Shown here: piece after piece, positions 1 to 64,000 of the stretch
Layout of the letters: every line of letters begins with the position of its first letter
Position numbering within the stretch: the first letter of the stretch is position 1
DNA from: an uncultured Flavobacteriaceae bacterium
Lineage (GTDB): Bacteria; Bacteroidota; Bacteroidia; Flavobacteriales; Weeksellaceae
Reading direction: 5' to 3'
Assembly (NCBI GenBank): GCA_963530295.1
Contig: CAUSCF010000003.1
Coordinates: forward strand, 77,747-141,746
Length of the DNA: 64,000 nt
Program-made: the position numbers and the translations under genes
The notes under the pieces: generated by a model
Database searches by the model: none
What the model saw: the letters and a program-made list of their open reading frames with translations, nothing else
Told to the model about the DNA's origin: nothing

Positions 1-576
1 GTGAATTTTACACAGCTTATCTTGGTCAAAAGTATATTCTGCAAAATAAATTGGCATATTATACTTTTCTAAAAAATGAGACTTTTCATAATCTGAGATT
101 TCATACCGAAGAACATGATTAGTTTCTGTAAAATTATTTCCTTTTATCTTTATCAAATTCTTTTTAGAAATGCCTAATTTTATCCCACTTTCCGTGGAAA
201 AGTTTTTATATTTAGTAGGATTTGAGATAGTTTTCTTATCATATGGACTTATTTCTGCTTGATAAAATTCATTTCTTTTCGTTCCATAGAAAAGATAAAG
301 TTTTAGGACTTCAGTTTTATTTTCATTAGTGAAAATAACATAAGGTAATTCTTCTTTACCCTCTATAACATTGTATTTCAAATCACTATATCCCAAAACT
401 ACAGCAGTAGTATCTGATAATTTTATATTATTAACACTTATATCTGGTACAATGTTATCCCTATATGTTTCATTTTTTGCACAACCTAACACTGACACCA
501 ATATAATTAACAATTTTATTATCAGTAAAATACTTCTTTTTCTACTGCTATGTTTTTCTAATTTTAATTGGCTCAT
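1..576 (-). CDS. hypothetical lipoprotein, partial (C-terminus runs off the window start)
   Basis: Minus-strand frame is open from the window edge to ATG at 574-576. N-terminus MSQLKLEKHSSRKRSILLIIKLLIILVSVLGC has a signal peptide plus lipobox Cys. Absent from the ORF track because no stop lies inside the window. Confidence 0.5.
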   Translation of the reverse strand, partial: MSQLKLEKHSSRKRSILLIIKLLIILVSVLGCAKNETYRDNIVPDISVNNIKLSDTTAVVLGYSDLKYNVIEGKEELPYVIFTNENKTEVLKLYLFYGTKRNEFYQAEISPYDKKTISNPTKYKNFSTESGIKLGISKKNLIKIKGNNFTETNHVLRYEISDYEKSHFLEKYNMPIYFAEYTFDQDKLCKIH

Positions 577-614
577 TTAGATATTTTTATCAATTTCAAA
601 AAAGTTAAAATCCA

Positions 615-1289
615 TCAAATCTGGTTATTTACCACCAAAACCATTTCGCCTTTCAGGGTTTTACTTTTGGAAAATTCTATGAGTTCTTCTATGGTTCCGC
701 GTTTGGTTTCTTCAAATTTTTTGGAAATTTCTCGGCTGAGGCTGATTTTCGTTCCCTCTCCGAAAAATTCCTTTATCTGCTCCAGTGTGGTGTTTATCTT
801 GTGCGGGCTTTCGTAGAGAACTATCGTTTTTTTCTCCTCTGCCAGCTGTTTCAGTTTTGTCTGTCTTCCCTTTTTCTGCGGTAGAAATCCCACGAACAAA
901 AACTCATTATTAGGCAGTCCAGAAACCACCAGCGCCGGCACGAAAGCTGTAGCACCAGGCAGACACTGCATTTCCACCTCGTTATCCGTACATGCCTTTG
1001 CCAGCAGATATCCAGGGTCAGAAATTCCAGGCGTTCCTGCATCGGTAATGATGGCGATATTCTGACCATTTTTCAGGTCTTCTGTCACTTTAAGTGTTGC
1101 TTGATGTTCATTGTGTAAGTGATATGATTTCAATGGTTTAGAAATTTCAAAATGTTTGAGTAAAATTCCCGAAGTCCGTGTATCTTCACAAAGAATATAG
1201 TCCACTTCTTTCAAAATTTTTACTGCCCGAAAAGTCATATCTTCCAGATTGCCAATAGGCGTAGGAACAAAATAAAGTATACCGCTCAT
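615..1289 (-). CDS. rsmI: 16S rRNA (cytidine1402-2'-O)-methyltransferase RsmI
   Basis: 224 aa. N-terminus LYFVPTPIGNLEDMTFRAVKILKEVDYILCEDTR and the tetrapyrrole-methylase-like fold motifs are typical of RsmI. Confidence 0.9.
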   Translation of the reverse strand: MSGILYFVPTPIGNLEDMTFRAVKILKEVDYILCEDTRTSGILLKHFEISKPLKSYHLHNEHQATLKVTEDLKNGQNIAIITDAGTPGISDPGYLLAKACTDNEVEMQCLPGATAFVPALVVSGLPNNEFLFVGFLPQKKGRQTKLKQLAEEKKTIVLYESPHKINTTLEQIKEFFGEGTKISLSREISKKFEETKRGTIEELIEFSKSKTLKGEMVLVVNNQI

Positions 1290-1367
1290 AAATTCTTTTA
1301 TTAAAATTGTTTAAATTTGGGATTTAATTTTGAATTTTTCACATCAAAATCAAAAGGCTAATTTACA

Positions 1368-1952
1368 ATGTTTTTAGAAAATACAATCAATCACGCCAAA
1401 CAAAGCGGCTGGATGGAGGTTATCTGCGGTTCTATGTTTTCTGGAAAAACCGAGGAACTCATCAGAAGGCTCCGCCGTGCAGAGATGGCTGGACAGCAGG
1501 TAGAAATCTTCAAACCCAAGCTGGACAACCGCTATGCCGATGAAGAGGTGGTCTCTCACAACCAAAATAAAATAAAAAGCACTCCCGTAGAAACTCCCGA
1601 TGAGATTCTACTCCTTGGGTCTAACTGTGATGTGGTGGGCATAGATGAGGCGCAGTTTTTCGATGAAAGCATTGTAGAAATAGCCAATCAGCTGGCGAAC
1701 AACGGCGTTCGTGTGGTGATTGCTGGGCTGGATATGGACTACATGGGAAGGCCTTTCGGGCCGATGCCCAACCTGATGGCCACGGCAGAATATGTAACGA
1801 AAGTCCATGCCATCTGCAAGAAAACAGGGAACTTGGCCAATTATTCCATGAGAACCTCAGGGAGTGATGATTTGGTACAATTAGGAGAAACTGACAGCTA
1901 CGAGGCTGTGAGTAGAAAAGTTTTTACAGAAGAAGTTTTGAATAAAAAATAA
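1368..1952 (+). CDS. tdk: thymidine kinase
   Basis: 194 aa. P-loop GSMFSGKTEELIRR and IDEAQFF motif. Stop overlaps the next start (TAATG). Confidence 0.93.
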   Translation: MFLENTINHAKQSGWMEVICGSMFSGKTEELIRRLRRAEMAGQQVEIFKPKLDNRYADEEVVSHNQNKIKSTPVETPDEILLLGSNCDVVGIDEAQFFDESIVEIANQLANNGVRVVIAGLDMDYMGRPFGPMPNLMATAEYVTKVHAICKKTGNLANYSMRTSGSDDLVQLGETDSYEAVSRKVFTEEVLNKK

Positions 1953-4402
1953 TGATATACAGCACATTACAAATTTCGCAACTTACAGATTCTAAACTGA
2001 TTGGGAATCCTGATATTCTCATCAGCAATATCTCTTTTGACAGCCGAAATCTTTATTCTATTTCGGATACGGCGTTTATTGCCATTAACACCAAAAATAA
2101 TTCTGGCGAAAAATACATTTCTTCCGTAGTAGAAAAAGGTGTGAAAGTCATTATTTCTGAAAACTACTATCCTGAATACGAAGATATTACATGGATTATT
2201 ACCAAAAATTCCATTGAGTTTTTACAAATTTTAGCTAAAAAACATTTAGAAAATTCCCATTTAGAAAATACCATCGGCATTACAGGAAGCAACGGCAAAA
2301 CCATTGTAAAAGAATGGCTTTATCAGTGTCTTTGGGATGAATTTTCCACGGTGAAATCTCCCAAAAGTTTCAACTCGCAGATTGGGCTTCCTATTTCGCT
2401 GCTGCAAATCAATGAGGAACACCAGTTGGGAATCTTTGAAGTCGGAATTTCTAAACCGAGCGAAATGGCGAAATTGGAAAATATTTTCGCTCCGAAAATC
2501 GGCGTTTTGACGCACATCGGTTCTGCTCATTCTTCTAATTTTAAAAACGAAGAAGAACTGATAAACGAAAAAATCATTCTTTTCAAAGAAAGTGAAACTA
2601 TTATTTATAACGGAGATAATGAACTGGTTTATAATTTAGTAAATCAACTTTATTCAAGTAAAAATTTAATTAGTTTCGGACTAAATCAAAGAAATGATGT
2701 CCGCATTTTTTCCGATTATAAAAATCCTAATGAACGCATCGGGATAAAATATTTTGATGAAGAAATCAGTATTTCTCTCCAAAAACGAGATGAGGCTACA
2801 CTTTCCAATATTCTGGCGATTGTAGCGGTTTTAAAATGGCTGAAAATCTCCAATGAAAAAATCGTGACCAAAATCCAAGATCTGCATTCAGTAGAGATGC
2901 GTCTGGAGAGTGTGAACGGCATTAGAAATAATCTGATTATCAATGATTCCTTTAATCTGGATTTGGATTCGTTAATCATTGCATATCAGTTCATTAACCA
3001 ATATAAAAAGCAAAAAAAATCACTTATCCTTACAGATATTTTGGACACGATAGAAGAAGATGAAATTCTGTATAAAAAAGTAGCGGAACTTACCAACGAG
3101 CAGGATTTTGAAAATATCATTCTCATCGGAGAACACATCACGAAGTATAAAGATTTGTTTTCAGGGAAAGTTAAAATCTTTGATGATACTCAGGAACTTA
3201 TAGACAGCCAGTATCTCAATACAATTGAAAATCAGCTCATTTTATTAAAAGGAGCGAGAGTTTTTGAAATTGAAAAAATCAAAAAACTTTTAGAACTCCA
3301 AAAGCACGATACTACGCTTGAAGTAAATCTTAATGCCATCGTGCATAATATAAACATTCACAAGAGTTTACTGAAACCAGAGACAAAAGTCTGTGCGATG
3401 GTGAAAGCTTTTTCCTATGGACTGGGCGGCTACGAAATTGCCGAATTTTTACAGCACCACCACATTGATTATCTGGGAGTTGCCTATGCAGATGAGGGGG
3501 TTGATTTACGGAAAAACGGCGTCACTACACCTATCCTTGTGATGAATCCTGAGCAGAGCAGCTATGACACTATCATAGATTATCATCTAGAGCCTGAGAT
3601 ATACAGCCTGAGGGTTTTGGATTTATTTGGGAAACAGCTTCAAGCGAAAGGAATCCAAGAGACCTACCCTATCCATATCAAGATAGAAACAGGAATGCAT
3701 CGCCTTGGTTTTAAAGAAGATGAAATAGATGATTTGATTAATTCCTTGAAAAAATACAATGTCAAAATAGCGAGTATTTTCAGCCATTTATCTTGCGCAG
3801 ATGTTCCCGAAGAAAAGGAATATACACTGCACCAGCTGGAAACCTTTGAGCGAGTTTCAAATAAAATCATCCAAAACATTGATTATAAACCTATTAGACA
3901 TATTCTCAATACAGCGGGAATTATCAATTTCACTGATTATCAATACGATATGGTAAGAATAGGCATTGGGATGATGGGTATTTCCTGCGTTCCTCAAATA
4001 GAAAAACAGCTCCAAAATGTGGCTACATTTAAAACTGTGATATCTCAGATTTCCAAAGTAGAAAAAGGAGATTCCATAGGATACAGCAGAAAATACATCG
4101 CAGAGAAAGATACCAGAATCGCCACTATTCCGATAGGCTATGCGGATGGAATTCCTCGGCTGATAGGGAACAAAAAGGGATTTGTAATCATCAAAGGGCA
4201 GAAAGTTCCTATCGTAGGGAATGTGTGTATGGATATGCTCATGGCGGATTTGGGCGAAATTCCTGCAAAGGAAGGTGATGAAGTCATTATTTTTAATTCT
4301 TGCAAGACTTTGGAAGAGTTTGCAGACTATTGCCAGACTATTCCTTACGAGGTTCTTACTTCCATTTCACGAAGAGTCAAAAGAATTTATGTAAAAGATT
4401 GA
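1952..4402 (+). CDS. bifunctional UDP-N-acetylmuramoyl-tripeptide--D-alanyl-D-alanine ligase (MurF) / alanine racemase (Alr)
   Basis: 816 aa. N-terminal half has the Mur ligase P-loop GITGSNGKT. C-terminal half has the alanine racemase PLP motif AMVKAFSYGLG and the C-terminal GYADG...VCMD block. Confidence 0.9.
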   Translation: MIYSTLQISQLTDSKLIGNPDILISNISFDSRNLYSISDTAFIAINTKNNSGEKYISSVVEKGVKVIISENYYPEYEDITWIITKNSIEFLQILAKKHLENSHLENTIGITGSNGKTIVKEWLYQCLWDEFSTVKSPKSFNSQIGLPISLLQINEEHQLGIFEVGISKPSEMAKLENIFAPKIGVLTHIGSAHSSNFKNEEELINEKIILFKESETIIYNGDNELVYNLVNQLYSSKNLISFGLNQRNDVRIFSDYKNPNERIGIKYFDEEISISLQKRDEATLSNILAIVAVLKWLKISNEKIVTKIQDLHSVEMRLESVNGIRNNLIINDSFNLDLDSLIIAYQFINQYKKQKKSLILTDILDTIEEDEILYKKVAELTNEQDFENIILIGEHITKYKDLFSGKVKIFDDTQELIDSQYLNTIENQLILLKGARVFEIEKIKKLLELQKHDTTLEVNLNAIVHNINIHKSLLKPETKVCAMVKAFSYGLGGYEIAEFLQHHHIDYLGVAYADEGVDLRKNGVTTPILVMNPEQSSYDTIIDYHLEPEIYSLRVLDLFGKQLQAKGIQETYPIHIKIETGMHRLGFKEDEIDDLINSLKKYNVKIASIFSHLSCADVPEEKEYTLHQLETFERVSNKIIQNIDYKPIRHILNTAGIINFTDYQYDMVRIGIGMMGISCVPQIEKQLQNVATFKTVISQISKVEKGDSIGYSRKYIAEKDTRIATIPIGYADGIPRLIGNKKGFVIIKGQKVPIVGNVCMDMLMADLGEIPAKEGDEVIIFNSCKTLEEFADYCQTIPYEVLTSISRRVKRIYVKD

Positions 4403-4404
4403 TT

Positions 4405-6567
4405 ATGAAAAAGTTACTTCAAATATTTATAATAATGTTTTCTTTGACTTTGTATAAAGCTCAGGTAAAAGAAAACATGAAAATTCCGAAAAACCCAAAA
4501 ATAGGGCTTTCTCTGGCGGGCGGCGGCGCGAAAGGTTTTGCCCATGTAGGCGTATTGAAGGTGATAGACTCACTGGGAGTAAAAATAGACTACATCTCTG
4601 GAACCAGCATGGGAGCGATAGTTGGCGGGCTTTATGCATCGGGCTATTCGGCAAAGGAAATAGAAAAAATCATTAAAGAAACTGATTTTTACGAAATTCT
4701 TGCCAATGAAAAAGACCGAAAAGAAACCTCCTTTTTTGATAAAAATAATGACAAATATCTACTGAATATTCCTTTTGAAAAAGGTAAATTCAATGTCTTG
4801 CCAAAAGCCATTTCACAAGGACAAAAAAATCTTTTCCTCTTGAAGGATTTATTTAATAATGTTTCTAATGTCACAGATTTCTCCAAACTGAATATTCCAT
4901 TCATGTGCGTGGCAACCAATCTAGAAAATGGAAAAGTAAAAATTTTTGAAAAAGGAGATTTGGTGAATTCTATCATGGCGAGTTCTGCTTATCCTTCGCT
5001 GATAAATCCTGTGAAAGTAAATGACAGTCTGTATATAGATGGTGCGATGACAGTGAATTTTCCATCAAAACCTCTTAAAGATAAAGGTATGGACATCGTC
5101 ATCGGAGTGGATTTAAGCCTTCCTTTGGCGAATAAAGATGAACTAAATTCAGCTATAAAGATTTTAGACCAAGTGATAGATTTCACTATACAAAACGAAA
5201 ATAAAACTCAGTATAAAAATACAGATATAAGAATTCATCCTAATCTGAAAGGATATTCTTCCACAAGCTATGGCGACAAAGAAAAAATCCTAAATTTAGG
5301 ATATGAAGAAGCTAAAAAATACATTGATATACTCAATAAATTACCAAAAAGAGACTCTTTACCGAAAATGATGAGCAAACCTGTCTATGCTAATGTTTAT
5401 AAAGTAGACAGCCTTGTTTTGGTGAATAGCAGAATTTTTAATGAATCTTATGTAAAAGGGAAAATGAACCTTAAAATCCCTTCTCTGCAGACTTATGCTG
5501 GAATTAACCAAATGATTGATAAATTATACGCTACCAATAATTATAAACTTATCAATTATGACCTGATGCAGCATCAAGGGAAAAATATTTTAAAGCTGGA
5601 ATTAGAAGAAGATGATGTCCGATTTATGCTAAAATTTGGGCTTCATTATGATGAAGTTTTCAAAACAGGTTTATTAATAAATACAACCATCAGAAGATTT
5701 TTATTCCAAAACTCTATTCTCTCCCTTGATGCCATCGTGGGAGGAAATAAACCGAGGTATTATTTTAATTATTTTGTAGATAATGGCTACTTCCCTGGGT
5801 TTGGGATTTATTCTTCTGGGATGAGTCTACAGCTAAATGATGATAATAAAAATGAAATAGAAAAATGGAAATGGTTTAGAAATGAAATTTATCTTCAGTC
5901 TATTTGGAAAGATAGATATGCCATAGGAGGTGGAATGAGCCATGATTATTTTGAGTCTAAAATAGGAACTACCCGCTATGATAATGAAAAAAACTTTCTC
6001 AATCCTTATGTTTTCATTAAAAGTGATACAAGGAATGACAAGGATTTCTCATCAAGAGGTTTCTACCTTAATATAGAAGGAAAATTATTGGATATTTTTA
6101 ATAAAAAAATTGAAAAACAGATTTTCCAAACCAAAGCTGATATCCGAATGAGTTTTCCTATTTCCAGCCGTGTGACTTATAGGCTAAATCTTTTCGGAGG
6201 ATTTACTTTTGGGAAAGATGTTCCATACTATTATCATTTCTACCCTGGTGGAATTTTTGAACAGAATTTAGTCAATTTTGTAAGCTTCCAAGGCTACCAG
6301 TTTGGGAATTTTGGCACGGATAATCTTATTGTTGCTGGAAATGATTTTCAGTTTAGAATTAAGAAAAATTATTTCATCACAGGGCATGTTAATTTTATGA
6401 ATACCTTTGATGAGCATAAAATAAATCATATTCTAAAAGTGGGCGATGTTTCTGGCGGAATTACCGCTGGATACAAATCTCCTTTTGGGCAAATAAAACT
6501 AAATTACAGTAAAGCTGTGAATAAAGGAAAAGGAATTTTTAGTGTGATTTTAGGACATTGGTTCTAA
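4405..6567 (+). CDS. patatin-like phospholipase fused to an Omp85/surface-antigen-like C-terminal beta-barrel
   Basis: Start moved to ATG 4405 (MKKLLQIFIIMFSLTLYKAQ signal peptide); the 4300 start would overlap alr. Patatin motifs GGGAKGFAHVGVL and GTSMGA. C-terminal half is beta-rich and ends in aromatic ...GHWF. Confidence 0.85.
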   Translation: MKKLLQIFIIMFSLTLYKAQVKENMKIPKNPKIGLSLAGGGAKGFAHVGVLKVIDSLGVKIDYISGTSMGAIVGGLYASGYSAKEIEKIIKETDFYEILANEKDRKETSFFDKNNDKYLLNIPFEKGKFNVLPKAISQGQKNLFLLKDLFNNVSNVTDFSKLNIPFMCVATNLENGKVKIFEKGDLVNSIMASSAYPSLINPVKVNDSLYIDGAMTVNFPSKPLKDKGMDIVIGVDLSLPLANKDELNSAIKILDQVIDFTIQNENKTQYKNTDIRIHPNLKGYSSTSYGDKEKILNLGYEEAKKYIDILNKLPKRDSLPKMMSKPVYANVYKVDSLVLVNSRIFNESYVKGKMNLKIPSLQTYAGINQMIDKLYATNNYKLINYDLMQHQGKNILKLELEEDDVRFMLKFGLHYDEVFKTGLLINTTIRRFLFQNSILSLDAIVGGNKPRYYFNYFVDNGYFPGFGIYSSGMSLQLNDDNKNEIEKWKWFRNEIYLQSIWKDRYAIGGGMSHDYFESKIGTTRYDNEKNFLNPYVFIKSDTRNDKDFSSRGFYLNIEGKLLDIFNKKIEKQIFQTKADIRMSFPISSRVTYRLNLFGGFTFGKDVPYYYHFYPGGIFEQNLVNFVSFQGYQFGNFGTDNLIVAGNDFQFRIKKNYFITGHVNFMNTFDEHKINHILKVGDVSGGITAGYKSPFGQIKLNYSKAVNKGKGIFSVILGHWF

Positions 6568-6591
6568 TTTTTTAGAAATAAATAAAGCAGA

Positions 6592-6999
6592 ATGATACAG
6601 TATTTTTTTGAAAATGTAGAGGAAATTACCCTTCCTGAAAATTGTTCCGAATGGGTTGAAAAACTTATTTTAAATGAAGAAAAAAAAGTAGGAAATATCA
6701 ATTATATTTTCTGTGATGACGAATACCTGCTAAAAGTAAATCAGGATTTTCTTAATCATGATTACTACACGGATATCATCACTTTTGACTATGTAAAAGG
6801 TAAAACCATAAGCGGAGATATTTTTATATCTTTGCCGCGCATTTCGGAAAACGCCTCTACCCTATCCAGTAGTTTTGAAAAGGAATTACTACGGGTTCTG
6901 GCTCACGGCGTTCTTCACCTTTGCGGATATAAAGACAAATCCGATGAAGAAGAAAAAGAAATGAGAGCGAAAGAAGATTTTTATATCAATTTATTTTAA
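6592..6999 (+). CDS. ybeY: rRNA maturation RNase YbeY
   Basis: 135 aa with the zinc-binding HGVLHLCGYKD motif. Confidence 0.92.
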   Translation: MIQYFFENVEEITLPENCSEWVEKLILNEEKKVGNINYIFCDDEYLLKVNQDFLNHDYYTDIITFDYVKGKTISGDIFISLPRISENASTLSSSFEKELLRVLAHGVLHLCGYKDKSDEEEKEMRAKEDFYINLF

Positions 7000-7022
7000 T
7001 GTTTCACGGGAAACATTTTTAT
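6998..7022 (+). terminator. rho-independent terminator after ybeY
   Basis: Stem AATGTTTC / GAAACATT with loop ACGG, followed by a T-run. Confidence 0.6.
7000..7015. promoter_or_regulatory. parS-like palindrome (candidate ParB binding site)
   Basis: TGTTTCACGGGAAACA matches TGTTTCACGTGAAACA at 15 of 16 positions. Confidence 0.5.
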
Positions 7023-7046
7023 TATTTATAAACTTATTTACAATAT

Positions 7047-8909
7047 ATGATAAACGAAATATACGATGTAATAGTAGTAGGTGGAGGACACGCAGGCTGT
7101 GAAGCAGCAGCAGCAGCAGCCAATCTCGGCTCTAAAACTATGCTGGTCACTATGAACATGCAGACCATCGGACAGATGAGCTGTAACCCTGCGATGGGCG
7201 GAATAGCAAAAGGACAAATCGTTCGTGAAATAGATGCACTTGGCGGATATTCTGGAATTATAGCCGATAAATCTGCTATCCAGTTCAAAATGCTTAACCT
7301 ATCAAAAGGACCTGCTATGTGGTCGCCACGAACTCAAAATGACAGAATGCTCTTTGCAGAAGAATGGAGATTGGCTTTAGAAAACACTCCAAATCTTGAT
7401 TTTTTCCAAGATATGGTGAAAAATATCATTATAGAAAATGGTAAAGTAGCAGGAGTAATTACCAATATCGGTGTAGAAATCCGTGGAAAAACAGTAGTTC
7501 TTACCAATGGAACTTTTCTAAATGGACTGATACATATCGGAGAAAAACAATTCGGCGGCGGAAGAATGGGCGAACCAAAAGCTTTTGGAATTACTGAGCA
7601 ATTAGTAAGTTTAGGTTTCCAAGCAGGAAGAATGAAAACAGGAACGCCTGTAAGAGTAGATGGAAGAAGTCTAGATTATTCCAAAATGGAAGAACAAAAA
7701 GGCGATGAAAATCCACAAAAATTCTCTTACCTCGATACGCCTAAACTCAAAGAACAAAGAAGCTGCTACATCACTTACACAAACGAAACTGTGCATGATA
7801 TTCTCCGCTCTGGGTTTGACAGAAGCCCAATGTTCAATGGAACCATACAAAGTATAGGACCAAGATACTGCCCAAGTATAGAAGATAAAATCAATCGTTT
7901 TACTGAACGAAACAGACACCAGCTTTTCGTAGAACCAGAAGGCTGGAAAACTGTTGAAATCTATGTAAATGGTTTCAGCTCTTCACTTCCAGAAGATATT
8001 CAAGCCAAAGCACTAAGACATGTACCAGGTTTTGAAAATGCTAAAATATTTCGCCCAGGTTATGCCATAGAGTACGACTACTTCCCTCCTACTCAGCTGA
8101 AACATACTTTGGAAACCAAACTGATTGAAAATTTATTTTTCGCTGGACAAATCAACGGAACCACTGGCTACGAAGAAGCAGCAGGACAAGGACTAATTGC
8201 AGGAATCAATGCACATAATAAAGTTCACAGCAAAGATGAATTTACCCTCGGCAGAGATGAAGCCTATATAGGTGTACTGATAGACGACCTCATCACAAAA
8301 GGAACAGAAGAACCTTATCGTATGTTCACATCAAGAGCAGAATATAGACTACTTCTAAGACAAGATAATGCCGATATTCGTCTGACTGAAAAATCTTATA
8401 ACATAGGTTTGGCATCAGAAGAAAGACTCAGAAAAGTAGAGAAAAAAATTAAAAAGTCTGGAGAGCTGGAAGAATTCCTTAAAGAATTATCATTAAAACC
8501 AAATGTTATAAATCCTATTCTTGAAGAAAATGAAAGCAATCCTGTAGACCAAGCATACAGAGCATCTCAAATATTAACTCGTCCTAACATAAATTTAGAA
8601 AAACTTTCTAAAATAGAAATTATAGGAAATAAAGTGAGAGAATATTCTGAAGAGATACAAGAGCAAGCAGAAATCAATATAAAATACAAAGGCTACATAG
8701 AAAAAGAAAAAGAAAATGTAGCAAAACTCCAAAGAATGGAAAATATAAAAATTCCTGATGATTTTGATTTTAGCAAGGTAGCTTCACTTTCTTCGGAAGC
8801 CCTACAAAAGATGAATAATATTCGTCCAAAAAATATCGCACAGGCTTCCAGAATATCAGGAGTGTCACCAGCGGATATTAATGTTTTATTAATTTATTTA
8901 GGAAAATAA
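7047..8909 (+). CDS. mnmG: tRNA uridine 5-carboxymethylaminomethyl modification enzyme MnmG (GidA)
   Basis: 620 aa. FAD motif DVIVVGGGHAGCEAA, and SCNPAMGG and GQINGTTGYEEAA blocks. Confidence 0.95.
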   Translation: MINEIYDVIVVGGGHAGCEAAAAAANLGSKTMLVTMNMQTIGQMSCNPAMGGIAKGQIVREIDALGGYSGIIADKSAIQFKMLNLSKGPAMWSPRTQNDRMLFAEEWRLALENTPNLDFFQDMVKNIIIENGKVAGVITNIGVEIRGKTVVLTNGTFLNGLIHIGEKQFGGGRMGEPKAFGITEQLVSLGFQAGRMKTGTPVRVDGRSLDYSKMEEQKGDENPQKFSYLDTPKLKEQRSCYITYTNETVHDILRSGFDRSPMFNGTIQSIGPRYCPSIEDKINRFTERNRHQLFVEPEGWKTVEIYVNGFSSSLPEDIQAKALRHVPGFENAKIFRPGYAIEYDYFPPTQLKHTLETKLIENLFFAGQINGTTGYEEAAGQGLIAGINAHNKVHSKDEFTLGRDEAYIGVLIDDLITKGTEEPYRMFTSRAEYRLLLRQDNADIRLTEKSYNIGLASEERLRKVEKKIKKSGELEEFLKELSLKPNVINPILEENESNPVDQAYRASQILTRPNINLEKLSKIEIIGNKVREYSEEIQEQAEINIKYKGYIEKEKENVAKLQRMENIKIPDDFDFSKVASLSSEALQKMNNIRPKNIAQASRISGVSPADINVLLIYLGK

Positions 8910-8910
8910 A

Positions 8911-8946
8911 ATCACAATGTTTCATGTGAAACATTGTGATTGTTTT
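8911..8946 (+). terminator. rho-independent terminator after mnmG
   Basis: 14-bp perfect arms ATCACAATGTTTCA / TGAAACATTGTGAT followed by TGTTTT. Confidence 0.6.
8918..8933. promoter_or_regulatory. parS-like palindrome (candidate ParB binding site)
   Basis: TGTTTCATGTGAAACA matches TGTTTCACGTGAAACA at 15 of 16 positions. Confidence 0.5.
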
Positions 8947-8958
8947 ATAAAAATTAAT

Positions 8959-9783
8959 ATGAAAATAAAAGACCACTTTCTCTCACAAGAGAAATTTGAA
9001 ATTATAGAAACAGAAATCCAAGGGATTTATAAAACTTCTCCCCTGCCTGATGATTTAGGTAAATATTATGAAAGCAAAGATTACATTTCGCATCATCAGG
9101 ATTCGGGAAGTTTAAAAGAAAAAGTATATAAATTTTTACAGAAGTTTAATCTTAATTATAAAAAAAATATAATCAAAAATGAAATAGGAACTCATCTGAA
9201 AATATTAGACTACGGATGTGGCGCGGGAGAGTTTGTAAAATTTATAGAAAACGAATACACCACTTTCGGATTTGAGCCAAATGAAAATGCAAGAAATTTT
9301 GCAAAACAAAAATCAGAAAAAACAATTTTCATTTCCAATCCAGAACTCACAGAAATAGAAAATGAAAGTCTGGATGGTATCACCCTATGGCATGTTTTCG
9401 AGCATATAGAGGAAAGAGAAAAATACCTGAAAATATTTCATGAGAAATTAAAACCAAATGGACTTCTCATCATCGCCGTTCCGAACCACACTTCCTACGA
9501 CGGAAAAAAATATAAAGAATCTTGGGCTGCCTATGATGTGCCGAGACACATTTGGCATTTTTCAAAATCAGGAATGGAAAAATTGATGAATAATGAAAAT
9601 TGGAAAATCAGAAAAATAAAACCTCTCCTGCTCGATTCTTATTATATCTCTATGCTAAGTGAAAAATATAAGAAAAATCCTCTTTTTTGGCTTTTTGGAG
9701 CAATTCACGGAGCGATTTCTAATTTTAAAGCATCAAAAACGGGTGAATTTTCAAGTTTGATATATATTATCGAAAAAACTTAG
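8959..9783 (+). CDS. class I SAM-dependent methyltransferase
   Basis: SAM motif ILDYGCGAGEF. Start placed at ATG 8959 (MKIKDHF); the 8917 start lies inside the upstream hairpin. Confidence 0.75.
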   Translation: MKIKDHFLSQEKFEIIETEIQGIYKTSPLPDDLGKYYESKDYISHHQDSGSLKEKVYKFLQKFNLNYKKNIIKNEIGTHLKILDYGCGAGEFVKFIENEYTTFGFEPNENARNFAKQKSEKTIFISNPELTEIENESLDGITLWHVFEHIEEREKYLKIFHEKLKPNGLLIIAVPNHTSYDGKKYKESWAAYDVPRHIWHFSKSGMEKLMNNENWKIRKIKPLLLDSYYISMLSEKYKKNPLFWLFGAIHGAISNFKASKTGEFSSLIYIIEKT

Positions 9784-9871
9784 AAAATAGATTTTTAATA
9801 GGTTTATTAAAGTCAATTTTTTACTCAAAAATAACTTTTTCAAGAAATTTTTAAATTAAAAAGAAAATATC

Positions 9872-10618
9872 ATGTTTGAATTTTTTAGCAACATATCAAA
9901 AATTAAATTTGTAGGAGAACTAACAGTGGATGTTGTTTTCTTACGACTTTTACTGGCTGTCATTTTTGGAGGGCTTGTCGGCATCGAAAGAGAAAGAAAA
10001 CATAAACCTGCTGGATTCAGAACTTACATCCTAGTGTGTTTTGGGGCGGCGATAGTTTCCATGGTTCAAGACCAACTAAGACTAAATATCTACGGCTTTG
10101 AAAAAGATTTCCATGGTCTCGCATCCATTATGAAAACAGACTTGGGGCGTCTTGGGGCGCAGGTTATCAGTGGAATAGGCTTCTTAGGTGCTGGGAGCAT
10201 CATCAAAGAAAAAGGCGAAGTAGGCGGACTGACCACCGCGGCTGGAATCTGGGCAACTGGCTGTGTGGGATTAGGAATAGGCTGGGGATTTTATAACATT
10301 GCACTCATTGCCATTATTTTTATGCTCATCATCATGATAGCACTGAAAAAGGTAGAAACTGTTTTCATGAAAAAATCTTCTAATCTGATTTTTGAAATTG
10401 AAATCGATGAAAATGCCGCTGTTTCAGAAATAATTTCCGAATGCCATGCTGTTTTTCTACAAAAAGATATAAACATCAATAAAGTTGATAAAAACCTGAA
10501 AAACAATATTATAACATTCAATGCGACCACCGAAGAAAGTAATAACAACATCGCCGAAATCGTGATGATTCTTTCCTCAAAAAATAATATAAAATCAGTA
10601 AAAGATATGAGTATTTAA
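9872..10618 (+). CDS. MgtC/SapB family membrane protein
   Basis: 248 aa. LLLAVIFGGLVGIERERKHKPAGFRTY is the typical MgtC N-terminal membrane domain. Confidence 0.8.
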   Translation: MFEFFSNISKIKFVGELTVDVVFLRLLLAVIFGGLVGIERERKHKPAGFRTYILVCFGAAIVSMVQDQLRLNIYGFEKDFHGLASIMKTDLGRLGAQVISGIGFLGAGSIIKEKGEVGGLTTAAGIWATGCVGLGIGWGFYNIALIAIIFMLIIMIALKKVETVFMKKSSNLIFEIEIDENAAVSEIISECHAVFLQKDININKVDKNLKNNIITFNATTEESNNNIAEIVMILSSKNNIKSVKDMSI

Positions 10619-10655
10619 TATTCTTTAAATTTGTCTATCAAAAAACATAATAAAA

Positions 10656-11468
10656 ATGATTCCTACACAAGAACAAATTGAGCAATTAGTTGCTGACCTT
10701 AATGCTGGTACACAGCGGGAGATGATTCGTATCAAACTATCTTTATCTGATAGTTTAGCACTTACCGATAGTAAATTCGGTGGTATGCCCTATGTCCCAA
10801 AAAGAGGCTCATTACCTACAAGTGCTGAAGGCAAACCACTCTTTATGCTGGCACAAATTAACTGTGAACAACTACCCGAAAACAATATCTATCCTAAAAA
10901 AGGTCTATTGCAGTTCTGGATAGCAGATACTGAAGATTATCTATTTGGGCTAGACTTTGACAATCCTTGCAGTAATGATTTTAAGCGAGTACTTTACTAC
11001 CCTACTATTGGTGAAGCTTTGCCCATTGATAATTTTATAGAAGATTATGTTTTTGATAATGACAATTTGCCTTTTGATGCTGATTTGCAGTTTGCTTTAC
11101 ATTTTACCAAAGAAATTGAAACTTTTTCATTGGACGAAAATTCCGCACAAAAACTTTTTATAGAAAAGTGGAATAAAACCTTTTCAGACAAAATAGAGTA
11201 TCTATATCAGTTACCTGATGAAGCTAATTTTATTCGTGATTTAGATAGCACAGGGCACAAGATTGGTGGTTATCCTTACTTCACCCAAGATGATCCTCGT
11301 AAAAAAAATGACCCTCATACCCTACTTCTTCTTCAAATAGATTCTGATGAAATAGAAGATGTAGAAATTATATGGGGTGATTGTGGCGTGGCTAACTTCT
11401 TTATAAACCCAGAAGATTTGGCGAAATGCCAGTTTGATGATGTAATGTACAACTGGGACTGTACTTAA
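10656..11468 (+). CDS. DUF1963 (YwqG-like) domain protein
   Basis: 270 aa. HKIGGYPYFTQDDP and IWGDCGVANFFI motifs resemble the YwqG family. Confidence 0.65.
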   Translation: MIPTQEQIEQLVADLNAGTQREMIRIKLSLSDSLALTDSKFGGMPYVPKRGSLPTSAEGKPLFMLAQINCEQLPENNIYPKKGLLQFWIADTEDYLFGLDFDNPCSNDFKRVLYYPTIGEALPIDNFIEDYVFDNDNLPFDADLQFALHFTKEIETFSLDENSAQKLFIEKWNKTFSDKIEYLYQLPDEANFIRDLDSTGHKIGGYPYFTQDDPRKKNDPHTLLLLQIDSDEIEDVEIIWGDCGVANFFINPEDLAKCQFDDVMYNWDCT

Positions 11469-11509
11469 GTTTTTATATACGCACAAAAATTTTACTTAAA
11501 AATATTCAT

Positions 11510-11548
11510 AAAAAAGCGAACCCTAAAATTTAGAGTTCGCTTCTTTTT
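11510..11548. terminator. bidirectional terminator between convergent genes
   Basis: A-run, stem AAGCGAAC / GTTCGCTT, T-run, between the DUF1963 gene end and the pgk end. Confidence 0.6.
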
Positions 11549-11558
11549 ATAATTACAA

Positions 11559-12749
11559 TTATTTGTTAATAGCTGATACTCCTGGAAGTTCCAGTCCTTC
11601 AAGGCTTTCCAGCATCGCTCCACCACCTGTGGATACATAAGAAACCTTATCTCCGTAGCCAAACTGCTTCACGAATGCCACGCTGTCCCCTCCCCCTACG
11701 AGAGAAAACGCACCAGCCTTAGTAGCTTCTGCTATGCTGTCTCCCAGAGCCTTAGTTCCTTCAGCAAAATTAGACATTTCAAAAACTCCCAAAGGACCAT
11801 TCCAAAGAATAGTTTTGGAATTCATAATCACATCGTTATTTATTTTCTGTGACTCACTTCCTACATCCAGCCCCATCCAGCCGTCAGGAATTTCATTTGC
11901 TGCCACTTCTTTTCTTTCGGCATCATTGTTAAACTCTTTCGCTGCGATAACATCTACAGGAATGTATACTTTAACATTCTGATTTTTAGCCTTTTCTAAA
12001 ATTTCTAAAGCCAAATCCAGTTTGTCATCCTCCACCAAAGAATTTCCTACATTTCCTCCCTGCGCTTTGATAAAAGTGAAAGCCATTCCACCACCGATAA
12101 TCAGATTATCCACCACTGGCAGAATATTTTCTATAATAGTGATTTTGGTAGAAACTTTAGAACCACCAAGTATCGCCGTAATAGGCTTTTCTCCAGAGTG
12201 AAGGACTTTATCTATCGCTTCTAATTCTTTCGCCATAAGCAGCCCGAAAAACTTAGTCTGAGGAAAAAATTCAGCGATTACAGCTGTAGAAGCATGTGCT
12301 CTGTGAGCCGTACCAAAGGCATCATTCACATACGCATCGCCTAATTTAGCTAACTTTTCTGCAAATGCCTTGTCTCCTTTTTCTTCCTCGTTATAGAATC
12401 TAAGGTTTTCTAATAGGAGAATTTCTCCGCTTTTCAGCTCAGAAGCCAGTTTTACAGCCTCTTCACCGATGCAGTCCTCAGCGAACATCACAGATTTACC
12501 CAAAATTTTTTCTATCTCAGGAAGAATGTGTTTTAGTGAGTATTTATCGTTTTTCTCTCCTTTTGGTCGTCCAAGGTGGGTCATCAGGATAACCGAACCG
12601 CCATCGGAAAGAATTTTTTCAATAGTAGGTTTCACAGCTGTGATTCTGGTATTATCCGTTACCTTTAGGTTTTCATCCTGAGGGACATTAAAGTCTACTC
12701 TTACCAAGGCTTTTTTACCAGAAAAATCAAATTGTTTAATCGTTTTCAT
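11559..12749 (-). CDS. pgk: phosphoglycerate kinase
   Basis: 396 aa. [15 protein letters not shown] and the C-terminal STGGGA motif. Confidence 0.96.
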
Positions 12750-12779
12750 ATGTACATATTTTTATTTGATTACTTTCTG

Positions 12780-12787
12780 CAAAGTTA
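12780..12787 (-). promoter_or_regulatory. candidate Bacteroidota -7 box (TAACTTTG) for pgk
   Basis: Matches TAnnTTTG, about 30 nt upstream of the pgk ATG. Confidence 0.35.
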
Positions 12788-13236
12788 AATTATAAATTCG
12801 TCCAATAAAAATTTTAGCTGACAAAAAATTACCCAATCAACACACTATTACAATATTCATTTTTTCTGTTTAATTTAAAAAAGATATATGATGTATATTG
12901 TTATAGAGCTGGGTTTAGTGGATAAATTTTTTATGAAAGTTTAGCACAAATATTTTAGCCGAAATTCATAGATAATTCACATCATAAAGCATTGATTTTA
13001 AATTTATAAAAGGGCTTATCAACATTCGTGAATAAGTCTGAAATAAAGACAATGTGACCAAGTGTAATGTGAATAAGTCTATTAAAAAACAAATGTTTTT
13101 ATTTGAAAATAATTATTGACTGGTGGGAAAATTTTTCTCATTAGAATTTTATTTCGGATTTCAAAATATTTTTTCTTGGAAGTTTTCCACATGGAATAAA
13201 GATAGTTTTTCCTCATTAGCCACAGACATTGTTAAT

Positions 13237-13274
13237 AAAAAAAATCAGATTCAGTTTTTGAGGCTGAACCTGAT
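13237..13274 (-). terminator. rho-independent terminator after the 13300-14007 gene
   Basis: Arms ATCAGATTCAG / CTGAACCTGAT (1 mismatch), with a T-run on the minus strand. Confidence 0.55.
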
Positions 13275-13299
13275 GAAAAGCACCTATATAGCTTGGTTT

Positions 13300-14007
13300 T
13301 TATTTCGTAGTAATTGTTATAAAAGAATCATCGTTTTTGAATTTAAATCCTTTTTTCCTTACATCATCTACATTAAACTTTATTTCTACCGTGTTGTTAT
13401 TTACTTTTCTTACTAAATCATGTTTTCCTTCTATTTTCTTTATTTCCGAATTGAAATGGAAAGTTACCCGATAGTCTTTAGTAAATATCATCCAATCGAA
13501 GCCACATTCTTTGTCTTGATTTATTTTGACGAGTATATCATTTAATACAGAAGTATTTATTTTTAAAGTTTTTCCGTCCCATTCATTTTTGGAGAACAAA
13601 TCAAGAATTGGTAAGGATTTTTCCTCTTTTTTATTGAACATAATGGACAATTCTTTATTAGTCAGTTTATCAGTTTTAAAGGAAATATCTGTAAGATCAT
13701 CCTTATCATAGCTGCCTTTTACATATATTTTTTTCATTACTGCTATGGTGTCTGGAGCGGTGATTCTTTCTTTTTTATCCTTTTTTAGGTTCATCTCATA
13801 CAAGCTGGTCCATTCTTTTGGGAGATCATCTTTATCTTTCTTATCCTTCTTATTCTCATCTTTAAAGATTTTCGCTGCTTCTTTCCCATCGATGTCCATC
13901 ACTATACTCTGTGTTTTGTCTTCGTGCAGGGTAATATCAGCATTCACATTACACGAAAACAAGGTCATCACTAGACCTATCATCCAAAAATAAATCTTAT
14001 TTTTCAT
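13300..14007 (-). CDS. hypothetical lipoprotein
   Basis: 235 aa. Signal peptide plus lipobox MKNKIYFWMIGLVMTLFSC. Lys/Asp-rich. No family recognised. Confidence 0.6.
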   Translation of the reverse strand: MKNKIYFWMIGLVMTLFSCNVNADITLHEDKTQSIVMDIDGKEAAKIFKDENKKDKKDKDDLPKEWTSLYEMNLKKDKKERITAPDTIAVMKKIYVKGSYDKDDLTDISFKTDKLTNKELSIMFNKKEEKSLPILDLFSKNEWDGKTLKINTSVLNDILVKINQDKECGFDWMIFTKDYRVTFHFNSEIKKIEGKHDLVRKVNNNTVEIKFNVDDVRKKGFKFKNDDSFITITTK

Positions 14008-14084
14008 TGCAATAAATTTTTGTTTAAATTTAATAAAAAAAATTGGAACAAATTCATATAAAATTCATCCCAATTTTTACTTTT

Positions 14085-14678
14085 TTATTTGTTGTAAAGC
14101 TCCTCTACTTTGTCCCAGTTAATCACTTCAAAAAATGCACTGATGTAGTCTGGTCTTCTGTTTTGGTAATTTAGATAATATGCATGTTCCCAGACATCTA
14201 TCCCTAGAATAGGCGTACCAGAGCAGCCAGCATTCGGCATCAGCGGGTTGTCCTGATTCGGAGTGGAGCAGATTTCTACTTCGCCGTTTTCTTTCTTACA
14301 CAGCCAAGCCCATCCAGAACCAAATCTTGTCTTAGCAGCCTCTGAAAAATCAGCCTTGAATTTCTCAAAACCGCCGTAGTTTTCTATCGCTTTTTTTACA
14401 TTTCCCACAGGTTCTTTAGCTCCATTGGGAGTTAGAATTTCCCAGAAAAGAGAGTGGTTGTAGTGTCCTCCTCCATTGTTTCTCAGCGCGGGTGCTTCTG
14501 CTGCCTTACAGATTTCTTCTATGCTTTTCCCTTCTAGGTTGGTTCCCTCTATGGCTTTATTAAGATTATCTATATACGCCTGATGATGTTTGGTATGGTG
14601 GATTTCCATAGTTTTGGCATCTATTGTAGGTTCTAGTGCATCGTATGCATATTCTAGTTTAGGTAAGTTAAATGACAT
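14085..14678 (-). CDS. superoxide dismutase (Fe/Mn family)
   Basis: 197 aa. [22 protein letters not shown] and DVWEHAYYL motifs. Confidence 0.95.
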
Positions 14679-14843
14679 AATATATTCTATTTAAAAATTC
14701 CGCCAAAAGTAAATAAAAATCAAATATTATAATCAATTTTCCCAAGAGATTTTATCAATGATTGAAATATATGCATTAACTTTGAGATAAATTTTAAGTA
14801 GAATTTTTGTGATTTTTTTAATTGATTTTAAATTCAAAAAACA

Positions 14844-15194
14844 ATGAAAAAGAAATTATTTTATGGTGTTTTTCTATTGATGAGTTTATTTTCTTGTGAA
14901 AGAATTATAGATAACTATTGGAAGGAACAGGAAAGAAAAAACTACACCTCGCCCTATATGGGAACTTGGACAGGAACTTACACAGGAGATGAAAGAGGGA
15001 CTTTCACTCTGGAAGTATCAAAAAGCGGCTATATGAAAAGAGTAACAAGGACTTCGGGAACTTTTTACGAAGAACAAAGTATGGGATGTGTGCTACATGA
15101 TGGAACATTACAGCAGGTATATTCGGGAGATTCTAAATTTATGATTCAAGGAAGTCTGCGCTTCGGTAAAGGCGAGTGGAAAAAAGAAGGATAA
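14844..15194 (+). CDS. hypothetical small lipoprotein
   Basis: 116 aa. MKKKLFYGVFLLMSLFSC signal peptide plus lipobox. Confidence 0.5.
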   Translation: MKKKLFYGVFLLMSLFSCERIIDNYWKEQERKNYTSPYMGTWTGTYTGDERGTFTLEVSKSGYMKRVTRTSGTFYEEQSMGCVLHDGTLQQVYSGDSKFMIQGSLRFGKGEWKKEG

Positions 15195-15269
15195 AGAGGC
15201 ACTTGGGTAGCTACGAGAAGATAATTTTTTTTTAAAAATAAAATTATATTTACATAAACAATTAGTCAA

Positions 15270-16778
15270 ATGAAAAAAACAGCAATAGGAATTATGGCAG
15301 TGGCGGCTTCTATGATGCACGCCCAGTCCAAAGAGTATTCTCTGAATTTTGATTCAGAAAAATACACCATAAAAACGGCTCAGGTAGCAGGAAAAGAAAT
15401 TTCTTTCAGAGCTTACGAAGATGTAGTCTATGTCAGCCATCCTGTGGATGTACGATATCAGAGTATGAACATTTATATCCCTGTGGAATACTACGAGGGA
15501 AAAAACATCAGAAAGTATAATGCTGATACAGCGCCTATTTTCCTCCCAAATGATGTAGGTAGATATATGTCCTCACAAGCAGGAGAGCCAATAAAAGACC
15601 GAATAACAGGCAAGGACAATGCTATCCTTGTCGCCCTGTCCAAAGGCTATGTAGTGGCATCTCCAGGAGCAAGAGGGCGTAAACTTACTAATGATAAAGC
15701 ACAATACATTGGCAAAGCTCCTGCTGCGATAGTAGATTTAAAGGCGGCGGTGAGGTATCTTAGATTTAATGATAAAATAATGCCGGGTAATGCCGAAAAA
15801 ATCATTTCTAACGGAACAAGAGCAGGCGGAGCCCTTTCAGCGCTTTTGGGAGCGAGTGGAAATCAGAAAATTTATCATTCTTACTTGAATGAATTAGGCG
15901 CTGCTGCTGCGAGAGATGATATTTTTGCGGTCTCTGCCTATTGCCCAATTACCAATCTTGACAATGCTGATGCAGCCTACGAATGGCAGTATGGACATGT
16001 GAAGGATTATAAGGTAATAAATCTTGTCCATCCTGGTTATATTGAGATATTCACAAAAACCTTGACTGAGGAACAAATCGCTGTTCAGCCCAAATTAGCT
16101 GCTATGTTTCCTAAATATGTGAATTCCTTAAAACTAAAAGATGAAAACGGAAAAACATTGATGCTCAATGATAAAGGAGAAGGAACATTCAAAGAATATG
16201 TGAAAAAATTTGTGATAAATTCAGCAAACAAAGCCATCTCGGAAGGAAAGGATTTGAGTAAATATTCTTGGCTTGAGTTTAAAAATAAAAAAGTAGTAGG
16301 GCTGGATTTTAAAACTTATTCCAAAGAATATCTTTCTAGAAGTAAATCCGCTCCTGCGTTTGATGCTTTGGATTTATCTGCTGGAGAGAATAATTTGTTT
16401 GGAGATTTAACGGTTGATAATAAACATTTTACAAAATTTTCTTTTGATAATAATACAGCCAAGTTTTTCATAACAGAATATCCTGTCGAAGGTGGAGCCA
16501 GAACATATGAATATACAAAAGCCGAAATGGCGGATACGGATATCGTAAAAATGATGAATCCGATGAATTTCATTAAAAACACATCCACCCAAAACTGGAG
16601 AATAAGACACGGCGCCAAAGATGCGGATACTTCCCTTGCGATTTCTACAATTCTTGCGACTACCCTTAGAAACCATAAAAAAGCTGTAGATTTTGCTATG
16701 CCTTGGGACATAGTACACAGAGGCGACTATGATTTGGAAGAACTTTTCGAATGGATAGATAAAATCTCAACAAAATAA
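15270..16778 (+). CDS. secreted tannase-family (subtype B-like) alpha/beta hydrolase with Arg at the nucleophile position
   Basis: 502 aa with a signal peptide. Blocks DDIFAVSAYCPITNL, AYEWQ, WRIRHGAKDADTS and PWDIVHRGDYD resemble Lactobacillus-type tannase. The nucleophile elbow reads GTRAG instead of GxSxG. Confidence 0.7.
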   Translation: MKKTAIGIMAVAASMMHAQSKEYSLNFDSEKYTIKTAQVAGKEISFRAYEDVVYVSHPVDVRYQSMNIYIPVEYYEGKNIRKYNADTAPIFLPNDVGRYMSSQAGEPIKDRITGKDNAILVALSKGYVVASPGARGRKLTNDKAQYIGKAPAAIVDLKAAVRYLRFNDKIMPGNAEKIISNGTRAGGALSALLGASGNQKIYHSYLNELGAAAARDDIFAVSAYCPITNLDNADAAYEWQYGHVKDYKVINLVHPGYIEIFTKTLTEEQIAVQPKLAAMFPKYVNSLKLKDENGKTLMLNDKGEGTFKEYVKKFVINSANKAISEGKDLSKYSWLEFKNKKVVGLDFKTYSKEYLSRSKSAPAFDALDLSAGENNLFGDLTVDNKHFTKFSFDNNTAKFFITEYPVEGGARTYEYTKAEMADTDIVKMMNPMNFIKNTSTQNWRIRHGAKDADTSLAISTILATTLRNHKKAVDFAMPWDIVHRGDYDLEELFEWIDKISTK

Positions 16779-16792
16779 AACTCCTAAAAACG

Positions 16793-16821
16793 AAAAAACT
16801 CGGAATTTCCGAGGTTTTTTT
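16793..16821. terminator. bidirectional terminator between the esterase and rho
   Basis: A-run, stem CTCGG / CCGAG, T-run. Confidence 0.5.
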
Positions 16822-18475
16822 ATTTGTTCATAGACATTAGGAATTCTTCGTTGTTCAGAGTTGCTTTCATTTGTTTTTCTACAAATTCCATAGCTTCTAC
16901 AGGATTCATATCAGAAAGATATTTTCTTAAAATCCACATTCTCTGCTGAGTAGTTTCATCATGCAGCAGGTCGTCCCTTCTCGTGCTGGAAGCCACCAAA
17001 TCCACTGCAGGGAAAACCCTTTTATTAGCGATTTTTCTATCCAGCAGGAGTTCCATGTTTCCTGTTCCTTTGAATTCTTCAAAAATCACTTCATCCATTT
17101 TAGAACCTGTATCTATCAGAGCTGTAGCGATGATGGTCAAAGAACCGCCACCTTCTATTTTTCTAGCCGCTCCGAAAAATCTTTTTGGTTTGTGCAGTGC
17201 ATTGGCATCTACTCCACCGGAGAGGATTTTTCCAGAGGCAGGAGTTACCGTGTTATAGGCTCTCGCCAGACGAGTGATAGAATCTAGTAAAATTACCACA
17301 TCATGTCCGCATTCTACCATTCTTTGGGCTTTAGACAGAACCAAATTGGCTACTTTTACATGTTTTTCTGCCGCTTCATCAAAGGTAGAAGCGATTACTT
17401 CTGCATTCACACTTCGCTGCATATCAGTCACTTCCTCTGGTCTTTCATCTATCAGAAGAATCATCATATAGGCTTCTGGGTGATTTGCCGAGATGGAATT
17501 GGCAATGTCTTTCAGGAGCATAGTTTTCCCTGTTTTAGGCTGGGCTACTATCATTGCTCTTTGTCCTTTTCCTATTGGAGCGAATAGATCCACTATTCTA
17601 GTAGAAAGGGTGGAATTTTTTCCAGTTAAATTAAATTTCTCTTGTGGGAATAGCGGAGTGAGATATTCAAAAGCTACTCTGTCTTTGATGAAATGCAGGT
17701 CTCTGCCATTTACTTCCAATGCTTTTTGGAGCGAAAAATATTTTTCTCCTTCTTTTGGAAGTCGGACGATACCTTTCACGGTATCACCAGTTTTTAGACC
17801 ATAATTTCTGATTTGGTTGGTAGAGACAAATACATCGTCTGGAGAAGAAATATAATTGAAATCCGAAGAACGGAGGAATCCATAGTTGTCAGGAAGAATC
17901 TCTAAAACACCCTCTACGATTACAATATTGTCAAAATTAAATTCCTTTTTAGGAGGATTTTGCTCTTCGTTTTCGGATTCTTTGTTTTCTGATTGTTTTG
18001 TGTTTTCTTTTTGTTTGGTTTTCTTTTTTAGAGGTTTTTCTCCTTCATTGGTTTTCTCTTCCGAAATATTTTCCTCTACTGCTGCCGAAGCTGGAATATT
18101 AGCTTCTTTTTCTTTTGTATTTTTAGGAGATTTTTTGGTTTTTGGAGTAGTTTTTTTCTCCTCTTTGGCAGGTTTTTCGGTTTTTGATTCTGTTTCTTCT
18201 TTTTTGTCCGAAATATTTTCTTCTGCTGGTTTTTCTACTCTTTTTCTTTTAGTAGTTTTTTTCTCTGGAGTTTGGTTTTCAGTGGTGTTCTCAGGTTTCT
18301 CTTCGGTTGCATTATAGTATTCTTTTGCTACTTTGGGATTTGCAGCTTGAAAGTCAAGAATAGCGAAAACTTTATCATTTTCTGTGCTGTTTCTTGCTAC
18401 TTTAATGCCTAAATCTTTACAAATTTTAGTCAATTCTGTTGTAGATTTTGACTGTAGGCTTTCAATGTTAAACAT
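16820..18475 (-). CDS. rho: transcription termination factor Rho with a long N-terminal K/E-rich insertion
   Basis: 551 aa. Walker A PKTGKT and the RNA-binding OB block GFLRS...VFVS. About 120 aa of low complexity lies between the N-terminal helix bundle and the OB fold. Confidence 0.95.
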
Positions 18476-18626
18476 ATAAATTTTTAGTAAATGTAATTAA
18501 AATCAATGTAAAATTAAGATGTAATTAGGAACAAATGATAGAAGTCCACTGCTCCTTTAATCGAAAAATATGCTGCAAATCTACACTATTTTTGATAAAT
18601 ACAAAAAAATATTTTATTTTTGCACC

Positions 18627-19004
18627 ATGTTACAAAGAATACAGACTATATTTATTCTCATTGCAGGGCTTGCCACTGTGGGACTTTTTTTGACATCAAA
18701 AGATGTTGAAATTCTAGGTTTTTTGGGCGGAGTAGGATTTTTGGGAGCAGTAGAATTCATCTGTATTTTTATGTACAAAAATAGAGGAAGACAAATACTG
18801 CTGAATAATATCAGCATTGTTATAAACGCTTTGTTGATAGGGTTATTGGTTTATTGGTTACTAAATTTACCTGGAGGAATGGATTTTCCTGAGAAAGGTA
18901 TTGAGCCGATATTTCCGCTGATTTCTATTGTGTTTTTATTTATGGCAAATAAAAATATCCGTAGAGATGAGAGGCTTGTAAAATCTGTAGACAGACTCCG
19001 ATAG
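18627..19004 (+). CDS. DUF4293-like small membrane protein
   Basis: Start placed at ATG 18627 (MLQRIQTIFILIAG). Four predicted TM segments. Confidence 0.6.
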   Translation: MLQRIQTIFILIAGLATVGLFLTSKDVEILGFLGGVGFLGAVEFICIFMYKNRGRQILLNNISIVINALLIGLLVYWLLNLPGGMDFPEKGIEPIFPLISIVFLFMANKNIRRDERLVKSVDRLR

Positions 19005-19028
19005 CTATACAACGATTTATTTTGAGTG

Positions 19029-19057
19029 AAAAACCAGTCTTTTGGGCTGGTTTTTTT
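19029..19057 (+). terminator. rho-independent terminator
   Basis: AAACCAG...CTGGTTTTTTT hairpin plus T-run after the 19004 stop. Confidence 0.5.
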
Positions 19058-19103
19058 GTATAAGAAAAAAAATTGTAATTTGGTCAGTTGAAATTTTTAT
19101 TTG

Positions 19104-20942
19104 ATGAATCCTTATAGAAGAATTTTGGCATTTGCCAACCCTCATAAAAAATATATTTTCGGGAGTTTATTTTTTAATATTCTTTATTCCGTTTTCCAGA
19201 TAGCATCTGCGGGTACTATACTTCCTGTTTTGGGAATGCTTTTTGGAACTATTAATAATGACAAACCATTGGTAGAGCCTGTATACAGCGGGAATATGTC
19301 AGACTATTTTTCCTACCTGAAGGATTATGCATACTATCTAGTGGAGGTGAATGCAAGAGAACATGGAGCTTTGACAGTTTTGGCGTGGTTATGTGTCATC
19401 ACGGCGTTTGCGTTTTTTGCAAGAAATATTTTCCGTTACATAGGTTCTTTGATGCTTATTTATTATCGTGTAGGTGTAGCCAAAGACCTTCGTACTTCTA
19501 TGTATCAAAAGATTTTGACGCTTCCTGTTTCGTTTTTTACAGAACAGAGAAAAGGAGATATGATGTCCAGAATGTCTAATGATGTGGGAGAAGTGGAAGG
19601 AAGTATTTTGGGTAGTTTAGTAGAGTTGGTCAATTCTCCTTTTATGCTGATAAGTACGCTGATTACTTTGTTTTATCTAAGTCCAGAGCTTACATTTTTC
19701 ACTTTATTGGTTTTGCCAGTGATGGGAACTTTGATAGCACTGATAGGAAAAAGCCTAAAAAAACAAGCCCACGAAGCCCAAACCGAAATGGGAAATATTT
19801 TTTCTATCGTGGATGAAACTCTGAAATCTGCGAAGGTTATTAAAATTTTTAATGCAGATAAATTGCTAAACAATCGTTTCACGACTTCTATCAATAAGTG
19901 GCTGAATGCCGCAGTAGGCGTAGGTAAAAAAAGAGAACTTGCCTCTCCAATGAGTGAGTTTTTGGGTTCTATCACTTTCCTGATAATCACATGGTATGGA
20001 GGGAAACAAATCATTGAAAACCAAAGTCTTTCGCCTGAGGAGTTTTTGGTGTTTTTAGCAATGTTTTTCCAAATTCTGCCTCCCGCTAAAAGTTTAGCCA
20101 ATTCTATTTCTACTATACAAAAAGGAGGGCCAGCGCTGGAGCGTGTGATAGAGATTCTGGATGCAGATATCAAGATAGACGAAAAAGAAAATCCTATTTC
20201 TATCCAGACATTAGAAAACAGCATAGAGTTTAAGAATGTAGGATTTTATTATAATGAAGATAGAACCATCCTGAAAAACTTTAATTTAACTATTCCAAGA
20301 GGCAAAACAGTTGCTTTGGTGGGACAAAGTGGAAGTGGAAAAACCACGATTGCCAATCTTTTAGCCAGATTTTATGATGCCACAGAGGGAGAAATCCTGA
20401 TAGATGGGAATAATATAAAAGACCTGAAAGTAAGGGATTATAGACAAATGATAGGAATGGTTACTCAGGAGTCTGTATTGTTCAATGACAGCGTTTATAA
20501 CAATATTCTCATGGGTAAGCTAGATGCGGATAGAGAAGAAGTAGAAGCAGCCGCAAAAATCGCTAACGCCCATGATTTCATCCTCAATCTTTCGGATGGG
20601 TATGATACCAATATAGGCGATGATGGGAATAAACTCTCTGGCGGACAAAAACAAAGAGTTTCTATTGCCCGCGCTGTGCTGAAAAATCCTCCGATTATGA
20701 TTCTAGATGAGGCAACTTCCGCACTGGATACCGAGAGTGAGAGATTCGTGCAGGAAGCATTAGAAAAAATGATGGAGAACAGAACCTCTCTGGTTATCGC
20801 CCACCGTCTTTCTACAATCCAAAAAGCAGACTGGATAGTAGTGATGGAACGAGGAATGATACTAGAACAAGGAACACACAAAGAACTAATGGACAAAAAT
20901 GGAGCTTATAAAAAGCTCGTGGAATTACAAGATTTTGAATAA
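19104..20942 (+). CDS. ABC transporter ATP-binding/permease protein (MsbA-like exporter)
   Basis: N-terminal 6-TM domain. Walker A GQSGSGKTT, signature LSGGQKQR, Walker B ILDEATS. Confidence 0.9.
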   Translation: MNPYRRILAFANPHKKYIFGSLFFNILYSVFQIASAGTILPVLGMLFGTINNDKPLVEPVYSGNMSDYFSYLKDYAYYLVEVNAREHGALTVLAWLCVITAFAFFARNIFRYIGSLMLIYYRVGVAKDLRTSMYQKILTLPVSFFTEQRKGDMMSRMSNDVGEVEGSILGSLVELVNSPFMLISTLITLFYLSPELTFFTLLVLPVMGTLIALIGKSLKKQAHEAQTEMGNIFSIVDETLKSAKVIKIFNADKLLNNRFTTSINKWLNAAVGVGKKRELASPMSEFLGSITFLIITWYGGKQIIENQSLSPEEFLVFLAMFFQILPPAKSLANSISTIQKGGPALERVIEILDADIKIDEKENPISIQTLENSIEFKNVGFYYNEDRTILKNFNLTIPRGKTVALVGQSGSGKTTIANLLARFYDATEGEILIDGNNIKDLKVRDYRQMIGMVTQESVLFNDSVYNNILMGKLDADREEVEAAAKIANAHDFILNLSDGYDTNIGDDGNKLSGGQKQRVSIARAVLKNPPIMILDEATSALDTESERFVQEALEKMMENRTSLVIAHRLSTIQKADWIVVMERGMILEQGTHKELMDKNGAYKKLVELQDFE

Positions 20943-20968
20943 AATATTAACAGAAGAAATAATATAAA

Positions 20969-23038
20969 ATGCAAAACATAAAAAAGCTTTTACTTGTTCT
21001 TTTTAGTGTTATCATTACAGGAGTTTATGCTCAGATAAAAGACCCAGTAAAATTTAAACTAGAAGTCAATAAATTAGGCGAAAATGAATACGAAGCCATC
21101 CTCGTAGGAAAACTAGAAAACGGATGGCATATCTATTCTAAAGATATTCCAGAGGACAGCGGTATTCCCACAGAGATGAGACTCTTAGGGAAAAATATAG
21201 AACCCATAGGAAAGGTAACCGAGGTAGGAAAAAAAATAGATGAGTTTTCGGAGGCGTTTGGTGCTAGAATAGTCTATTATTCTAATACAGTGTCTTTTAA
21301 ACAAAAATTCAAACTAAAAGATGCTAAAAAATCTACCAATGTTTCAGCAGAAATTACTTACCAAACCTGTGATGACAGAGTTTGTCTTGCTCCCAATACC
21401 ATTGAGCTTCAGCATCAAATAAAGATAGAGGGAAGTGATATAAAGGACGAAGAAATTTTAGACAAGAAAGAAAATTCCGAAACTCCGAAAGATACATCCA
21501 CAGATGAAACACAGGCTTCGCAGACATTGGCTGAAAACCAAAAATTAGACACGAAAAACCTAAAAATACAAGGGCTTGATTATAAAAATCCTCTTGTTCA
21601 GTGTGGTACAGAGCAGACTGCGAATACAGATGAGAGCTATTGGACTTATCTATTTTTAGGCTTTGTAGGAGGGATTATTGCTTTGCTTACGCCATGCGTT
21701 TTCCCTATGGTGCCTTTGACGGTTTCTTTCTTTACCAAAGGAGCAAAAGACAAAGCGAAGGGCAGAAGAGATGCTGTTCTGTATGGTTTCTTCATTCTGT
21801 TGATTTTTACTTTGCTTAGTTTGCCATTTCACTTGATAAGCGGCGTTGCTGGAAATATTTTTAATGAAATATCTACCAGCGTATGGCTTAATTTGGCATT
21901 TTTTATCGTGTTTGTTTTCTTCGCGGGAAGCTTTTTTGGATACTATGATATAGCTTTACCTAGTTCCATAGCCAATAAATCTTCAAAGGCGGAAGAGGCA
22001 GGAGGAATTGTAGGAATATTCTTCATGGCGCTTACCTTGGTGATTGTTTCGTTCTCATGTACAGGGCCTATTCTAGGGTCATTGCTGGGAAGTGCAGTAA
22101 CGGGTTCGTCTAATGTTCCTATGCTGCTGACTTTTGCTTTGGCAGGTTTTGGTTTTGCTTGGGCGATTGTTTTCGGATTGTTGGCGCTGTTTCCACAGGC
22201 ATTACAGTCTTTGCCGAAGTCAGGAGGCTGGATGAATACGCTGAAAGTAGTGCTGGGCTTCATAGAACTGGGCTTGGCGCTGAAATTCCTTTCCAAAGCA
22301 GATTTGGTAGCGAAAACAGCATTTTTAAAACGAGAATTATTCATCGCCATTTGGGTGGTTCTTACTATTGGTTTAATATTATATTTGTTTGGGCTAATAA
22401 GATTTCCTCACGATGATAAAAAACTAAAAATTTCCCTTACGAGAAAATTATTTGGAGCGGCTGGAATAGGCTTTTTGGTGTATTTGGTTCAAGGACTGAT
22501 ACCGAGCGACAGACCGAAACTTTCTATGCTGAGCGGAATTTTGCCGCCGCTCAATGTGAGCTATTTTCATAATGAAAAAGATGGGATTTTGGGAATACAC
22601 CCTATTCATGATTATTTCGAAGCGGTAGAATTAGCAAAAAAAGAAAATAAACCTATCCTGATAGACTTCACGGGTCACGGCTGCGAAAACTGCCGAAAAA
22701 TGGAGGAATTCGTTTGGTCACAGCCAGACATTTTACCTATTCTTCAGAACGAGGTGGTTTTGGCTTCTCTTTATATAGATGATAAAGATGAACTTCCACA
22801 AGACCAGCAGATGAAAATAGACATGGGAAATGGACAGATGAAGAAGATAAAAACAATCGGCGACAGATGGAGTATGTTTCAGCAGATAAATTTTGAGAAC
22901 AATTCCCAGCCGCACTATGTTCTGGTAACTCCTGATAATAAGGTGATTAATACGCCTGTCTCTGGATATATGGACAAAGAAGATTTCAAGAAATTCTTAG
23001 AATGCGGGCTGAAACATTACAAAAATCATAAAAAATAA
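20969..23038 (+). CDS. DsbD-family thiol:disulfide interchange protein (N-domain, CcdA-like TM core, C-terminal thioredoxin fold)
   Basis: 689 aa. TM-core TPCVFPMVP and SCTGPIL motifs. C-terminal GHGCENC thioredoxin-like CxxC. Confidence 0.85.
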   Translation: MQNIKKLLLVLFSVIITGVYAQIKDPVKFKLEVNKLGENEYEAILVGKLENGWHIYSKDIPEDSGIPTEMRLLGKNIEPIGKVTEVGKKIDEFSEAFGARIVYYSNTVSFKQKFKLKDAKKSTNVSAEITYQTCDDRVCLAPNTIELQHQIKIEGSDIKDEEILDKKENSETPKDTSTDETQASQTLAENQKLDTKNLKIQGLDYKNPLVQCGTEQTANTDESYWTYLFLGFVGGIIALLTPCVFPMVPLTVSFFTKGAKDKAKGRRDAVLYGFFILLIFTLLSLPFHLISGVAGNIFNEISTSVWLNLAFFIVFVFFAGSFFGYYDIALPSSIANKSSKAEEAGGIVGIFFMALTLVIVSFSCTGPILGSLLGSAVTGSSNVPMLLTFALAGFGFAWAIVFGLLALFPQALQSLPKSGGWMNTLKVVLGFIELGLALKFLSKADLVAKTAFLKRELFIAIWVVLTIGLILYLFGLIRFPHDDKKLKISLTRKLFGAAGIGFLVYLVQGLIPSDRPKLSMLSGILPPLNVSYFHNEKDGILGIHPIHDYFEAVELAKKENKPILIDFTGHGCENCRKMEEFVWSQPDILPILQNEVVLASLYIDDKDELPQDQQMKIDMGNGQMKKIKTIGDRWSMFQQINFENNSQPHYVLVTPDNKVINTPVSGYMDKEDFKKFLECGLKHYKNHKK

Positions 23039-23088
23039 TTTGTCTCAAACCTTGCTAAAATAATATTTTTGCAAAAAGAAAAATAGAT

Positions 23089-23517
23089 ATGATAAACATA
23101 GCAATAGCATCTGACCATGCAGGTCACGAAATGAAAGATTTTCTAAAAAGAAAACTAAAAGCAGATTATAACATGGTGGATTTTGGGACATTTTTCAAAG
23201 AAAGTGTAGATTATCCAGATTTTGCTCATCCAGCCGCTACTTCTATCGAAAAGGGGGACTGCGTTTTGGGAATTTTAATATGTGGAACAGGAAATGGTAT
23301 GCAGCTGGCAGCCAATAAACATGAAGGTATCCGAGCTGGACTGGCTTGGAACCCAGAAGTTGCAGCTTTGACAAGACAGCACAATGATGCTAATATGGTA
23401 GCAATTCCAGCAAGATTCGTGAGCAATGAAGAGGCTTTGGAAATTGCAAAAGCATTCCTTACCGCAGAATTTGAAGGAGGTAGACACCAGTTGAGAGTGG
23501 ATAAAATAAAACCATAG
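23089..23517 (+). CDS. rpiB: ribose 5-phosphate isomerase B
   Basis: 142 aa. IAIASDHAGHEMK and ILICGTGNGM motifs. Confidence 0.92.
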   Translation: MINIAIASDHAGHEMKDFLKRKLKADYNMVDFGTFFKESVDYPDFAHPAATSIEKGDCVLGILICGTGNGMQLAANKHEGIRAGLAWNPEVAALTRQHNDANMVAIPARFVSNEEALEIAKAFLTAEFEGGRHQLRVDKIKP

Positions 23518-23547
23518 GAAAATAACGATTTTTGTTTTTTGTAATTC

Positions 23548-23585
23548 AATCCCCCTTATTATAAAAAGATGAAGGGGGATTTTTG
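23548..23585 (+). terminator. rho-independent terminator after rpiB
   Basis: Arms AATCCCCCTT / AAGGGGGATT followed by a T-run. Confidence 0.7.
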
Positions 23586-23644
23586 GTGAAAAAAGCATAA
23601 ATAATGTTATATTTGAAGAACAAAATTTTTAAGAAAAAACATTT

Positions 23645-25792
23645 ATGAAGAAAAAAAATAAATCACAAAAACAACAATACAAATTGGAGAGTATCGGAAG
23701 ACTCATTCTCCGATTTATGAATAAGAAAAATTCTAAAATATACAATTACAAACAGATAGCAGACGGCATAGACTACAAAAATCCGCGCCAGAGAGAACTG
23801 GTTATCCAGACTCTGCACAAACTGAGAGCCCAAGATAAAATAAAAGAAGTGGAAAAGGGCAAGTATATGGTAAACCTGCAGATAAAAGAGACGCTGACAG
23901 GAACGATAGATTTTGCGCTTAATGGAAATGCCTATGTAAGTGTGGAGGGACTGGACGAGGATATCTTCATCCATCAGAAAAATGTAAAAGATGCTTTGCA
24001 GGGCGATAAGGTCTTGATCATCACTTACAACTTCAAAGGGCGAAAGCTGGAAGGCTCTGTGTTAGAGGTTTTGGAGAGAGCCAAAGACTCTTTTGTGGGG
24101 ACATTTGAGTATGTGAAATATAAGGATTTCGGGTTTGTGATTTGTGATAAAAAGGTCATCAATACCGATATTTTCATTCCAAAATCTAAAATCAATGGAG
24201 CCAAAGACGGCGATAAAGTAGTCGTGAAGATGCTCCAATGGGACATTAATTCCAAAAACCCAGAAGGGGAAATCATCAAAGTATTAGGAAAGCCAGGCGA
24301 ACACGAAACGGAAATCCATTCCATCCTTGCCGAATATGAACTTCCCTACCATTTCCCTGAGGAAGTAGAGGATTTCGCAAATAAAATCAACCGAGAAATC
24401 ACTCCCGAAGAGCTGAAAAAAAGGAGAGATATGCGGGGGACACTCACTTTTACCATAGACCCGAAAGATGCCAAGGATTTTGATGATGCACTTTCGCTGA
24501 AAAAATTAGACAACGGAAATTGGGAAATAGGCGTACACATTGCCGATGTATCCCACTATGTGCAGCCAGGAACGCTTTTGGATGAAGAAGCATACAGCCG
24601 TGCGACTTCCGTTTATCTCGTGGATAGGGTAGTTCCCATGCTCCCAGAGATTCTCAGTAATGACCTCTGTTCGCTAAAGCCAAATGTGGATAGATACGCT
24701 TTTTCGGCGGTGTTTGAGATGAATGACAGGGCGGAGATAGTGAAACAGTGGTTTGGGCGTACAGTCATCCACTCTGACAGAAGATTCTCCTACGAAGAAG
24801 CCCAAGAGCGTATAGAAACAGGAAAAGGAGATTTGGCTGAGGAAATACTGGCATTAGACCACTTGGCGAAGATTCTCAGAAAAGATAGATTAAAGAAAGG
24901 AGCTATCGCCTTTGACCGCAGTGAGGTGAGATTTAACCTTGATGAAAATAATAATCCTATCGGAGTTTATTTTAAAATCAGTAAAGATTCTAACCACCTG
25001 ATAGAGGAGTTTATGCTGCTGGCAAACAGAAAAGTTTCCGAATATGTATCTCTTTCCAGAAAGGGCGAACCGACCCATAATACCTTTATTTATCGTATCC
25101 ACGATGACCCAGACCCAGCCAAACTGGAAGCACTGAGGGATTTCGTGCAGACACTCGGCTACAAAATGAATATTTCCAATTCCCAAAAAATAGCCGAAAG
25201 TATGAACAAACTCCTAAAAGATGTCGCAGGAAAAGGCGAGGAAAATATGGTGGAAACTTTGGCGATGAGAAGTATGAGCAAGGCAGTCTATTCTACCGAG
25301 AATATAGGGCACTACGGACTAGCATTCCCATATTATTCGCATTTTACTTCGCCTATTCGCCGTTATCCAGATTTGATGGCACATAGACTGCTCCAGCATT
25401 ATTTGGATGGTGGAAAATCGCCAAACAGAGAGGAATACGAAGAATACTGCAAACACTGCAGCGATAGGGAAAGGCTGGCTGCCAATGCAGAGCGGGACTC
25501 TATAAAATACATGCAGGTGAAGTTCATGGAAGATAAAGTAGGTCAGGATTTCACGGGGGTAATCTCGGGCGTGGCAGACTATGGTTTCTGGGTAGAAATA
25601 CCTGAAAACGGCGCCGAAGGCATGATAAAACTGAGAGACCTGATGGATGATTCCTACTTCCATGATTCGAAGGCGCATTCTATTGTCGGCACCAAGTCAG
25701 GCAAGACCTACCGCCTCGGTGATGAGATAAAAATACAAGTAGTAAAAGCCAACCTCATCCAGAAACAATTGGATTTTAAAATAGTAGAATAA
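23645..25792 (+). CDS. rnr: ribonuclease R
   Basis: 715 aa. RNB domain (DPKDAKDFDDA, HYGLAFPYYSHFTSPIRRYPD) and a C-terminal S1 domain. Confidence 0.95.
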   Translation: MKKKNKSQKQQYKLESIGRLILRFMNKKNSKIYNYKQIADGIDYKNPRQRELVIQTLHKLRAQDKIKEVEKGKYMVNLQIKETLTGTIDFALNGNAYVSVEGLDEDIFIHQKNVKDALQGDKVLIITYNFKGRKLEGSVLEVLERAKDSFVGTFEYVKYKDFGFVICDKKVINTDIFIPKSKINGAKDGDKVVVKMLQWDINSKNPEGEIIKVLGKPGEHETEIHSILAEYELPYHFPEEVEDFANKINREITPEELKKRRDMRGTLTFTIDPKDAKDFDDALSLKKLDNGNWEIGVHIADVSHYVQPGTLLDEEAYSRATSVYLVDRVVPMLPEILSNDLCSLKPNVDRYAFSAVFEMNDRAEIVKQWFGRTVIHSDRRFSYEEAQERIETGKGDLAEEILALDHLAKILRKDRLKKGAIAFDRSEVRFNLDENNNPIGVYFKISKDSNHLIEEFMLLANRKVSEYVSLSRKGEPTHNTFIYRIHDDPDPAKLEALRDFVQTLGYKMNISNSQKIAESMNKLLKDVAGKGEENMVETLAMRSMSKAVYSTENIGHYGLAFPYYSHFTSPIRRYPDLMAHRLLQHYLDGGKSPNREEYEEYCKHCSDRERLAANAERDSIKYMQVKFMEDKVGQDFTGVISGVADYGFWVEIPENGAEGMIKLRDLMDDSYFHDSKAHSIVGTKSGKTYRLGDEIKIQVVKANLIQKQLDFKIVE

Positions 25793-25800
25793 CAGCAATA

Positions 25801-25830
25801 AAAAACTCCCTTTTTTAGGGAGTTTTTTTA
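25801..25830. terminator. bidirectional terminator (rnr / array copy A)
   Basis: AAAAACTCCCT TTTTT AGGGAGTTTTTTT. Confidence 0.7.
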
Positions 25831-25832
25831 TG

Positions 25833-26729
25833 TTATTTGTTGTATTCTATTGTACGATAAGAATCGCTATTTTTATATTGTCCTGTAGCAGGATCTTTAG
25901 TTTTAAATTGTATTTTCGTAGGATAGTTGTTAGTGTTTAAAGTATATTCTACCATAGATTCTCTTGTATAATTACCATTCTGATAAGGGCTACCAGAATG
26001 ATAAAGAGTTTCGTTTATTTCTTTCTTTGCATAAGAAATAGGAAAGAATATATCATCGCTATCTTCTCCTCCAATTGCAACAGATGAATAATTAAGTTTA
26101 TCCATTCCTTTTATGTTTTCTATTAAACTATGATGATTTGCATATTGGTAAGTAGTAGTATTATTATTCGTCTTTTCAATAAGATTTCCTGTTGAGTCTC
26201 TCTCTTCAGAAACTTCTACTCTTTTTATTGGTCTTTTCTTTGCATCTAATGTGTAAGTGATGGTAGAAGTGGTTATAGAAGATAGAGTTCCGTCTCTATA
26301 ATCATAATTTTTAGATATCTTTTGTGCTGTTACAGTAGAACCATTGATAGTGTATGTTATATCATTTTCTGAAGTTTTAATAGTACCATCATAAAATTTT
26401 GTTTTTTCAGATATAAGGTTTCCATTAGAATCATAATTAAATACATAAGAACTTTCATTAGGATTATTCATAGAAGTGATTAAATCTCCTGTATAAGTGT
26501 AAATTACATCTTTGTTGTCATGAATAACTTTCATGAGCTTATTTCCATCATAACTAAAAGTAATTACTTTATCTGCTCTACCAGTTTGAGAATAGGTAGC
26601 TTTGGTTGGAAGAATTACTGTTTGGCTGATTGCAGGTGTCTGAGGTGTTGTAGGGTTTGTGTTGTCATTATCCCTGCTGCACGAAATAATCATCGCTCCC
26701 ACGAGAGCTGAAAATAAAATTTTTTTCAT
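25833..26729 (-). CDS. tandem-array lipoprotein, copy A (N-type alpha, middle type 1)
   Basis: 298 aa. MKKILFSALVGAMIISC lipobox, YD-like repeats, and the shared 152-aa C-terminal domain (one S-for-Y difference). Confidence 0.9.
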   Translation of the reverse strand: MKKILFSALVGAMIISCSRDNDNTNPTTPQTPAISQTVILPTKATYSQTGRADKVITFSYDGNKLMKVIHDNKDVIYTYTGDLITSMNNPNESSYVFNYDSNGNLISEKTKFYDGTIKTSENDITYTINGSTVTAQKISKNYDYRDGTLSSITTSTITYTLDAKKRPIKRVEVSEERDSTGNLIEKTNNNTTTYQYANHHSLIENIKGMDKLNYSSVAIGGEDSDDIFFPISYAKKEINETLYHSGSPYQNGNYTRESMVEYTLNTNNYPTKIQFKTKDPATGQYKNSDSYRTIEYNK

Positions 26730-26756
26730 TTTATATTGAATTTAAAATTAATTGAG

Positions 26757-26764
26757 CAAATATA
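26757..26764 (-). promoter_or_regulatory. candidate -7 box TATATTTG for copy A
   Basis: TAnnTTTG, about 30 nt upstream of the ATG. Confidence 0.45.
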
Positions 26765-26792
26765 AGAATAATATCTTTTACACTAAAAAGAG

Positions 26793-26819
26793 AAAACTCC
26801 CTAAAAAAGGGAGTTTTTT
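26793..26819 (-). terminator. terminator of copy B
   Basis: AACTCCC / GGGAGTT hairpin with flanking A/T runs. Confidence 0.65.
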
Positions 26820-26822
26820 GTG

Positions 26823-27722
26823 TTATTTGTTGTATTCTATTGTACGATAATAATCACTATTTTTATATTGTCCTGTAGCAGGGTCTTTAGTTTTAAATTG
26901 TATTTTCGTAGGATAGTTGTTAGTGTTTAAAGTATATTCTACCATAGATTCTCTTGTATAATTACCATTCTGATAAGGGCTACCAGAATGATAAAGAGTT
27001 TCGTTTATTTCTTTCTTTGCATAAGAAATAGGAAAGAATATATCATCGCTATCTTCTCCTCCAATTGCAACAGATGAATAATTAAGTTTATCCATTCCTT
27101 TTATGTTTTCTATTAAACTATGATGATTTGCATATTGGTAAGTAGTAGTATTATTATTCGTCTTTTCAATAAGATTTCCTGTTGAGTCTCTCTCTTCAGA
27201 AACTTCTACTCTTTTTATTGGTCTTTTCTTTGCATCTAATGTGTAAGTGATGGTAGAAGTGGTTATAGAAGATAGAGTTCCAGTTATATCATTATAATTT
27301 TTAGATATCTTTTGTGCTGTTACAGTAGAACCATTGATGGTGTATGTTGTATTTTCTTCTAAAACTTTAATAGTACCATCATAAAATTCTCCTTTTTCAG
27401 AGATAAGGTTTCCATTAGAGTCATAATTAAATACATAAGAACCTCCATCAGGATTATTCATAGAAGTGATTAAATCTCCTGTATAAGTGTAAGTTTGATC
27501 TTTGTTGTTGTCATGAGTAGCTTTCACGAGCTTATTTCCATTATAAATTAAAGTAGATACTTCATCTGCTTTACCAGTTTTAGAAGAGGTAAGTTTGGTT
27601 GGAAGAATTCTTGTTTGGCTGATTGCAGGCGCCTGAGGCGTTGTAGGATTAGTGTTGTCATTATCCCTGCTACACGAAATCATCATCGCTCCCACGAGAG
27701 CTGAAAATAAAAGTTTTTTCAT
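26823..27722 (-). CDS. tandem-array lipoprotein, copy B (N-type beta, middle type 2)
   Basis: 299 aa. Protein is identical to copy D. Confidence 0.9.
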   Translation of the reverse strand: MKKLLFSALVGAMMISCSRDNDNTNPTTPQAPAISQTRILPTKLTSSKTGKADEVSTLIYNGNKLVKATHDNNKDQTYTYTGDLITSMNNPDGGSYVFNYDSNGNLISEKGEFYDGTIKVLEENTTYTINGSTVTAQKISKNYNDITGTLSSITTSTITYTLDAKKRPIKRVEVSEERDSTGNLIEKTNNNTTTYQYANHHSLIENIKGMDKLNYSSVAIGGEDSDDIFFPISYAKKEINETLYHSGSPYQNGNYTRESMVEYTLNTNNYPTKIQFKTKDPATGQYKNSDYYRTIEYNK

Positions 27723-27749
27723 TTTATATTGAATTTAAAATTAATTGGA

Positions 27750-27757
27750 CAAAGATA
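27750..27757 (-). promoter_or_regulatory. candidate -7 box TATCTTTG for copy B
   Basis: TAnnTTTG, about 30 nt upstream of the ATG. Confidence 0.45.
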
Positions 27758-27785
27758 AGAATAATATCTTTTACACTAAAAAGAG

Positions 27786-27812
27786 AAAACTCCCTAAAAA
27801 AGGGAGTTTTTT
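27786..27812 (-). terminator. terminator of copy C
   Basis: Same AACTCCC / GGGAGTT hairpin. Confidence 0.65.
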
Positions 27813-27815
27813 GTG

Positions 27816-28712
27816 TTATTTGTTGTATTCTATTGTACGATAATAATCACTATTTTTATATTGTCCTGTAGCAGGGTCTTTAGTTTTAAATTGTATTTTC
27901 GTAGGATAGTTGTTAGTGTTTAAAGTATATTCTACCATAGATTCTCTTGTATAATTACCATTCTGATAAGGGCTACCAGAATGATAAAGAGTTTCGTTTA
28001 TTTCTTTCTTTGCATAAGAAATAGGAAAGAATATATCATCGCTATCTTCTCCTCCAATTGCAACAGATGAATAATTAAGTTTATCCATTCCTTTTATGTT
28101 TTCTATTAAACTATGATGATTTGCATATTGGTAAGTAGTAGTATTATTATTCGTCTTTTCAATAAGATTTCCTGTTGAGTCTCTCTCTTCAGAAACTTCT
28201 ACTCTTTTTATTGGTCTTTTCTTTGCATCTAATGTGTAAGTGATGGTAGAAGTGGTTATAGAAGATAGAGTTCCAGTTATATCATTATAATTTTTAGATA
28301 TCTTTTGTGCTGTTACAGTAGAACCATTGATGGTGTATGTTGTATTTTCTTCTAAAACTTTAATGGTACCACTATAAGATTCTCCTTTTTCAGAGATAAG
28401 GTTTCCATTAGAATCATAATTAAATACATAATAACTTTCATTAGGATTATTCATAGAAGTAATTAAATCTCCTGTATAAGTGTAAATTACATCTTTGTTG
28501 TCATGAATAACTTTCATGAGCTTATTTCCATCATAACTAAAAGTAATTACTTTATCTGCTCTACCAGTTTGAGAATAGGTAGCTTTGGTTGGAAGAATTA
28601 CTGTTTGGCTGATTGCAGGTGTCTGAGGTGTTGTAGGGTTTGTGTTGTCATTATCCCTGCTGCACGAAATAATCATCGCTCCCACGAGAGCTGAAAATAA
28701 AATTTTTTTCAT
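27816..28712 (-). CDS. tandem-array lipoprotein, copy C (N-type alpha, middle type 2)
   Basis: 298 aa. The N-terminal ~94 aa equal copy A. The middle block resembles copies B and D. Confidence 0.9.
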   Translation of the reverse strand: MKKILFSALVGAMIISCSRDNDNTNPTTPQTPAISQTVILPTKATYSQTGRADKVITFSYDGNKLMKVIHDNKDVIYTYTGDLITSMNNPNESYYVFNYDSNGNLISEKGESYSGTIKVLEENTTYTINGSTVTAQKISKNYNDITGTLSSITTSTITYTLDAKKRPIKRVEVSEERDSTGNLIEKTNNNTTTYQYANHHSLIENIKGMDKLNYSSVAIGGEDSDDIFFPISYAKKEINETLYHSGSPYQNGNYTRESMVEYTLNTNNYPTKIQFKTKDPATGQYKNSDYYRTIEYNK

Positions 28713-28739
28713 TTTATATTGAATTTAAAATTAATTGAG

Positions 28740-28747
28740 CAAATATA
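28740..28747 (-). promoter_or_regulatory. candidate -7 box TATATTTG for copy C
   Basis: TAnnTTTG, about 30 nt upstream of the ATG. Confidence 0.45.
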
Positions 28748-28775
28748 AGAATAATATCTTTTACACTAAAAAGAG

Positions 28776-28802
28776 AAAACTCCCTAAAAAAGGGAGTTTT
28801 TT
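28776..28802 (-). terminator. terminator of copy D
   Basis: Same hairpin. Confidence 0.65.
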
Positions 28803-28805
28803 GTG

Positions 28806-29705
28806 TTATTTGTTGTATTCTATTGTACGATAATAATCACTATTTTTATATTGTCCTGTAGCAGGGTCTTTAGTTTTAAATTGTATTTTCGTAGGATAGT
28901 TGTTAGTGTTTAAAGTATATTCTACCATAGATTCTCTTGTATAATTACCATTCTGATAAGGGCTACCAGAATGATAAAGAGTTTCGTTTATTTCTTTCTT
29001 TGCATAAGAAATAGGAAAGAATATATCATCGCTATCTTCTCCTCCAATTGCAACAGATGAATAATTAAGTTTATCCATTCCTTTTATGTTTTCTATTAAA
29101 CTATGATGATTTGCATATTGGTAAGTAGTAGTATTATTATTCGTCTTTTCAATAAGATTTCCTGTTGAGTCTCTCTCTTCAGAAACTTCTACTCTTTTTA
29201 TTGGTCTTTTCTTTGCATCTAATGTGTAAGTGATGGTAGAAGTGGTTATAGAAGATAGAGTTCCAGTTATATCATTATAATTTTTAGATATCTTTTGTGC
29301 TGTTACAGTAGAACCATTGATGGTGTATGTTGTATTTTCTTCTAAAACTTTAATAGTACCATCATAAAATTCTCCTTTTTCAGAGATAAGGTTTCCATTA
29401 GAGTCATAATTAAATACATAAGAACCTCCATCAGGATTATTCATAGAAGTGATTAAATCTCCTGTATAAGTGTAAGTTTGATCTTTGTTGTTGTCATGAG
29501 TAGCTTTCACGAGCTTATTTCCATTATAAATTAAAGTAGATACTTCATCTGCTTTACCAGTTTTAGAAGAGGTAAGTTTGGTTGGAAGAATTCTTGTTTG
29601 GCTGATTGCAGGCGCCTGAGGCGTTGTAGGATTAGTGTTGTCATTATCCCTGCTACACGAAATCATCATCGCTCCCACGAGAGCTGAAAATAAAAGTTTT
29701 TTCAT
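28806..29705 (-). CDS. tandem-array lipoprotein, copy D (identical protein to copy B)
   Basis: 299 aa, identical to copy B. Confidence 0.9.
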   Translation of the reverse strand: MKKLLFSALVGAMMISCSRDNDNTNPTTPQAPAISQTRILPTKLTSSKTGKADEVSTLIYNGNKLVKATHDNNKDQTYTYTGDLITSMNNPDGGSYVFNYDSNGNLISEKGEFYDGTIKVLEENTTYTINGSTVTAQKISKNYNDITGTLSSITTSTITYTLDAKKRPIKRVEVSEERDSTGNLIEKTNNNTTTYQYANHHSLIENIKGMDKLNYSSVAIGGEDSDDIFFPISYAKKEINETLYHSGSPYQNGNYTRESMVEYTLNTNNYPTKIQFKTKDPATGQYKNSDYYRTIEYNK

Positions 29706-29732
29706 TTTATATTGAATTTAAAATTAATTGGA

Positions 29733-29740
29733 CAAAGATA
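29733..29740 (-). promoter_or_regulatory. candidate -7 box TATCTTTG for copy D
   Basis: TAnnTTTG, about 30 nt upstream of the ATG. Confidence 0.45.
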
Positions 29741-29768
29741 AGAATAATATCTTTTACACTAAAAAGAG

Positions 29769-29795
29769 AAAACTCCCTAAAAAAGGGAGTTTTTT
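29769..29795 (-). terminator. terminator of copy E
   Basis: Same hairpin. Confidence 0.65.
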
Positions 29796-29798
29796 GTG

Positions 29799-30701
29799 TT
29801 ATTTGTTGTATTCTATTGTACGATAATAATCACTATTTTTATATTGTCCTGTAGCAGGGTCTTTAGTTTTAAATTGTATTTTCGTAGGATAGTTGTTAGT
29901 GTTTAAAGTATATTCTACCATAGATTCTCTTGTATAATTACCATTCTGATAAGGGCTACCAGAATGATAAAGAGTTTCGTTTATTTCTTTCTTTGCATAA
30001 GAAATAGGAAAGAATATATCATCGCTATCTTCTCCTCCAATTGCAACAGATGAATAATTAAGTTTATCCATTCCTTTTATGTTTTCTATTAAACTATGAT
30101 GATTTGCATATTGGTAAGTAGTAGTATTATTATTCGTCTTTTCAATAAGATTTCCTGTTGAGTCTCTCTCTTCAGAAACTTCTACTCTTTTTATTGGTCT
30201 TTTCTTTGCATCTAATGTGTAAGTGATGGTAGAAGTGGTTATAGAAGATAGAGTTCCGTCTCTATAATCATAATTTTTAGATATCTTTTGTGCTGTTACA
30301 GTAGAACCATTGATAGTGTATGTTATATCATTTTCTGAAGTTTTAGTAGAATTACTAAATCTTTTTAATTTTTCAGATGTAAGATTACCATTAGAATCAT
30401 AACCAAATTCACTAGACATTTTACTATTTATAATAGAGGTAATTAAATTTCCATTATAACTAACATTAGATACATCTCCATCATTATGTATTAGTTTTGT
30501 TAGTTTTGTTCCATTGTATATGAAGGTTATTTCTGCACTTAGTTGGTTAGATCTATCATCATAATAAGAATACTTCACAGGAAGAATTCCTATTTCACTG
30601 GTTGCGGGTTTCTGAGGCGTTGTAGGATTTGTGTTGTCATTATCTCTGCTGCACGAAATAATCATCGCTCCCACGAGAGCTGAAAATAAAAGTTTTTTCA
30701 T
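29799..30701 (-). CDS. tandem-array lipoprotein, copy E (N-type gamma, middle type 1)
   Basis: 300 aa. Unique N-terminal block. The middle block KTSENDITY...YDYRDG is identical to copy A. Confidence 0.9.
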   Translation of the reverse strand: MKKLLFSALVGAMIISCSRDNDNTNPTTPQKPATSEIGILPVKYSYYDDRSNQLSAEITFIYNGTKLTKLIHNDGDVSNVSYNGNLITSIINSKMSSEFGYDSNGNLTSEKLKRFSNSTKTSENDITYTINGSTVTAQKISKNYDYRDGTLSSITTSTITYTLDAKKRPIKRVEVSEERDSTGNLIEKTNNNTTTYQYANHHSLIENIKGMDKLNYSSVAIGGEDSDDIFFPISYAKKEINETLYHSGSPYQNGNYTRESMVEYTLNTNNYPTKIQFKTKDPATGQYKNSDYYRTIEYNK

Positions 30702-30728
30702 TTTTTATTGAATTTAAAATTAGTTGGA

Positions 30729-30736
30729 CAAATATA
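30729..30736 (-). promoter_or_regulatory. candidate -7 box TATATTTG for copy E
   Basis: TAnnTTTG, about 30 nt upstream of the ATG. Confidence 0.45.
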
Positions 30737-30797
30737 ATGATTTTCATCTAAAAATAAATTCCGTATTTTTGGAGTTTCAATTAAGAATTCGCATCCT

Positions 30798-31475
30798 ATG
30801 ATAGAGCTTATTTTTTCTGCTGTCGGTTTGGGTTTTATGCTTAGTTTGGTATTTATCGGGCCTGTTTTCTTCCTTTTGGTGGAGACCAGCCTTTCGCGAG
30901 GGCCTCGGCATGCATTGGCGCTGGATTTGGGCGTGGTTTTTGCGGATATAGTGTGTATTGTGGCGGCGTATTTCAGCAGTCAGGACATTATCCACATCAT
31001 AGACCAATACCCGAGTTTTTATAGGATTTCCGCGCTTATTATCTTTGTTTATGGGATTTATATGATCGTTTCCAAAACCAGAATGCACATCGCAGGCGAG
31101 GAAAGACTCATCAACCAAAACTATCTGAAAACTTTTCTCAATGGTTTCCTGCTCAATATTCTGAACATTGGCGTGGTGCTTTTTTGGCTGGTAACCGTCA
31201 TTTTCATTAGAAAAAACTATCCTGACACGGGCAGATTTTTGCTTTATATCGGCTTGGTTATCGGGACATATCTTTTGATAGACTTGGCGAAAATCTACTT
31301 GGCGAAACAATTTCACAATAAACTCAACCAGCAGGTAGCCAATAAAATCCGAAAAGGTGTAGGTTTTATTCTGCTGGTTCTGAGCGTGTTTATTTTCCTT
31401 CAAAGTTTCAAATCCTTTAACCAACTGGACAAAAGATTAGAAGAAAAAGGCATCAAACGAGAAGAAATAAAATAA
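30798..31475 (+). CDS. LysE/RhtB family amino-acid exporter
   Basis: 225 aa, six TM segments. N-terminal GPVFFLLVETSLSRG motif. Confidence 0.75.
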   Translation: MIELIFSAVGLGFMLSLVFIGPVFFLLVETSLSRGPRHALALDLGVVFADIVCIVAAYFSSQDIIHIIDQYPSFYRISALIIFVYGIYMIVSKTRMHIAGEERLINQNYLKTFLNGFLLNILNIGVVLFWLVTVIFIRKNYPDTGRFLLYIGLVIGTYLLIDLAKIYLAKQFHNKLNQQVANKIRKGVGFILLVLSVFIFLQSFKSFNQLDKRLEEKGIKREEIK

Positions 31476-31499
31476 AAAGATATTCAATAAGAGACACTT

Positions 31500-32432
31500 A
31501 TGGCGGTCATATTCCCAAAAACCCTTAAAAAAGGCGATAAAATAGCAGTCGTTTCTCCTGCTGGTTCGGTAGAAGAAGAGCAGATTTTATCCACGCTGGA
31601 ACTCATCAAATCCAAAGGCTATGAGCCTGTTCTCAGTCCTCATTGCTTGGGCAGATTTTCCTTTGGGTACAGCTATTCTGGAACGGAAAAACAGCGAATT
31701 TCTGACCTGAACTGGGCATTGAATAGTGATGAGGTTTCTGCCATCTGGGCTACGCGCGGCGGCTATGGCTGTCAGCATCTTTTGGGACATCTAAAACTAA
31801 AACATTTCAAAGAAAATCCAAAATGGTACATCGGCTATTCGGATAATACCGTTATCCAAAGTTTCCTCTTGAAAAAGGGTTTTGCGAGTATCCACGGACA
31901 GACACTGAAGACCTCATCTTTTGGAGTTTCTTCGGAAAGTTACGAAGAGATTTTCAATATTTTCAGCGGGAAAAAGCCTAAATATCAGGTTGCTCCACAT
32001 CCACAGAATAACCACGGAAGCGCAGAGGGCGTTTTGGTCGGTGGAAATCTGGCGCTGGTCTATGCGCTTTTGGGAAGCTCGTATTCGGTAGATTTCAGGG
32101 ACAAAATTTTGTTTATAGAAGACATCGGCGAGAATTTTTATTCGCTGGACAGAATGCTCATTTCCCTTGATTTGGCTGGTGTTTTTAGGAGAATAAAGGG
32201 TATCATCATCGGAGGGATGATTAACATGGGAAACGAAGCAGAAAATCCTGATTATGAGTATAGTTATGATGCTATGGCTTATGAAATCATCGCCGAAAGG
32301 CTCAAGAAATATTCTTTCCCAAAGCTGTTCGCTTTTCCTAACGGGCATATTTTTGATAATGTACCACTGATTTTAGGCTCTGAAATAAAACTAAATGTTT
32401 CCGAAACGGAAGCAAAAGTAGAATTCTTATAA
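31500..32432 (+). CDS. LD-carboxypeptidase (peptidase S66)
   Basis: 310 aa. Nucleophile motif YIGYSDNT, and downstream E and H blocks (FIEDIGE, PNGH). Confidence 0.85.
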   Translation: MAVIFPKTLKKGDKIAVVSPAGSVEEEQILSTLELIKSKGYEPVLSPHCLGRFSFGYSYSGTEKQRISDLNWALNSDEVSAIWATRGGYGCQHLLGHLKLKHFKENPKWYIGYSDNTVIQSFLLKKGFASIHGQTLKTSSFGVSSESYEEIFNIFSGKKPKYQVAPHPQNNHGSAEGVLVGGNLALVYALLGSSYSVDFRDKILFIEDIGENFYSLDRMLISLDLAGVFRRIKGIIIGGMINMGNEAENPDYEYSYDAMAYEIIAERLKKYSFPKLFAFPNGHIFDNVPLILGSEIKLNVSETEAKVEFL

Positions 32433-32440
32433 ACCCATCA

Positions 32441-32809
32441 ATGGCTGAGCATAATGACTTTGGGAAGGAATCCGAAAATCTGGCCGTAGAGTTTTTGGAA
32501 AAGAAAGGCTATAAAATTTTAGTCAAAAACTACCGCTATCTGAAAGCCGAAATAGATATCATCGCAGAGACTGAAAATCATATAGTTATAGTAGAAGTAA
32601 AGGCCAGAAGCACAGATGCTTTCCTGAGTCCAGAAGAGGCAGTGAATAAGAAGAAAATCAGGCTGCTCATCTCTGCTGCGAGCCATTTTTTGGAAGAAAA
32701 TGAAATAGACAAGGAAGCGAGGTTTGATATAATCGCCATTCTTCCGAATGAAGAAAATCAGTTCCAAATCAAGCATATAGAAAATGCTTTTGAAATCATA
32801 GATATTTGA
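32441..32809 (+). CDS. YraN family endonuclease-like protein (UPF0102)
   Basis: 122 aa. AEIDIIAE...VIVEVKAR motif. Confidence 0.85.
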   Translation: MAEHNDFGKESENLAVEFLEKKGYKILVKNYRYLKAEIDIIAETENHIVIVEVKARSTDAFLSPEEAVNKKKIRLLISAASHFLEENEIDKEARFDIIAILPNEENQFQIKHIENAFEIIDI

Positions 32810-32840
32810 GGATTTTAAATAAAAAAATTAATTTTGCTGA

Positions 32841-33506
32841 ATGAAAATTCTACACATAGAGACTTCGTCTAAAAACAGCTCTGTTGCCATTTCGTCTGAT
32901 GAAAAACTGCTTTGTCTTTGTGAGAAAGTATCGCAGGATTATAAACAATCCGAAAACCTCCACACTTATATAGAATGGGCTCTGGAAGGAGCTGAAATAA
33001 AATTGAAGGATCTGGATGCAGTTTCGTTAGGAAAAGGGCCAGGGTCTTATACAGGGCTGCGGATAGGAGCGGCCTCGGCTAAGGGCTTTTGTTTCGGGCT
33101 TGGTATTCCTTTGGTAACGGTAAATTCTCTGGAAACTATGGTAGAGCCATTTTTGGGCAATTATGATTTGATAATTCCGCTCGTAGATGCGCGTAGAATG
33201 GAGGTCTATACGGCTGTTTTTGATGGGAAATCAGGGCAGATGCTGGTAGAGACAAACGCGAAGATTTTGGATGAAGAATCTTTTCAGGAATATGAGGGCA
33301 AAAAAATACTTTTCGTAGGAGATGGCTCTCTGAAAGCGCAGCAGGTACTAAAACTTTCGCGGGCGGAATATAACGAAAATATCTATCCATCAGCGAAATA
33401 CTCGATAAAAAAAGCCGTAGAAAAATACAAGCAAAAAGACTTTGAAGATATTGTCTATTTCGAGCCATTTTACTTGAAAGATTTTCATGGAGTGAAGAAA
33501 AAGTAA
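32841..33506 (+). CDS. tsaB: tRNA threonylcarbamoyladenosine biosynthesis protein TsaB
   Basis: 221 aa. ILHIETSS and GPGSYTGLRIG motifs. Confidence 0.9.
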   Translation: MKILHIETSSKNSSVAISSDEKLLCLCEKVSQDYKQSENLHTYIEWALEGAEIKLKDLDAVSLGKGPGSYTGLRIGAASAKGFCFGLGIPLVTVNSLETMVEPFLGNYDLIIPLVDARRMEVYTAVFDGKSGQMLVETNAKILDEESFQEYEGKKILFVGDGSLKAQQVLKLSRAEYNENIYPSAKYSIKKAVEKYKQKDFEDIVYFEPFYLKDFHGVKKK

Positions 33507-33537
33507 TTTTCTTATAACATAAATTTTAATGTAAAAT

Positions 33538-33576
33538 AAAAAACCAGCATCAGAGAAATATCTGATGCTGGTTTTT
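33538..33576. terminator. bidirectional terminator (tsaB / porW)
   Basis: 11-bp arms CCAGCATCAGA / TCTGATGCTGG flanked by A- and T-runs. Confidence 0.75.
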
Positions 33577-33580
33577 ATGA

Positions 33581-36061
33581 TTAATCTAAATACTGTTTTT
33601 CCCAGCTTTGGACTGGTCGTTCTAGTTTTGTAGGTTTTTGTTTCTTTTGTTCCTCTTTCGGAGTTTCTTTTGGTTTTTCTTGCGGTATTTCCTCTATTCT
33701 GGCTGAAGTTTCAGATTCATTAGTAGGAATGATATCCGTTTCGTTTTCAGCAATTTCTGGTTCAGAGTTTTGCTCTTTGTTTTCTGTATCCTTGTTTTTC
33801 ATCTCATCCGCCTCTTTTTTCTTAGATGGAACTAAGAAATCTAGTATTTCTTTGGCCTTTTTCCCTTCGTTGGTTCTTTCATAGTTTAGGACAATCTGTT
33901 GTAGAGAAGAAATCATTTTTTCCTTGCTCTCGCTTCTTCCGATTATGAACGCATTTAGCAGCTCAAATTTAGGAATGAGAGCATCTTTCGGATATTTTTC
34001 AACAGCCTGATTTACAATGTTCTGTGCTTCTTTGTATTTTTCTTCATTATACAGAGCATAGGCCTCTTGATAGACTTTTTTCACCTCTTCTTCAGATTCT
34101 GTGAAATTGGTATTTCTAGGATTTTTCACAAAAATAGCATAAGGTGTATCTGGGAATTCCTGAATGATGATATTTTTTGCTCTTTCTGCCTGACTAGGAG
34201 TTTTCTCATGATTCATGGAGAAGATGAGGTATAGAGCCTGTAGTTTTATATCTTTTTCAGGTTGATTGTCCACCAAGTCGTACAATGTTTTGGTAGCGAG
34301 CGGTGTATTTTGGAAGTAAGTTTCATACATTCTGCCCAGTTCCAGACTTGCACTGTCTCGTTCTTTTTTCAGTGCTAAAATGGCTTTTTTCTCTTTTGGT
34401 ATTTTTTCTGTGTAGAAAGCCACCTCAAATCTCCTCGCATCAGCAGTAGTTCTGCCCAGAGCCTCATTTTCTAAATCATCCAAAGAACCGCTCAGCTTAT
34501 TATCCTCGCCATATCTCCAGTTGTCGCTCAGCGTTCTATTTTGCCATATTTTTCTAAATTCATTACTTCCTTTGGCTACAGTAATTTCGTTAGCAAAATA
34601 AAATTTATTTCCCTTTTGGCTGCTGAAATTATCTTCAAATTCTTTGAAATCAGAGCTGTTGTCATAAGAGAAAAAGCTTTCTAGTTCCTTATTTTTCTTT
34701 TCCTTTCTCTTTGCCAGCTCTATTTTTTCTTCTTTTTCTTTCAATTCATTGATATGTTTCTGAAAGAAGTCATTCAGCTCATTTTCAGACATTTTGGTAA
34801 GAGCCAAAATGCTGTCATTTTTCTTGATGAGGTAGTAGTTTTTAGAAATGTTTTTGATGTTGGTGGAGAGTTCTTTTATTTTATCCTTTGTAGGAGCATG
34901 TTCTATGACACTCACAGCACTGTCATAGTAAGCTCCAGCCTTTATATAATCGCTTTTTTTGAAATGTGATTTTCCGATTTCGTAATAGGCCATCCCACGG
35001 ATATGCGGGTCGGATATCTGTTCTCTGATGGATTTTTGGAAAAACTCATTGGCTTCGCTTTCTTTTCCTGTTTTGGCTGCCAACAGCCCTAGAGCGTAGT
35101 AAAATTCATTTTTTCTGGAAGCATAAGTTCCTTTTTTGCTTATGTTTTCCAAATATTTTTTAGCCTCTTCATAGTCTTTGTCATTGTTAAAAGTCTTGGC
35201 GATTTCTATTTGTGATTTTACTTCTAATTCAAAATCATTAGAATATTTATACGCCGTTACGAAGCTTTCTCGGGCTTCTTCCATATTTCCCAATTCCGCC
35301 AAAATCTGCCCTCGGAGATAGGCGATTCTGCTTTTTGTTTGTCGGGATTTATTAAGGACAAAAGCCTTTTCTAAATGGTCTATGGCTTCTTCTTTTCTGT
35401 TGCTATATAGCAGGTTTTCAGCTTGATAAACGCTCAGAACTGCTTTTTGCTGTTTGGTAAGAGTATAGTTTTTATCTAAATCATAGAAAATTTCTTCCGC
35501 ACGGATGTTGTTTTTCATCTTGGAGTAAATCAGTCCCTCATATATCTTTACAAGAGGAAGCCTTTTGTCTTTCGGCATGGTCTGATAAACTTGGCTGATG
35601 GCTTCTAGAGCAGAGCTTAATTTCCCTTGATAAATACGAGATTCTATCAGGAGAAGATAAGCATTAAAAATCTCTTTATTCTTCTGCTGTCCTCCGAAAA
35701 CCATAGAGTGTTTCTCTATCGCTTTTAGGGCTTTTTCCTCTGCTTTTTGGAAGTTGCCGATGTTGTTTTTTTGGATGGGAGAAGAGATAACATCTCCAAA
35801 GAAATTGACATCAATATCTTCCTCTTCGCTGGAAGGAATCAAAGAATTTTGGCTAAAAACCTCTAAGTATCCTTCTTGGAAATTGTCTCTGTAGCTTTCC
35901 TTCTGCGATTTTAGTTCAGCTTTCAGGGCTTCTTTTCCATGAAAAAGAGTATTATAATAAGCTGTAAAATTATGATAAGCTCTATTGACAAACTTGTTCT
36001 TTCTTGTGGAACAGCCCACAGCCAAGATAAAAACGGACAATAAGAATATGTTTTTTTTCAT
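33581..36061 (-). CDS. porW: TPR-rich periplasmic lipoprotein, PorW/SprE-type type IX secretion component
   Basis: 826 aa. Lipobox LAVGCSTRKNKFVNRAYHNFTAYYNTLFHG resembles the SprE/PorW N-terminus. Multiple TPR-like helices and a K/E-rich C-terminal tail. Confidence 0.7.
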   Translation of the reverse strand: MKKNIFLLSVFILAVGCSTRKNKFVNRAYHNFTAYYNTLFHGKEALKAELKSQKESYRDNFQEGYLEVFSQNSLIPSSEEEDIDVNFFGDVISSPIQKNNIGNFQKAEEKALKAIEKHSMVFGGQQKNKEIFNAYLLLIESRIYQGKLSSALEAISQVYQTMPKDKRLPLVKIYEGLIYSKMKNNIRAEEIFYDLDKNYTLTKQQKAVLSVYQAENLLYSNRKEEAIDHLEKAFVLNKSRQTKSRIAYLRGQILAELGNMEEARESFVTAYKYSNDFELEVKSQIEIAKTFNNDKDYEEAKKYLENISKKGTYASRKNEFYYALGLLAAKTGKESEANEFFQKSIREQISDPHIRGMAYYEIGKSHFKKSDYIKAGAYYDSAVSVIEHAPTKDKIKELSTNIKNISKNYYLIKKNDSILALTKMSENELNDFFQKHINELKEKEEKIELAKRKEKKNKELESFFSYDNSSDFKEFEDNFSSQKGNKFYFANEITVAKGSNEFRKIWQNRTLSDNWRYGEDNKLSGSLDDLENEALGRTTADARRFEVAFYTEKIPKEKKAILALKKERDSASLELGRMYETYFQNTPLATKTLYDLVDNQPEKDIKLQALYLIFSMNHEKTPSQAERAKNIIIQEFPDTPYAIFVKNPRNTNFTESEEEVKKVYQEAYALYNEEKYKEAQNIVNQAVEKYPKDALIPKFELLNAFIIGRSESKEKMISSLQQIVLNYERTNEGKKAKEILDFLVPSKKKEADEMKNKDTENKEQNSEPEIAENETDIIPTNESETSARIEEIPQEKPKETPKEEQKKQKPTKLERPVQSWEKQYLD

Positions 36062-36102
36062 AGTTTATTTTAAACTCTATTATTTCGTGTTTTATTGTAT
36101 AA

Positions 36103-36666
36103 TTATTCAGTTTTAGCCTTTTTTAATAAGGAATACACCACTGCTGTAGGAAGTCCCATGATGGTGTAGAAATTCCCATTTATTTTATCAATTTTTGCCA
36201 TTCCCAGCCATTCCTGTATTCCGTAGCCTCCTGCTTTGTCCATAGGCTGGAATTTATCAACATAAAAATCTATCTCCTCCTCCGAAATATCCAAAAAACT
36301 CACATCCGCCACATCGGTCTGTGTCAGGATTTTATCATGAGTTTTGATGCTTACGGCAGTGTATACTTGGTGCGTTTTCCCAGAAAGTGTTTTGAGCATT
36401 TCTTTGGCTTCCTTGATGGATTTAGGTTTTCCTAAAATTTTATTTTCAAAAACTACCACGGTATCAGCAGTCAGAAGAATTTCAGATTTCTCCAAACTTC
36501 GGAAAGCGTTGGCTTTCAGCTCCGAAAGAAAAGCAGCAACATCACTTGCAGGGAAATTTTCGGGATAAATCTCATCGCATTCTATATTAATTACTTCAAA
36601 ATCAAATCCCAAAGAACCGAGTAATTCTCTGCGGCGCGGCGACTGCGAACCTAAGTATAACTTCAT
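36103..36666 (-). CDS. maf: Maf family nucleoside triphosphate pyrophosphatase
   Basis: 187 aa. LGSQSPRRRELL and KAGGYGIQ motifs. Confidence 0.92.
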   Translation of the reverse strand: MKLYLGSQSPRRRELLGSLGFDFEVINIECDEIYPENFPASDVAAFLSELKANAFRSLEKSEILLTADTVVVFENKILGKPKSIKEAKEMLKTLSGKTHQVYTAVSIKTHDKILTQTDVADVSFLDISEEEIDFYVDKFQPMDKAGGYGIQEWLGMAKIDKINGNFYTIMGLPTAVVYSLLKKAKTE

Positions 36667-36677
36667 ATTTTTTTGAT

Positions 36678-37199
36678 TTATACAGAAGCGGTATCATCCT
36701 CCTCTGTCCATTTTCCCTGCACCTTCATCACTTGTTCTATCACATCTCGCACACAGCCTTTTCCGCCGTAGATAGGCGAAATATAATCGGCAATTTTCTT
36801 GATTTCTGGAACAGCATTGATAGGACAAGCACCGATAGCCGACAGCCTAAGCATATCATAATCAGGAATATCATCTCCCATTGACAAAACCTCATCGTTT
36901 TTCAAATCGTATTTGTCTTTAAAATCTTCAAAATTCTGAAGTTTGTAGCTGGATTTTGGGTAATAATCCGTTATCCCTAAATAGTTGAGCCTATGTTTCA
37001 CCATTGGGTCGCTTCCTCCTGTAATACAGGCGATTCTGTAGCTAGCTTTTATGGCTTTGGTCACAGCATAGCCGTCCAAGACATTCATCGTGCGGCTCAT
37101 GCTGCCATCTGGCATCAGAACGATGCTTCCGTCTGTGAAAACGCCATCTACATCAAACACGAAGGCTTTTATATCTTTTAATTTTGATTTATAACTCAT
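36678..37199 (-). CDS. kdsC: KdsC-family HAD phosphatase (3-deoxy-D-manno-octulosonate 8-phosphate phosphatase)
   Basis: 173 aa. FVFDVDGVFTDG and MGDDIPD motifs. Confidence 0.85.
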   Translation of the reverse strand: MSYKSKLKDIKAFVFDVDGVFTDGSIVLMPDGSMSRTMNVLDGYAVTKAIKASYRIACITGGSDPMVKHRLNYLGITDYYPKSSYKLQNFEDFKDKYDLKNDEVLSMGDDIPDYDMLRLSAIGACPINAVPEIKKIADYISPIYGGKGCVRDVIEQVMKVQGKWTEEDDTASV

Positions 37200-37941
37200 A
37201 CATTTTTTTTATCGATAGGTTCATTATTTTATAAATTTCTCTCTGTTCATCATTTTCTAAGAGAGTTTCGTGCATTTGCAATATTTTTTGGTCATTCCTT
37301 CTGGCAGGCCCTGTCTGGGCGTCTTTTGGGTTGATGGAATGGATTTTATCAACGGTTTCTTCTATCAGCGGAAGAAAATACTCAAAAGGAATGTCTTGGC
37401 TGTCAGAAATTTCTTTTGCTCTGGCAAAGAGATGATTGACAAAATTACAAGAAAAAATGGCAGTGAGATGAATGTATTTTCTTTTTTCATCATCTACGAG
37501 CATGGCTTTTGAGGAAATTTTTTTAGCTAAATTCATCAAAATTTCCTTGTCGTTTTCATTTTCAGCATCGATGAAAAATGGAATTTTAGAATAGTCCAGT
37601 TTTTTCTCCTTTGAAAAAGTCTGCAAAGGATAGAAACTCGCCTTTCGGTATTCTCCAGCCAGAATTTCCATTCGGGTAGAGCCAGAAGTGTGGGCTACGA
37701 GGCAGTTTTTGTCCGTGATGATTTTGGAAACTTCACCGATGGCATCATCTTTCACCGCGATAATATATAAATCCGCAGGTTCTAAACACTCCGTAGAATA
37801 CGAAATCCCAAGCTCGGAGGAGATTTTCTCCAAACTTGCCTCATTCCTGCCGAAAAGCTGTTTTACAGGAATTTGGTTTTCCATAAAAGCTTTCGCCAGA
37901 TGATAGGCAACATTCCCAGAACCGATAATAACTATTTGCAT
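37189..37941 (-). CDS. Rossmann-like / DUF2520 domain protein
   Basis: 250 aa. N-terminal IVIIGSGNVAYHLAKAF. Overlaps kdsC by 11 nt (operon). Confidence 0.75.
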   Translation of the reverse strand: MQIVIIGSGNVAYHLAKAFMENQIPVKQLFGRNEASLEKISSELGISYSTECLEPADLYIIAVKDDAIGEVSKIITDKNCLVAHTSGSTRMEILAGEYRKASFYPLQTFSKEKKLDYSKIPFFIDAENENDKEILMNLAKKISSKAMLVDDEKRKYIHLTAIFSCNFVNHLFARAKEISDSQDIPFEYFLPLIEETVDKIHSINPKDAQTGPARRNDQKILQMHETLLENDEQREIYKIMNLSIKKMYEL

Positions 37942-38031
37942 TCCACAAAAATAAGAGAAAATTTTGTGAAAAGATTGTTTTTAAGAAATATCTTTGTAAG
38001 GTTGAATAAAATAAGTGAAATAATCTGAAAA

Positions 38032-38508
38032 ATGAGAAAAATACTATTGTTTTTTATATGTATGTCTTGTATTAAGCCAAATAAAACCGAAAATAACATA
38101 CATACGGACACAAAAGAGCTTGAAAAATATATAAATCTACCTGTTGCCATTCAAAAAGCAGAATATGAAATATCCAAAACGAAACTTGGGGAACTCAGCC
38201 AAGATTGCAGCCAAATTATTGAAATATATGCAGTAATAAAATTTTCAAACCAAGATTATAAAACAATTTTCAAATCTGCTGGTAAGAAGCAAAACTTTCC
38301 TTTAATAGTGAAAAAAGAAGATTGTAGAGATTGGTATCCTCCTTATGTGAAAAAATATTTTGTGAATGATAGCAACGAATTATTCAAAATAAATTCTGAT
38401 GTTTATGAAGAAAATAATTTTTTAAAAGAAAATACAAAAGGAAACCTTATATTCTTTCCTGTTGAAAATAATACAATCTGCTGTATTGCATCTATTTGTG
38501 AAAAATAA
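38032..38508 (+). CDS. hypothetical lipoprotein
   Basis: 158 aa. MRKILLFFICMSC lipobox. No family recognised. Confidence 0.5.
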   Translation: MRKILLFFICMSCIKPNKTENNIHTDTKELEKYINLPVAIQKAEYEISKTKLGELSQDCSQIIEIYAVIKFSNQDYKTIFKSAGKKQNFPLIVKKEDCRDWYPPYVKKYFVNDSNELFKINSDVYEENNFLKENTKGNLIFFPVENNTICCIASICEK

Positions 38509-38537
38509 ATTTTGATTTTGTATAATCCTAAAAAGCA

Positions 38538-39155
38538 ATGAAAACCGCAGAACTGAACAAAATTATAAAGGAAATAAAATTTGCAGATAAGTTTATTAAA
38601 AACGGAAGATTGGCTTACTACATAATAAAAGATAAGTCTGGAGCATCTGTTTTAATAGGTTTTTATTTAGATTCATCAGTAGATAAAGACGCTTTTTTCT
38701 TACAATACTTTGTCCAGTGTTTATATGTTCCGTTTTCAACATATAATTTCAGTTTAGGCGAGAGAATAGGAAATCATTGGAAAAAAGAAGAAATAAATGA
38801 CATAAATTTATCTTTACAGAATTTCAAAAAATACAACTTTCTAAACTCTTTTGAGGATATTATACCCTATATATTAAATAATTCTTACTGTGGGCATAAA
38901 ATAGGAAGAGATGAATATTTAGCATATACATATTTTATACTTGGGAAATATTCTGAAGCATTACAATATATAGAAAAAATAACAGCATTAAAAAAGCATG
39001 AAAATGCAGAGTGGTTCAAAAAAGCTATTCAAAAAGCTGAACTAATAAAAGAGTATATTATAAAAAATGATTATGATAGTGGTATTTACCAGCTTTTAAA
39101 ATGGCAAAATGAAACAATAACAGCCCTAAAACAACCGAAACTTCTCCTTGTTTAA
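38538..39155 (+). CDS. hypothetical protein
   Basis: 205 aa. One TPR-like helix pair (YLAYTYFILGKYSEALQYIEKI). No family recognised. Confidence 0.5.
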   Translation: MKTAELNKIIKEIKFADKFIKNGRLAYYIIKDKSGASVLIGFYLDSSVDKDAFFLQYFVQCLYVPFSTYNFSLGERIGNHWKKEEINDINLSLQNFKKYNFLNSFEDIIPYILNNSYCGHKIGRDEYLAYTYFILGKYSEALQYIEKITALKKHENAEWFKKAIQKAELIKEYIIKNDYDSGIYQLLKWQNETITALKQPKLLLV

Positions 39156-39646
39156 ACAAAAACCACCTCCACCGAAGCAGACTGATGCTTGAAGAATTCA
39201 TTTTCCTCAAATTCTATCTCTGCATAGCCTCGCAGCACTTCATAGACCAACTCTTGCAGGACGCCTTCGCCCAGTCCGTGGATGACTTCCAGCCGTTTTA
39301 TTTTATTCGCTTTGCAGAAGTCCAAAACCTCCATTAGTCGCTCTTTTTGGATGAAGAGCCGTTCCCAAGAGTCATATTCATTAGGATTTTTCACTAATTG
39401 ATCAAAGTGAAGGTCTATTTTCATCGCATTTTTTTGGTGCTTTTGGGAAATGTTTTTTTTCGTTTCTTCTTTTTTGGTCAAAGGAACTTCATCATAAATC
39501 AAATTTTCGCGCAAAACAAGCTGAGCCAAAGGATATTCGTGCCGAAAACCATGCGAATCCTCAAAAACCGCTGTTTTATCCTTTACTGAGACCAGAGTTC
39601 CCTCCAAATCCTCATCAATCACCGAAACTTTATCGCCTATTTTCAT
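39152..39646 (-). CDS. Smr domain protein (MutS2 C-terminal-like)
   Basis: 164 aa. KIDLHFDQL ... VIHGLGEGVLQ Smr motifs. Confidence 0.8.
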   Translation of the reverse strand: MKIGDKVSVIDEDLEGTLVSVKDKTAVFEDSHGFRHEYPLAQLVLRENLIYDEVPLTKKEETKKNISQKHQKNAMKIDLHFDQLVKNPNEYDSWERLFIQKERLMEVLDFCKANKIKRLEVIHGLGEGVLQELVYEVLRGYAEIEFEENEFFKHQSASVEVVFV

Positions 39647-39650
39647 AATT

Positions 39651-40145
39651 TTATCTTGTGCCGAGTTCTATTACTTCCAAATCTTTTATCTCCTGCCTAT
39701 CTATCACGAATCTCATCATTGTTCTTACCTTGTGCCAGCCCACATTTCCACACGCACCAGGGTTGAGGTGCAGCAGTCCCAAATCTTGGTCAAACATCAC
39801 TTTCAAAATATGAGAATGCCCAGAGATAAAGAGTTTTGGTGGGTGCTGGAGCAGTTCTGCTTTGATGTTGGGAGCGTATTTTTTAGGATAACCGCCGATG
39901 TGCGTCATCAGAACTTCCACTTCCTCGCAGGTAAATCTCAGTATTTCAGGAAATTGTTTCCGTATTCCTGCGTCATCTATGTTCCCAAAGACACCTTTCA
40001 GAGGCTTTACGGCGCTGAGGCTGTCTATAACTTCCTGATTTCCAAAATCTCCCGCATGCCAGATCTCATCCGCCTGTGAGGCGTATTCCAAAATGCGGTT
40101 ATCCATATAAGAATGCGTGTCCGAGAGAAGTAATATTTTTTTCAT
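39651..40145 (-). CDS. metallophosphoesterase (YfcE/MJ0936 family)
   Basis: Start at ATG 40145 (MKKILLLSDTHSY). GDFGN, GNID and GHSH motifs. Confidence 0.85.
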   Translation of the reverse strand: MKKILLLSDTHSYMDNRILEYASQADEIWHAGDFGNQEVIDSLSAVKPLKGVFGNIDDAGIRKQFPEILRFTCEEVEVLMTHIGGYPKKYAPNIKAELLQHPPKLFISGHSHILKVMFDQDLGLLHLNPGACGNVGWHKVRTMMRFVIDRQEIKDLEVIELGTR

Positions 40146-40216
40146 TGCTAAATGACCACCAAAACAAGGCAAATGTAATAGAAATTTACGATTTTTGCAG
40201 TCTTAAATTGCAAATT

Positions 40217-40957
40217 ATGCGGTATTTTATAGAATTTTCCTACAATGGGACTCATTTTTTTGGTTATCAAATTCAGCCAAAACAAATATCCGTGCAGGAA
40301 GTTTTGGAAAAAGCCCTCTCTACCCTATTGAGAGAAGACATAAAAACCACAGGAGCAGGCCGTACCGATACAGGCGTACATGCACGAAAGATATTTGCCC
40401 ACTTTGATACAGACCAGCCTATCAGCGCAGATTTAGTAAAGAGGCTGAATGCTTTTCTCCCGCCGAGCATCGCCATTAAGAGAATTTTTCAGGTTGAAGA
40501 AGAAATGCACGCAAGATTTAGCGCTGTTTATAGAACTTATGAATATCATATTTCATTGGAAAAAGACCCTTTCGCAGAGGCTTTTTCATGGCAGATGTGG
40601 AGACAAAAATTTGATGTAGAAAAAATGAACGAAGCGTGTAAAATCCTCTTTGAATACGAAGATTTTACCAGTTTTTCTAAACTGCACACGGATGTAAAAA
40701 CGAATAATTGTAAAATTTATCACGCCCAATGGAAACAAAAAGGCAGCAGCCTTGTTTTTACGATTTCGGCTAATCGTTTTTTAAGAAATATGGTCAGAGC
40801 TATCGTGGGAACGCTAGTGGAAGTAGGTTTAGGAAAAATAAAACCAACAGACCTGCATGACATTATCCAAGCCAAATACCGCAATAAAGCAGGCGCATCT
40901 GCTCCCGCACACGGACTCTATCTCGTAGATGTGGGATACAAAGAAATGGATAAATAG
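40217..40957 (+). CDS. truA: tRNA pseudouridine(38-40) synthase TruA
   Basis: Start at ATG 40217 (MRYFIEFSYNGTHFFGYQ). Catalytic GAGRTDTGVHA. Confidence 0.92.
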   Translation: MRYFIEFSYNGTHFFGYQIQPKQISVQEVLEKALSTLLREDIKTTGAGRTDTGVHARKIFAHFDTDQPISADLVKRLNAFLPPSIAIKRIFQVEEEMHARFSAVYRTYEYHISLEKDPFAEAFSWQMWRQKFDVEKMNEACKILFEYEDFTSFSKLHTDVKTNNCKIYHAQWKQKGSSLVFTISANRFLRNMVRAIVGTLVEVGLGKIKPTDLHDIIQAKYRNKAGASAPAHGLYLVDVGYKEMDK

Positions 40958-40992
40958 GGCAGAAATTTTAAAATATTCTTACCTTTGTCACT

Positions 40993-42507
40993 ATGGCTTT
41001 TGATTCTATCTTAAATAAAATATTCAATCTTTTCATTCTCAGAAGAATGAAAGGAATCAACCAGTTTATAGAGCATCCTATCAAGACTCAGCAGAGAGTT
41101 TTGTTTTCCCTGCTTTCCCAAGCGAAAAATACGGAATATGGGAAACTTCATCACTTTGAAGAAATTAAGTCTTATGAGGATTTCAATAAGCAGGTTCCCA
41201 TTGTGTCATATGAGGATTTTGAACCTTTTATAGAAAAGGCGAGACAGGGAAATCCTGATGTTTTTTGGCCTGGTAAAATAAAACATTTCGCGAAATCATC
41301 TGGAACGACCAATGCAAAGAGCAAATTTATTCCAATTTCAGATGAAAGCCTCCAAAACTGCCACTATAAGGCAGGGAAAGACCTTTTGGCGATTTATATT
41401 AACAATCACAAAGACAGCAATTTATTTAAATTTAAAAATCTAAGATTAGGCGGAAGTGCCGAACTTTATGAAAGTTTTGGAACGAAATTCGGTGATTTAT
41501 CAGCGATTTTGATAGAAAATCTGCCTTTTTGGGTAGAGAGAACCACCACGCCGAGCAGGGAAGTTTCCCTCATGTCCGAATGGGAAACCAAACTGAAAGC
41601 CATAGTTTCAGAAGTAAAAAATAAAGATGTGGGAAGCCTCACGGGAGTTCCCAGCTGGATGATGGTGCTTCTGCAAAGGGTTCTGAAAGATACAGGGAAG
41701 AAATCCATTTCCGAAGTCTGGCCGAATCTGGAAGTGTTTTTCCATGGCGGAATTAGTTTTGTGCCGTATAGAGAGCAATATAAACAGCTGATAGGCAAGG
41801 ATATCCGCTATTATGAGATTTATAATGCTTCGGAAGGATTTTTCGGAATTCAAGACCGATTTGTCAGCGATGAAATGCTTCTCATGCTGGATTATGGAAT
41901 TTTCTATGAATTTATCCCAATGGATACTTTTGGGACAGAAAACGCGAAAGCCGTTTCGCTGGAAAATGTAGAATTAGGGAAAAATTATGCAGTCGTTATC
42001 TCCACTAATGGAGGACTTTGGCGCTATCTGATAGGCGATACGATAAGATTCACAGATTTGAAGCCGTTTAGATTTAAAATCTCGGGAAGAACCAAACATT
42101 ATATCAATGCATTCGGCGAAGAGCTGATGATAGACAATGTGGAAACAGCCCTCTCTAAGGCTTGTCAAGAAACCAATGCGAAAATCACGGATTACACAGG
42201 TGCGCCAGTCTATATGAAAGATGGCGAATCTGGCAGCCACGAATGGATGATAGAGTTTTCCACAGAACCGAATGATTTTGGGCATTTTTCTGAAATCTTT
42301 GATGAAACGCTGAAATCTCTAAACTCTGATTATGAGGCAAAAAGATACAATAACATGACCCTGAAACCACCGATTATCCATAAAGCGAGAACTAATCTTT
42401 TCTATGACTGGATGGCATCTCGCGGGAAGCTGGGCGGACAGAATAAAGTCCCGCGCCTCAGCAATGACAGGCAGTATATAGAACCTCTTTTAGAAGAGAA
42501 TAAATAA
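40993..42507 (+). CDS. GH3 auxin-responsive-promoter family protein (acyl-adenylate-forming)
   Basis: 504 aa. KSSGTTNAKSKFIP and YNASEGFFG motifs. Confidence 0.85.
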   Translation: MAFDSILNKIFNLFILRRMKGINQFIEHPIKTQQRVLFSLLSQAKNTEYGKLHHFEEIKSYEDFNKQVPIVSYEDFEPFIEKARQGNPDVFWPGKIKHFAKSSGTTNAKSKFIPISDESLQNCHYKAGKDLLAIYINNHKDSNLFKFKNLRLGGSAELYESFGTKFGDLSAILIENLPFWVERTTTPSREVSLMSEWETKLKAIVSEVKNKDVGSLTGVPSWMMVLLQRVLKDTGKKSISEVWPNLEVFFHGGISFVPYREQYKQLIGKDIRYYEIYNASEGFFGIQDRFVSDEMLLMLDYGIFYEFIPMDTFGTENAKAVSLENVELGKNYAVVISTNGGLWRYLIGDTIRFTDLKPFRFKISGRTKHYINAFGEELMIDNVETALSKACQETNAKITDYTGAPVYMKDGESGSHEWMIEFSTEPNDFGHFSEIFDETLKSLNSDYEAKRYNNMTLKPPIIHKARTNLFYDWMASRGKLGGQNKVPRLSNDRQYIEPLLEENK

Positions 42508-42508
42508 T

Positions 42509-42536
42509 AAAAACTCCTTTTTAAAAGGAGTTTTTT
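42509..42536. terminator. bidirectional terminator
   Basis: AAAACTCCTTTT / AAAAGGAGTTTTTT. Confidence 0.65.
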
Positions 42537-42537
42537 G

Positions 42538-42672
42538 TTAATTTTTGAAGGCGATAAAATCCATCTTGTTTAAACTAATTGTATTGATGCTTTTAGAAAA
42601 ATTTAGAATAAAATCGATAGTTTTCTTTTTGGGCATAAGTACAATTTTAGCAAAATTGTAGTTTTTTTTCAT
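42538..42672 (-). CDS. candidate small ORF (44 aa) downstream of the sigma factor
   Basis: ATG at 42670-42672, TAA at 42538-40. MKKNYNFAKIVLMPKKKTIDFILNFSKSINTISLNKMDFIAFKN. Ends exactly at the terminator. No homology evidence. Confidence 0.2.
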   Translation of the reverse strand: MKKNYNFAKIVLMPKKKTIDFILNFSKSINTISLNKMDFIAFKN

Positions 42673-42721
42673 AGGTGAGATATTTACTTTTATTTCTCGA
42701 ACGAAAAAAAACTGTTAATTA

Positions 42722-43309
42722 TTATGATGTTAAAACAATTTTATTTTCTGCAATTATTTTTCTGATGTTCATCAGGGCGTAGCGCATTCTGCCGAGAGTA
42801 GTATTGATGCTTGTGTTTGTCAGTTCTGCTATTTCTTTGAAAGTCAGCTCGTCATAGAAACGCATTTTGATGATTTCCTGTTGGTTTTCAGGAAGAAATA
42901 CGATGATGTTTTTCAAATCCTCATGTATCTGGCTGAGAATCAGCTGTTCCTCAACATTGAAATCCGTTTCCTTAATGGTGTCAAAAATAGAAAATTCATC
43001 ATCCATGTAAGATGTCTCAGACACGGTGATATGTCTAGATTTTGCACGGAAATGGTCTATGATTAGATTAGAAGCAATTCTTTTAGCCCAGAGGATGAAT
43101 TTGTCTTCCTCTGTGTATTTCCCTTCTTTTAGTTTGATGATGATTTTTATAAAAGTATCTTGGAAAAAATCATTGGCTAGATCTTCATCCTTCACTTTAT
43201 AAAAAATGAAAGAAAACAAGTCCTGCTGATGCTTCTGAATCAACTTTGCTAATGCCTGTTCATCACCTTTTTGATACTGTGAAATGAGGCAACTATCAGA
43301 TGTCTTCAT
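42722..43309 (-). CDS. sigma-70 family (ECF-type) RNA polymerase sigma factor
   Basis: 195 aa. Region 2 (DLANDFFQDTFIKI, WAKRIASNLIIDHFR) and region 4 HTH (LTFKEIAELTNTSINTTLGRMRYA). Confidence 0.88.
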   Translation of the reverse strand: MKTSDSCLISQYQKGDEQALAKLIQKHQQDLFSFIFYKVKDEDLANDFFQDTFIKIIIKLKEGKYTEEDKFILWAKRIASNLIIDHFRAKSRHITVSETSYMDDEFSIFDTIKETDFNVEEQLILSQIHEDLKNIIVFLPENQQEIIKMRFYDELTFKEIAELTNTSINTTLGRMRYALMNIRKIIAENKIVLTS

Positions 43310-43462
43310 AACTCTACATTTTTTACAGAGAAGACGAATCTCCTCCCATTATATCAATTATTGAAAATGTAGAATTTTACCTCATGTATTTTAGAATTTT
43401 GAATAAACTATATCACAAAGTAAATAAAAATACACCAGAAAAGCAAATTTTTTACTAGAAAA

Positions 43463-43984
43463 TTACTCTTTTGCCTTTTTGGTTGAATTCTTGAAAGGTT
43501 CTGTTGGAATGTTAAAAGTAACTCCTAAACGAAATCCTTTCAGTTCTTTTCCGTGAAGCGTTTGGTTCGGATAAGAAAAAGCATACCCGCTAGTAATATC
43601 AAATAAACCAAGCAAACTAATTCCCAAATAAGGCGCAAAATACTTAGTAGTGGCCTCCAATCCAGCCATGTAGTAATAGGCATGAGCCACATAGACTTCT
43701 TTTCTAGGATTAAATAGAATGTCTCCTTGGACTTTTGGCATTATCGCAAATTTACCATTTGTCGCTCCCATCAGAGCAGATGCTCCGACACGAAATGCTA
43801 CATTATCAGTGTCCTTTTGGGCAATGAATAGTTTCCCGCCTATTTCTCCAAAACTTTGATTTTGGTAAGCGTATCCCGCACTAATCATCGTATATGAAGT
43901 GTTCTGAGCATGGGCAAGCGAGGAGCTGAATAAAAAAGCAAGGAATAAACTCCATTTGCTTTTTTTTAATTTAGTAGCTTTCAT
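43463..43984 (-). CDS. hypothetical outer-membrane beta-barrel-like protein
   Basis: 173 aa. Signal peptide ending AHAQ. Alternating aromatic/glycine beta-strand pattern. Confidence 0.5.
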
Positions 43985-44786
43985 TTTCGTTAGGGAAATT
44001 TTGTTCTTTTACATCTTTTACAAATTGTCCCACAGCTGAGGTGATTTCAGAATAAAGGTCAAGATATTTTCTTAAAAATTTAGGTTTGAAACCTTCATTC
44101 ATTCCCACCATATCTTGATAAACCAATACCTGCCCATCGCAGTGAACACCCGCTCCGATACCGATAGTAGGAATGGAAATGCTTTCTGTAACTTGTTTTG
44201 CTAACTGGCTAGGGATTTTCTCTAAAACTAAAGAAAAACAACCTAAACTCTCTAATAATTTAGCATCTTCGATGAGTTTTTGAGCTTCGGCATCTTCTTT
44301 AGCTCTGAGTTTATAACTTCCGAACTGATTGATACTCTGTGGAGTAAGTCCAAGGTGACCCATCACAGGAATTCCTGCATTCACGATTTTTTTGATAGAA
44401 TCCGCGACTTCACTTCCGCCTTCTAGTTTGATGGCGCTCGCACCAGTTTCTTTCATGATTCGGATAGCCGAATCTAAGGCTTTGTCTGGATTACATTGGT
44501 AAGAACCAAAAGGTAAATCCACAACCACCAAAGCTCTTTTTATTCCTCTCACTACACTCTGTGCATGATAAATCATATGGTCAAGGGTAATAGGCAGGGT
44601 GGTGTCATATCCAGCCATTACATTAGCAGCAGAATCTCCCACCAAAATAGTGTCTATTCCACCAGCATCCAGCATTCTGGCAGTAGTAAAGTCATAAGCT
44701 GTGAGCATGGATATTTTCTCGCCATCTTGTTTCATTTTTCGGATGGTTTCTGTGGTTATTTTTTTTATTTCAGAATGTATAGACAT
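43971..44786 (-). CDS. panB: 3-methyl-2-oxobutanoate hydroxymethyltransferase
   Basis: 271 aa. MLTAYD, VGDS and KLEGG motifs. Confidence 0.94.
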
Positions 44787-44857
44787 AGTTTTTTATTTTT
44801 TAAATGTAAAGACAAAAATACATAAAAAAATAGGCATTAGCCTATTTTATGAAAATT

Positions 44858-45574
44858 TTAATTGTAATCTACATGACCCAGTTTTTTCAATCTGTTATGG
44901 TCTAGAATTTTTATATTTCTTCCTTCAACCTCTATCAGCTGGTCAGTTTTAAATTCAGAGATAAGTCTGATGGCACTTTCTGTAGCAGTTCCTATCAGGT
45001 TAGATATTTCTTCTCTCGTCAAAGAAATTTTTATAAAACCTTCTGGATCAGTTCCTAACTTAAGTTCTAATAAAAGAAGTATCTCAGCCAGTCTTTCTCG
45101 TACTGTTTTCTGTGCAAGGAGTGTGATGGTGTTAGAATACTCTCCTAATTCACAAGAAATCTTCTGAAGCATGGCGTAGGATAACTTTGGATTAGACATA
45201 AGTAGCTTATGAAAAATCTCTCCAGAAATAAAAGTTACCTGCACAGGAGACATCGCTTCTGCTGATGCACCGAATTCCTCCTCTGAAAGTAGTGAGCGGT
45301 AGCCGATGAGGTCGCCCTCCTTCGCGAAGCGTAGAATCTGCTGTTTTTTATTAAACCCCATTTTATAGAGTTTTATCGCGCCTTTTTGTATGAAAAAAAC
45401 ACCCTTTGGCATCTCACCTTCAGCGAAAACTAACTTACCTTTTGGAATAGAGATAACTTTCTTTTCATCTAAGTATCTCTGGAAATCCTCCTCTGAAAGA
45501 CATTCCTCAAAAGACTTTTCACAGAAAATATTCTGAAAATTATGTTCGATCTCAATGTGATGTTCTATCAGCAT
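44858..45574 (-). CDS. Crp/Fnr family transcriptional regulator
   Basis: 238 aa. cNMP-binding beta-roll, and a C-terminal HTH (REEISNLIGTATESAIRLISEF). Confidence 0.85.
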   Translation of the reverse strand: MLIEHHIEIEHNFQNIFCEKSFEECLSEEDFQRYLDEKKVISIPKGKLVFAEGEMPKGVFFIQKGAIKLYKMGFNKKQQILRFAKEGDLIGYRSLLSEEEFGASAEAMSPVQVTFISGEIFHKLLMSNPKLSYAMLQKISCELGEYSNTITLLAQKTVRERLAEILLLLELKLGTDPEGFIKISLTREEISNLIGTATESAIRLISEFKTDQLIEVEGRNIKILDHNRLKKLGHVDYN

Positions 45575-45583
45575 AATTATATG

Positions 45584-45601
45584 ATATTTGTCAGCAAATA
45601 T
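45584..45601. promoter_or_regulatory. perfect 7-4-7 palindrome ATATTTG-TCAG-CAAATAT overlapping a candidate -7 box
   Basis: Lies 10-27 nt upstream of the Crp/Fnr-family gene ATG. On the minus strand the upstream arm plus one flanking base (45595-45602) reads TATATTTG. Confidence 0.25.
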
Positions 45602-45712
45602 AACATTTTTTTTTAAACAGCTAAATTTATTTAATTATAGTTTAAAAAAGACCTCCCTAATAACAAATAAATAGCATAAATAAAGGAAATTTGTTTAATT
45701 GAAATTTAAAAA

Positions 45713-46846
45713 TTACAATCTTTGCTTCAGCTGAGGTATGATTTGGTCTTTCCACTCATAAAAATCTCCAGCAAGAATATGCTCTCTAGCGGTTCTTACC
45801 AAATCTAAATAAAATGCCAAGTTGTGAATGGAAGCAATCTGTTTCGCTAAATATTCTTTCGCTACGAAAAGATGCCTTACATAGGCCTTGCTGTATTCTC
45901 TATCCACGAAACTTGTTCCAAATTCATCCAGCGGCGAAAAATCATCTTTCCACTTTTGGTTTTTCATGTTCATCACACCATTCCAAGTGAAAAGCATAGC
46001 GTTTCTGGCATTTCGTGTCGGCATTACACAGTCCATCATATCAATTCCCAGCCCGATGCTTTCCAGAATATTCCAAGGCGTCCCAACGCCCATTAGATAT
46101 CGTGGTTTTTCTTTTGGGAGAATGTCTGTAACGATGTCTGTGATTTCGTACATTATTTCCTCAGGTTCTCCTACAGAAAGCCCGCCGATGGCATTTCCTG
46201 CGGCTCCTGCCTCTGAGATAACCTCTGCGGAGATTTTTCTAAGGTCGTGATAAACAGAACCTTGGACAATCGGGAATAAATTCTGCTGATGTCCGTAGAG
46301 TTCTTTATTTGCAGTGGTCCAGTCAATACATCTTTTCAGCCAGCGGTGGGTAAGCTTCACGGATTCTTTGGCTTGGTTGTATTCGCATGGGTAAGGAGTA
46401 CATTCATCAAAGGCCATGAAAATATCCGCGCCTATTTGTCGCTGGATTTCCATTGATTTTTCAGGAGAAATAAAATGATAGCTTCCGTCTATATGGGATT
46501 TGAATTTTACTCCTTCTTCGGTCATTTTTCTGCTTGCCGCCAAAGAAAATACCTGATAACCACCACTATCGGTAAGAATAGGTCTGTCCCAGTTCATAAA
46601 CTGATGCAGTCCGCCTGCTTTCTGCATAATCTCCATACCTGGGCGGAGATACAGATGGTAGGTGTTTCCTAAGATGATTTGGGCTTTTATATCTTCTTTT
46701 AGTTCTCGTTGGTGAACGGTTTTTACGCTTGCCACCGTTCCCACAGGCATGAAAATAGGAGTTTGTATTTCTCCGTGGTCTGTGGTTATTTTCCCTGCGC
46801 GGGCTTTTCCAGTGGTATTTTTTTCAACTTCAAAAAAATTCTTCAT
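45713..46846 (-). CDS. tgt: queuine tRNA-ribosyltransferase
   Basis: 377 aa. FMPVGT, TDSGGYQV, and the zinc-site region near the C-terminus. Confidence 0.95.
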   Translation of the reverse strand: MKNFFEVEKNTTGKARAGKITTDHGEIQTPIFMPVGTVASVKTVHQRELKEDIKAQIILGNTYHLYLRPGMEIMQKAGGLHQFMNWDRPILTDSGGYQVFSLAASRKMTEEGVKFKSHIDGSYHFISPEKSMEIQRQIGADIFMAFDECTPYPCEYNQAKESVKLTHRWLKRCIDWTTANKELYGHQQNLFPIVQGSVYHDLRKISAEVISEAGAAGNAIGGLSVGEPEEIMYEITDIVTDILPKEKPRYLMGVGTPWNILESIGLGIDMMDCVMPTRNARNAMLFTWNGVMNMKNQKWKDDFSPLDEFGTSFVDREYSKAYVRHLFVAKEYLAKQIASIHNLAFYLDLVRTAREHILAGDFYEWKDQIIPQLKQRL

Positions 46847-46857
46847 AGAGGAATATT

Positions 46858-47217
46858 TTATTGTTCAGGTTTATTTTCGAATTTATTTTTCTTTAAATAT
46901 TCTTTCATTTTTGGGTCTTTCTCCAAAATTATTTTTTTTGCATTGTCGTATATTTCATTCAGACTTTTGGAGTCGTGGATATAATAATTATAGCTATCCT
47001 TAAAATCACGAGCCGAGATATTATGCTTTTTCAGAACAAAAAGATTGGCGTCTTCCAAGTCCATTTGGGGCTGAATCACATAGACCTGCTCATAGATGGC
47101 AAAATCTGCTATAACTTCTGATAGTTTTTCCTTACTGATGAGGTTTTTGGGTTTTTCGGCAGAATTATTACAAGAAAATAACGCCAGAAAAAGAACCATT
47201 ACAAAGATTTTTTTCAT
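46858..47217 (-). CDS. DUF4296-like lipoprotein
   Basis: 119 aa. MKKIFVMVLFLALFSC lipobox. Confidence 0.6.
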   Translation of the reverse strand: MKKIFVMVLFLALFSCNNSAEKPKNLISKEKLSEVIADFAIYEQVYVIQPQMDLEDANLFVLKKHNISARDFKDSYNYYIHDSKSLNEIYDNAKKIILEKDPKMKEYLKKNKFENKPEQ

Positions 47218-47219
47218 AG

Positions 47220-47936
47220 TTATAAAGTTCCGAATAATGATTTTAATTTTAATTTAATAACACCAAAAATGGCTTCGGTGATGATACCGCCGTTCATCTT
47301 CGATTCTCCCTGCGTTCTGTCAGTGAAGATGATAGGAATTTCTACTAATTTTAGACCTTTTTTGAATGCGCGATATTTCATCTCAACCTGAAAACCATAG
47401 CCTTTTAGTCTGATTTTGTCTAAACCGATGTTTTCCAGTGCTTTTCTCGAAAAACAAACAAAACCAGCTGTGGTGTCATGAATAGGAATTCCTAAAATAA
47501 ATCTCACATATTTAGACGCGAAATAAGACAGCAGCACCCTGCTCATGGGCCAATTGACCACATTCACGCCCTTGCAGTATCTAGAACCTATGGACATATC
47601 GGCATTTTGACAGGCTTCCAATAATTTTGGTAAGTCATTGGGATTGTGTGAGAAATCAGCATCCATCTCAAAAATATAATCATAATTATGACGAAGTGCC
47701 CAGCCAAAGCCGTGCAGATAAGCCTTTCCTAAACCATTTTTAGCTTTTCTAACGCTCAAATGGAGATGTGCAGGAAACTCATTTTGAAGGGTTTTTACAA
47801 TCTCCGCAGTGCCGTCAGGAGAGGAATCGTCCACGACTAAAATATGAAAATCTTGTCCCAAAGAAAATATAGCCGAAATAATATCTCGGATATTTTCTTT
47901 CTCGTTGTAAGTAGGGATAATAACTAACTTTTTCAT
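47220..47936 (-). CDS. polyprenol monophosphomannose synthase (GT2 glycosyltransferase)
   Basis: 238 aa. IIPTYNEKENI, VVDDSSPDGT and EMDADFSH motifs. Confidence 0.88.
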   Translation of the reverse strand: MKKLVIIPTYNEKENIRDIISAIFSLGQDFHILVVDDSSPDGTAEIVKTLQNEFPAHLHLSVRKAKNGLGKAYLHGFGWALRHNYDYIFEMDADFSHNPNDLPKLLEACQNADMSIGSRYCKGVNVVNWPMSRVLLSYFASKYVRFILGIPIHDTTAGFVCFSRKALENIGLDKIRLKGYGFQVEMKYRAFKKGLKLVEIPIIFTDRTQGESKMNGGIITEAIFGVIKLKLKSLFGTL

Positions 47937-48023
47937 TCAGAATAAGGTGCAAATATAATCTTTTTTAAATCTTCAGGTTTAAAAATAATATAAAACCTTA
48001 TTTTTGTTGAAAAATTTTTTTGA

Positions 48024-48665
48024 GTGGTTAGAATCGTTGAAAACCATGATTGGGTTATTTTTACCCTTCTTGGGCTAGGAGTAGTATATTTGATTTTGTT
48101 TAACTGGGTACAGAAAGAGGTTTCCTTCAGGGAATATCTTTTGCAGTCTTATGGAGAGGCTCAGAATAATCTGCTCAGTTGGGTATTTGTCAGTTGTGTT
48201 TTTATTGTCAGTCAAGCTCTTTTGTTGGCTCAGTATATTCCCATTGTTCCTCGTTATATATCGGACAATGATATTTCGGGCTGGGTTCCTAATAAGATAG
48301 GATTTATGATAATAATCCTGAGTGCTTATTATTTACTAAAAGCGCTCATTACTTTATTGTTTTATAGAGCGGTTACCCGACCTAAAAAATGGATGGTTCT
48401 GGGATTCATTGCTCAGCGGTTTTATTTTGTAGAATCTCTTTTAATAATGCTGGCTGTAATTGTCCATTACTACTTAGGAGTTGATAAGCAGCGGGTTTAC
48501 CTTGTGTATGTAATTACAGGATTGGTCTTTTTTGTCATAAAAAATATATGTTATTTTCTCCATAAAGAAAAGCCTTTGCCAGAGGAGTGGTATTATAAAA
48601 TTTTGTATATTTGCACGCTCCAAATTTTGCCTATGCTGGCGGTTTGGAAGTTTGTATTTTTATGA
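48024..48665 (+). CDS. DUF4271-like membrane protein
   Basis: 213 aa, GTG start, multi-TM. Sits upstream of hemD, as is commonly seen in Bacteroidota. Confidence 0.6.
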   Translation: MVRIVENHDWVIFTLLGLGVVYLILFNWVQKEVSFREYLLQSYGEAQNNLLSWVFVSCVFIVSQALLLAQYIPIVPRYISDNDISGWVPNKIGFMIIILSAYYLLKALITLLFYRAVTRPKKWMVLGFIAQRFYFVESLLIMLAVIVHYYLGVDKQRVYLVYVITGLVFFVIKNICYFLHKEKPLPEEWYYKILYICTLQILPMLAVWKFVFL

Positions 48666-48679
48666 ACCTATAAGGATAA

Positions 48680-49423
48680 ATGATGAAAGTAAGGTCAATA
48701 TTGGTATCACAACCAGCACCAAGTGCAGAATCTTCTCCATATTTGGAGCTTTTAAAAAGGGAAAAAATAAAGGTGGATTTCCGTTCCTTTATACAAGTAG
48801 CGGGAGTAGATGCAAGGGAGTTCAGACAGCAAAAAATAGATATTTCACAGTATACAGGGATAATATTCACAAGTAGAGGAGCTATTGACCATTATTTTAG
48901 ATTGGCAGAAGAGCTTCGTTTCCAAGTGCCAGACAGCATGAGATATATCTGTCAATCTGAAGCTGTAGCGAACTATTTGCAAAAACATATTGTTTACAGA
49001 AAGAGAAAAATAAGTTTTGGAGAGAAAACAGTGGCAGATATGCTGCCTTTGTTCAAAAAATTTCCAGATGAAAAATACCTTCTGCCGTGTTCTGATGTGA
49101 TGGGAGATGATATCCCTAAGGTTTTGGATAGCTCTGGAATAGACTGGACAAAAGCAGTGATGTACAAAACGGTAAGCAGTGACTTGTCTGATGTAAAACT
49201 TAAGGATTATGACATGCTGGTGTTTTTCAGTCCGCAGGGAATAAAATCTTTATTCAAGAATTTTGAAGATTTTAAACAAGGAGACAAAAAAATAGGTGTC
49301 TTTGGTGAGGGAACCAGACTGGCTGCGGAAGAAGCAGGATTGCGCGTGGATGTAATGGCGCCTACAAAGGAAACTCCTTCTATGGCTATGGCAATAGAAA
49401 AATATATTGCAAATAGTAAATAA
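48680..49423 (+). CDS. hemD: uroporphyrinogen-III synthase
   Basis: 247 aa. HemD-like two-lobe pattern (IIFTSRGAIDHYF, LVFFSPQGIKS). Confidence 0.8.
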   Translation: MMKVRSILVSQPAPSAESSPYLELLKREKIKVDFRSFIQVAGVDAREFRQQKIDISQYTGIIFTSRGAIDHYFRLAEELRFQVPDSMRYICQSEAVANYLQKHIVYRKRKISFGEKTVADMLPLFKKFPDEKYLLPCSDVMGDDIPKVLDSSGIDWTKAVMYKTVSSDLSDVKLKDYDMLVFFSPQGIKSLFKNFEDFKQGDKKIGVFGEGTRLAAEEAGLRVDVMAPTKETPSMAMAIEKYIANSK

Positions 49424-49506
49424 ATAGCTAAGATTATTTTATTTGTGCTATTCTATTTCCTATGAAATGATGGATAAAAGGATGACTAAACGAACGCTTT
49501 GAAATA

Positions 49507-51444
49507 ATGAAAAACCTTCGGATAACAGAGTATAAAGTTCTCTTTTACAGATTGTTTTTAGTATATCTGTTTTATTTTTTTGTACGCCTTACCTTTTACG
49601 GATTTAATAAGGAATATCTTTCCGTTTCGGGGGTTGGAGACTTTTTTCGATTGGCTTTCTATGGTCTTCTTTTTGATACGGCGGCCATTATTTATATTAA
49701 TTTATTGTTTATTTTCCTGAGCATAATTCCAATTCTTATCAATACGAAACCCAAATACCAAAAAGTGCTGTTTTGGGTGTATTTTCTGTTTAATATTCCT
49801 GCTTATATGCTCAATTTTGTAGATACGGCATATTTTTCTTATAATAAAACGCGCCTTACTACTAATGACTGGGGGCTGATTCAAAATGAAAACAACCCTA
49901 TCGGTCTTTTGGGCGGGTTTTTAGTGCAGTATAGAATGATATTCTTAAGTTTCTTGCTTTTATGTGGATTATGGATTTTTCTTTATAGAAAGGAGGGAAT
50001 TGCTGAACAGCGTATTCTTAATAGGAAAAAGTACTTTATTACCTCTATTCTTGTTATTGTAATGTTTGTACCTACCTTAATCTTCGGAATACGCGGAATG
50101 TCTTTTAAAAGAGGGGTTGTTCCACTTACTGTAATGGACGCTAATAAGTATGCAGAAGATATTTCTCAAGTAAATATTTTACTAAATACTCCATTTACTA
50201 TTTTTCGTACGATGGGTAAAAATAAAGGTTTTCAAGAATATAAATTTACAACACAAGATTATATTACAGAGAACATTAAACCCATAAAACAGTATAATCG
50301 CCAAGTTCTTGAAAAACCAAATGTTGTTCTGATTATTCTTGAAGGAATGGGAGCAGAGTATTTTGGAATAATGAACAAAAACACCAATATTCCTAATTAT
50401 AAATCTTATACACCATTTCTGGATTCTTTGGCTCAGCAGGGTTTCTATTTCACAAATATCTATTCCAATAGCATCCATTCTATTGAGGGAATCTCTGCCG
50501 TAACAGCAGGTATGCCCACTTTTGAAAAGGCTTTTGTGCAGTCTGCTTATTCACAGAGAAAACTATCATCAGTTGCTAATATAGCACGAAAATTGGGCTA
50601 TCAAACAATGTTTGCCCATGGAGCGACCAATGGTTCTATGAATTTTAATGGATTTACTAAACAGATAGGATATGAATCTTATTTAGGGCGCACAGAATTT
50701 AACGATGAGCGTTTTTATAATGGCAGCTGGGGAATAGATGATGAACCTTTCTTACAATATTTCGCTAAAGAAGTAAACAAGATGCACTCTCCTTTTTTAG
50801 CAACGGTTTTTACACTTTCTTCTCATGACCCATATACCGTGCCGGAGAAATATAAAAACCGCTTTAATAGAGGAGATATGCCAATGCATAATGTAGTGGA
50901 GTATACCGATTTTTCTATAAAAAAATTCTTTGAAACGGTGCATAAAGAAGAATGGTATCACAATACTATCTTTGTTATTATTCCGGATCATACCATTAAA
51001 AATTTTTATGGTTATTATAGCCAAAAAATACCGCATTATAAAATACCCATTATCCTTTTTAGTCCTAATAAAAACCTTATCCCACAAGGGACTTCCGATG
51101 TGTTAGGACAGCAAATAGATATTTTTCCAACAATTGTTGATCTGATTGGATACCAAAAACCTTTCCGCTCGTGGGGGCGTAGTTTAATGTCTGATAAAAA
51201 CGAGACGCCTCGTGCTTTTGTTACCAATACCAATTTTTACCAGCTTATTCAGGGGAATTATATTTATGTTTTGGATACTAAGGGAGAAACCATTGGTATC
51301 TATGACAAGGAAGATATCAATCTTACTAAGAATCTTAAAGACAAACCGCTTAATAATGAAATGAAAAAAGGCGTTGCTGATATGCGGGCATTTATGCAGG
51401 ATTTTATGGATAGAATTATTAATGATAAGTTGGATAACCACTAA
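49507..51444 (+). CDS. LTA synthase family protein (membrane-anchored sulfatase-fold transferase)
   Basis: 645 aa. N-terminal TM domain plus an extracytoplasmic sulfatase fold (NVVLIILEGMG, SSHDPY). Confidence 0.8.
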   Translation: MKNLRITEYKVLFYRLFLVYLFYFFVRLTFYGFNKEYLSVSGVGDFFRLAFYGLLFDTAAIIYINLLFIFLSIIPILINTKPKYQKVLFWVYFLFNIPAYMLNFVDTAYFSYNKTRLTTNDWGLIQNENNPIGLLGGFLVQYRMIFLSFLLLCGLWIFLYRKEGIAEQRILNRKKYFITSILVIVMFVPTLIFGIRGMSFKRGVVPLTVMDANKYAEDISQVNILLNTPFTIFRTMGKNKGFQEYKFTTQDYITENIKPIKQYNRQVLEKPNVVLIILEGMGAEYFGIMNKNTNIPNYKSYTPFLDSLAQQGFYFTNIYSNSIHSIEGISAVTAGMPTFEKAFVQSAYSQRKLSSVANIARKLGYQTMFAHGATNGSMNFNGFTKQIGYESYLGRTEFNDERFYNGSWGIDDEPFLQYFAKEVNKMHSPFLATVFTLSSHDPYTVPEKYKNRFNRGDMPMHNVVEYTDFSIKKFFETVHKEEWYHNTIFVIIPDHTIKNFYGYYSQKIPHYKIPIILFSPNKNLIPQGTSDVLGQQIDIFPTIVDLIGYQKPFRSWGRSLMSDKNETPRAFVTNTNFYQLIQGNYIYVLDTKGETIGIYDKEDINLTKNLKDKPLNNEMKKGVADMRAFMQDFMDRIINDKLDNH

Positions 51445-51481
51445 GAAAGTTGAGCGGATTTACCATTAAATCAAAAAAAGA

Positions 51482-52120
51482 ATAAAAGCATTAGTCATCG
51501 GTGCTACGGGAGCGACAGGAAAGGAGTTGGTCGCACAGCTGTTAGAAGATGAGGCTTTTACGGATGTGCATATTTTCGTGCGCAGGGCTTATAATTGTCA
51601 AAATCCCAAGCTATACACACATATTATTGATTTTGAAAAACCACAAACATGGGCGGCTTTGCTTCATGGTGATGTGGCTTTCTCTTGTCTTGGGATTACT
51701 CTTGCACAAGCAGGAAGCAAAGAGGCGCAGTGGCAGGTAGATTACGATTATCAGCTACATTTTGCGGAAAACTGCAGTAAAAATCATGTCAAAACCTTTG
51801 TGCTGGTATCCGCAGCAAGGGCAGATGCAAAGTCTGCTATATACTACTCTAAAATGAAAGGCATGCTGGAAGATGTTGTAAAAAAACTCCCTTTTGACCG
51901 ACTTTTTATTTTACAGCCATCTATTTTGGAAAGAAATGATTCCAGCCGTTTAGGAGAAAATTTCAGCCTTAAAGCCATCAAATTATTCAATAAAATAGGA
52001 CTATTCCGTAAATACCGCCCGATATCCACAGCTGTATTAGCCCAAAAGATGATAAAACTTGCCAAAACAGAGCAAAAAGGCATAAAGACTATTGCCTTGG
52101 AGCAGATATTCAAGGTGTGA
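51482..52120 (+). CDS. NAD(P)H-binding Rossmann-fold oxidoreductase; no canonical start codon ahead of the glycine-rich motif
   Basis: The frame is open from 51470. (ATA)KALVIGATGATGKELV is encoded at 51482-51529, but the first canonical start is TTG 51527. Start placed provisionally at ATA 51482. Confidence 0.55.
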   Translation: MKALVIGATGATGKELVAQLLEDEAFTDVHIFVRRAYNCQNPKLYTHIIDFEKPQTWAALLHGDVAFSCLGITLAQAGSKEAQWQVDYDYQLHFAENCSKNHVKTFVLVSAARADAKSAIYYSKMKGMLEDVVKKLPFDRLFILQPSILERNDSSRLGENFSLKAIKLFNKIGLFRKYRPISTAVLAQKMIKLAKTEQKGIKTIALEQIFKV

Positions 52121-52139
52121 TGTTTCTTTTAAGTCTATT

Positions 52140-53449
52140 TTAAAAACGAAATTTACCCGAAATCTTACTAAAAACAGCCGCTGTTACGAAGACGACAAAT
52201 GAAGGGAGGAGCCATTCTAAGTTGTAATCGCTTAGCGGCAGATGTTCCTTCCAGTCGTATAGATGGTGCATTTCGGTTCCCATATTCCTTAAACTTGAAA
52301 TAAGTGAAAGCAAGGCCGTGGTCAAGATACTCATAATGTAAGGCAGCCGGCTGCTCACGAACTTTTCAAACAAAAGCACATATAAAATAAGCGTAAAGAC
52401 AATAGGGTAGATAAACAGCAAGATATGTATAGCGTAATCTATAATGCTGTCCACACTATTGATAGAAAGCACCGCCGAAATAAGAGAGCTTGCTATCACC
52501 CCTGTCTTATAGGAAATAAAGTTTTGAGTCAATTCTTCAAAAAAAGCCCCTACTGCCGAAGTCAGTGCAATAGCAGTCGTTAGACAAGCCAAAGCAATCG
52601 CTATGGCAATACTGATGCTTCCCCAGCGACCTAATATAGAATGTGAAATATGCAGCAGCAGATCCGTGCGGGAGACTTGTTTGCTCAGCGGATAAGCGGA
52701 TAATCAGTTACTGCTCCCAGATAAATAAGCCCGCCGTAGATAACCAGCAGACAAAGAGTAGAGACTGCTCCCGCGAAAAAGGTTACAGAAGTCCGCTCAT
52801 GGCGTTTAGTGTAGCCCTTGTCCGTTACCGCCCTGATGATGATGCCTGCAAATATCACCGAAGCCAAAACATCCAAAGTCTGGTAGCCTTCAGTAAAACC
52901 AAAAATAAAACTCTCGGCAGAAGTATGCGTGGCAGGTGTTTCAGCAGAGGGAGCTTGCAAAATGCCCAATACTATCAATAAAGCCAAAACAACCAAAAGA
53001 AAAGGCGTTAAAAATTTACCAATAATATCTACAATCTTTGACTTTGAAAGAGAAAGAGCCAGCACCAATCCAAAGAAAATCACAGCAAACACCTTTTTTG
53101 ACAAACTCGGAAATAAAGGTTCTATACCAACCTCAAATGTCGTAGCAGCAGTGCGCGGAATAGCTACCAAAGGGCCTATACATAGAATAACTAGTAAAGT
53201 AATAATTTTAATAAGCAGCGGATGTGTTTTCTGCCTTAAGTCCGTAAAGTTTGTACCTGCTTTCGCCACCATCAGCACCCCCAGAAAAGGAGCAATAATA
53301 GCTGTAATAAAAAAGCCAGCCAATGCTATCAGCCATTCACTTCCTGTCTCCAAACCTATAAAAGGAGGCAGAATAAGATTTCCAGCACCAAAAAACATCG
53401 CAAACAAGGCAAACCCAACCATAATAATAGTATTCAGCTTTGATTTCAT
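52140..53449 (-). pseudogene. brnQ: branched-chain amino acid transport system II carrier (BrnQ), frameshifted
   Basis: Two collinear ORFs (53449-52685 and 52592-52140). The N-terminus FGAGNLILPPFIG is typical of BrnQ. The frame is restored by removing one copy of an 8-bp duplication. Confidence 0.85.
52688..52703. repeat. perfect 8-bp tandem duplication GCGGATAA x2 inside brnQ
   Basis: Read directly: gcggataagcggataa. Confidence 0.95.
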
Positions 53450-53734
53450 AAGTTTTTACAGAAAAAAGTAAAAAAAGAAGCAACTAAAAGCAAATAATGT
53501 AACAAATAAAGGTATTATCTTTCAAAAAAACAAATTTTATTTAAAATACATCACATTTTATAAATAAAAAAGAAGAAATATAAATTTTTTATTAAAATAA
53601 TTGAAAAACTTTCAGTTCCTTATATTTTTAATCAAAATCTTTTAATAACTATTGCTGAAGGATTTTTTGATAAAACTATTGAAAATTGAATGAAAACCTT
53701 TCACTATCTTTGTCGCCTTTAAAGGTTAAAACCT

Positions 53735-55780
53735 ATGAAACAACCACAAGCCGAAAAGATAGAAAAGAAACTCAGCATACACGGAGACCAGAGAATAGAC
53801 AACTACTACTGGCTCAATGAGAGAGAGAACCCAGAGGTCATCGCCTATTTAGAGGAGGAAAATGCCTATTGTAATTTCATCATGAAGGACACAGAACCGC
53901 TCCAAGAGGAACTCTTCCAAGAAATGAAAGCCCGCTACAAAGAAGATGATGAGAGCCTGCCTTATTTCTTTAATCAATACTGGTATATCACCCGCTATCA
54001 CAAGGGTGGAGAATATCCTGTTTTTTACAGAAAATACCAATCATTAGAGAACGAAGAAGAGCTTTTGCTCGATGTAAATATTTTAGCTCAAAACCATGAT
54101 TTCTACGATGTGGGCGGAATTTCCGTTTCGCTGGATAATACACTTCTCGCCTATTCGGAAGATATTACAGGAAGGCGAATTTATACCATCCAAATAAAGG
54201 ATTTAAAACAAGAAAAAAACTTCTCGGAAGCGATAGAAAACACCACAGGGAAAATAGTCTGGGCGAATGACAATGAGCATTTTTTCTACATCAGAAAAGA
54301 TGAAAGCCTTCGTGCGTTTCAGGTTTTTCGGCATAAGGTAGGAACACCGCAGGAAGAAGATGTTTTGATTTTCCATGAAAAAGATGAAGCTTTTGATGTA
54401 GGCGTTTTTAAAACCAAATCTTTGGAGTATATTTTTATCGTGAGTTCTTCTACGATTTCAGATGAGCATAGATTTATCCCTGCTGATAATGTTTTTGCGG
54501 AATGGAAACTTTTCCAAAAAAGGGAAGAAAATTTAGAATATGCTGTAGAACATTACCAGAACGACTTTTATGTTTTGACCAATGAAGGAAAAGCCACCAA
54601 TTTTAAACTGATGAAAACGTCACTTTCGCAGACGGAAAAAGAACATTGGCAGGAACTGATTCCTCACAGAAAAGAGGTGCTTTTGGAAGGGTTTGAGATA
54701 TTCAAAAATTATTTGGTTCTCGAAGAAAGAGAAAGAGGACTTCTTCAGATTAAAATCATTGACAACCAGTCGGGTAAATCATGGTATTTGCCATTTAATG
54801 ACCCTACTTATACGGCTTATATCGGATTAAATTTAGAGTTTGATACCGAAACCTTGCGCTATGGCTATGTCTCCATGACTACGCCTAACTCTACCTATGA
54901 GTACAATATGAAAACTCAAACCACTAAACTGCTGAAACAGCAGGAAGTTTTGGGCGGAAAATTCCATAGTGAAAACTATATTTCCGAAAGAGTCTGGGCG
55001 CCTTCCCGAGATGGGAAATCCAGCATACCGATTTCTTTGGTCTATCATAAAGACACGAAAAAATCTGCTGAAACACCGCTCCTGCTCTATGGCTATGGCA
55101 GCTATGGGCATACTGTGGATGCTGCGTTTTCCAGCGTGAGGCTTTCTCTTTTGGATAGAGGCTTTGTCTATGCGATTGCCCACATCAGAGGAGGAGAATA
55201 TTTAGGGCGAGAGTGGTATGAAGATGGGAAAATGCTCCACAAGAAAAATACTTTTTATGATTTCATAGATGCAGCAAGATTTTTGGTTAAAGAGAATTAT
55301 ACTTCGCCAGAGCATCTCTACGCCATGGGCGGAAGTGCAGGAGGGCTTCTGATGGGTGCTGTGATGAATGAAGCAGCAGAGCTGTTCTGTGGCATCGTGG
55401 CGCAGGTGCCGTTTGTGGATGTGGTCACCACTATGCTGGACGAGACTATTCCGCTCACTACAGGGGAATATGATGAATGGGGAAATCCTAATGAAAAGGA
55501 ATATTATGATTATATGAAATCCTATTCTCCTTATGACAATGTGGAAGCTAAGGATTATCCTAATATTCTCATTACCACGGGACTGCATGACAGCCAAGTG
55601 CAGTACTGGGAACCAGCCAAATGGACAGCCAAGCTGAGAGAGCTGAAAACAGATAATAATCTTCTGCTTTTCAAAACGGATATGACCTCTGGGCACGGCG
55701 GCGCTTCGGGGCGTTTCGAGAGCTTGAAGGAGGATGCTTTGGAGTATGCGTTTTTATTGAAATTAGAAAAGAAAGTTTGA
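53735..55780 (+). CDS. ptrB: oligopeptidase B (S9A prolyl oligopeptidase family)
   Basis: 681 aa. N-terminal beta-propeller. Catalytic GGSAGGLLMG, and C-terminal D and H blocks (GLHDSQV, SGHGG). Confidence 0.88.
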   Translation: MKQPQAEKIEKKLSIHGDQRIDNYYWLNERENPEVIAYLEEENAYCNFIMKDTEPLQEELFQEMKARYKEDDESLPYFFNQYWYITRYHKGGEYPVFYRKYQSLENEEELLLDVNILAQNHDFYDVGGISVSLDNTLLAYSEDITGRRIYTIQIKDLKQEKNFSEAIENTTGKIVWANDNEHFFYIRKDESLRAFQVFRHKVGTPQEEDVLIFHEKDEAFDVGVFKTKSLEYIFIVSSSTISDEHRFIPADNVFAEWKLFQKREENLEYAVEHYQNDFYVLTNEGKATNFKLMKTSLSQTEKEHWQELIPHRKEVLLEGFEIFKNYLVLEERERGLLQIKIIDNQSGKSWYLPFNDPTYTAYIGLNLEFDTETLRYGYVSMTTPNSTYEYNMKTQTTKLLKQQEVLGGKFHSENYISERVWAPSRDGKSSIPISLVYHKDTKKSAETPLLLYGYGSYGHTVDAAFSSVRLSLLDRGFVYAIAHIRGGEYLGREWYEDGKMLHKKNTFYDFIDAARFLVKENYTSPEHLYAMGGSAGGLLMGAVMNEAAELFCGIVAQVPFVDVVTTMLDETIPLTTGEYDEWGNPNEKEYYDYMKSYSPYDNVEAKDYPNILITTGLHDSQVQYWEPAKWTAKLRELKTDNNLLLFKTDMTSGHGGASGRFESLKEDALEYAFLLKLEKKV

Positions 55781-55867
55781 TTTTCTTTAATGACAATTTG
55801 GGTTTTAATTTTTTGAGCCAGCGGACAGATGAAAGAAAAAAATTATCTTTACATAAAATTATAAAGA

Positions 55868-57031
55868 ATGCGAAAGATTAAAAACATACTTTTTTACTCT
55901 ATTTTAGTAAGTTTTTTGTATTCGTGCAAAGTTTCGGAAATGGTGAAAATTGATGATATCACCACTCTGAATGGTAGATATTATACAAAATCAATCCCTC
56001 ACAAAGAGCAACAAGGGGAATATCAAAACCACTTGCTGAGGTTGTTAAATGTGATAGAGGACATTCGCCCTTCTTATTATATAGATTTTGAATTTGAGGA
56101 TAATGAAAAACTGAAAATCTCTTATCCCATTTATAGAAATGACATGACTTTGGTAGAAACCAGATATCTTCATGGTAAAAAAAGGAGAAAATATTGGGAA
56201 GTTTATTTTGAGAATGAAAGTGTAAACATTCCGCTTATTTATGGGCGAGTCATAAAGGATAGGGTAAGAATAGGAAAGAACACTAAAAACCAGCTTTTGA
56301 TGGAAAAATTCACCAATAATGAAGGTTGGGTACTCTTTTTAGGAGATGGTTATGAACTAAAATCTAAAAATGTTTTTTATCATTATGAAGACTATCCCAA
56401 AATGAAGCCTTTTGTGGAAAATGGGCTTTGGGGAGTTGTGTATAATGGAGAAACCATTGTGCAGCCTAAGTATGAGATAACAGAAGTCTTTGAGCAAAAA
56501 TACATTAAAGCAAAAATTAACGGAAAATGGTCTCTTTTAGACAAAGAAGGAAAAGTGATTATCCCTCCGAAATATGATGATATTTCAGATATTGATAAAG
56601 AAACAAAATCTGTGTTTTATGTTGTAAAAGATGAAAAAGCAGGGCTAGTCAATATGCAAGGCGAAGAGATTACTCCCATAAGCTATGATGCGATAAGCGA
56701 AGGTGAAAAAGTAGTTTTTATACTGACACAGGGAAATTTCCGTGGAGTTCTTTTTAAGCAAAAAATATTAGTGCCTCCTATTTATGAAAATATCAGTGGT
56801 TATGCGATAAAAACAGGACTATATAAAAATATGAAGCCAGGCAGAAGGTACTATGATGCACAGAGAGATGGCAAAAAATATGTCTTAGATGACCAAGGGA
56901 ACGAATATGAACTAGAAGAAACCGAAATCCAAAATATAGGCAAGGCATTACTATATGGCTGGTCTGGACCAAGATATTCCATTAAGCAGGAAACTAAAAG
57001 AAAAGTTTCGCTAGATGAATGGAAAAAATAA
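55868..57031 (+). CDS. WG-repeat-containing lipoprotein
   Basis: 387 aa. Lipobox SFLYSC. Repeats of the NGLWGVV...PKYE and NGKWSLLDKEGKVIIPPKYD type. Confidence 0.7.
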   Translation: MRKIKNILFYSILVSFLYSCKVSEMVKIDDITTLNGRYYTKSIPHKEQQGEYQNHLLRLLNVIEDIRPSYYIDFEFEDNEKLKISYPIYRNDMTLVETRYLHGKKRRKYWEVYFENESVNIPLIYGRVIKDRVRIGKNTKNQLLMEKFTNNEGWVLFLGDGYELKSKNVFYHYEDYPKMKPFVENGLWGVVYNGETIVQPKYEITEVFEQKYIKAKINGKWSLLDKEGKVIIPPKYDDISDIDKETKSVFYVVKDEKAGLVNMQGEEITPISYDAISEGEKVVFILTQGNFRGVLFKQKILVPPIYENISGYAIKTGLYKNMKPGRRYYDAQRDGKKYVLDDQGNEYELEETEIQNIGKALLYGWSGPRYSIKQETKRKVSLDEWKK

Positions 57032-57049
57032 TTGTAGAAAGAAAAAATC

Positions 57050-57400
57050 ATGAATGAAGCAGAAATCTGGAAGCAAGTAGAGGAATTTTTTGTGAAAAAT
57101 TTTGATACAGAAAAAAATCCTCCGGTAGAGATATTATTGTTCTTAATAGGAATACGTGAACTGGGAAGCGGCTGGCAGAAATACTCAAAAGATGATAAAA
57201 TCAATCTGATACACATTGCAGTGTGTAGGCTGCTGGAGCCTTTTGGTTATTATAAATTTGAGGGTTATGATGAAGACGGCTGGCCTAAATATAAAATCCT
57301 AGAAAATCTACCAGAACTAAGGGCAAATGAGCAACAGATACTCATGAAGAAAGCCATAATTCAGTATTTCATAGATGAAGATTTGTTAGAAAAAAAATAG
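57050..57400 (+). CDS. hypothetical protein
   Basis: 116 aa ORF in tight spacing after the WG-repeat gene. No family recognised. Confidence 0.5.
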   Translation: MNEAEIWKQVEEFFVKNFDTEKNPPVEILLFLIGIRELGSGWQKYSKDDKINLIHIAVCRLLEPFGYYKFEGYDEDGWPKYKILENLPELRANEQQILMKKAIIQYFIDEDLLEKK

Positions 57401-57514
57401 ATTTTATGAAAAATATTTTGTTAAATATTTCGTTTTTAACATATTATTTCTAATATTTGTGGTATAAAATTTGTTTATACATAATAAAGTAGATATTTTA
57501 ACAAAATATTGTAG

Positions 57515-59068
57515 ATGAATAATCGTTTTATTCTAATATTGTCCTTTGCGATGACTATATCATTAGTCATCTTTATTTCCTTGCAGTTGTATTGGGTTAG
57601 AGGTTATTATCGTGCTTTGGAGCAGGATTTTTCTAATAAAGTGCACAGCGTACTGGAAACCACAACCAAAAAAATAGAAGGAATAGAGATAGAGCAGTAT
57701 CTGAATGTGGAATATCCTAATTTTGGGAAGACTGTAGTTTCTGTTAAGGAACAACCAGCTACAGAGACCTATATACAACAGGTAACAGATTCTGCCACAA
57801 AAAAACAAATTCTCTTTTCTAAAAAAATCATAGAAAGCCAAAATATTCCAATATCACAAAGCGGAGATAGTTTGGAATTGATGAAAATGTATACGGATGA
57901 AGGGCAGATCAATATCAGAAAAGACCCTGCAATCCCAGAAAAATTAACCACTGAAATCAACCAAACGGTAAGAAATAACACCTATCAACTCAAAGAATTT
58001 GCAAAACTAAATGCCAGCAATCTTCCTGTGGAGAGAAGGGTAAGCCTAAAAGTTCTTGACTCTGTGCTGACCAGAGAGCTTAATATGATGGGGATTAGCG
58101 GGGATTTTGGATTTGCTATTTTGGACAAAAATAACGAGAGAACATCCATAGCAAATGACATCTTCAAAGAAAAAGAAGAAGGAAAGGCGCAGTATTCTTA
58201 CCCTCTTTTTACGGATAATAAGGATAGAACGATATATACTTTGTCTTTAATTTTTCCTCATAAAGACTATTCTTTAGCAAGAAATAATATTCCGATGCTG
58301 CTGGGAATGGCATTATCGCTTTTTACGATTTTGGGGATTTATATCATTTCGGTTAACTATATGATGAGACAAAAGAAAATAGCCGATATCAAGACGGATT
58401 TTATCAATAACATGTCTCATGAGTTTAAGACTCCTTTGGCAACCATTTCAGTCGCTACGGATTCATTAAATAACGATAAAATAGCCACCAATCCAGAGAA
58501 AGTGAAATACTATTCACAGCTGATAAAGCAGGAAAATATTCGGATGAAAAAGCAGGTGGAAAGCGTTCTGAATATGTCTAAACTAGAACGAAAAGAAATG
58601 CAGTTGTTCTTGAAACAGGCTAATGTGAGGGAATTGATACATAAACTCGCGGAGTCTTTTAGACTAATTGTAGAGGAGCGAGGCGGGACTCTTACAGAGG
58701 ATTTTACAGCGGAGAAATTTACATTAAAAATAGATGAATTTCACCTGTCCAATGCACTTGTAAACCTTCTGGATAATGCAAATAAATATTCTCCTGAAAA
58801 ACCAGAAATTAACATAAAAACCCGAAACGAAGGGAATAAATATGTGATAGAAATTTCTGATAAAGGAATGGGAATGGAGGCTTTTAATAAGAAAAAAATC
58901 TTTGAAAAATTCTTCCGTGAAGAAACAGGAAATGTACATAATGTGAAGGGACAGGGCTTAGGTTTATCCTATGTAAAACGCATCATAGAACTACATGGAG
59001 GGCAGATTTTAGTAGAATCTACAAAAGGGCAGGGAAGCACTTTTATAGTGAAGCTACCAATGAGCTAA
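57515..59068 (+). CDS. sensor histidine kinase
   Basis: 517 aa with two TM segments. H-box FINNMSHEFKTPL, N-box LLDNANKYS, G-boxes DKGMGM and GQGLGL. Confidence 0.9.
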   Translation: MNNRFILILSFAMTISLVIFISLQLYWVRGYYRALEQDFSNKVHSVLETTTKKIEGIEIEQYLNVEYPNFGKTVVSVKEQPATETYIQQVTDSATKKQILFSKKIIESQNIPISQSGDSLELMKMYTDEGQINIRKDPAIPEKLTTEINQTVRNNTYQLKEFAKLNASNLPVERRVSLKVLDSVLTRELNMMGISGDFGFAILDKNNERTSIANDIFKEKEEGKAQYSYPLFTDNKDRTIYTLSLIFPHKDYSLARNNIPMLLGMALSLFTILGIYIISVNYMMRQKKIADIKTDFINNMSHEFKTPLATISVATDSLNNDKIATNPEKVKYYSQLIKQENIRMKKQVESVLNMSKLERKEMQLFLKQANVRELIHKLAESFRLIVEERGGTLTEDFTAEKFTLKIDEFHLSNALVNLLDNANKYSPEKPEINIKTRNEGNKYVIEISDKGMGMEAFNKKKIFEKFFREETGNVHNVKGQGLGLSYVKRIIELHGGQILVESTKGQGSTFIVKLPMS

Positions 59069-59093
59069 ATAATTAACACTAAAAATAAGAAAT

Positions 59094-59780
59094 ATGAATA
59101 ATAGAATTTTGTTGGTTGAAGATGATCAAAGTTTTGGAGCGGTGCTAAAAGACTATCTTATGATGAACAATTATGAGGTAACGCTTGCAACTGATGGGGA
59201 ACAGGGACTAAAAGAATTCATGGAAAATGAATTTGATATTGGTATTTTTGATGTCATGATGCCTAAAAAGGATGGATTTTCACTTGCAGAGGATGTTAAG
59301 CGCATCAATAAAAATATGCCTATCATATTTCTGACAGCCAAGAACTTACGAGAAGACATTCTAAAAGGTTACCAAATAGGTGCGGATGACTACATTACCA
59401 AACCATTTGACACGGAACTTCTTTTGTATAAAATAAAAGCTATCCTGCAAAGAAGTGCCGTGGTGGAAGAAGATGAGCAGGAGCATTTTAAAATCAGTAA
59501 CATAGAGTTTGATTCAGTTCTGAGGCAGCTAAAAGTCCATGATGCTGAGTATAAGCTATCTCCAAAGGAAAACGAACTCCTCAAAATGCTTTGTATGCAT
59601 AGAAATGATTTCATGCCGAGAGACCTTGCCCTTAGAAAGATTTGGAAAAAAGAGAATTATTTCACGGCGCGAAGTATGGATGTGTATATAGCGAAGCTAA
59701 GAAAACTCCTTAAAGATGATGAAGGTCTAGAAATCATCAATGTTCATGGAGAAGGTTTCAGGCTTTTGGTAAAAAATTAA
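59094..59780 (+). CDS. OmpR-family response regulator
   Basis: 228 aa. Receiver domain (LLVEDD, FDVMMPKKDG, LTAK) plus a winged-helix output domain. Confidence 0.92.
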   Translation: MNNRILLVEDDQSFGAVLKDYLMMNNYEVTLATDGEQGLKEFMENEFDIGIFDVMMPKKDGFSLAEDVKRINKNMPIIFLTAKNLREDILKGYQIGADDYITKPFDTELLLYKIKAILQRSAVVEEDEQEHFKISNIEFDSVLRQLKVHDAEYKLSPKENELLKMLCMHRNDFMPRDLALRKIWKKENYFTARSMDVYIAKLRKLLKDDEGLEIINVHGEGFRLLVKN

Positions 59781-59800
59781 CACCAAATTTTATATAAATA

Positions 59801-59832
59801 AAAACTCCCTTGCAAATCTGCATGGGAGTTTT
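59801..59832. terminator. bidirectional terminator
   Basis: AAAACTCCC ... GGGAGTTTT arms between convergent genes. Confidence 0.7.
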
Positions 59833-59855
59833 GTATGGATTATATATTAAAAATG

Positions 59856-60353
59856 TTATTTGGCTTCCACACAGAAAACTCGGTATTGTGTAGAGATGGC
59901 ACCTTTGAATTTGGCTTTCACTTTTTTTAAGTCCGCTGCGGCTGACTCTTTTGATAGGTAACTTCCTGCCAATACCTTGTAATTAGGTCTTAGAGAGGCA
60001 TCTACTTCTACTTTTATAGCAGGGAAGGCTTGTCTAAATTCTGTTCTTAGATTGTTAGCTTCTTCGGAGCTTTTTACCACGCCTACTTGAATTTTATACC
60101 CTAAAATTCTAGGATTTTTCTTACATATTTCTGCTTGAGAAAGTGGTTTAGAGCTGGTGTCATCATTTGTTCGGAGAGACTTTTTCTTGCATTCATTTTC
60201 CATAGATGCTATCACATCATCTATTCTTTTGTCCATCGTGATGGTAAATTCATTTCCATTTATGCTGTCTCTTTTGATTACAATCTGAGCATTTACTTTA
60301 GCAAAACCAGCAGGTAATAATATTAGCAAAACTACTTTTAATATATTTTTCAT
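59856..60353 (-). CDS. SPOR domain protein
   Basis: 165 aa with a signal peptide. The C-terminal GYKIQVGVVKSSEEANNL...YKVLAGSY pattern is SPOR-like. Confidence 0.7.
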   Translation of the reverse strand: MKNILKVVLLILLPAGFAKVNAQIVIKRDSINGNEFTITMDKRIDDVIASMENECKKKSLRTNDDTSSKPLSQAEICKKNPRILGYKIQVGVVKSSEEANNLRTEFRQAFPAIKVEVDASLRPNYKVLAGSYLSKESAAADLKKVKAKFKGAISTQYRVFCVEAK

Positions 60354-60445
60354 TATCTATAATTTTCAGCAAAAGTATAAATATAGTTTTTATTATTCAA
60401 TATATTTCAATAATTTATTATTTTTGCATACATAATTTTTATGAT

Positions 60446-61645
60446 ATGAGAGGTTTATATTCTTACTTTCTTGTGATATTATTGGTTTTCACAAGTTGTA
60501 AAAAAGACACAGTAGATGGCTCATCTATGAAGACTTTTCAGGCTAGTATCAATGAAATGTCTACATCACTGAGTACATTGGAACAAACTAAATTTAATGA
60601 AGCCTTGTACATCTTGAAAACTTTTGGCGTAGAAGGAAATACTGATATTCAAAAATTAGATGCATTAGCAAAACTAATAAATGGTAAAAAAGTTCCCGAA
60701 ATCTTCGCTATGGCAGATGGAGTAGCGCAGAAAAATAATGTGGAATGGTCCAGCACTTCTCCGCCAGATTTAGGGAATATGAATATTTTCCAAAATATCA
60801 TAGCTACAGAAGTAGACCCTAATGATATTAAAGCATCAGGCCTAAATATTCTGATAACGCCTATAGATGGGAATGGAGCTTCAGGTGCAAGGGCATTGAG
60901 AGTTACACCTAGACTAGTGGATGAATCAGGAAATCCTATCGAGTTTTCTAATGCAGGACTAGAAACGATAATGGAAGTTTACAGTAATGGCGAGAAATTA
61001 CTTACGGCTAAAAACCTGATGGGCAGTAATGAATTTAAAGGATTTTACCTAAAAGTAGATGTTTTGCCAGCAGACAAAATCGTTGATTCTAAAATAGATA
61101 TAAAAGTTAGCGTAAAAACTACTAAGAAAACACACCAACTTCTAAAAGCAGGAGTTTTAGTAAATAAAGAAAGTCTGAAACCAGAGAAAGAAGAGACTGC
61201 TGAAGAGAAAAAGGAAAAAGAAGAATCCAAAACTTCTACAGATTCAGAAACAGGAGAAAATAATGAAAACAAAGACCAAAATTCGACTTCTTCTGCTGCA
61301 TCATCAGCACCAAAAGTAAAACCTGAAGCGGTTGTAGATAAATTCTTGAATAGAATTGGGAATCAGAGTCTTAGGTCGGCTTATGAATTAGTGGACAACC
61401 CGAACTGGGGTTCTTATGATAAGTTCTCTAATCCCAATACTGGTTTTGGGGCGGTAAAGTCTGTTGAGGTTAAAAATATTTCTGTGAAATCATCTTCTGA
61501 TAAGGCAGCAAGTGTGAATGCTGTTTATCAAATCGTAGACAAAGAAGGAAAAAGCATAATGCTCAATGTATCCTATGGTCTGAAACAAGTAGATGACAGC
61601 TGGAAAATCTCAAGTTATAAAGTAAATTCATCAGAAAAGAAATAA
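60446..61645 (+). CDS. hypothetical lipoprotein with an E/K/S-rich linker
   Basis: 399 aa. Lipobox LVFTSC. Low-complexity linker at about aa 235-290. Confidence 0.6.
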   Translation: MRGLYSYFLVILLVFTSCKKDTVDGSSMKTFQASINEMSTSLSTLEQTKFNEALYILKTFGVEGNTDIQKLDALAKLINGKKVPEIFAMADGVAQKNNVEWSSTSPPDLGNMNIFQNIIATEVDPNDIKASGLNILITPIDGNGASGARALRVTPRLVDESGNPIEFSNAGLETIMEVYSNGEKLLTAKNLMGSNEFKGFYLKVDVLPADKIVDSKIDIKVSVKTTKKTHQLLKAGVLVNKESLKPEKEETAEEKKEKEESKTSTDSETGENNENKDQNSTSSAASSAPKVKPEAVVDKFLNRIGNQSLRSAYELVDNPNWGSYDKFSNPNTGFGAVKSVEVKNISVKSSSDKAASVNAVYQIVDKEGKSIMLNVSYGLKQVDDSWKISSYKVNSSEKK

Positions 61646-61649
61646 AACC

Positions 61650-62189
61650 ATGGCAAACCAAGAACTAATCACAAAATTAGAAAATACAATAACAAACATT
61701 CCTGACTTCCCAAAGGAAGGAATACAGTTTAAAGACATTACGCCCATTTTCCTTAATCCTAAATTATACGAGGAGGCTGTCGATGAAATGGTAAAATTCA
61801 GCAAAGGCAAAGTGGATGTCGTTTGTGGAATAGAGAGCCGTGGCTATATTTTCGGTATTGCTATCGCTGTGAAACTCGGCGTTCCATTTGTTTTAATAAG
61901 AAAAAAAGGAAAACTTCCTCCGCCATTCATTGGAGAAAAATATGATTTGGAATATGGGACAGCCGAAATAGAAATGAAAACTGACCAAATCCAAGAAGGG
62001 CAAAGAGTTCTAATTCATGACGACCTTCTAGCGACAGGCGGAACGGCAGCGGCAGCGGCAAGGCTGGTGCAGAGACAGGGAGGAAAGGTAGCGCAGTTTA
62101 GTTTTTTGATAGAGCTGAAAGACTTGAACGGAAGAGAAAAACTGGAACAGATAGAGGGCGCAGAGGTGTTTAAAATTTTAGAATATTGA
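61650..62189 (+). CDS. apt: adenine phosphoribosyltransferase
   Basis: 179 aa. PRPP motif VLIHDDLLATGGTA. Confidence 0.95.
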   Translation: MANQELITKLENTITNIPDFPKEGIQFKDITPIFLNPKLYEEAVDEMVKFSKGKVDVVCGIESRGYIFGIAIAVKLGVPFVLIRKKGKLPPPFIGEKYDLEYGTAEIEMKTDQIQEGQRVLIHDDLLATGGTAAAAARLVQRQGGKVAQFSFLIELKDLNGREKLEQIEGAEVFKILEY

Positions 62190-62248
62190 TTAAAATTTGC
62201 AAATTAGTCTGAAAATCTTAAATTTGCGAATTAAACTTAGTAGAAACT

Positions 62249-62938
62249 ATGTCAAATAAAAAGGAAATAGAAGGAAAAGAAACAGTTGAAATTTTTCAGG
62301 AATTAGACCAAAATGTGGTTCGTTCAGAAAAATTCATTGAGAGAAATGCTAAAAAAATAGGTTTGGCTTTTGGGGTTGTTGTCTTGGGTGTTTTGGGATA
62401 CTTTGGGTATCAGCACTTTGTGGTAGAGCCAAAGAATGAGGAAGCTACAAAGGCTTACCTTGCCGCTCAGAAAAATCTTGTAGAAGGAAAAGAAGATTTG
62501 GCTTTGGGAGGAAAAACTGCAAATCCAGGATTCAAAGGAACTGCAGAAAATTTTTCTGAAACTAATGCAGGAAAACTTTCAGCTTATAATGCAGGATTGA
62601 TAGAGTTTAGCAAAGGTAATTACCAAAAAGCGTATGACCTATTAGACAAGTTTTCTTCTAAGAATAAAACATTGGTAGCGCTGAAGCACGGAGCAATGGG
62701 AGATTGTATGGTGAATCTGAATAAAAATGATGATGCACTTTCTCAGTTTGAAAAAGCGATTTCTGCTTCGGATGATGAATACACATCATACTACTTCACG
62801 AGAAAAGCTGGAATGCTGGCACTTTCATTAAAGAAAAATGATGTTGCTAAAAAATATTTCACAACGATAGAAGAAAAATATCAGGACTATGATGGTGGCG
62901 CATCTGATGCGTACATAGAAATGGTAAAATATTTTTAA
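62249..62938 (+). CDS. membrane-anchored TPR-like protein (YfgM-like)
   Basis: 229 aa. A single N-terminal TM segment, then TPR-like helices. Confidence 0.6.
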   Translation: MSNKKEIEGKETVEIFQELDQNVVRSEKFIERNAKKIGLAFGVVVLGVLGYFGYQHFVVEPKNEEATKAYLAAQKNLVEGKEDLALGGKTANPGFKGTAENFSETNAGKLSAYNAGLIEFSKGNYQKAYDLLDKFSSKNKTLVALKHGAMGDCMVNLNKNDDALSQFEKAISASDDEYTSYYFTRKAGMLALSLKKNDVAKKYFTTIEEKYQDYDGGASDAYIEMVKYF

Positions 62939-62953
62939 ATAAAAAAGAATAAA

Positions 62954-63445
62954 ATGGCGACAGTAAACCTTTCGGATTATAAGCCGCTCCAGATAACAGA
63001 TGCCGATGAATTTACCATCGGCATTGTGGTTTCTGAGTGGAATGATTTTGTGACTTTTAATCTCCGAGATGGAGCAGAAGAAGTTCTGAAAAAAGAAGGC
63101 GTAAAACCAGAAAACATAAAAATCTACTATGTTCCTGGTGCGTTTGAGCTAAGTTTCGCAGCGATGCAGCTCTGCAAGAGCGGTCGGTTTGATGCTGTGA
63201 TAGTCATCGGTTGTGTTATTCGTGGGGAGACATCGCATTTTGATTATGTTTGTTCAGGGGTGACGCAGGGAATTAAGGACTGTAACACGCAAACAGATGT
63301 TCCTGCTATTTTCTGTGTTTTGACAGATGATAATAAGGCGCAGTCCATCGCGAGAAGCGGCGGAAATCTTGGTAACAAAGGTGTCGAAGCAGGAGTGACA
63401 GCTTTGAAAATGATAGATTTTAAAAGAAAATTAAGCAACTCATAA
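62954..63445 (+). CDS. ribH: 6,7-dimethyl-8-ribityllumazine synthase
   Basis: 163 aa. VPGAFELSFAA and VIRGETSHFDYV motifs. Confidence 0.95.
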   Translation: MATVNLSDYKPLQITDADEFTIGIVVSEWNDFVTFNLRDGAEEVLKKEGVKPENIKIYYVPGAFELSFAAMQLCKSGRFDAVIVIGCVIRGETSHFDYVCSGVTQGIKDCNTQTDVPAIFCVLTDDNKAQSIARSGGNLGNKGVEAGVTALKMIDFKRKLSNS

Positions 63446-63455
63446 AAAACATTTC

Positions 63456-64000
63456 ATGAAACTGAAACCATTCGTTTATTTAGGAATAATATACATTATC
63501 ATCTCTTTTCTATTAAGATGCGTTTTTATCTTTCATCCGATAACCACTACGGAATTTGGTGTTTTGGATGTTGTTAAAATGTTTTCTTTGGGATTGCTTT
63601 CGGATATTTTTGTCTTCATTATAGCAAGTGCGATATTGTACATCTATCTGCTTTTCTTATCAAATCAGAAGTATGAAAGACCATGGGGACAGATTATTTT
63701 ATCCATATTCGTAGGATTGTTCTTGTATATATACTTGGTTCCCAATAATATAGCAAGACAGTACGGAGGCGTAGTTCCAGAGATAGTTTTATCATTTTTA
63801 GGGTTAAAGGCATTTCTTTTTGGGATGATGCTTTTCTTTCCGAAAAGAAGGGTTCAGTTTAGAAATATATTGTATTTCATCACGATTTTTCTTTATGTTT
63901 TAGCCATTGTTTTCAATGCGGTGAGCGAGTATTTCTTCTACAATGAATTTGGGGTGAGATATAATTTTATCGCGGTAGATTATCTTATTTATACCAATGA
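63456..64000 (+). CDS. LTA synthase family membrane protein, partial (runs off the window end)
   Basis: ATG at 63456, and the frame is open to the window edge. Multi-TM N-terminus ending NEFGVRYNFIAVDYLIYTN, resembling the N-terminal domain of the 49507 paralogue class. Confidence 0.55.
   Translation, partial: MKLKPFVYLGIIYIIISFLLRCVFIFHPITTTEFGVLDVVKMFSLGLLSDIFVFIIASAILYIYLLFLSNQKYERPWGQIILSIFVGLFLYIYLVPNNIARQYGGVVPEIVLSFLGLKAFLFGMMLFFPKRRVQFRNILYFITIFLYVLAIVFNAVSEYFFYNEFGVRYNFIAVDYLIYTN

Follow-up and report, generated by a model that had tools for sequence, protein, structure and literature searches.

A tandem array of five lipoprotein genes between rnr and a LysE-family exporter gene

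In an uncultured Flavobacteriaceae bacterium from the human mouth, the interval between rnr and a LysE-family exporter gene holds a tandem row of five lipoprotein genes on the minus strand, as given by the open reading frames (ORFs) of the window, i.e., the whole 64-kb stretch of DNA analyzed. Copy E (29799-30701, 300 aa) is the first array gene and adjoins the exporter gene; it is followed by copy D (28806-29705, 299 aa), copy C (27816-28712, 298 aa), copy B (26823-27722, 299 aa) and lastly copy A (25833-26729, 298 aa), which adjoins rnr. Start-to-start spacing is 990/993/990/993(996) bp. An earlier, sequence-only reading of this DNA had placed five minus-strand ORFs of 298-300 aa, with a period of 990-996 bp, at exactly these coordinates. 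It had also recognized the flanks as core genes, and both observations held. The RNase R gene (rnr; 23645-25792, plus strand) is convergent with the array, and its syntenic orthologs carry Pfam RNB/S1 domains; the LysE-family gene (30798-31475, plus strand) is divergent from it. As that reading had also reported, recombinases, transposases and phage genes are lacking: the ORFs scanned in the window and in the syntenic loci contained no such domain. Its visual impression of AT-richness was borne out by a GC content of 0.29-0.30 in the array vs. 0.37-0.43 in the flanks, and the AT-richness is also present in other strains.

The N-termini of copies A to E all consist of the same SpII signal peptide, MKK[IL]LFSALVGAM[IM]ISC, as first noted from the sequence. 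Residues 148-299 are identical in copies B to E. Copy A carries a Tyr-to-Ser change in this block (99.3 % identity), and its DNA differs at three positions, all within the last ~70 nt of the coding sequence. The 152-aa block described previously was thus correct at the protein level, but copy A has three nucleotide differences in total, rather than three besides the one causing the substitution. Copy A is otherwise made up of an N part identical to that of copy C (the 5' third of the gene), a mid-segment identical to that of copy E, and a unique 3' edge with the Tyr-to-Ser change. Copy D is of type N1/C1, and units B and D are 100 % identical across all 993 bp. Residues 31-147 of copy E are 95-100 % identical to the type 4 genes L013.2/L017.2 from other strains, whereas its residues 148-299 are 34-72 % identical to these and 70-98 % identical to type 1 genes. 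Judged by these alignments, copy E is a chimera of a type 4 N half and a type 1 C half.

Promoter boxes and terminators

Each stop codon in the array is followed by a 10-12-bp AAAACTCCC/GGGAGTTTT hairpin and a T-run. The array region contains 19 terminator-like sites vs. 2.0±1.6 in shuffled sequences, and spacer folding gave z-scores of -3.2 to -4.8, in line with the terminators proposed earlier. The hairpin after copy A (25800-25828, minus strand; -15.2 kcal/mol, z = -4.8) is bidirectional, being common to the array and the convergent rnr, and its loop is oriented opposite to those of the four internal hairpins. The four spacers are 93 nt long and are given here for the minus strand. Spacer B to A (26730-26822; hairpin 26793-26817) carries a TATATTTG box at 26757-26764, 27 nt ahead of the copy A ATG, and is identical to spacer D to C (28713-28805; hairpin 28776-28800; box 28740-28747). 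Spacer C to B (27723-27815; hairpin 27786-27810), with a TATCTTTG box at 27750-27757, is likewise identical to spacer E to D (29706-29798; hairpin 29769-29793; box 29733-29740). The copy E promoter region (30702-30797, minus strand), which is divergent from the LysE-family gene and has a TATATTTG box at 30729-30736, is conserved across all strains.

In all five copies the Bacteroidota-type -7 box, TAnnTTTG, precedes the ATG by 27 nt, and this position is kept in divergent paralogs from other strains. Taken alone, however, the motif shows no enrichment in the window (99 occurrences vs. 84±9 expected), and its evidential value lies solely in the fixed position. Each array gene is probably a separate transcription unit with an active promoter of its own; the earlier description of a tandem lipoprotein multigene family, every gene with its own promoter-like box and terminator, was upheld.

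Copy number

The array is spanned by a 1796-bp exact direct repeat (26479-28274 and 28462-30257), whose copies are offset by two units (1983 bp). Two independent metagenome scaffolds (L023 and L024), 99.6-99.7 % identical to the window, reproduce the order LysE-E-D-C(5'), which shows that the array is real. Both end at window position 28220, having covered the first 492 nt of copy C, 54 nt into the re-entry of the repeat. Owing to this repeat, the copy number (four, five or more) rests on the repeat resolution of the assembly, and the existence of copy B depends on it. It is possible, if on the unlikely side, that the copy number and homogeneity of a real multigene array are partly an assembly product, the repeat cycle having been traversed once too often or too seldom; the true count may then be four (E-D-C-A) or exceed five. 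The exact identity of units B and D and the array-spanning repeat, which is beyond short-read resolution, fit this account, as does the break in two short-read scaffolds of the same lineage at the same point. Homologs are mostly found on contigs of 1-5 kb and, reasoning from the repeat map, an E-D-C-A path would hold every distinct junction seen in the window. However, the 143.8-kb source contig crosses the array and reaches unique sequence in either flank, copies A, C, D and E can all be told apart, and arrays of five distinct genes occur in other strains (L001, L010, L015). An assembly error would touch copy B only and would leave the nature of the locus unaffected.

Array proteins have a predicted YD-repeat fold

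The sequence-only reading had left the proteins in an unrecognized family, which no longer holds. Copies A, B and E matched the Pfam RHS_repeat family (PF05593) at 34.3, 30.7 and 23.2 bits, respectively, against a gathering score of 22, as did 10 of 20 family members, and TIGR01643 (YD-repeat) was also matched above its cut-off. Searched against the PDB, the family profile matched Rhs cores (7pq5 at 2.4e-9; 7q97, 8qja and others), but not 3tzg or 4ghb. An AlphaFold2 model of copy B (pLDDT 85.5, pTM 0.78; residues 1-35 disordered) was compared with known structures by Foldseek, as had been suggested earlier, and matched the Rhs shell 8qjc (4e-8) and 3tzg (5.7e-8; TM-score 0.52 by query, 0.62 by target), with further matches to 4ghb and teneurins. 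On this model, the array proteins have a YD-repeat beta-sheet fold. The predicted N-terminal layout comprises the SpII signal peptide, the lipobox Cys, a C-S-R-D-N-D motif and a disordered Pro/Thr tether of ~20 aa; in the modeled mature domain, ~16 long antiparallel YD/RHS-repeat strands form a sheet that curls much as a short section of an Rhs shell would. The motifs at the hairpin turns (Y, G, D, N-G-N-L, Y-P) are conserved, whereas strand faces and loops are hypervariable. C-S-R-D-N-D is kept even in members that are only 25-30 % identical. In C. canimorsus the lipoprotein export signal is C-X-K-(D/E)2-X, in which a polar or basic residue is followed by acidic residues (PMC5080379). C-S-R-D-N-D only resembles this Bacteroidota signal, with R for K and D-N-D in place of two adjacent acidic residues.

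The array proteins were compared with RHS/YD-repeat proteins (PF05593, TIGR01643), i.e., Rhs T6SS effectors, Tc toxin BC components and teneurins. They share with these a Y-D-x-x-G-N-L-like motif above curated cut-offs and a long antiparallel hairpin sheet, and Rhs cores were the first matches in both profile and structure searches. With ~260 structured residues as against more than 700, however, the array protein cannot close a shell; it has no plug, C-terminal aspartyl-protease/toxin domain, or PAAR or VgrG link, and is instead a signal-peptide-bearing lipoprotein. Over the whole protein, the structure matched best was 3TZG (BVU_2266), which together with 4GHB (BACUNI_01323) belongs to the Bacteroides 'porin-like' lipoproteins from structural genomics. 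These are of similar size and from the same phylum, and, like the array proteins, have no assigned function; the rmsd is 6 Å, and a relation at sequence level is not detectable.

The locus is mosaic and strain-variable

The locus between the LysE-family gene and rnr was found in more than 20 related loci from strains and metagenome-assembled genomes (MAGs) of the human mouth, with flanks 93-98 % identical (rnr 93-96 %, LysE 96-98 % at the nucleotide level). The locus was retained in every strain examined. This comparison, also suggested by the sequence-only reading, revealed one to five genes per array and varying cassette types, N halves of at least 12 types being combined in differing ways with C halves of at least 17. 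That reading had further proposed a family kept homogeneous by concerted evolution, in which an invariant 152-aa domain is joined to a variable half; neither proposal survived the comparison. Within most other-strain arrays, paralogs are 25-62 % identical, with values in syntenic arrays of 25-62 % for the C half and 29-100 % for the N half, and family-wide the C half varies no less than the N half. Locus L008 is the reverse of the window, its N halves being 100 % and its C halves 60 % identical. Hence the C-half homogeneity of the window is peculiar to this strain and, on sequence grounds, is a product of a recent duplication or gene-conversion event there. At the population level, comparison of the loci indicates that the array is diversifying and mosaic; along the C half, the closest relative changes roughly every 40 aa. 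In contrast to the cassette bodies of about 770 nt, a junction block of ~220 nt hardly differs among any of the paralogs and strains; it comprises the last codons (TIEYNK) together with the terminator, the promoter spacer and the initial ~100 nt of the coding sequence. That the array genes are dispensable is shown by copies with a frameshift or truncation (L020, L022, the fifth gene of L001); in some strains a frameshifted copy is the only one.

Mature parts in ortholog groups, set at ≥80 % identity, which biases divergence estimates, had dN/dS values of 0.23-0.88 vs. 0.03-0.075 for four flanking genes (rnr and LysE, 0.03 each). In the window N half, dN/dS reached 2.5-2.7 for copy B against copies C and A, with few synonymous differences. 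Paralog bodies showed pN of 0.28-0.36 vs. pS of 0.34-0.51, and pN was 0.02-0.07 in the signal peptide. In most comparisons dN/dS is below 1, a result compatible with relaxed constraint no less than with diversifying selection.

Possible functions of the array

Variable lipoprotein multigene families include vsp/vlp/vsa of Mycoplasma and vsp/vlp and vls of Borrelia. As in these, the lipoprotein genes of the locus are paralogs in tandem that share a highly conserved 5' region and signal peptide but diverge in their mature parts; chimeras arise by recombination between members, and the repertoire differs by strain. Unlike them, the window array has no switching device (invertase or recombinase, silent promoterless cassettes, or a long promoter homopolymer; the longest run in the array is A7, in codons 2-4 of A and C), and a separate promoter-like box and terminator accompany each copy. 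The variation is moreover seen between strains, and the fold, a YD sheet, is different. On balance, we consider the locus somewhat likely to be a strain-variable tandem array of paralogous small outer-membrane lipoproteins, separately transcribed and displayed at the surface as binding or antigenic proteins.

The main rival is an array of paralogous immunity lipoproteins facing the periplasm from the outer membrane, each neutralizing a variant of a polymorphic, periplasm-acting toxin delivered by competitors through T6SS, Rhs or other routes; strains engaged in such an arms race would acquire and reshuffle immunity alleles, as in the orphan-immunity/AID arrays of gut Bacteroidales. Between-strain gain, loss and mosaicism, fast evolution and tandem, separately promoted genes all fit this idea, and among small proteins the nearest fold is that of the Bacteroides 'porin-like' class (3TZG, 4GHB), which corresponds to Pfam DUF4595. 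A DUF4595 lipoprotein has been proposed, by annotation only, as a B. fragilis T6SS immunity protein (PMC11854122), yet DUF4595 was matched by none of 20 family members at E ≤ 0.1. The lipoprotein immunity protein Bti3 is found in the periplasm and outer membrane (PMC13402684), and Bacteroidales have rapidly evolving orphan immunity genes (PMC12247911). Like the present locus, such orphan immunity/AID arrays hold strain-variable, rapidly evolving small genes of human-associated Bacteroidota, some encoding lipoproteins (PMC12247911, PMC13402684). They mix unrelated immunity families, however, whereas all members here belong to one, and they lie on mobile elements or beside recombinases and have identifiable cognate effectors, neither of which was seen for the window array. 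The scanned ORFs of the window and the syntenic flanks hold no toxin, T6SS, Rhs or recombinase gene. The acidic motif conserved behind the lipidated Cys and the long tether point outward rather than to the periplasm, 300 aa is large for an immunity protein, and some strains have only a frameshifted copy. We regard an immunity function as quite improbable. Drift of a dispensable family without a strain-specific role, in which duplications, deletions and conversions pile up at an AT-rich locus prone to recombination, the five window copies being a neutral or dosage-driven recent amplification, is only slightly less doubtful. It would account for dN/dS values mostly of 0.2-0.9, pN/pS of about 0.7-0.8 in paralog bodies, pseudogenized copies, single-copy strains and the AT-rich region. 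Against it, frames of ~300 codons are intact in nearly all of ~60 genes, although the proteins have diverged by 50-70 %. Conservation is strict for the promoter box and terminator as well as for the signal peptide, the post-Cys motif and the motifs at the hairpin turns; the model of the fold is of high confidence; and no strain examined has lost the locus.

The sequence-only reading had listed antigen or receptor variation, decoys and an immunity array among the plausible roles; the evidence favors a variable surface protein, only modestly. Homologous recombination within the junction blocks could change copy number and swap cassettes, and short gene-conversion tracts inside the cassette bodies could create chimeras. 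In the window strain, a recent two-unit (1983-bp) duplication together with conversion would have produced five genes with one common C-terminal half. Between-strain diversity of the surface-displayed binding or antigenic protein, the most likely role, might be kept by an outside pressure, be it host antibody, phage or competitors' toxins, or be tolerated because the array genes are dispensable; both surface exposure and the selective agent are what we infer, whereas the data show the anatomy of the array, its fold class, its hypervariability between strains, its mosaicism and the rapid evolution of its proteins. The best reading is a recombining, strain-variable YD-repeat lipoprotein array, probably surface-exposed and under diversifying or relaxed selection. 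Taken together, the data suggest that the locus represents a family of rapidly evolving proteins, probably exposed at the surface, and not a novel type of system.

Results

The five minus-strand lipoprotein ORFs reported by the sequence-only reading were recovered as copies A (25833-26729), B (26823-27722), C (27816-28712), D (28806-29705) and E (29799-30701), with lengths of 298-300 aa and a start-to-start period of 990-996 bp. All share the N terminus MKK[IL]LFSALVGAM[IM]ISC as well as residues 148-299 (the C half, as opposed to the N half, i.e., the mature part before residue 148), the sole exception being a Tyr-to-Ser change in copy A. At the nucleotide level, the last ~450 nt are the same in all copies, bar three substitutions close to the end of A. 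The visual impression of AT-richness was also borne out, with a GC content of 0.29-0.30 in the array versus 0.37-0.43 in the flanks, and likewise in other strains.

The units (gene plus spacer) of copies B and D are 100% identical across their entire 993 bp. Copy A equals copy C in the promoter and first third of the gene; in the mid-segment, A equals E, and C equals B and D. The 93-nt spacers occur in two variants that alternate along the array, and the longest exact repeat spans 1796 bp (26479-28274 = 28462-30257) at an offset of two units. A recent two-unit duplication together with short conversion tracts is the simplest history for the array. These repeats were taken from a repeat search and our own alignment, since Tandem Repeats Finder, which detected no tandem repeats of period ≤500 nt in the window, does not cover periods as long as that of the array (limit 500 nt). 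Copies A and C carry an A7 run at codons 2-4 (ATG AAA AAA A..; 26720-26726 and 28703-28709), versus A6 in copies B, D and E. These are the only homopolymers of at least 7 nt within the genes and are too short for a phase-variation tract.

Two independent human metagenome scaffolds (L023 and L024; SAMEA10740274 and SAMEA110373790), which are 99.6-99.7% identical to window positions 37705-28220, repeat the order LysE-E-D plus the first 492 nt of copy C, and this confirms the tandem repeat in the window lineage. The two scaffolds, which come from separate studies and samples, break off at the same base in copy C, 54 nt past repeat re-entry. As short reads are unable to resolve the 1796-bp repeat, there may be four copies (E-D-C-A), five or more. 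A mis-assembled copy number in the window is rather unlikely, and it would bear on copy B alone, the doubtful one of the five. Most homologs lie on contigs of 1-5 kb, and the array systematically breaks short-read metagenome assemblies; the copy numbers of such arrays in MAGs are not to be trusted.

In agreement with the earlier description of each copy as separately bounded, every 93-nt spacer was found to contain a 10-12-bp AAAACTCCC/GGGAGTTTT hairpin followed by a T-run immediately past the stop codon. The array region holds 19 terminator-like sites, compared with 2.0±1.6 in shuffled sequences, and the folding z-scores of the spacers range from -3.2 to -4.8. A TAnnTTTG box precedes every ATG, at 27 nt rather than the approximate 30 nt noted before. 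Given that 99 such boxes were found across the whole window against 84±9 expected, the motif is not enriched and was rejected as significant by itself; what gives it weight is the fixed position, also maintained ahead of divergent paralogs in other strains. The last codons, terminator, promoter spacer, signal peptide and C-S-R-D-N-D motif together form a junction of ~220 nt that is near-identical among paralogs, with variable bodies between junctions. The junction is kept mainly by selection, the extra synonymous similarity being modest.

The terminator stem AAAACTCCC/GGGAGTTTT is constant, and its 6-nt loop occurs in either orientation (TTTTTT or AAAAAA, occasionally TTTATT or TAATAA), differing by spacer and strain. 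This was seen by comparing window 25800-25828 with 26793-26817, 27786-27810, 28776-28800 and 29769-29793, and in the spacers of five other loci (L001, L010, L015, L017 and L018). It looks as if the palindrome has been repeatedly inverted, e.g., by template switching.

The flanks had been described as core genes, and the rest of the 64-kb window does encode housekeeping functions, including Mur ligase/alanine racemase, MnmG, PGK, Rho, DsbD, RNase R, LysE, S66 peptidase, TsaB and TGT. Consistent with the same description, no recombinase, transposase or phage domain was detected among the scanned ORFs of the window. Secretion-system and toxin domains were likewise not found in these ORFs, nor were recombinase domains found in the syntenic loci of other strains; Rfam and PADLOC, the latter covering phage defence only, returned no match. 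Several other ORFs of the window have features of their own. The match of a 254-aa ORF (52685-53449, minus strand) to the Branch_AA_trans (BrnQ) model is confined to positions 4-250 of 429, and this ORF is possibly what remains of a transporter gene after truncation or a frameshift. The Mur-ligase and alanine racemase domains are fused in one 816-aa protein (1952-4402, plus strand), whose gene end overlaps by ~100 nt a patatin plus Omp85-type ORF (4300-6567, plus strand) when the latter is read as the longest ORF from the first in-frame TTG. Finally, a 215-aa ORF (30777-31424, minus strand) runs antisense within the LysE gene (30798-31475, plus strand), and gene callers took it over LysE in some metagenome records (L001, L024), making flank annotation inconsistent between records.

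Database searches identified 834 homologs at E ≤ 1e-3, nearly all from human metagenome assemblies. Amongst the 50% clusters, only nine reached E < 1e-30, followed by 240-290-aa proteins and large Rhs proteins. All genome matches were to MAGs of uncultured oral "Flavobacteriaceae bacterium" or "Riemerella sp.", and database names were absent or, for one distant member, just "hypothetical protein". In 20 or more loci, family genes lie between LysE and rnr, with flanks 93-98% identical to those of the window. These loci contain one to five family genes on the same strand, with spacers of ~91-93 nt.

When the halves were typed at 80% identity, no fewer than 12 types of N half and 17 of C half emerged, and these are combined in many ways. 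Thus, the window array reads [N4C1][N1C1]x4, and those of three other loci read [N1C1][N2C5][N3C2][N4C6][N6C8] (L001), [N1C3][N2C4][N2C5][N3C2][N5C7] (L015) and [N1C1][N1C3] (L008). Within the arrays of other strains, identity between paralogs ranges over 29-100% for the N half and 25-62% for the C half, where one L010 pair reaches 72%. The C half, which the window alone had presented as an invariant 152-aa domain, in fact varies no less than the N half across the family, and conservation falls on the columns of the YD hairpin-turn residues. Mosaicism of the family genes is directly visible. Residues 31-147 of copy E are 95-100% identical to the last-position paralog of L013 and L017; past residue 148, identity to that paralog is 34-72%, and copy E matches type-1 genes instead. 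Within the shared C half, the nearest relative switches about every 40 residues.

The single family genes of L020 (8001-8869) and L022 (8001-8877) are each broken by one or two frameshifts. In L001, the fifth gene (13905-14645) is interrupted by a premature stop, past which the TIEYNK end can still be read. Provided that they are not consensus errors of the MAGs, such lesions show that the locus is able to decay. Distant members (25-45% identity) occur as single copies wherever their context was seen, so the tandem organization is not a trait of the wider family. Near one distant single-copy member lie two adjacent unannotated genes (306 and 303 aa) on one strand (L027 12748-14742; L028 12749-14743), which may represent another small tandem family of oral Flavobacteriaceae.

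The flanking genes are under strong purifying selection (dN/dS 0.03-0.075). The mature parts of ortholog groups across strains gave dN/dS values of 0.23-0.88, i.e., 5-25 times those of the flanks. In the N half, copy B compared with copies C and A gave 2.5-2.7, a figure with few synonymous changes behind it. Paralogs within one array displayed pN 0.28-0.36 and pS 0.34-0.51 in the bodies, and pN 0.02-0.07 and pS 0.15-0.37 in the first 30 codons. Concerted evolution, as proposed earlier, thus holds only for recent homogenization in the window strain and not for the family, with its conserved junctions between variable bodies.

The proteins had been assigned to no recognized family; they can, however, be placed, as copies A, B and E scored 34.3, 30.7 and 23.2 bits against Pfam RHS_repeat (PF05593; cut-off 22), which matched 10 of 20 family members. 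For TIGR01643 (YD-repeat; cut-off 15.8), copies A and B scored 20 and 21.8 bits, with copy E slightly below at 15.2. A family profile searched against the PDB matched the Rhs cores 7pq5 (2.4e-9), 7q97, 8qja and 8qjb-d, as well as teneurin-like proteins. No further Pfam domain, including any toxin domain, was found in the family proteins.

The AlphaFold2 model of copy B, built from a 20-sequence alignment (pLDDT 85.5, pTM 0.78), is an antiparallel YD-type beta-hairpin sheet of 16 long strands, longer toward the C terminus, with two short helices. Residues 1-35, i.e., the signal peptide and an N/T/P-rich tether, are disordered, and the protein ends in TIEYNK straight after the last strand. Foldseek matched the model to Rhs cores 8qjc, 8uxt and 8qja with probability 1.00, and also to teneurins and TcB/C; global TM was low because the targets are 4-7 times longer. 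In a viral structure library, only matches of low TM were returned. A closed Rhs/Tc BC shell (>~700 aa, with plug, autoproteolytic motif and toxin domain) was rejected, the protein being too short at 299 aa. The best whole-chain match was 3TZG (3tzg_A, E 5.7e-8, TMq 0.52, TMt 0.62, rmsd 6.1 Å), with 4GHB also matched at TM 0.32-0.36. Both are small Bacteroides "porin-like" structural-genomics proteins, which we take to be of the DUF4595 class. DUF4595 itself was not matched by copies A, B and E at E ≤ 1 or by 20 members at E ≤ 0.1, leaving a possible relation of fold alone; 3tzg and 4ghb were also not found in the family profile search of the PDB.

All five copies have the basic N-terminal region, hydrophobic region and lipobox Cys of SpII lipoproteins, and Cys17 is invariant in 20 divergent members. 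Family-wide, the post-Cys sequence is C-S-R-D-N-D-N, with a basic residue at +3 and non-adjacent acidic residues at +4 and +6. The lipoprotein export signal (LES) of Capnocytophaga canimorsus is C-X-K-(D/E)2-X, or polar then acidic residues, after Cys+1 (PMC5080379). The window contains only two other lipoprotein candidates, too few for an export-signal consensus of the organism itself. The LES-like basic-acidic motif and the long flexible tether suggest a protein that may be flipped to the cell surface.

Discussion

Our analyses establish that lipoprotein genes, each separately bounded, are arrayed in tandem and undergo gain, loss and chimerism between strains, and that their products combine a YD-repeat sheet fold with fast protein evolution on a conserved scaffold. 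We infer that each gene would be a transcription unit with a Bacteroidota-type promoter and a terminating hairpin of its own, and that its product would be lipidated at Cys17 and then taken to the outer membrane, where variable sheet faces and loops may be displayed at the cell surface. Homologous recombination in the conserved junctions would alter copy number and order, and short conversion tracts would generate new chimeras. Host antibody, phage, co-aggregation partners and toxins are all candidates for the selective agent.

Fast evolution could also reflect neutral drift of dispensable genes, yet this is unlikely given that reading frames are intact, scaffold motifs and regulatory signals are conserved, and the locus is retained in every strain examined. 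An arms-race pattern would also suit an array of periplasmic immunity lipoproteins, for which the literature offers a weak pointer, connecting DUF4595 lipoproteins with T6SS immunity (PMC11854122). However, no toxin or secretion genes were found among the nearby ORFs scanned, only one family is present, the motif would point outward and copies are pseudogenized in some strains, all of which make an immunity array quite unlikely. Our searches of the literature on Bacteroidales immunity gave no confirmation of Bti1 as a DUF4595 protein. Orphan immunity/AID arrays hold several unrelated families and are linked to a toxin or secretion system, or to a mobile element or recombinase. The present array consists of a single family, no such link was found, and the neighbourhood is housekeeping only.

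The array of putative surface lipoproteins resembles Mycoplasma vsp/vlp and Borrelia vls in its tandem paralogs, whose 5' region and signal peptide are conserved and whose mature part varies. The ~220-nt junction is near-identical, whereas the bodies are 30-60% identical. Programmed phase variation was rejected, as there is no invertase or recombinase in the scanned window ORFs or syntenic loci, no simple-sequence repeat (longest homopolymer 7 nt) and no silent cassette, every copy having a promoter-like box. An integron cassette array was similarly dismissed: each gene has its own promoter-like box, there is no integrase or attC-like site, and the stem-loop between genes is of the terminator type, 25 nt long and with a T-run.

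Families of variable lipoproteins encoded in tandem are already known, as are small YD-repeat lipoproteins. Our literature searches on YD-repeat lipoproteins, such arrays in Bacteroidetes and BVU_2266 returned nothing, and we came across no account of stand-alone YD-repeat lipoproteins forming a hypervariable, mosaic array. The present work is a first description of an uncharacterized family of small YD-repeat lipoproteins with a hypervariable mosaic tandem locus, in a human oral lineage that is abundant yet uncultured. Its population-level hypervariability, which was not visible in the window alone, adds to the interest.

A bolder and very unlikely reading is population-level cassette exchange, in which oral Flavobacteriaceae would use the ~220-bp junction (terminator, promoter, signal peptide) as a portable recombination handle to re-assort "mini-Rhs" YD-sheet cassettes, the encoded proteins serving either as decoys or shields at the surface or as immunity proteins, and countering phage receptor-binding proteins or contact-dependent toxins. 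If true, this would be an undescribed defensive use of the YD-repeat fold beyond toxin encapsulation. If the lipoproteins are surface-exposed, the locus would be a ready strain marker and could be among the determinants of strain-level oral interactions such as antibody recognition, phage adsorption, co-aggregation or toxin resistance, and the YD/RHS sheet could be a stand-alone variable scaffold and not only a toxin shell.

Follow-up and report, generated by a model that had tools for sequence, protein, structure and literature searches.

Five tandem lipoprotein genes in an uncultivated (PMC7739484), highly prevalent human oral Flavobacteriaceae form a set of mosaics, and these very likely arose by ordinary homologous recombination (gene conversion and unequal crossing-over) within an array of independently transcribed paralogs under relaxed or diversifying selection. 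The array lies on the minus strand at positions 25833-30701 of the 64,000-nucleotide stretch of DNA that we analysed (the window), encodes proteins of 298-300 aa, and is read in the order E-D-C-B-A (Table 1). The units are 990 or 993 nt long and share one orientation, and each ORF carries a signal peptide ending in ...(I/M)ISC.

Table 1. Features of the lipoprotein gene array and its flanks, in window coordinates.
Feature	Position	Strand	Description
RNase R	23645..25792	+	downstream array flank, conserved in all relatives
Copy A	25833..26729	-	298 aa, alpha N-block and type 1 mid-block; last gene, adjoins RNase R
Copy B	26823..27722	-	299 aa, beta and type 2; gene and upstream spacer identical to D
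Copy C	27816..28712	-	298 aa, alpha and type 2-like
Copy D	28806..29705	-	299 aa, beta and type 2; identical to B
Copy E	29799..30701	-	300 aa, gamma and type 1; first in the array
LysE-family exporter gene	30798..31475	+	upstream array flank, conserved
93-nt spacers	26730..26822, 27723-27815, 28713-28805, 29706-29798	-	terminator-like hairpin, then TAnnTTTG
Type 1 mid-block, copy A	26292..26375	-	alignment columns 367-450; 84/84 identical to E, 70/84 against B, C and D
Breakpoint zone, copy A	26412..26503	-	alignment columns 236-330, between the AC|BE and AE|BC signals
Breakpoint zone equivalent, copy C	28395-28486
Homogenised tract, copy A	25882..26279	-	398-459 nt in the copies, identical in all
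Homogenised tract equivalents	26823-27281 (B), 27816-28274 (C), 28806-29264 (D), 29799-30257 (E)	-
Perfect direct repeat, 1,796 nt, first copy	26479..28274	.	partner 28462-30257, offset 1983
Perfect direct repeat, 1,796 nt, second copy	28462..30257	.

The N-terminal portions of the proteins fall into three block types, alpha (A and C), beta (B and D) and gamma (E), and the following mid-blocks into type 1 (A and E) and type 2 (B, C and D), just as the original prediction had described them; the peptide strings it quoted are found verbatim in the translations. At the nucleotide level, alignment columns 91-292 match at 189/190 positions between A and C and at 193/193 between B and D, compared to 166/193 between A and B. 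Over columns 367-450 the pairing changes, with A and E identical at 84/84 positions, B, C and D likewise, and A and B at 70/84, and over columns 451-848 all ten pairs are identical at 398/398. Copy E matches the other copies at only 108-117 of about 200 nt (54-58%) in its N-block (nt 91-292) yet is 100% identical to them over its last 459 nt. The predicted reassortment of N-blocks and mid-blocks among copies thus holds, but the N-blocks are not unrelated, being homologous with 54-86% nucleotide identity. B and D are the same over the whole unit, which leaves four distinct sequences rather than five. Just upstream of the string quoted for type 2, copy C reads EKGESYSG where B and D read EKGEFYDG, and here C represents a third lineage, one widespread among relatives.

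Sites informative for the quartet divide into nine that support AC|BE, all within gene nt 10-236, and 16 that support AE|BC, all within nt 330-450. The two classes do not interleave (exact probability of such perfect separation, 1e-6), and in a PHI-type test 0 of 10,000 permutations were as extreme as the data (p<1e-4). Because these splits are incompatible and spatially separated, no one tree accounts for all the copies, and recombination is required; the single topology that had been named in advance as the refuting outcome was not obtained. The breakpoint zone between the two signals overlaps a conserved YD-motif island at nt 301-330.

The original prediction also limited diversity to some 115 residues following the lipid anchor and took the rest of the protein to be frozen. 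This claim fails in the wider population. We compared the window with 25 syntenic loci of the same oral Flavobacteriaceae lineage, all of them metagenome assemblies, in which repeats like the array units can be mis-joined or collapsed. Across these loci the C-terminal half varies as much as the remainder of the gene (pN/pS 0.57-0.87), and the least conserved stretches population-wide, nt 541-570 and 661-780, fall within it. Between the window and its relative L025, 1,000 nt of flank and the opening 426 nt of copy 1 match without exception. The differences are limited to two patches, gene nt 534-594 and 673-762, and both patches are divergent in copy 1 as well as in copy 2. Tracts that are exactly shared between paralogs also occur in L002 (nt 1-459), L004 (nt 353-530) and L018 (nt 354-489 and 612-900), at positions that vary from genome to genome. 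The two copies of L002, 100% identical in that tract, are only 52-77% identical in the 3' half; this locus is homogenised in its N-terminal half, the reverse of the polarity in the window. The sameness of the C-terminal halves in the window is a snapshot of recent within-genome homogenisation and not functional conservation.

Divergence after duplication with no recombination at all, in which purifying selection held the C-terminal half and the N-terminal half evolved fast, would fit the confinement of within-genome variation to the first ~450 nt. However, its probability is negligible in the face of the segregated, incompatible splits, the C-terminal variability of the population with the reverse polarity in L002, and the complete lack of synonymous differences in the 398-nt tract of the five copies, set against a dS of about 1 between the N-terminal halves of E and B. 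The quartet splits, the patches between the window and L025 and the exact paralog tracts together refute it.

Recombination is also evident from the related loci. Their flanks are 93-100% identical throughout, and the arrays between them hold 1, 2, 3 or 5 copies; the 25 loci thus do not share the one fixed five-gene arrangement that had been put forward as potential counter-evidence, and both copy number and content vary among them. Strains with flanks 99.7-100% identical are at least three recombination events apart from the window. N-blocks of the same kind recur in front of three to six different C-terminal halves across these loci (gamma is joined to other C-terminal halves in L018, L007, L011, L023 and L025), and there are four-gamete violations among the block types of 55 unique genes. 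Copy C equals the third copy of L016, L018 and L025 save for 12 sites at gene nt 130-208, all matching A there, which looks like a short conversion footprint. Copy A is the same as the last copy of L019 from nt 196 onward and for 300 nt into the flank, and the 5' end of A is of the C lineage. Three private substitutions lie at the 3' end of A, that is, at the edge of the array. Copy B stands where the closest relatives have a 291-aa paralog, which a second B has replaced here. The window and the 25 related loci strongly support the view, already advanced in the original prediction, that gene conversion or unequal crossing-over rather than simple divergence after duplication shaped the array.

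The mosaics could in principle come only from exchange of alleles between strains, by transformation or conjugation and homologous recombination, with no copying between paralogs. In favour of this are an allele pool of great size (834 homologs, over 120 of which reach ≥80% identity), conserved flanks that might direct whole-locus replacement, and block types common to distant strains. We nevertheless consider such exchange very unlikely as the sole source, given that the L025 patches recur in copies 1 and 2, that all five copies of the window share the same 398 nt and that the two of L002 share nt 1-459. Tracts that are identical within a genome and different between genomes require copying between paralogs. 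Import from other strains probably contributes as well, and the separation of intragenomic conversion from import of other strains' alleles is incomplete.

The 1,796-nt perfect repeat marks a two-unit duplication or a whole-unit conversion; no further copy of the repeat was found in the window. It is also the main assembly caveat, since it is longer than short reads could resolve. An assembler might have threaded reads from the repeat, or from co-existing strains, into the present five-copy order and thereby made some of the chimeras (alpha with type 2, or the B/D pair). The organism is known only from MAGs, many homologs lie on contigs of 1-3 kb, related short-read contigs break off at the start of the constant tract, ~490 nt into the third copy, and proteins A, B and C are recorded on a single contig only. 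An artefact is nonetheless unlikely. The exact E protein was recovered in another sample, a near-identical protein of A type (P0016) is the last copy in five independent contigs from different samples, the C-lineage unit is present in L016, L018 and L025, and recombination signals are also seen in L004, L018 and L023, whose copies are divergent enough for unambiguous assembly. Furthermore, the usual error of assemblers at perfect tandem repeats is collapse, not expansion, which counts against an artefact.

Each of the five copies is complete, with a start codon, signal peptide, promoter-like motif (TAnnTTTG at -35 from the ATG) and its own terminator-like hairpin, and the promoter-proximal part of the spacer co-varies with the N-block downstream. 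To call them cassettes, as was done originally, overstates the case: they are complete genes without silent donors, recombinase or inverted repeats. We found no inverted repeats of ≥60 nt in the window and no recombinase among the Pfam-annotated neighbours in relatives, which are housekeeping genes (the ORFs of the window are partly annotated). Programmed antigenic variation, whether by an expression site with silent cassettes, by a site-specific recombinase or shufflon, or by a diversity-generating retroelement, might be suspected from a tandem array of putative surface lipoproteins in a host-associated bacterium, with high variation and dN/dS > 1. It is highly improbable, however, as the five ORFs are individually equipped for expression, the tract positions differ by genome, and the substitutions between alpha and beta hit all four bases and not adenines only. 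A shufflon or inversion system and a diversity-generating retroelement were both rejected, with inverted repeats of ≥60 nt and a further repeat copy absent from the window and no restriction of the substitutions to adenines. Borrelia vlsE, Neisseria pilE/pilS, Mycoplasma genitalium MgPa and Anaplasma msp2 have one expression site, promoterless donor cassettes and high-frequency switching. The array resembles them in the segmental, non-reciprocal copying between homologous sequences that yields mosaic surface proteins, and differs in that its copies are complete, separately terminated genes rather than donors to a single expression site.

The encoded proteins are small all-beta YD/RHS-repeat lipoproteins that are probably displayed on the cell surface. 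They match Pfam PF05593 (RHS_repeat) at 23-34 bits against a cut-off of 22 and NCBIfam TIGR01643 at 15-22 bits against 15.8, and no Pfam family other than the RHS/YD repeat was detected in them. Family length stays within 288-305 aa, and only 9 clusters were found at E<=1e-30 among 1.84 billion representative proteins. The lipobox cysteine opens a mature N-terminus, C-S-R-D-N-D-N, that does not vary among 39 diverse members of the family. In Bacteroidetes, the lipoprotein export signal is C-X-K-(D/E)2-X, with K-(D/E)2 or Q-A-(D/E)2 at +3 to +5 (PMC5080379); the match is partial, in that the +3 residue is positive and those at +4 and +6 are acidic, without an adjacent acidic pair. The AF2 model (pLDDT 83.6) consists entirely of beta-hairpins in an open array of about 260 structured residues. 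Foldseek matched it to Rhs cores (E 2e-8; TM normalised to the Rhs targets, 0.04-0.07) and to the Bacteroides 'porin-like' lipoproteins BVU_2266 (3tzg; TM 0.49/0.60) and BACUNI_01323 (4ghb), which are likewise beta-hairpin sheets. The array proteins share the YD-repeat sequence motif and the beta-hairpin sheet fold with Rhs/YD-repeat proteins; unlike Rhs toxins, they are 298-300 aa long and have no closed shell, C-terminal toxin or Rhs core-end motif.

The alpha and beta N-blocks differ by 1 synonymous and 23 non-synonymous changes (dN/dS 7.3, binomial p=0.018), an excess over 1 that comes from 24 differences in one pair. Pooled pN/pS, calculated from non-independent pairs in a recombining family, is 0.57-1.06 for the mature protein and 0.17 for the signal peptide, compared to 0.03 for the flanking RNase R. 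These values would be best explained if the array genes were under relaxed or diversifying selection. Copies bearing stop codons or frameshifts occur in relatives, and thus relaxed constraint may account for part of the elevated dN/dS.

The array is similar to the tandem paralog cluster of lipoprotein-like (lpl) genes on the nuSa-alpha island of Staphylococcus aureus (Tsuru & Kobayashi 2008, PMC2568036). Both are same-orientation tandem lipoprotein paralogs. In each, the histories of the 5' and 3' parts of an ORF disagree, recombination takes place within conserved internal sequence, strains vary in copy number and content, and a role in host interaction is presumed. In contrast to the DUF576 Lpl proteins, to which they are unrelated (Pfam and NCBIfam give only the RHS/YD repeat), the array proteins are YD/RHS-repeat beta-sheets; the host is a Gram-negative Bacteroidota, and long, perfectly homogenised tracts are prominent. 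A test of block association did not reveal the lpl-type unit spanning two adjacent genes: AMI linking S3/S4 of one gene (i) to S0/S1 of the next (i+1) was 0.24-0.29, against 0.61-0.83 for neighbouring variable blocks (S1 to S4) of the same gene. Flavobacterium psychrophilum, of the same family as traditionally defined, also has tandem genes for putative surface repeat proteins; according to the passage on this locus in PMC10392669 (citing Duchaud 2007), up to 19 LRR genes show modularity and recombination signatures, and a role in adhesion or as phage receptor is suggested. There the number of internal LRRs varies, whereas here the proteins, built of YD-type hairpins, are of fixed length (288-305 aa) and gene segments, not internal repeat modules, are exchanged.

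We propose that general (RecA-type) homologous recombination among direct repeats would generate the mosaics, and both this RecA dependence and the rate of exchange are what we infer. Non-reciprocal gene conversion would copy tracts of ~80-550 nt, or whole units, from paralog to paralog, and unequal crossing-over would change copy number. The exchange endpoints would lie in short conserved islands, namely the signal-peptide region, the spacer and the YD-motif cores at about nt 301-330, 391-420 and 481-510. In this genome one C-terminal variant has spread to all five copies, a case of concerted evolution, and the N-terminal halves have stayed different from one another, with some reshuffling. 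Variants would be kept in the population by relaxed or diversifying selection acting on the mature protein, perhaps imposed by host antibody, phage or competitors. Swapping of pieces between paralogs is a well-known form of surface variation in bacteria, and it was previously undescribed for this organism or protein family.

The array comprises five co-oriented open reading frames on the minus strand (window 25833-30701), transcribed in the order E, D, C, B, A and repeating with a unit of 990/993 nt. Each of the four spacers is 93 nt long and carries a terminator-like hairpin, and a TAnnTTTG motif, which we take to be the Bacteroidetes -7 promoter consensus, lies 35 nt 5' of the ATG in all five copies, E included. 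All five proteins begin with a lipoprotein signal peptide whose last residues are ISC. No other large repeat occurs in the 64-kb window, and the array has a G+C content of 29.8%, compared to 35.7% for the window. Tandem Repeats Finder, with a period limit of 500 nt that is shorter than the unit, reported nothing; another repeat search and our own scripts were used.

Coordinates of the five lipoprotein genes and of minor features in and beside the array
Feature	Window position	Strand	Description
Copy A	25833-26729	-	298 aa ORF
Copy B	26823-27722	-	299 aa ORF
Copy C	27816-28712	-	298 aa ORF
Copy D	28806-29705	-	299 aa ORF
Copy E	29799-30701	-	300 aa ORF
Hairpin after copy A	25800-25828		AAAAAACTCCC-loop-GGGAGTTTTTT
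Antisense ORF in copy A	26520-26711	+	63 aa
Antisense ORF in copy C	28503-28694	+	63 aa
ORF antisense to LysE-family gene	30777-31424	-	215 aa, TTG start
LysE-family gene	30798-31475	+	

The hairpins after copy A and in the four spacers have A and T runs on either side and a terminator score on both strands, and the hairpin following copy A could double as the terminator of the convergent RNase R gene. Rfam and ARAGORN found no tRNA, tmRNA or Rfam family over the whole 64-kb window. The two 63-aa ORFs, identical to each other, run antisense to the alpha N-block in copies A and C; they are most likely spurious and occur twice simply because they lie in repeated sequence. The 215-aa ORF is probably a gene-calling artefact. 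At this position public assemblies call the antisense ORF, with no Pfam match, in three syntenic loci (L017, L023 and L025) and LysE (PF01810) in three others (L016, L018 and L024).

The original prediction was that the variable halves of these proteins are mosaics produced by recombination, in which N-block types (alpha in A and C, beta in B and D, gamma in E) have been reassorted with mid-block types (type 1 in A and E, type 2 in B, C and D). The peptide strings that it gave were all found in the translations as stated. In columns 91-292 of the nucleotide alignment, A matches C at 189/190 positions and B matches D at 193/193, with 166/193 for A versus B and 108-117 of ~200 for E versus the others. 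In columns 367-450, A and E are identical (84/84), as are B, C and D (84/84), and A matches B at 70/84; from column 451 to 848, all 10 pairs are identical at 398/398 positions. Because B is identical to D there are four distinct sequences, and their quartet sites support the split AC/BE nine times (all within nt 10-236), AE/BC 16 times (all within nt 330-450) and AB/CE three times. No single tree can hold both of the first two splits, and their sites would separate this cleanly along the gene with a probability of ~1e-6. A PHI-type test with 10,000 permutations gave no value as extreme as the observed one. The objection that one tree describes the whole unit therefore fails and the mosaic pattern is confirmed; the incompatible splits, together with the related arrays, support a recombination origin.

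The family has 834 detectable homologs, all of ~290-300 aa, and at E<=1e-30 only nine clusters among 1.84 billion representative proteins. The genome matches are MAGs labelled uncultured Flavobacteriaceae or Riemerella, among them the oral MAGs of Shaiber et al., whose genus was present in ~98.5% of plaque samples from the HMP and has a genome size of 1.7-1.8 Mb (PMC7739484). In 25 of 25 fetched loci the array lies between a LysE/Peptidase_S66 flank and RNase R, with flank identities of 93-100%. An identical, fixed arrangement in all relatives, which had been named as evidence against recombination, was not what we found, as the loci carry 1, 2, 3 or 5 copies. With gene segments clustered at 97% nucleotide identity to define block types, the gamma N-block is joined to three C-halves (one in the window, L016 and L017, one in L018, L007, L011 and L023, and one in L025) and the beta N-block to at least six. 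Sub-blocks of the mid-region reassort too, for example TSENDIT or VLEENTT with SPLDG, DYRDG or DDITG.

Decayed copies were also seen: in a plaque MAG, codon 2 of the first copy is a stop (ATG TAA; L008:1230-2123), a fifth copy is truncated to 246 aa (L023:11905-12645), and a sole copy is frameshifted (L014:8001-8869). The stop codon or frameshift in some relatives' copies indicates that the genes are dispensable and sometimes lost. The array of the tongue MAG T-B-M_MAG_00001 (L012) consists of three copies whose signal peptide is distinct (MRKIFFT...), and the plaque MAG P-A-M_MAG_00002 (L008) has at least four copies, of types other than those of L012; the two sub-populations that Shaiber et al. 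describe, of tongue and of plaque, may differ in their arrays.

Near-identical strains served as natural experiments. L025 and the window have 0 mismatches over 1,000 nt of flank and the first 426 nt of copy 1, and their remaining differences form two patches, one at gene nt 534-594 and one at nt 673-762, in copy 1 and again in copy 2. Since the same two-patch difference is found in both copies, each genome has been internally homogenised for its own variant, a hallmark of concerted evolution. Copy C is identical to the third copy of L016, L018 and L025 apart from 12 sites between nt 130 and 208, at which it has the bases of A. From nt 196 onwards and across 300 nt of flank, copy A is identical to the final copy of L019, a locus whose RNase R matches that of the window at 100%. 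The spacer and 5' end of A are of the C lineage despite this match further 3'. The gene order in relatives is E, B, C' (their third copy), a 291-aa paralog and A (in L018, and in L016/L017 with L019 to L022), and the window has a second B where relatives have the 291-aa gene. Several two- or three-step paths of unequal crossover and conversion fit the change from the relatives' order to E-B-C-B-A, so we claim no single history. The differences between near-identical strains thus amount to at least three recombination events between arrays with 0-0.3% flank substitutions.

The window contains a perfect direct repeat of 1,796 nt (26479-28274 = 28462-30257), and window-specific details, namely the identical B/D pair and the short patch of A type in C, could include assembly error. 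Three independent short-read metagenome scaffolds, L016, L017 and L025, stop within the third array copy (locus positions 9486, 9486 and 9248), the first two ~490 nt into it at the start of the homogenised tract, illustrating that the locus routinely breaks MAG assemblies. The exact E protein is also present in another sample, and the general recombination conclusion is supported by many independent assemblies, including arrays with divergent copies.

The diversity had also been read as confined to the N-terminal part, with the rest frozen. As a property of the system this reading is not supported, since the C-half varies across homologs and L002 shows the opposite polarity: over nt 1-459 its pair of copies is identical, and further downstream the identity drops to 52-77%. 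Within the window, the E N-block differs from the other copies at ~45% of positions (dS ~1), and E has zero differences from B, C and D in the last 459 nt. Residue variability is spread along the whole protein in 125 close homologs, and the least conserved stretches in 55 unique array genes are in the C-half (nt 541-570 and 661-780). Pooled pN/pS is 0.57-0.87 for the C-half, ~1.0 for the N- and mid-blocks and 0.17 for the signal peptide; that of the flanking RNase R gene is 0.03. Exact paralog tracts occur elsewhere in the gene in L004 (nt 353-530) and L018 (nt 354-489 and 612-900). The C-half is identical by homogenisation, not by constraint, and a 'constant domain' read from one genome can be a concerted-evolution artefact.

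General homologous recombination in a direct-repeat array is the simplest account of these patterns, with gene conversion tracts of ~80 nt up to a whole unit and with unequal crossing-over altering copy number. The exchange points map to short islands of conserved sequence, namely the signal peptide, nt 301-330, 391-420 and 481-510, and the spacer. No dedicated recombination machinery was evident in the copies, the neighbouring genes, the window repeats or the substitution pattern; the genes adjoining the array are housekeeping genes. We rejected a DGR because substitutions involve all four bases, an invertase or shufflon because the 64-kb window has no inverted repeats of >=60 nt, and a silent-cassette model because each of the five copies is a complete gene, unlike the vls and pilS cassette systems with their silent donors.

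Because strains with 99.7-100% identical flanks differ by these recombination events, we also weighed a true contingency locus, in which segmental conversion among five simultaneously expressed, putative surface-lipoprotein genes would generate new variants within one human host over the timescale of colonisation. We consider this unlikely; if true, it would be operating in a reduced-genome, never-cultured Flavobacteriaceae of almost every human mouth. To our knowledge, surface variation in Bacteroidota is otherwise put down mainly to invertible promoters and site-specific recombinases.

The proteins score above the Pfam cut-off for RHS_repeat, and NCBIfam detects a YD repeat; Pfam found no other family in distant small-lipoprotein relatives, and a profile search against PDB sequences yielded nothing beyond marginal matches to Rhs. 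An AlphaFold2 model (pLDDT 83.6, pTM 0.77) has a disordered linker at residues 1-36 followed by 16 beta-strands in hairpins, and Foldseek matched it to Rhs cores (E 2e-8) and to a pair of functionally uncharacterised 'porin-like' lipoproteins of Bacteroides, among them 3tzg (TM 0.49/0.60). The mature N-terminus, C-S-R-D-N-D, is invariant among diverse members and resembles, inexactly, the Bacteroidetes lipoprotein export signal C-X-K-(D/E)2-X (PMC5080379), so that surface exposure is plausible but inferred. Between the alpha and beta N-blocks, 23 changes are non-synonymous and one is synonymous (dN/dS 7.3, p=0.018). Variable residues show a modest i/i+2 alternation along the predicted strands (p ~0.05), which is suggestive of one variable sheet face and which we do not rely on.

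The nearest known parallel is lpl, the tandem lipoprotein cluster of S. aureus (PMC2568036), which has in common with this array its tandem lipoprotein paralogs, intragenic incongruence and strain-to-strain rearrangement, although the proteins are unrelated. The Tsuru-Kobayashi unit spanning two adjacent genes, a hallmark of lpl, was sought in the array and not found. Within the Flavobacteriaceae, the tandem LRR surface-protein locus of F. psychrophilum shows modular recombination of a comparable kind (PMC10392669).

Conceptually this is one more case of a well-known phenomenon with no new mechanism, and its interest comes mainly from the organism. Short-read MAGs break or collapse at arrays of this kind; the locus could serve as a marker for strain typing and transmission, and it is a first target for functional work. 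Few uncultivated bacteria of the human mouth are as prevalent as this organism, and a hypervariable, fast-recombining and probably surface-exposed family such as this one is the usual mark of an interface with antibodies, phages or neighbouring cells.
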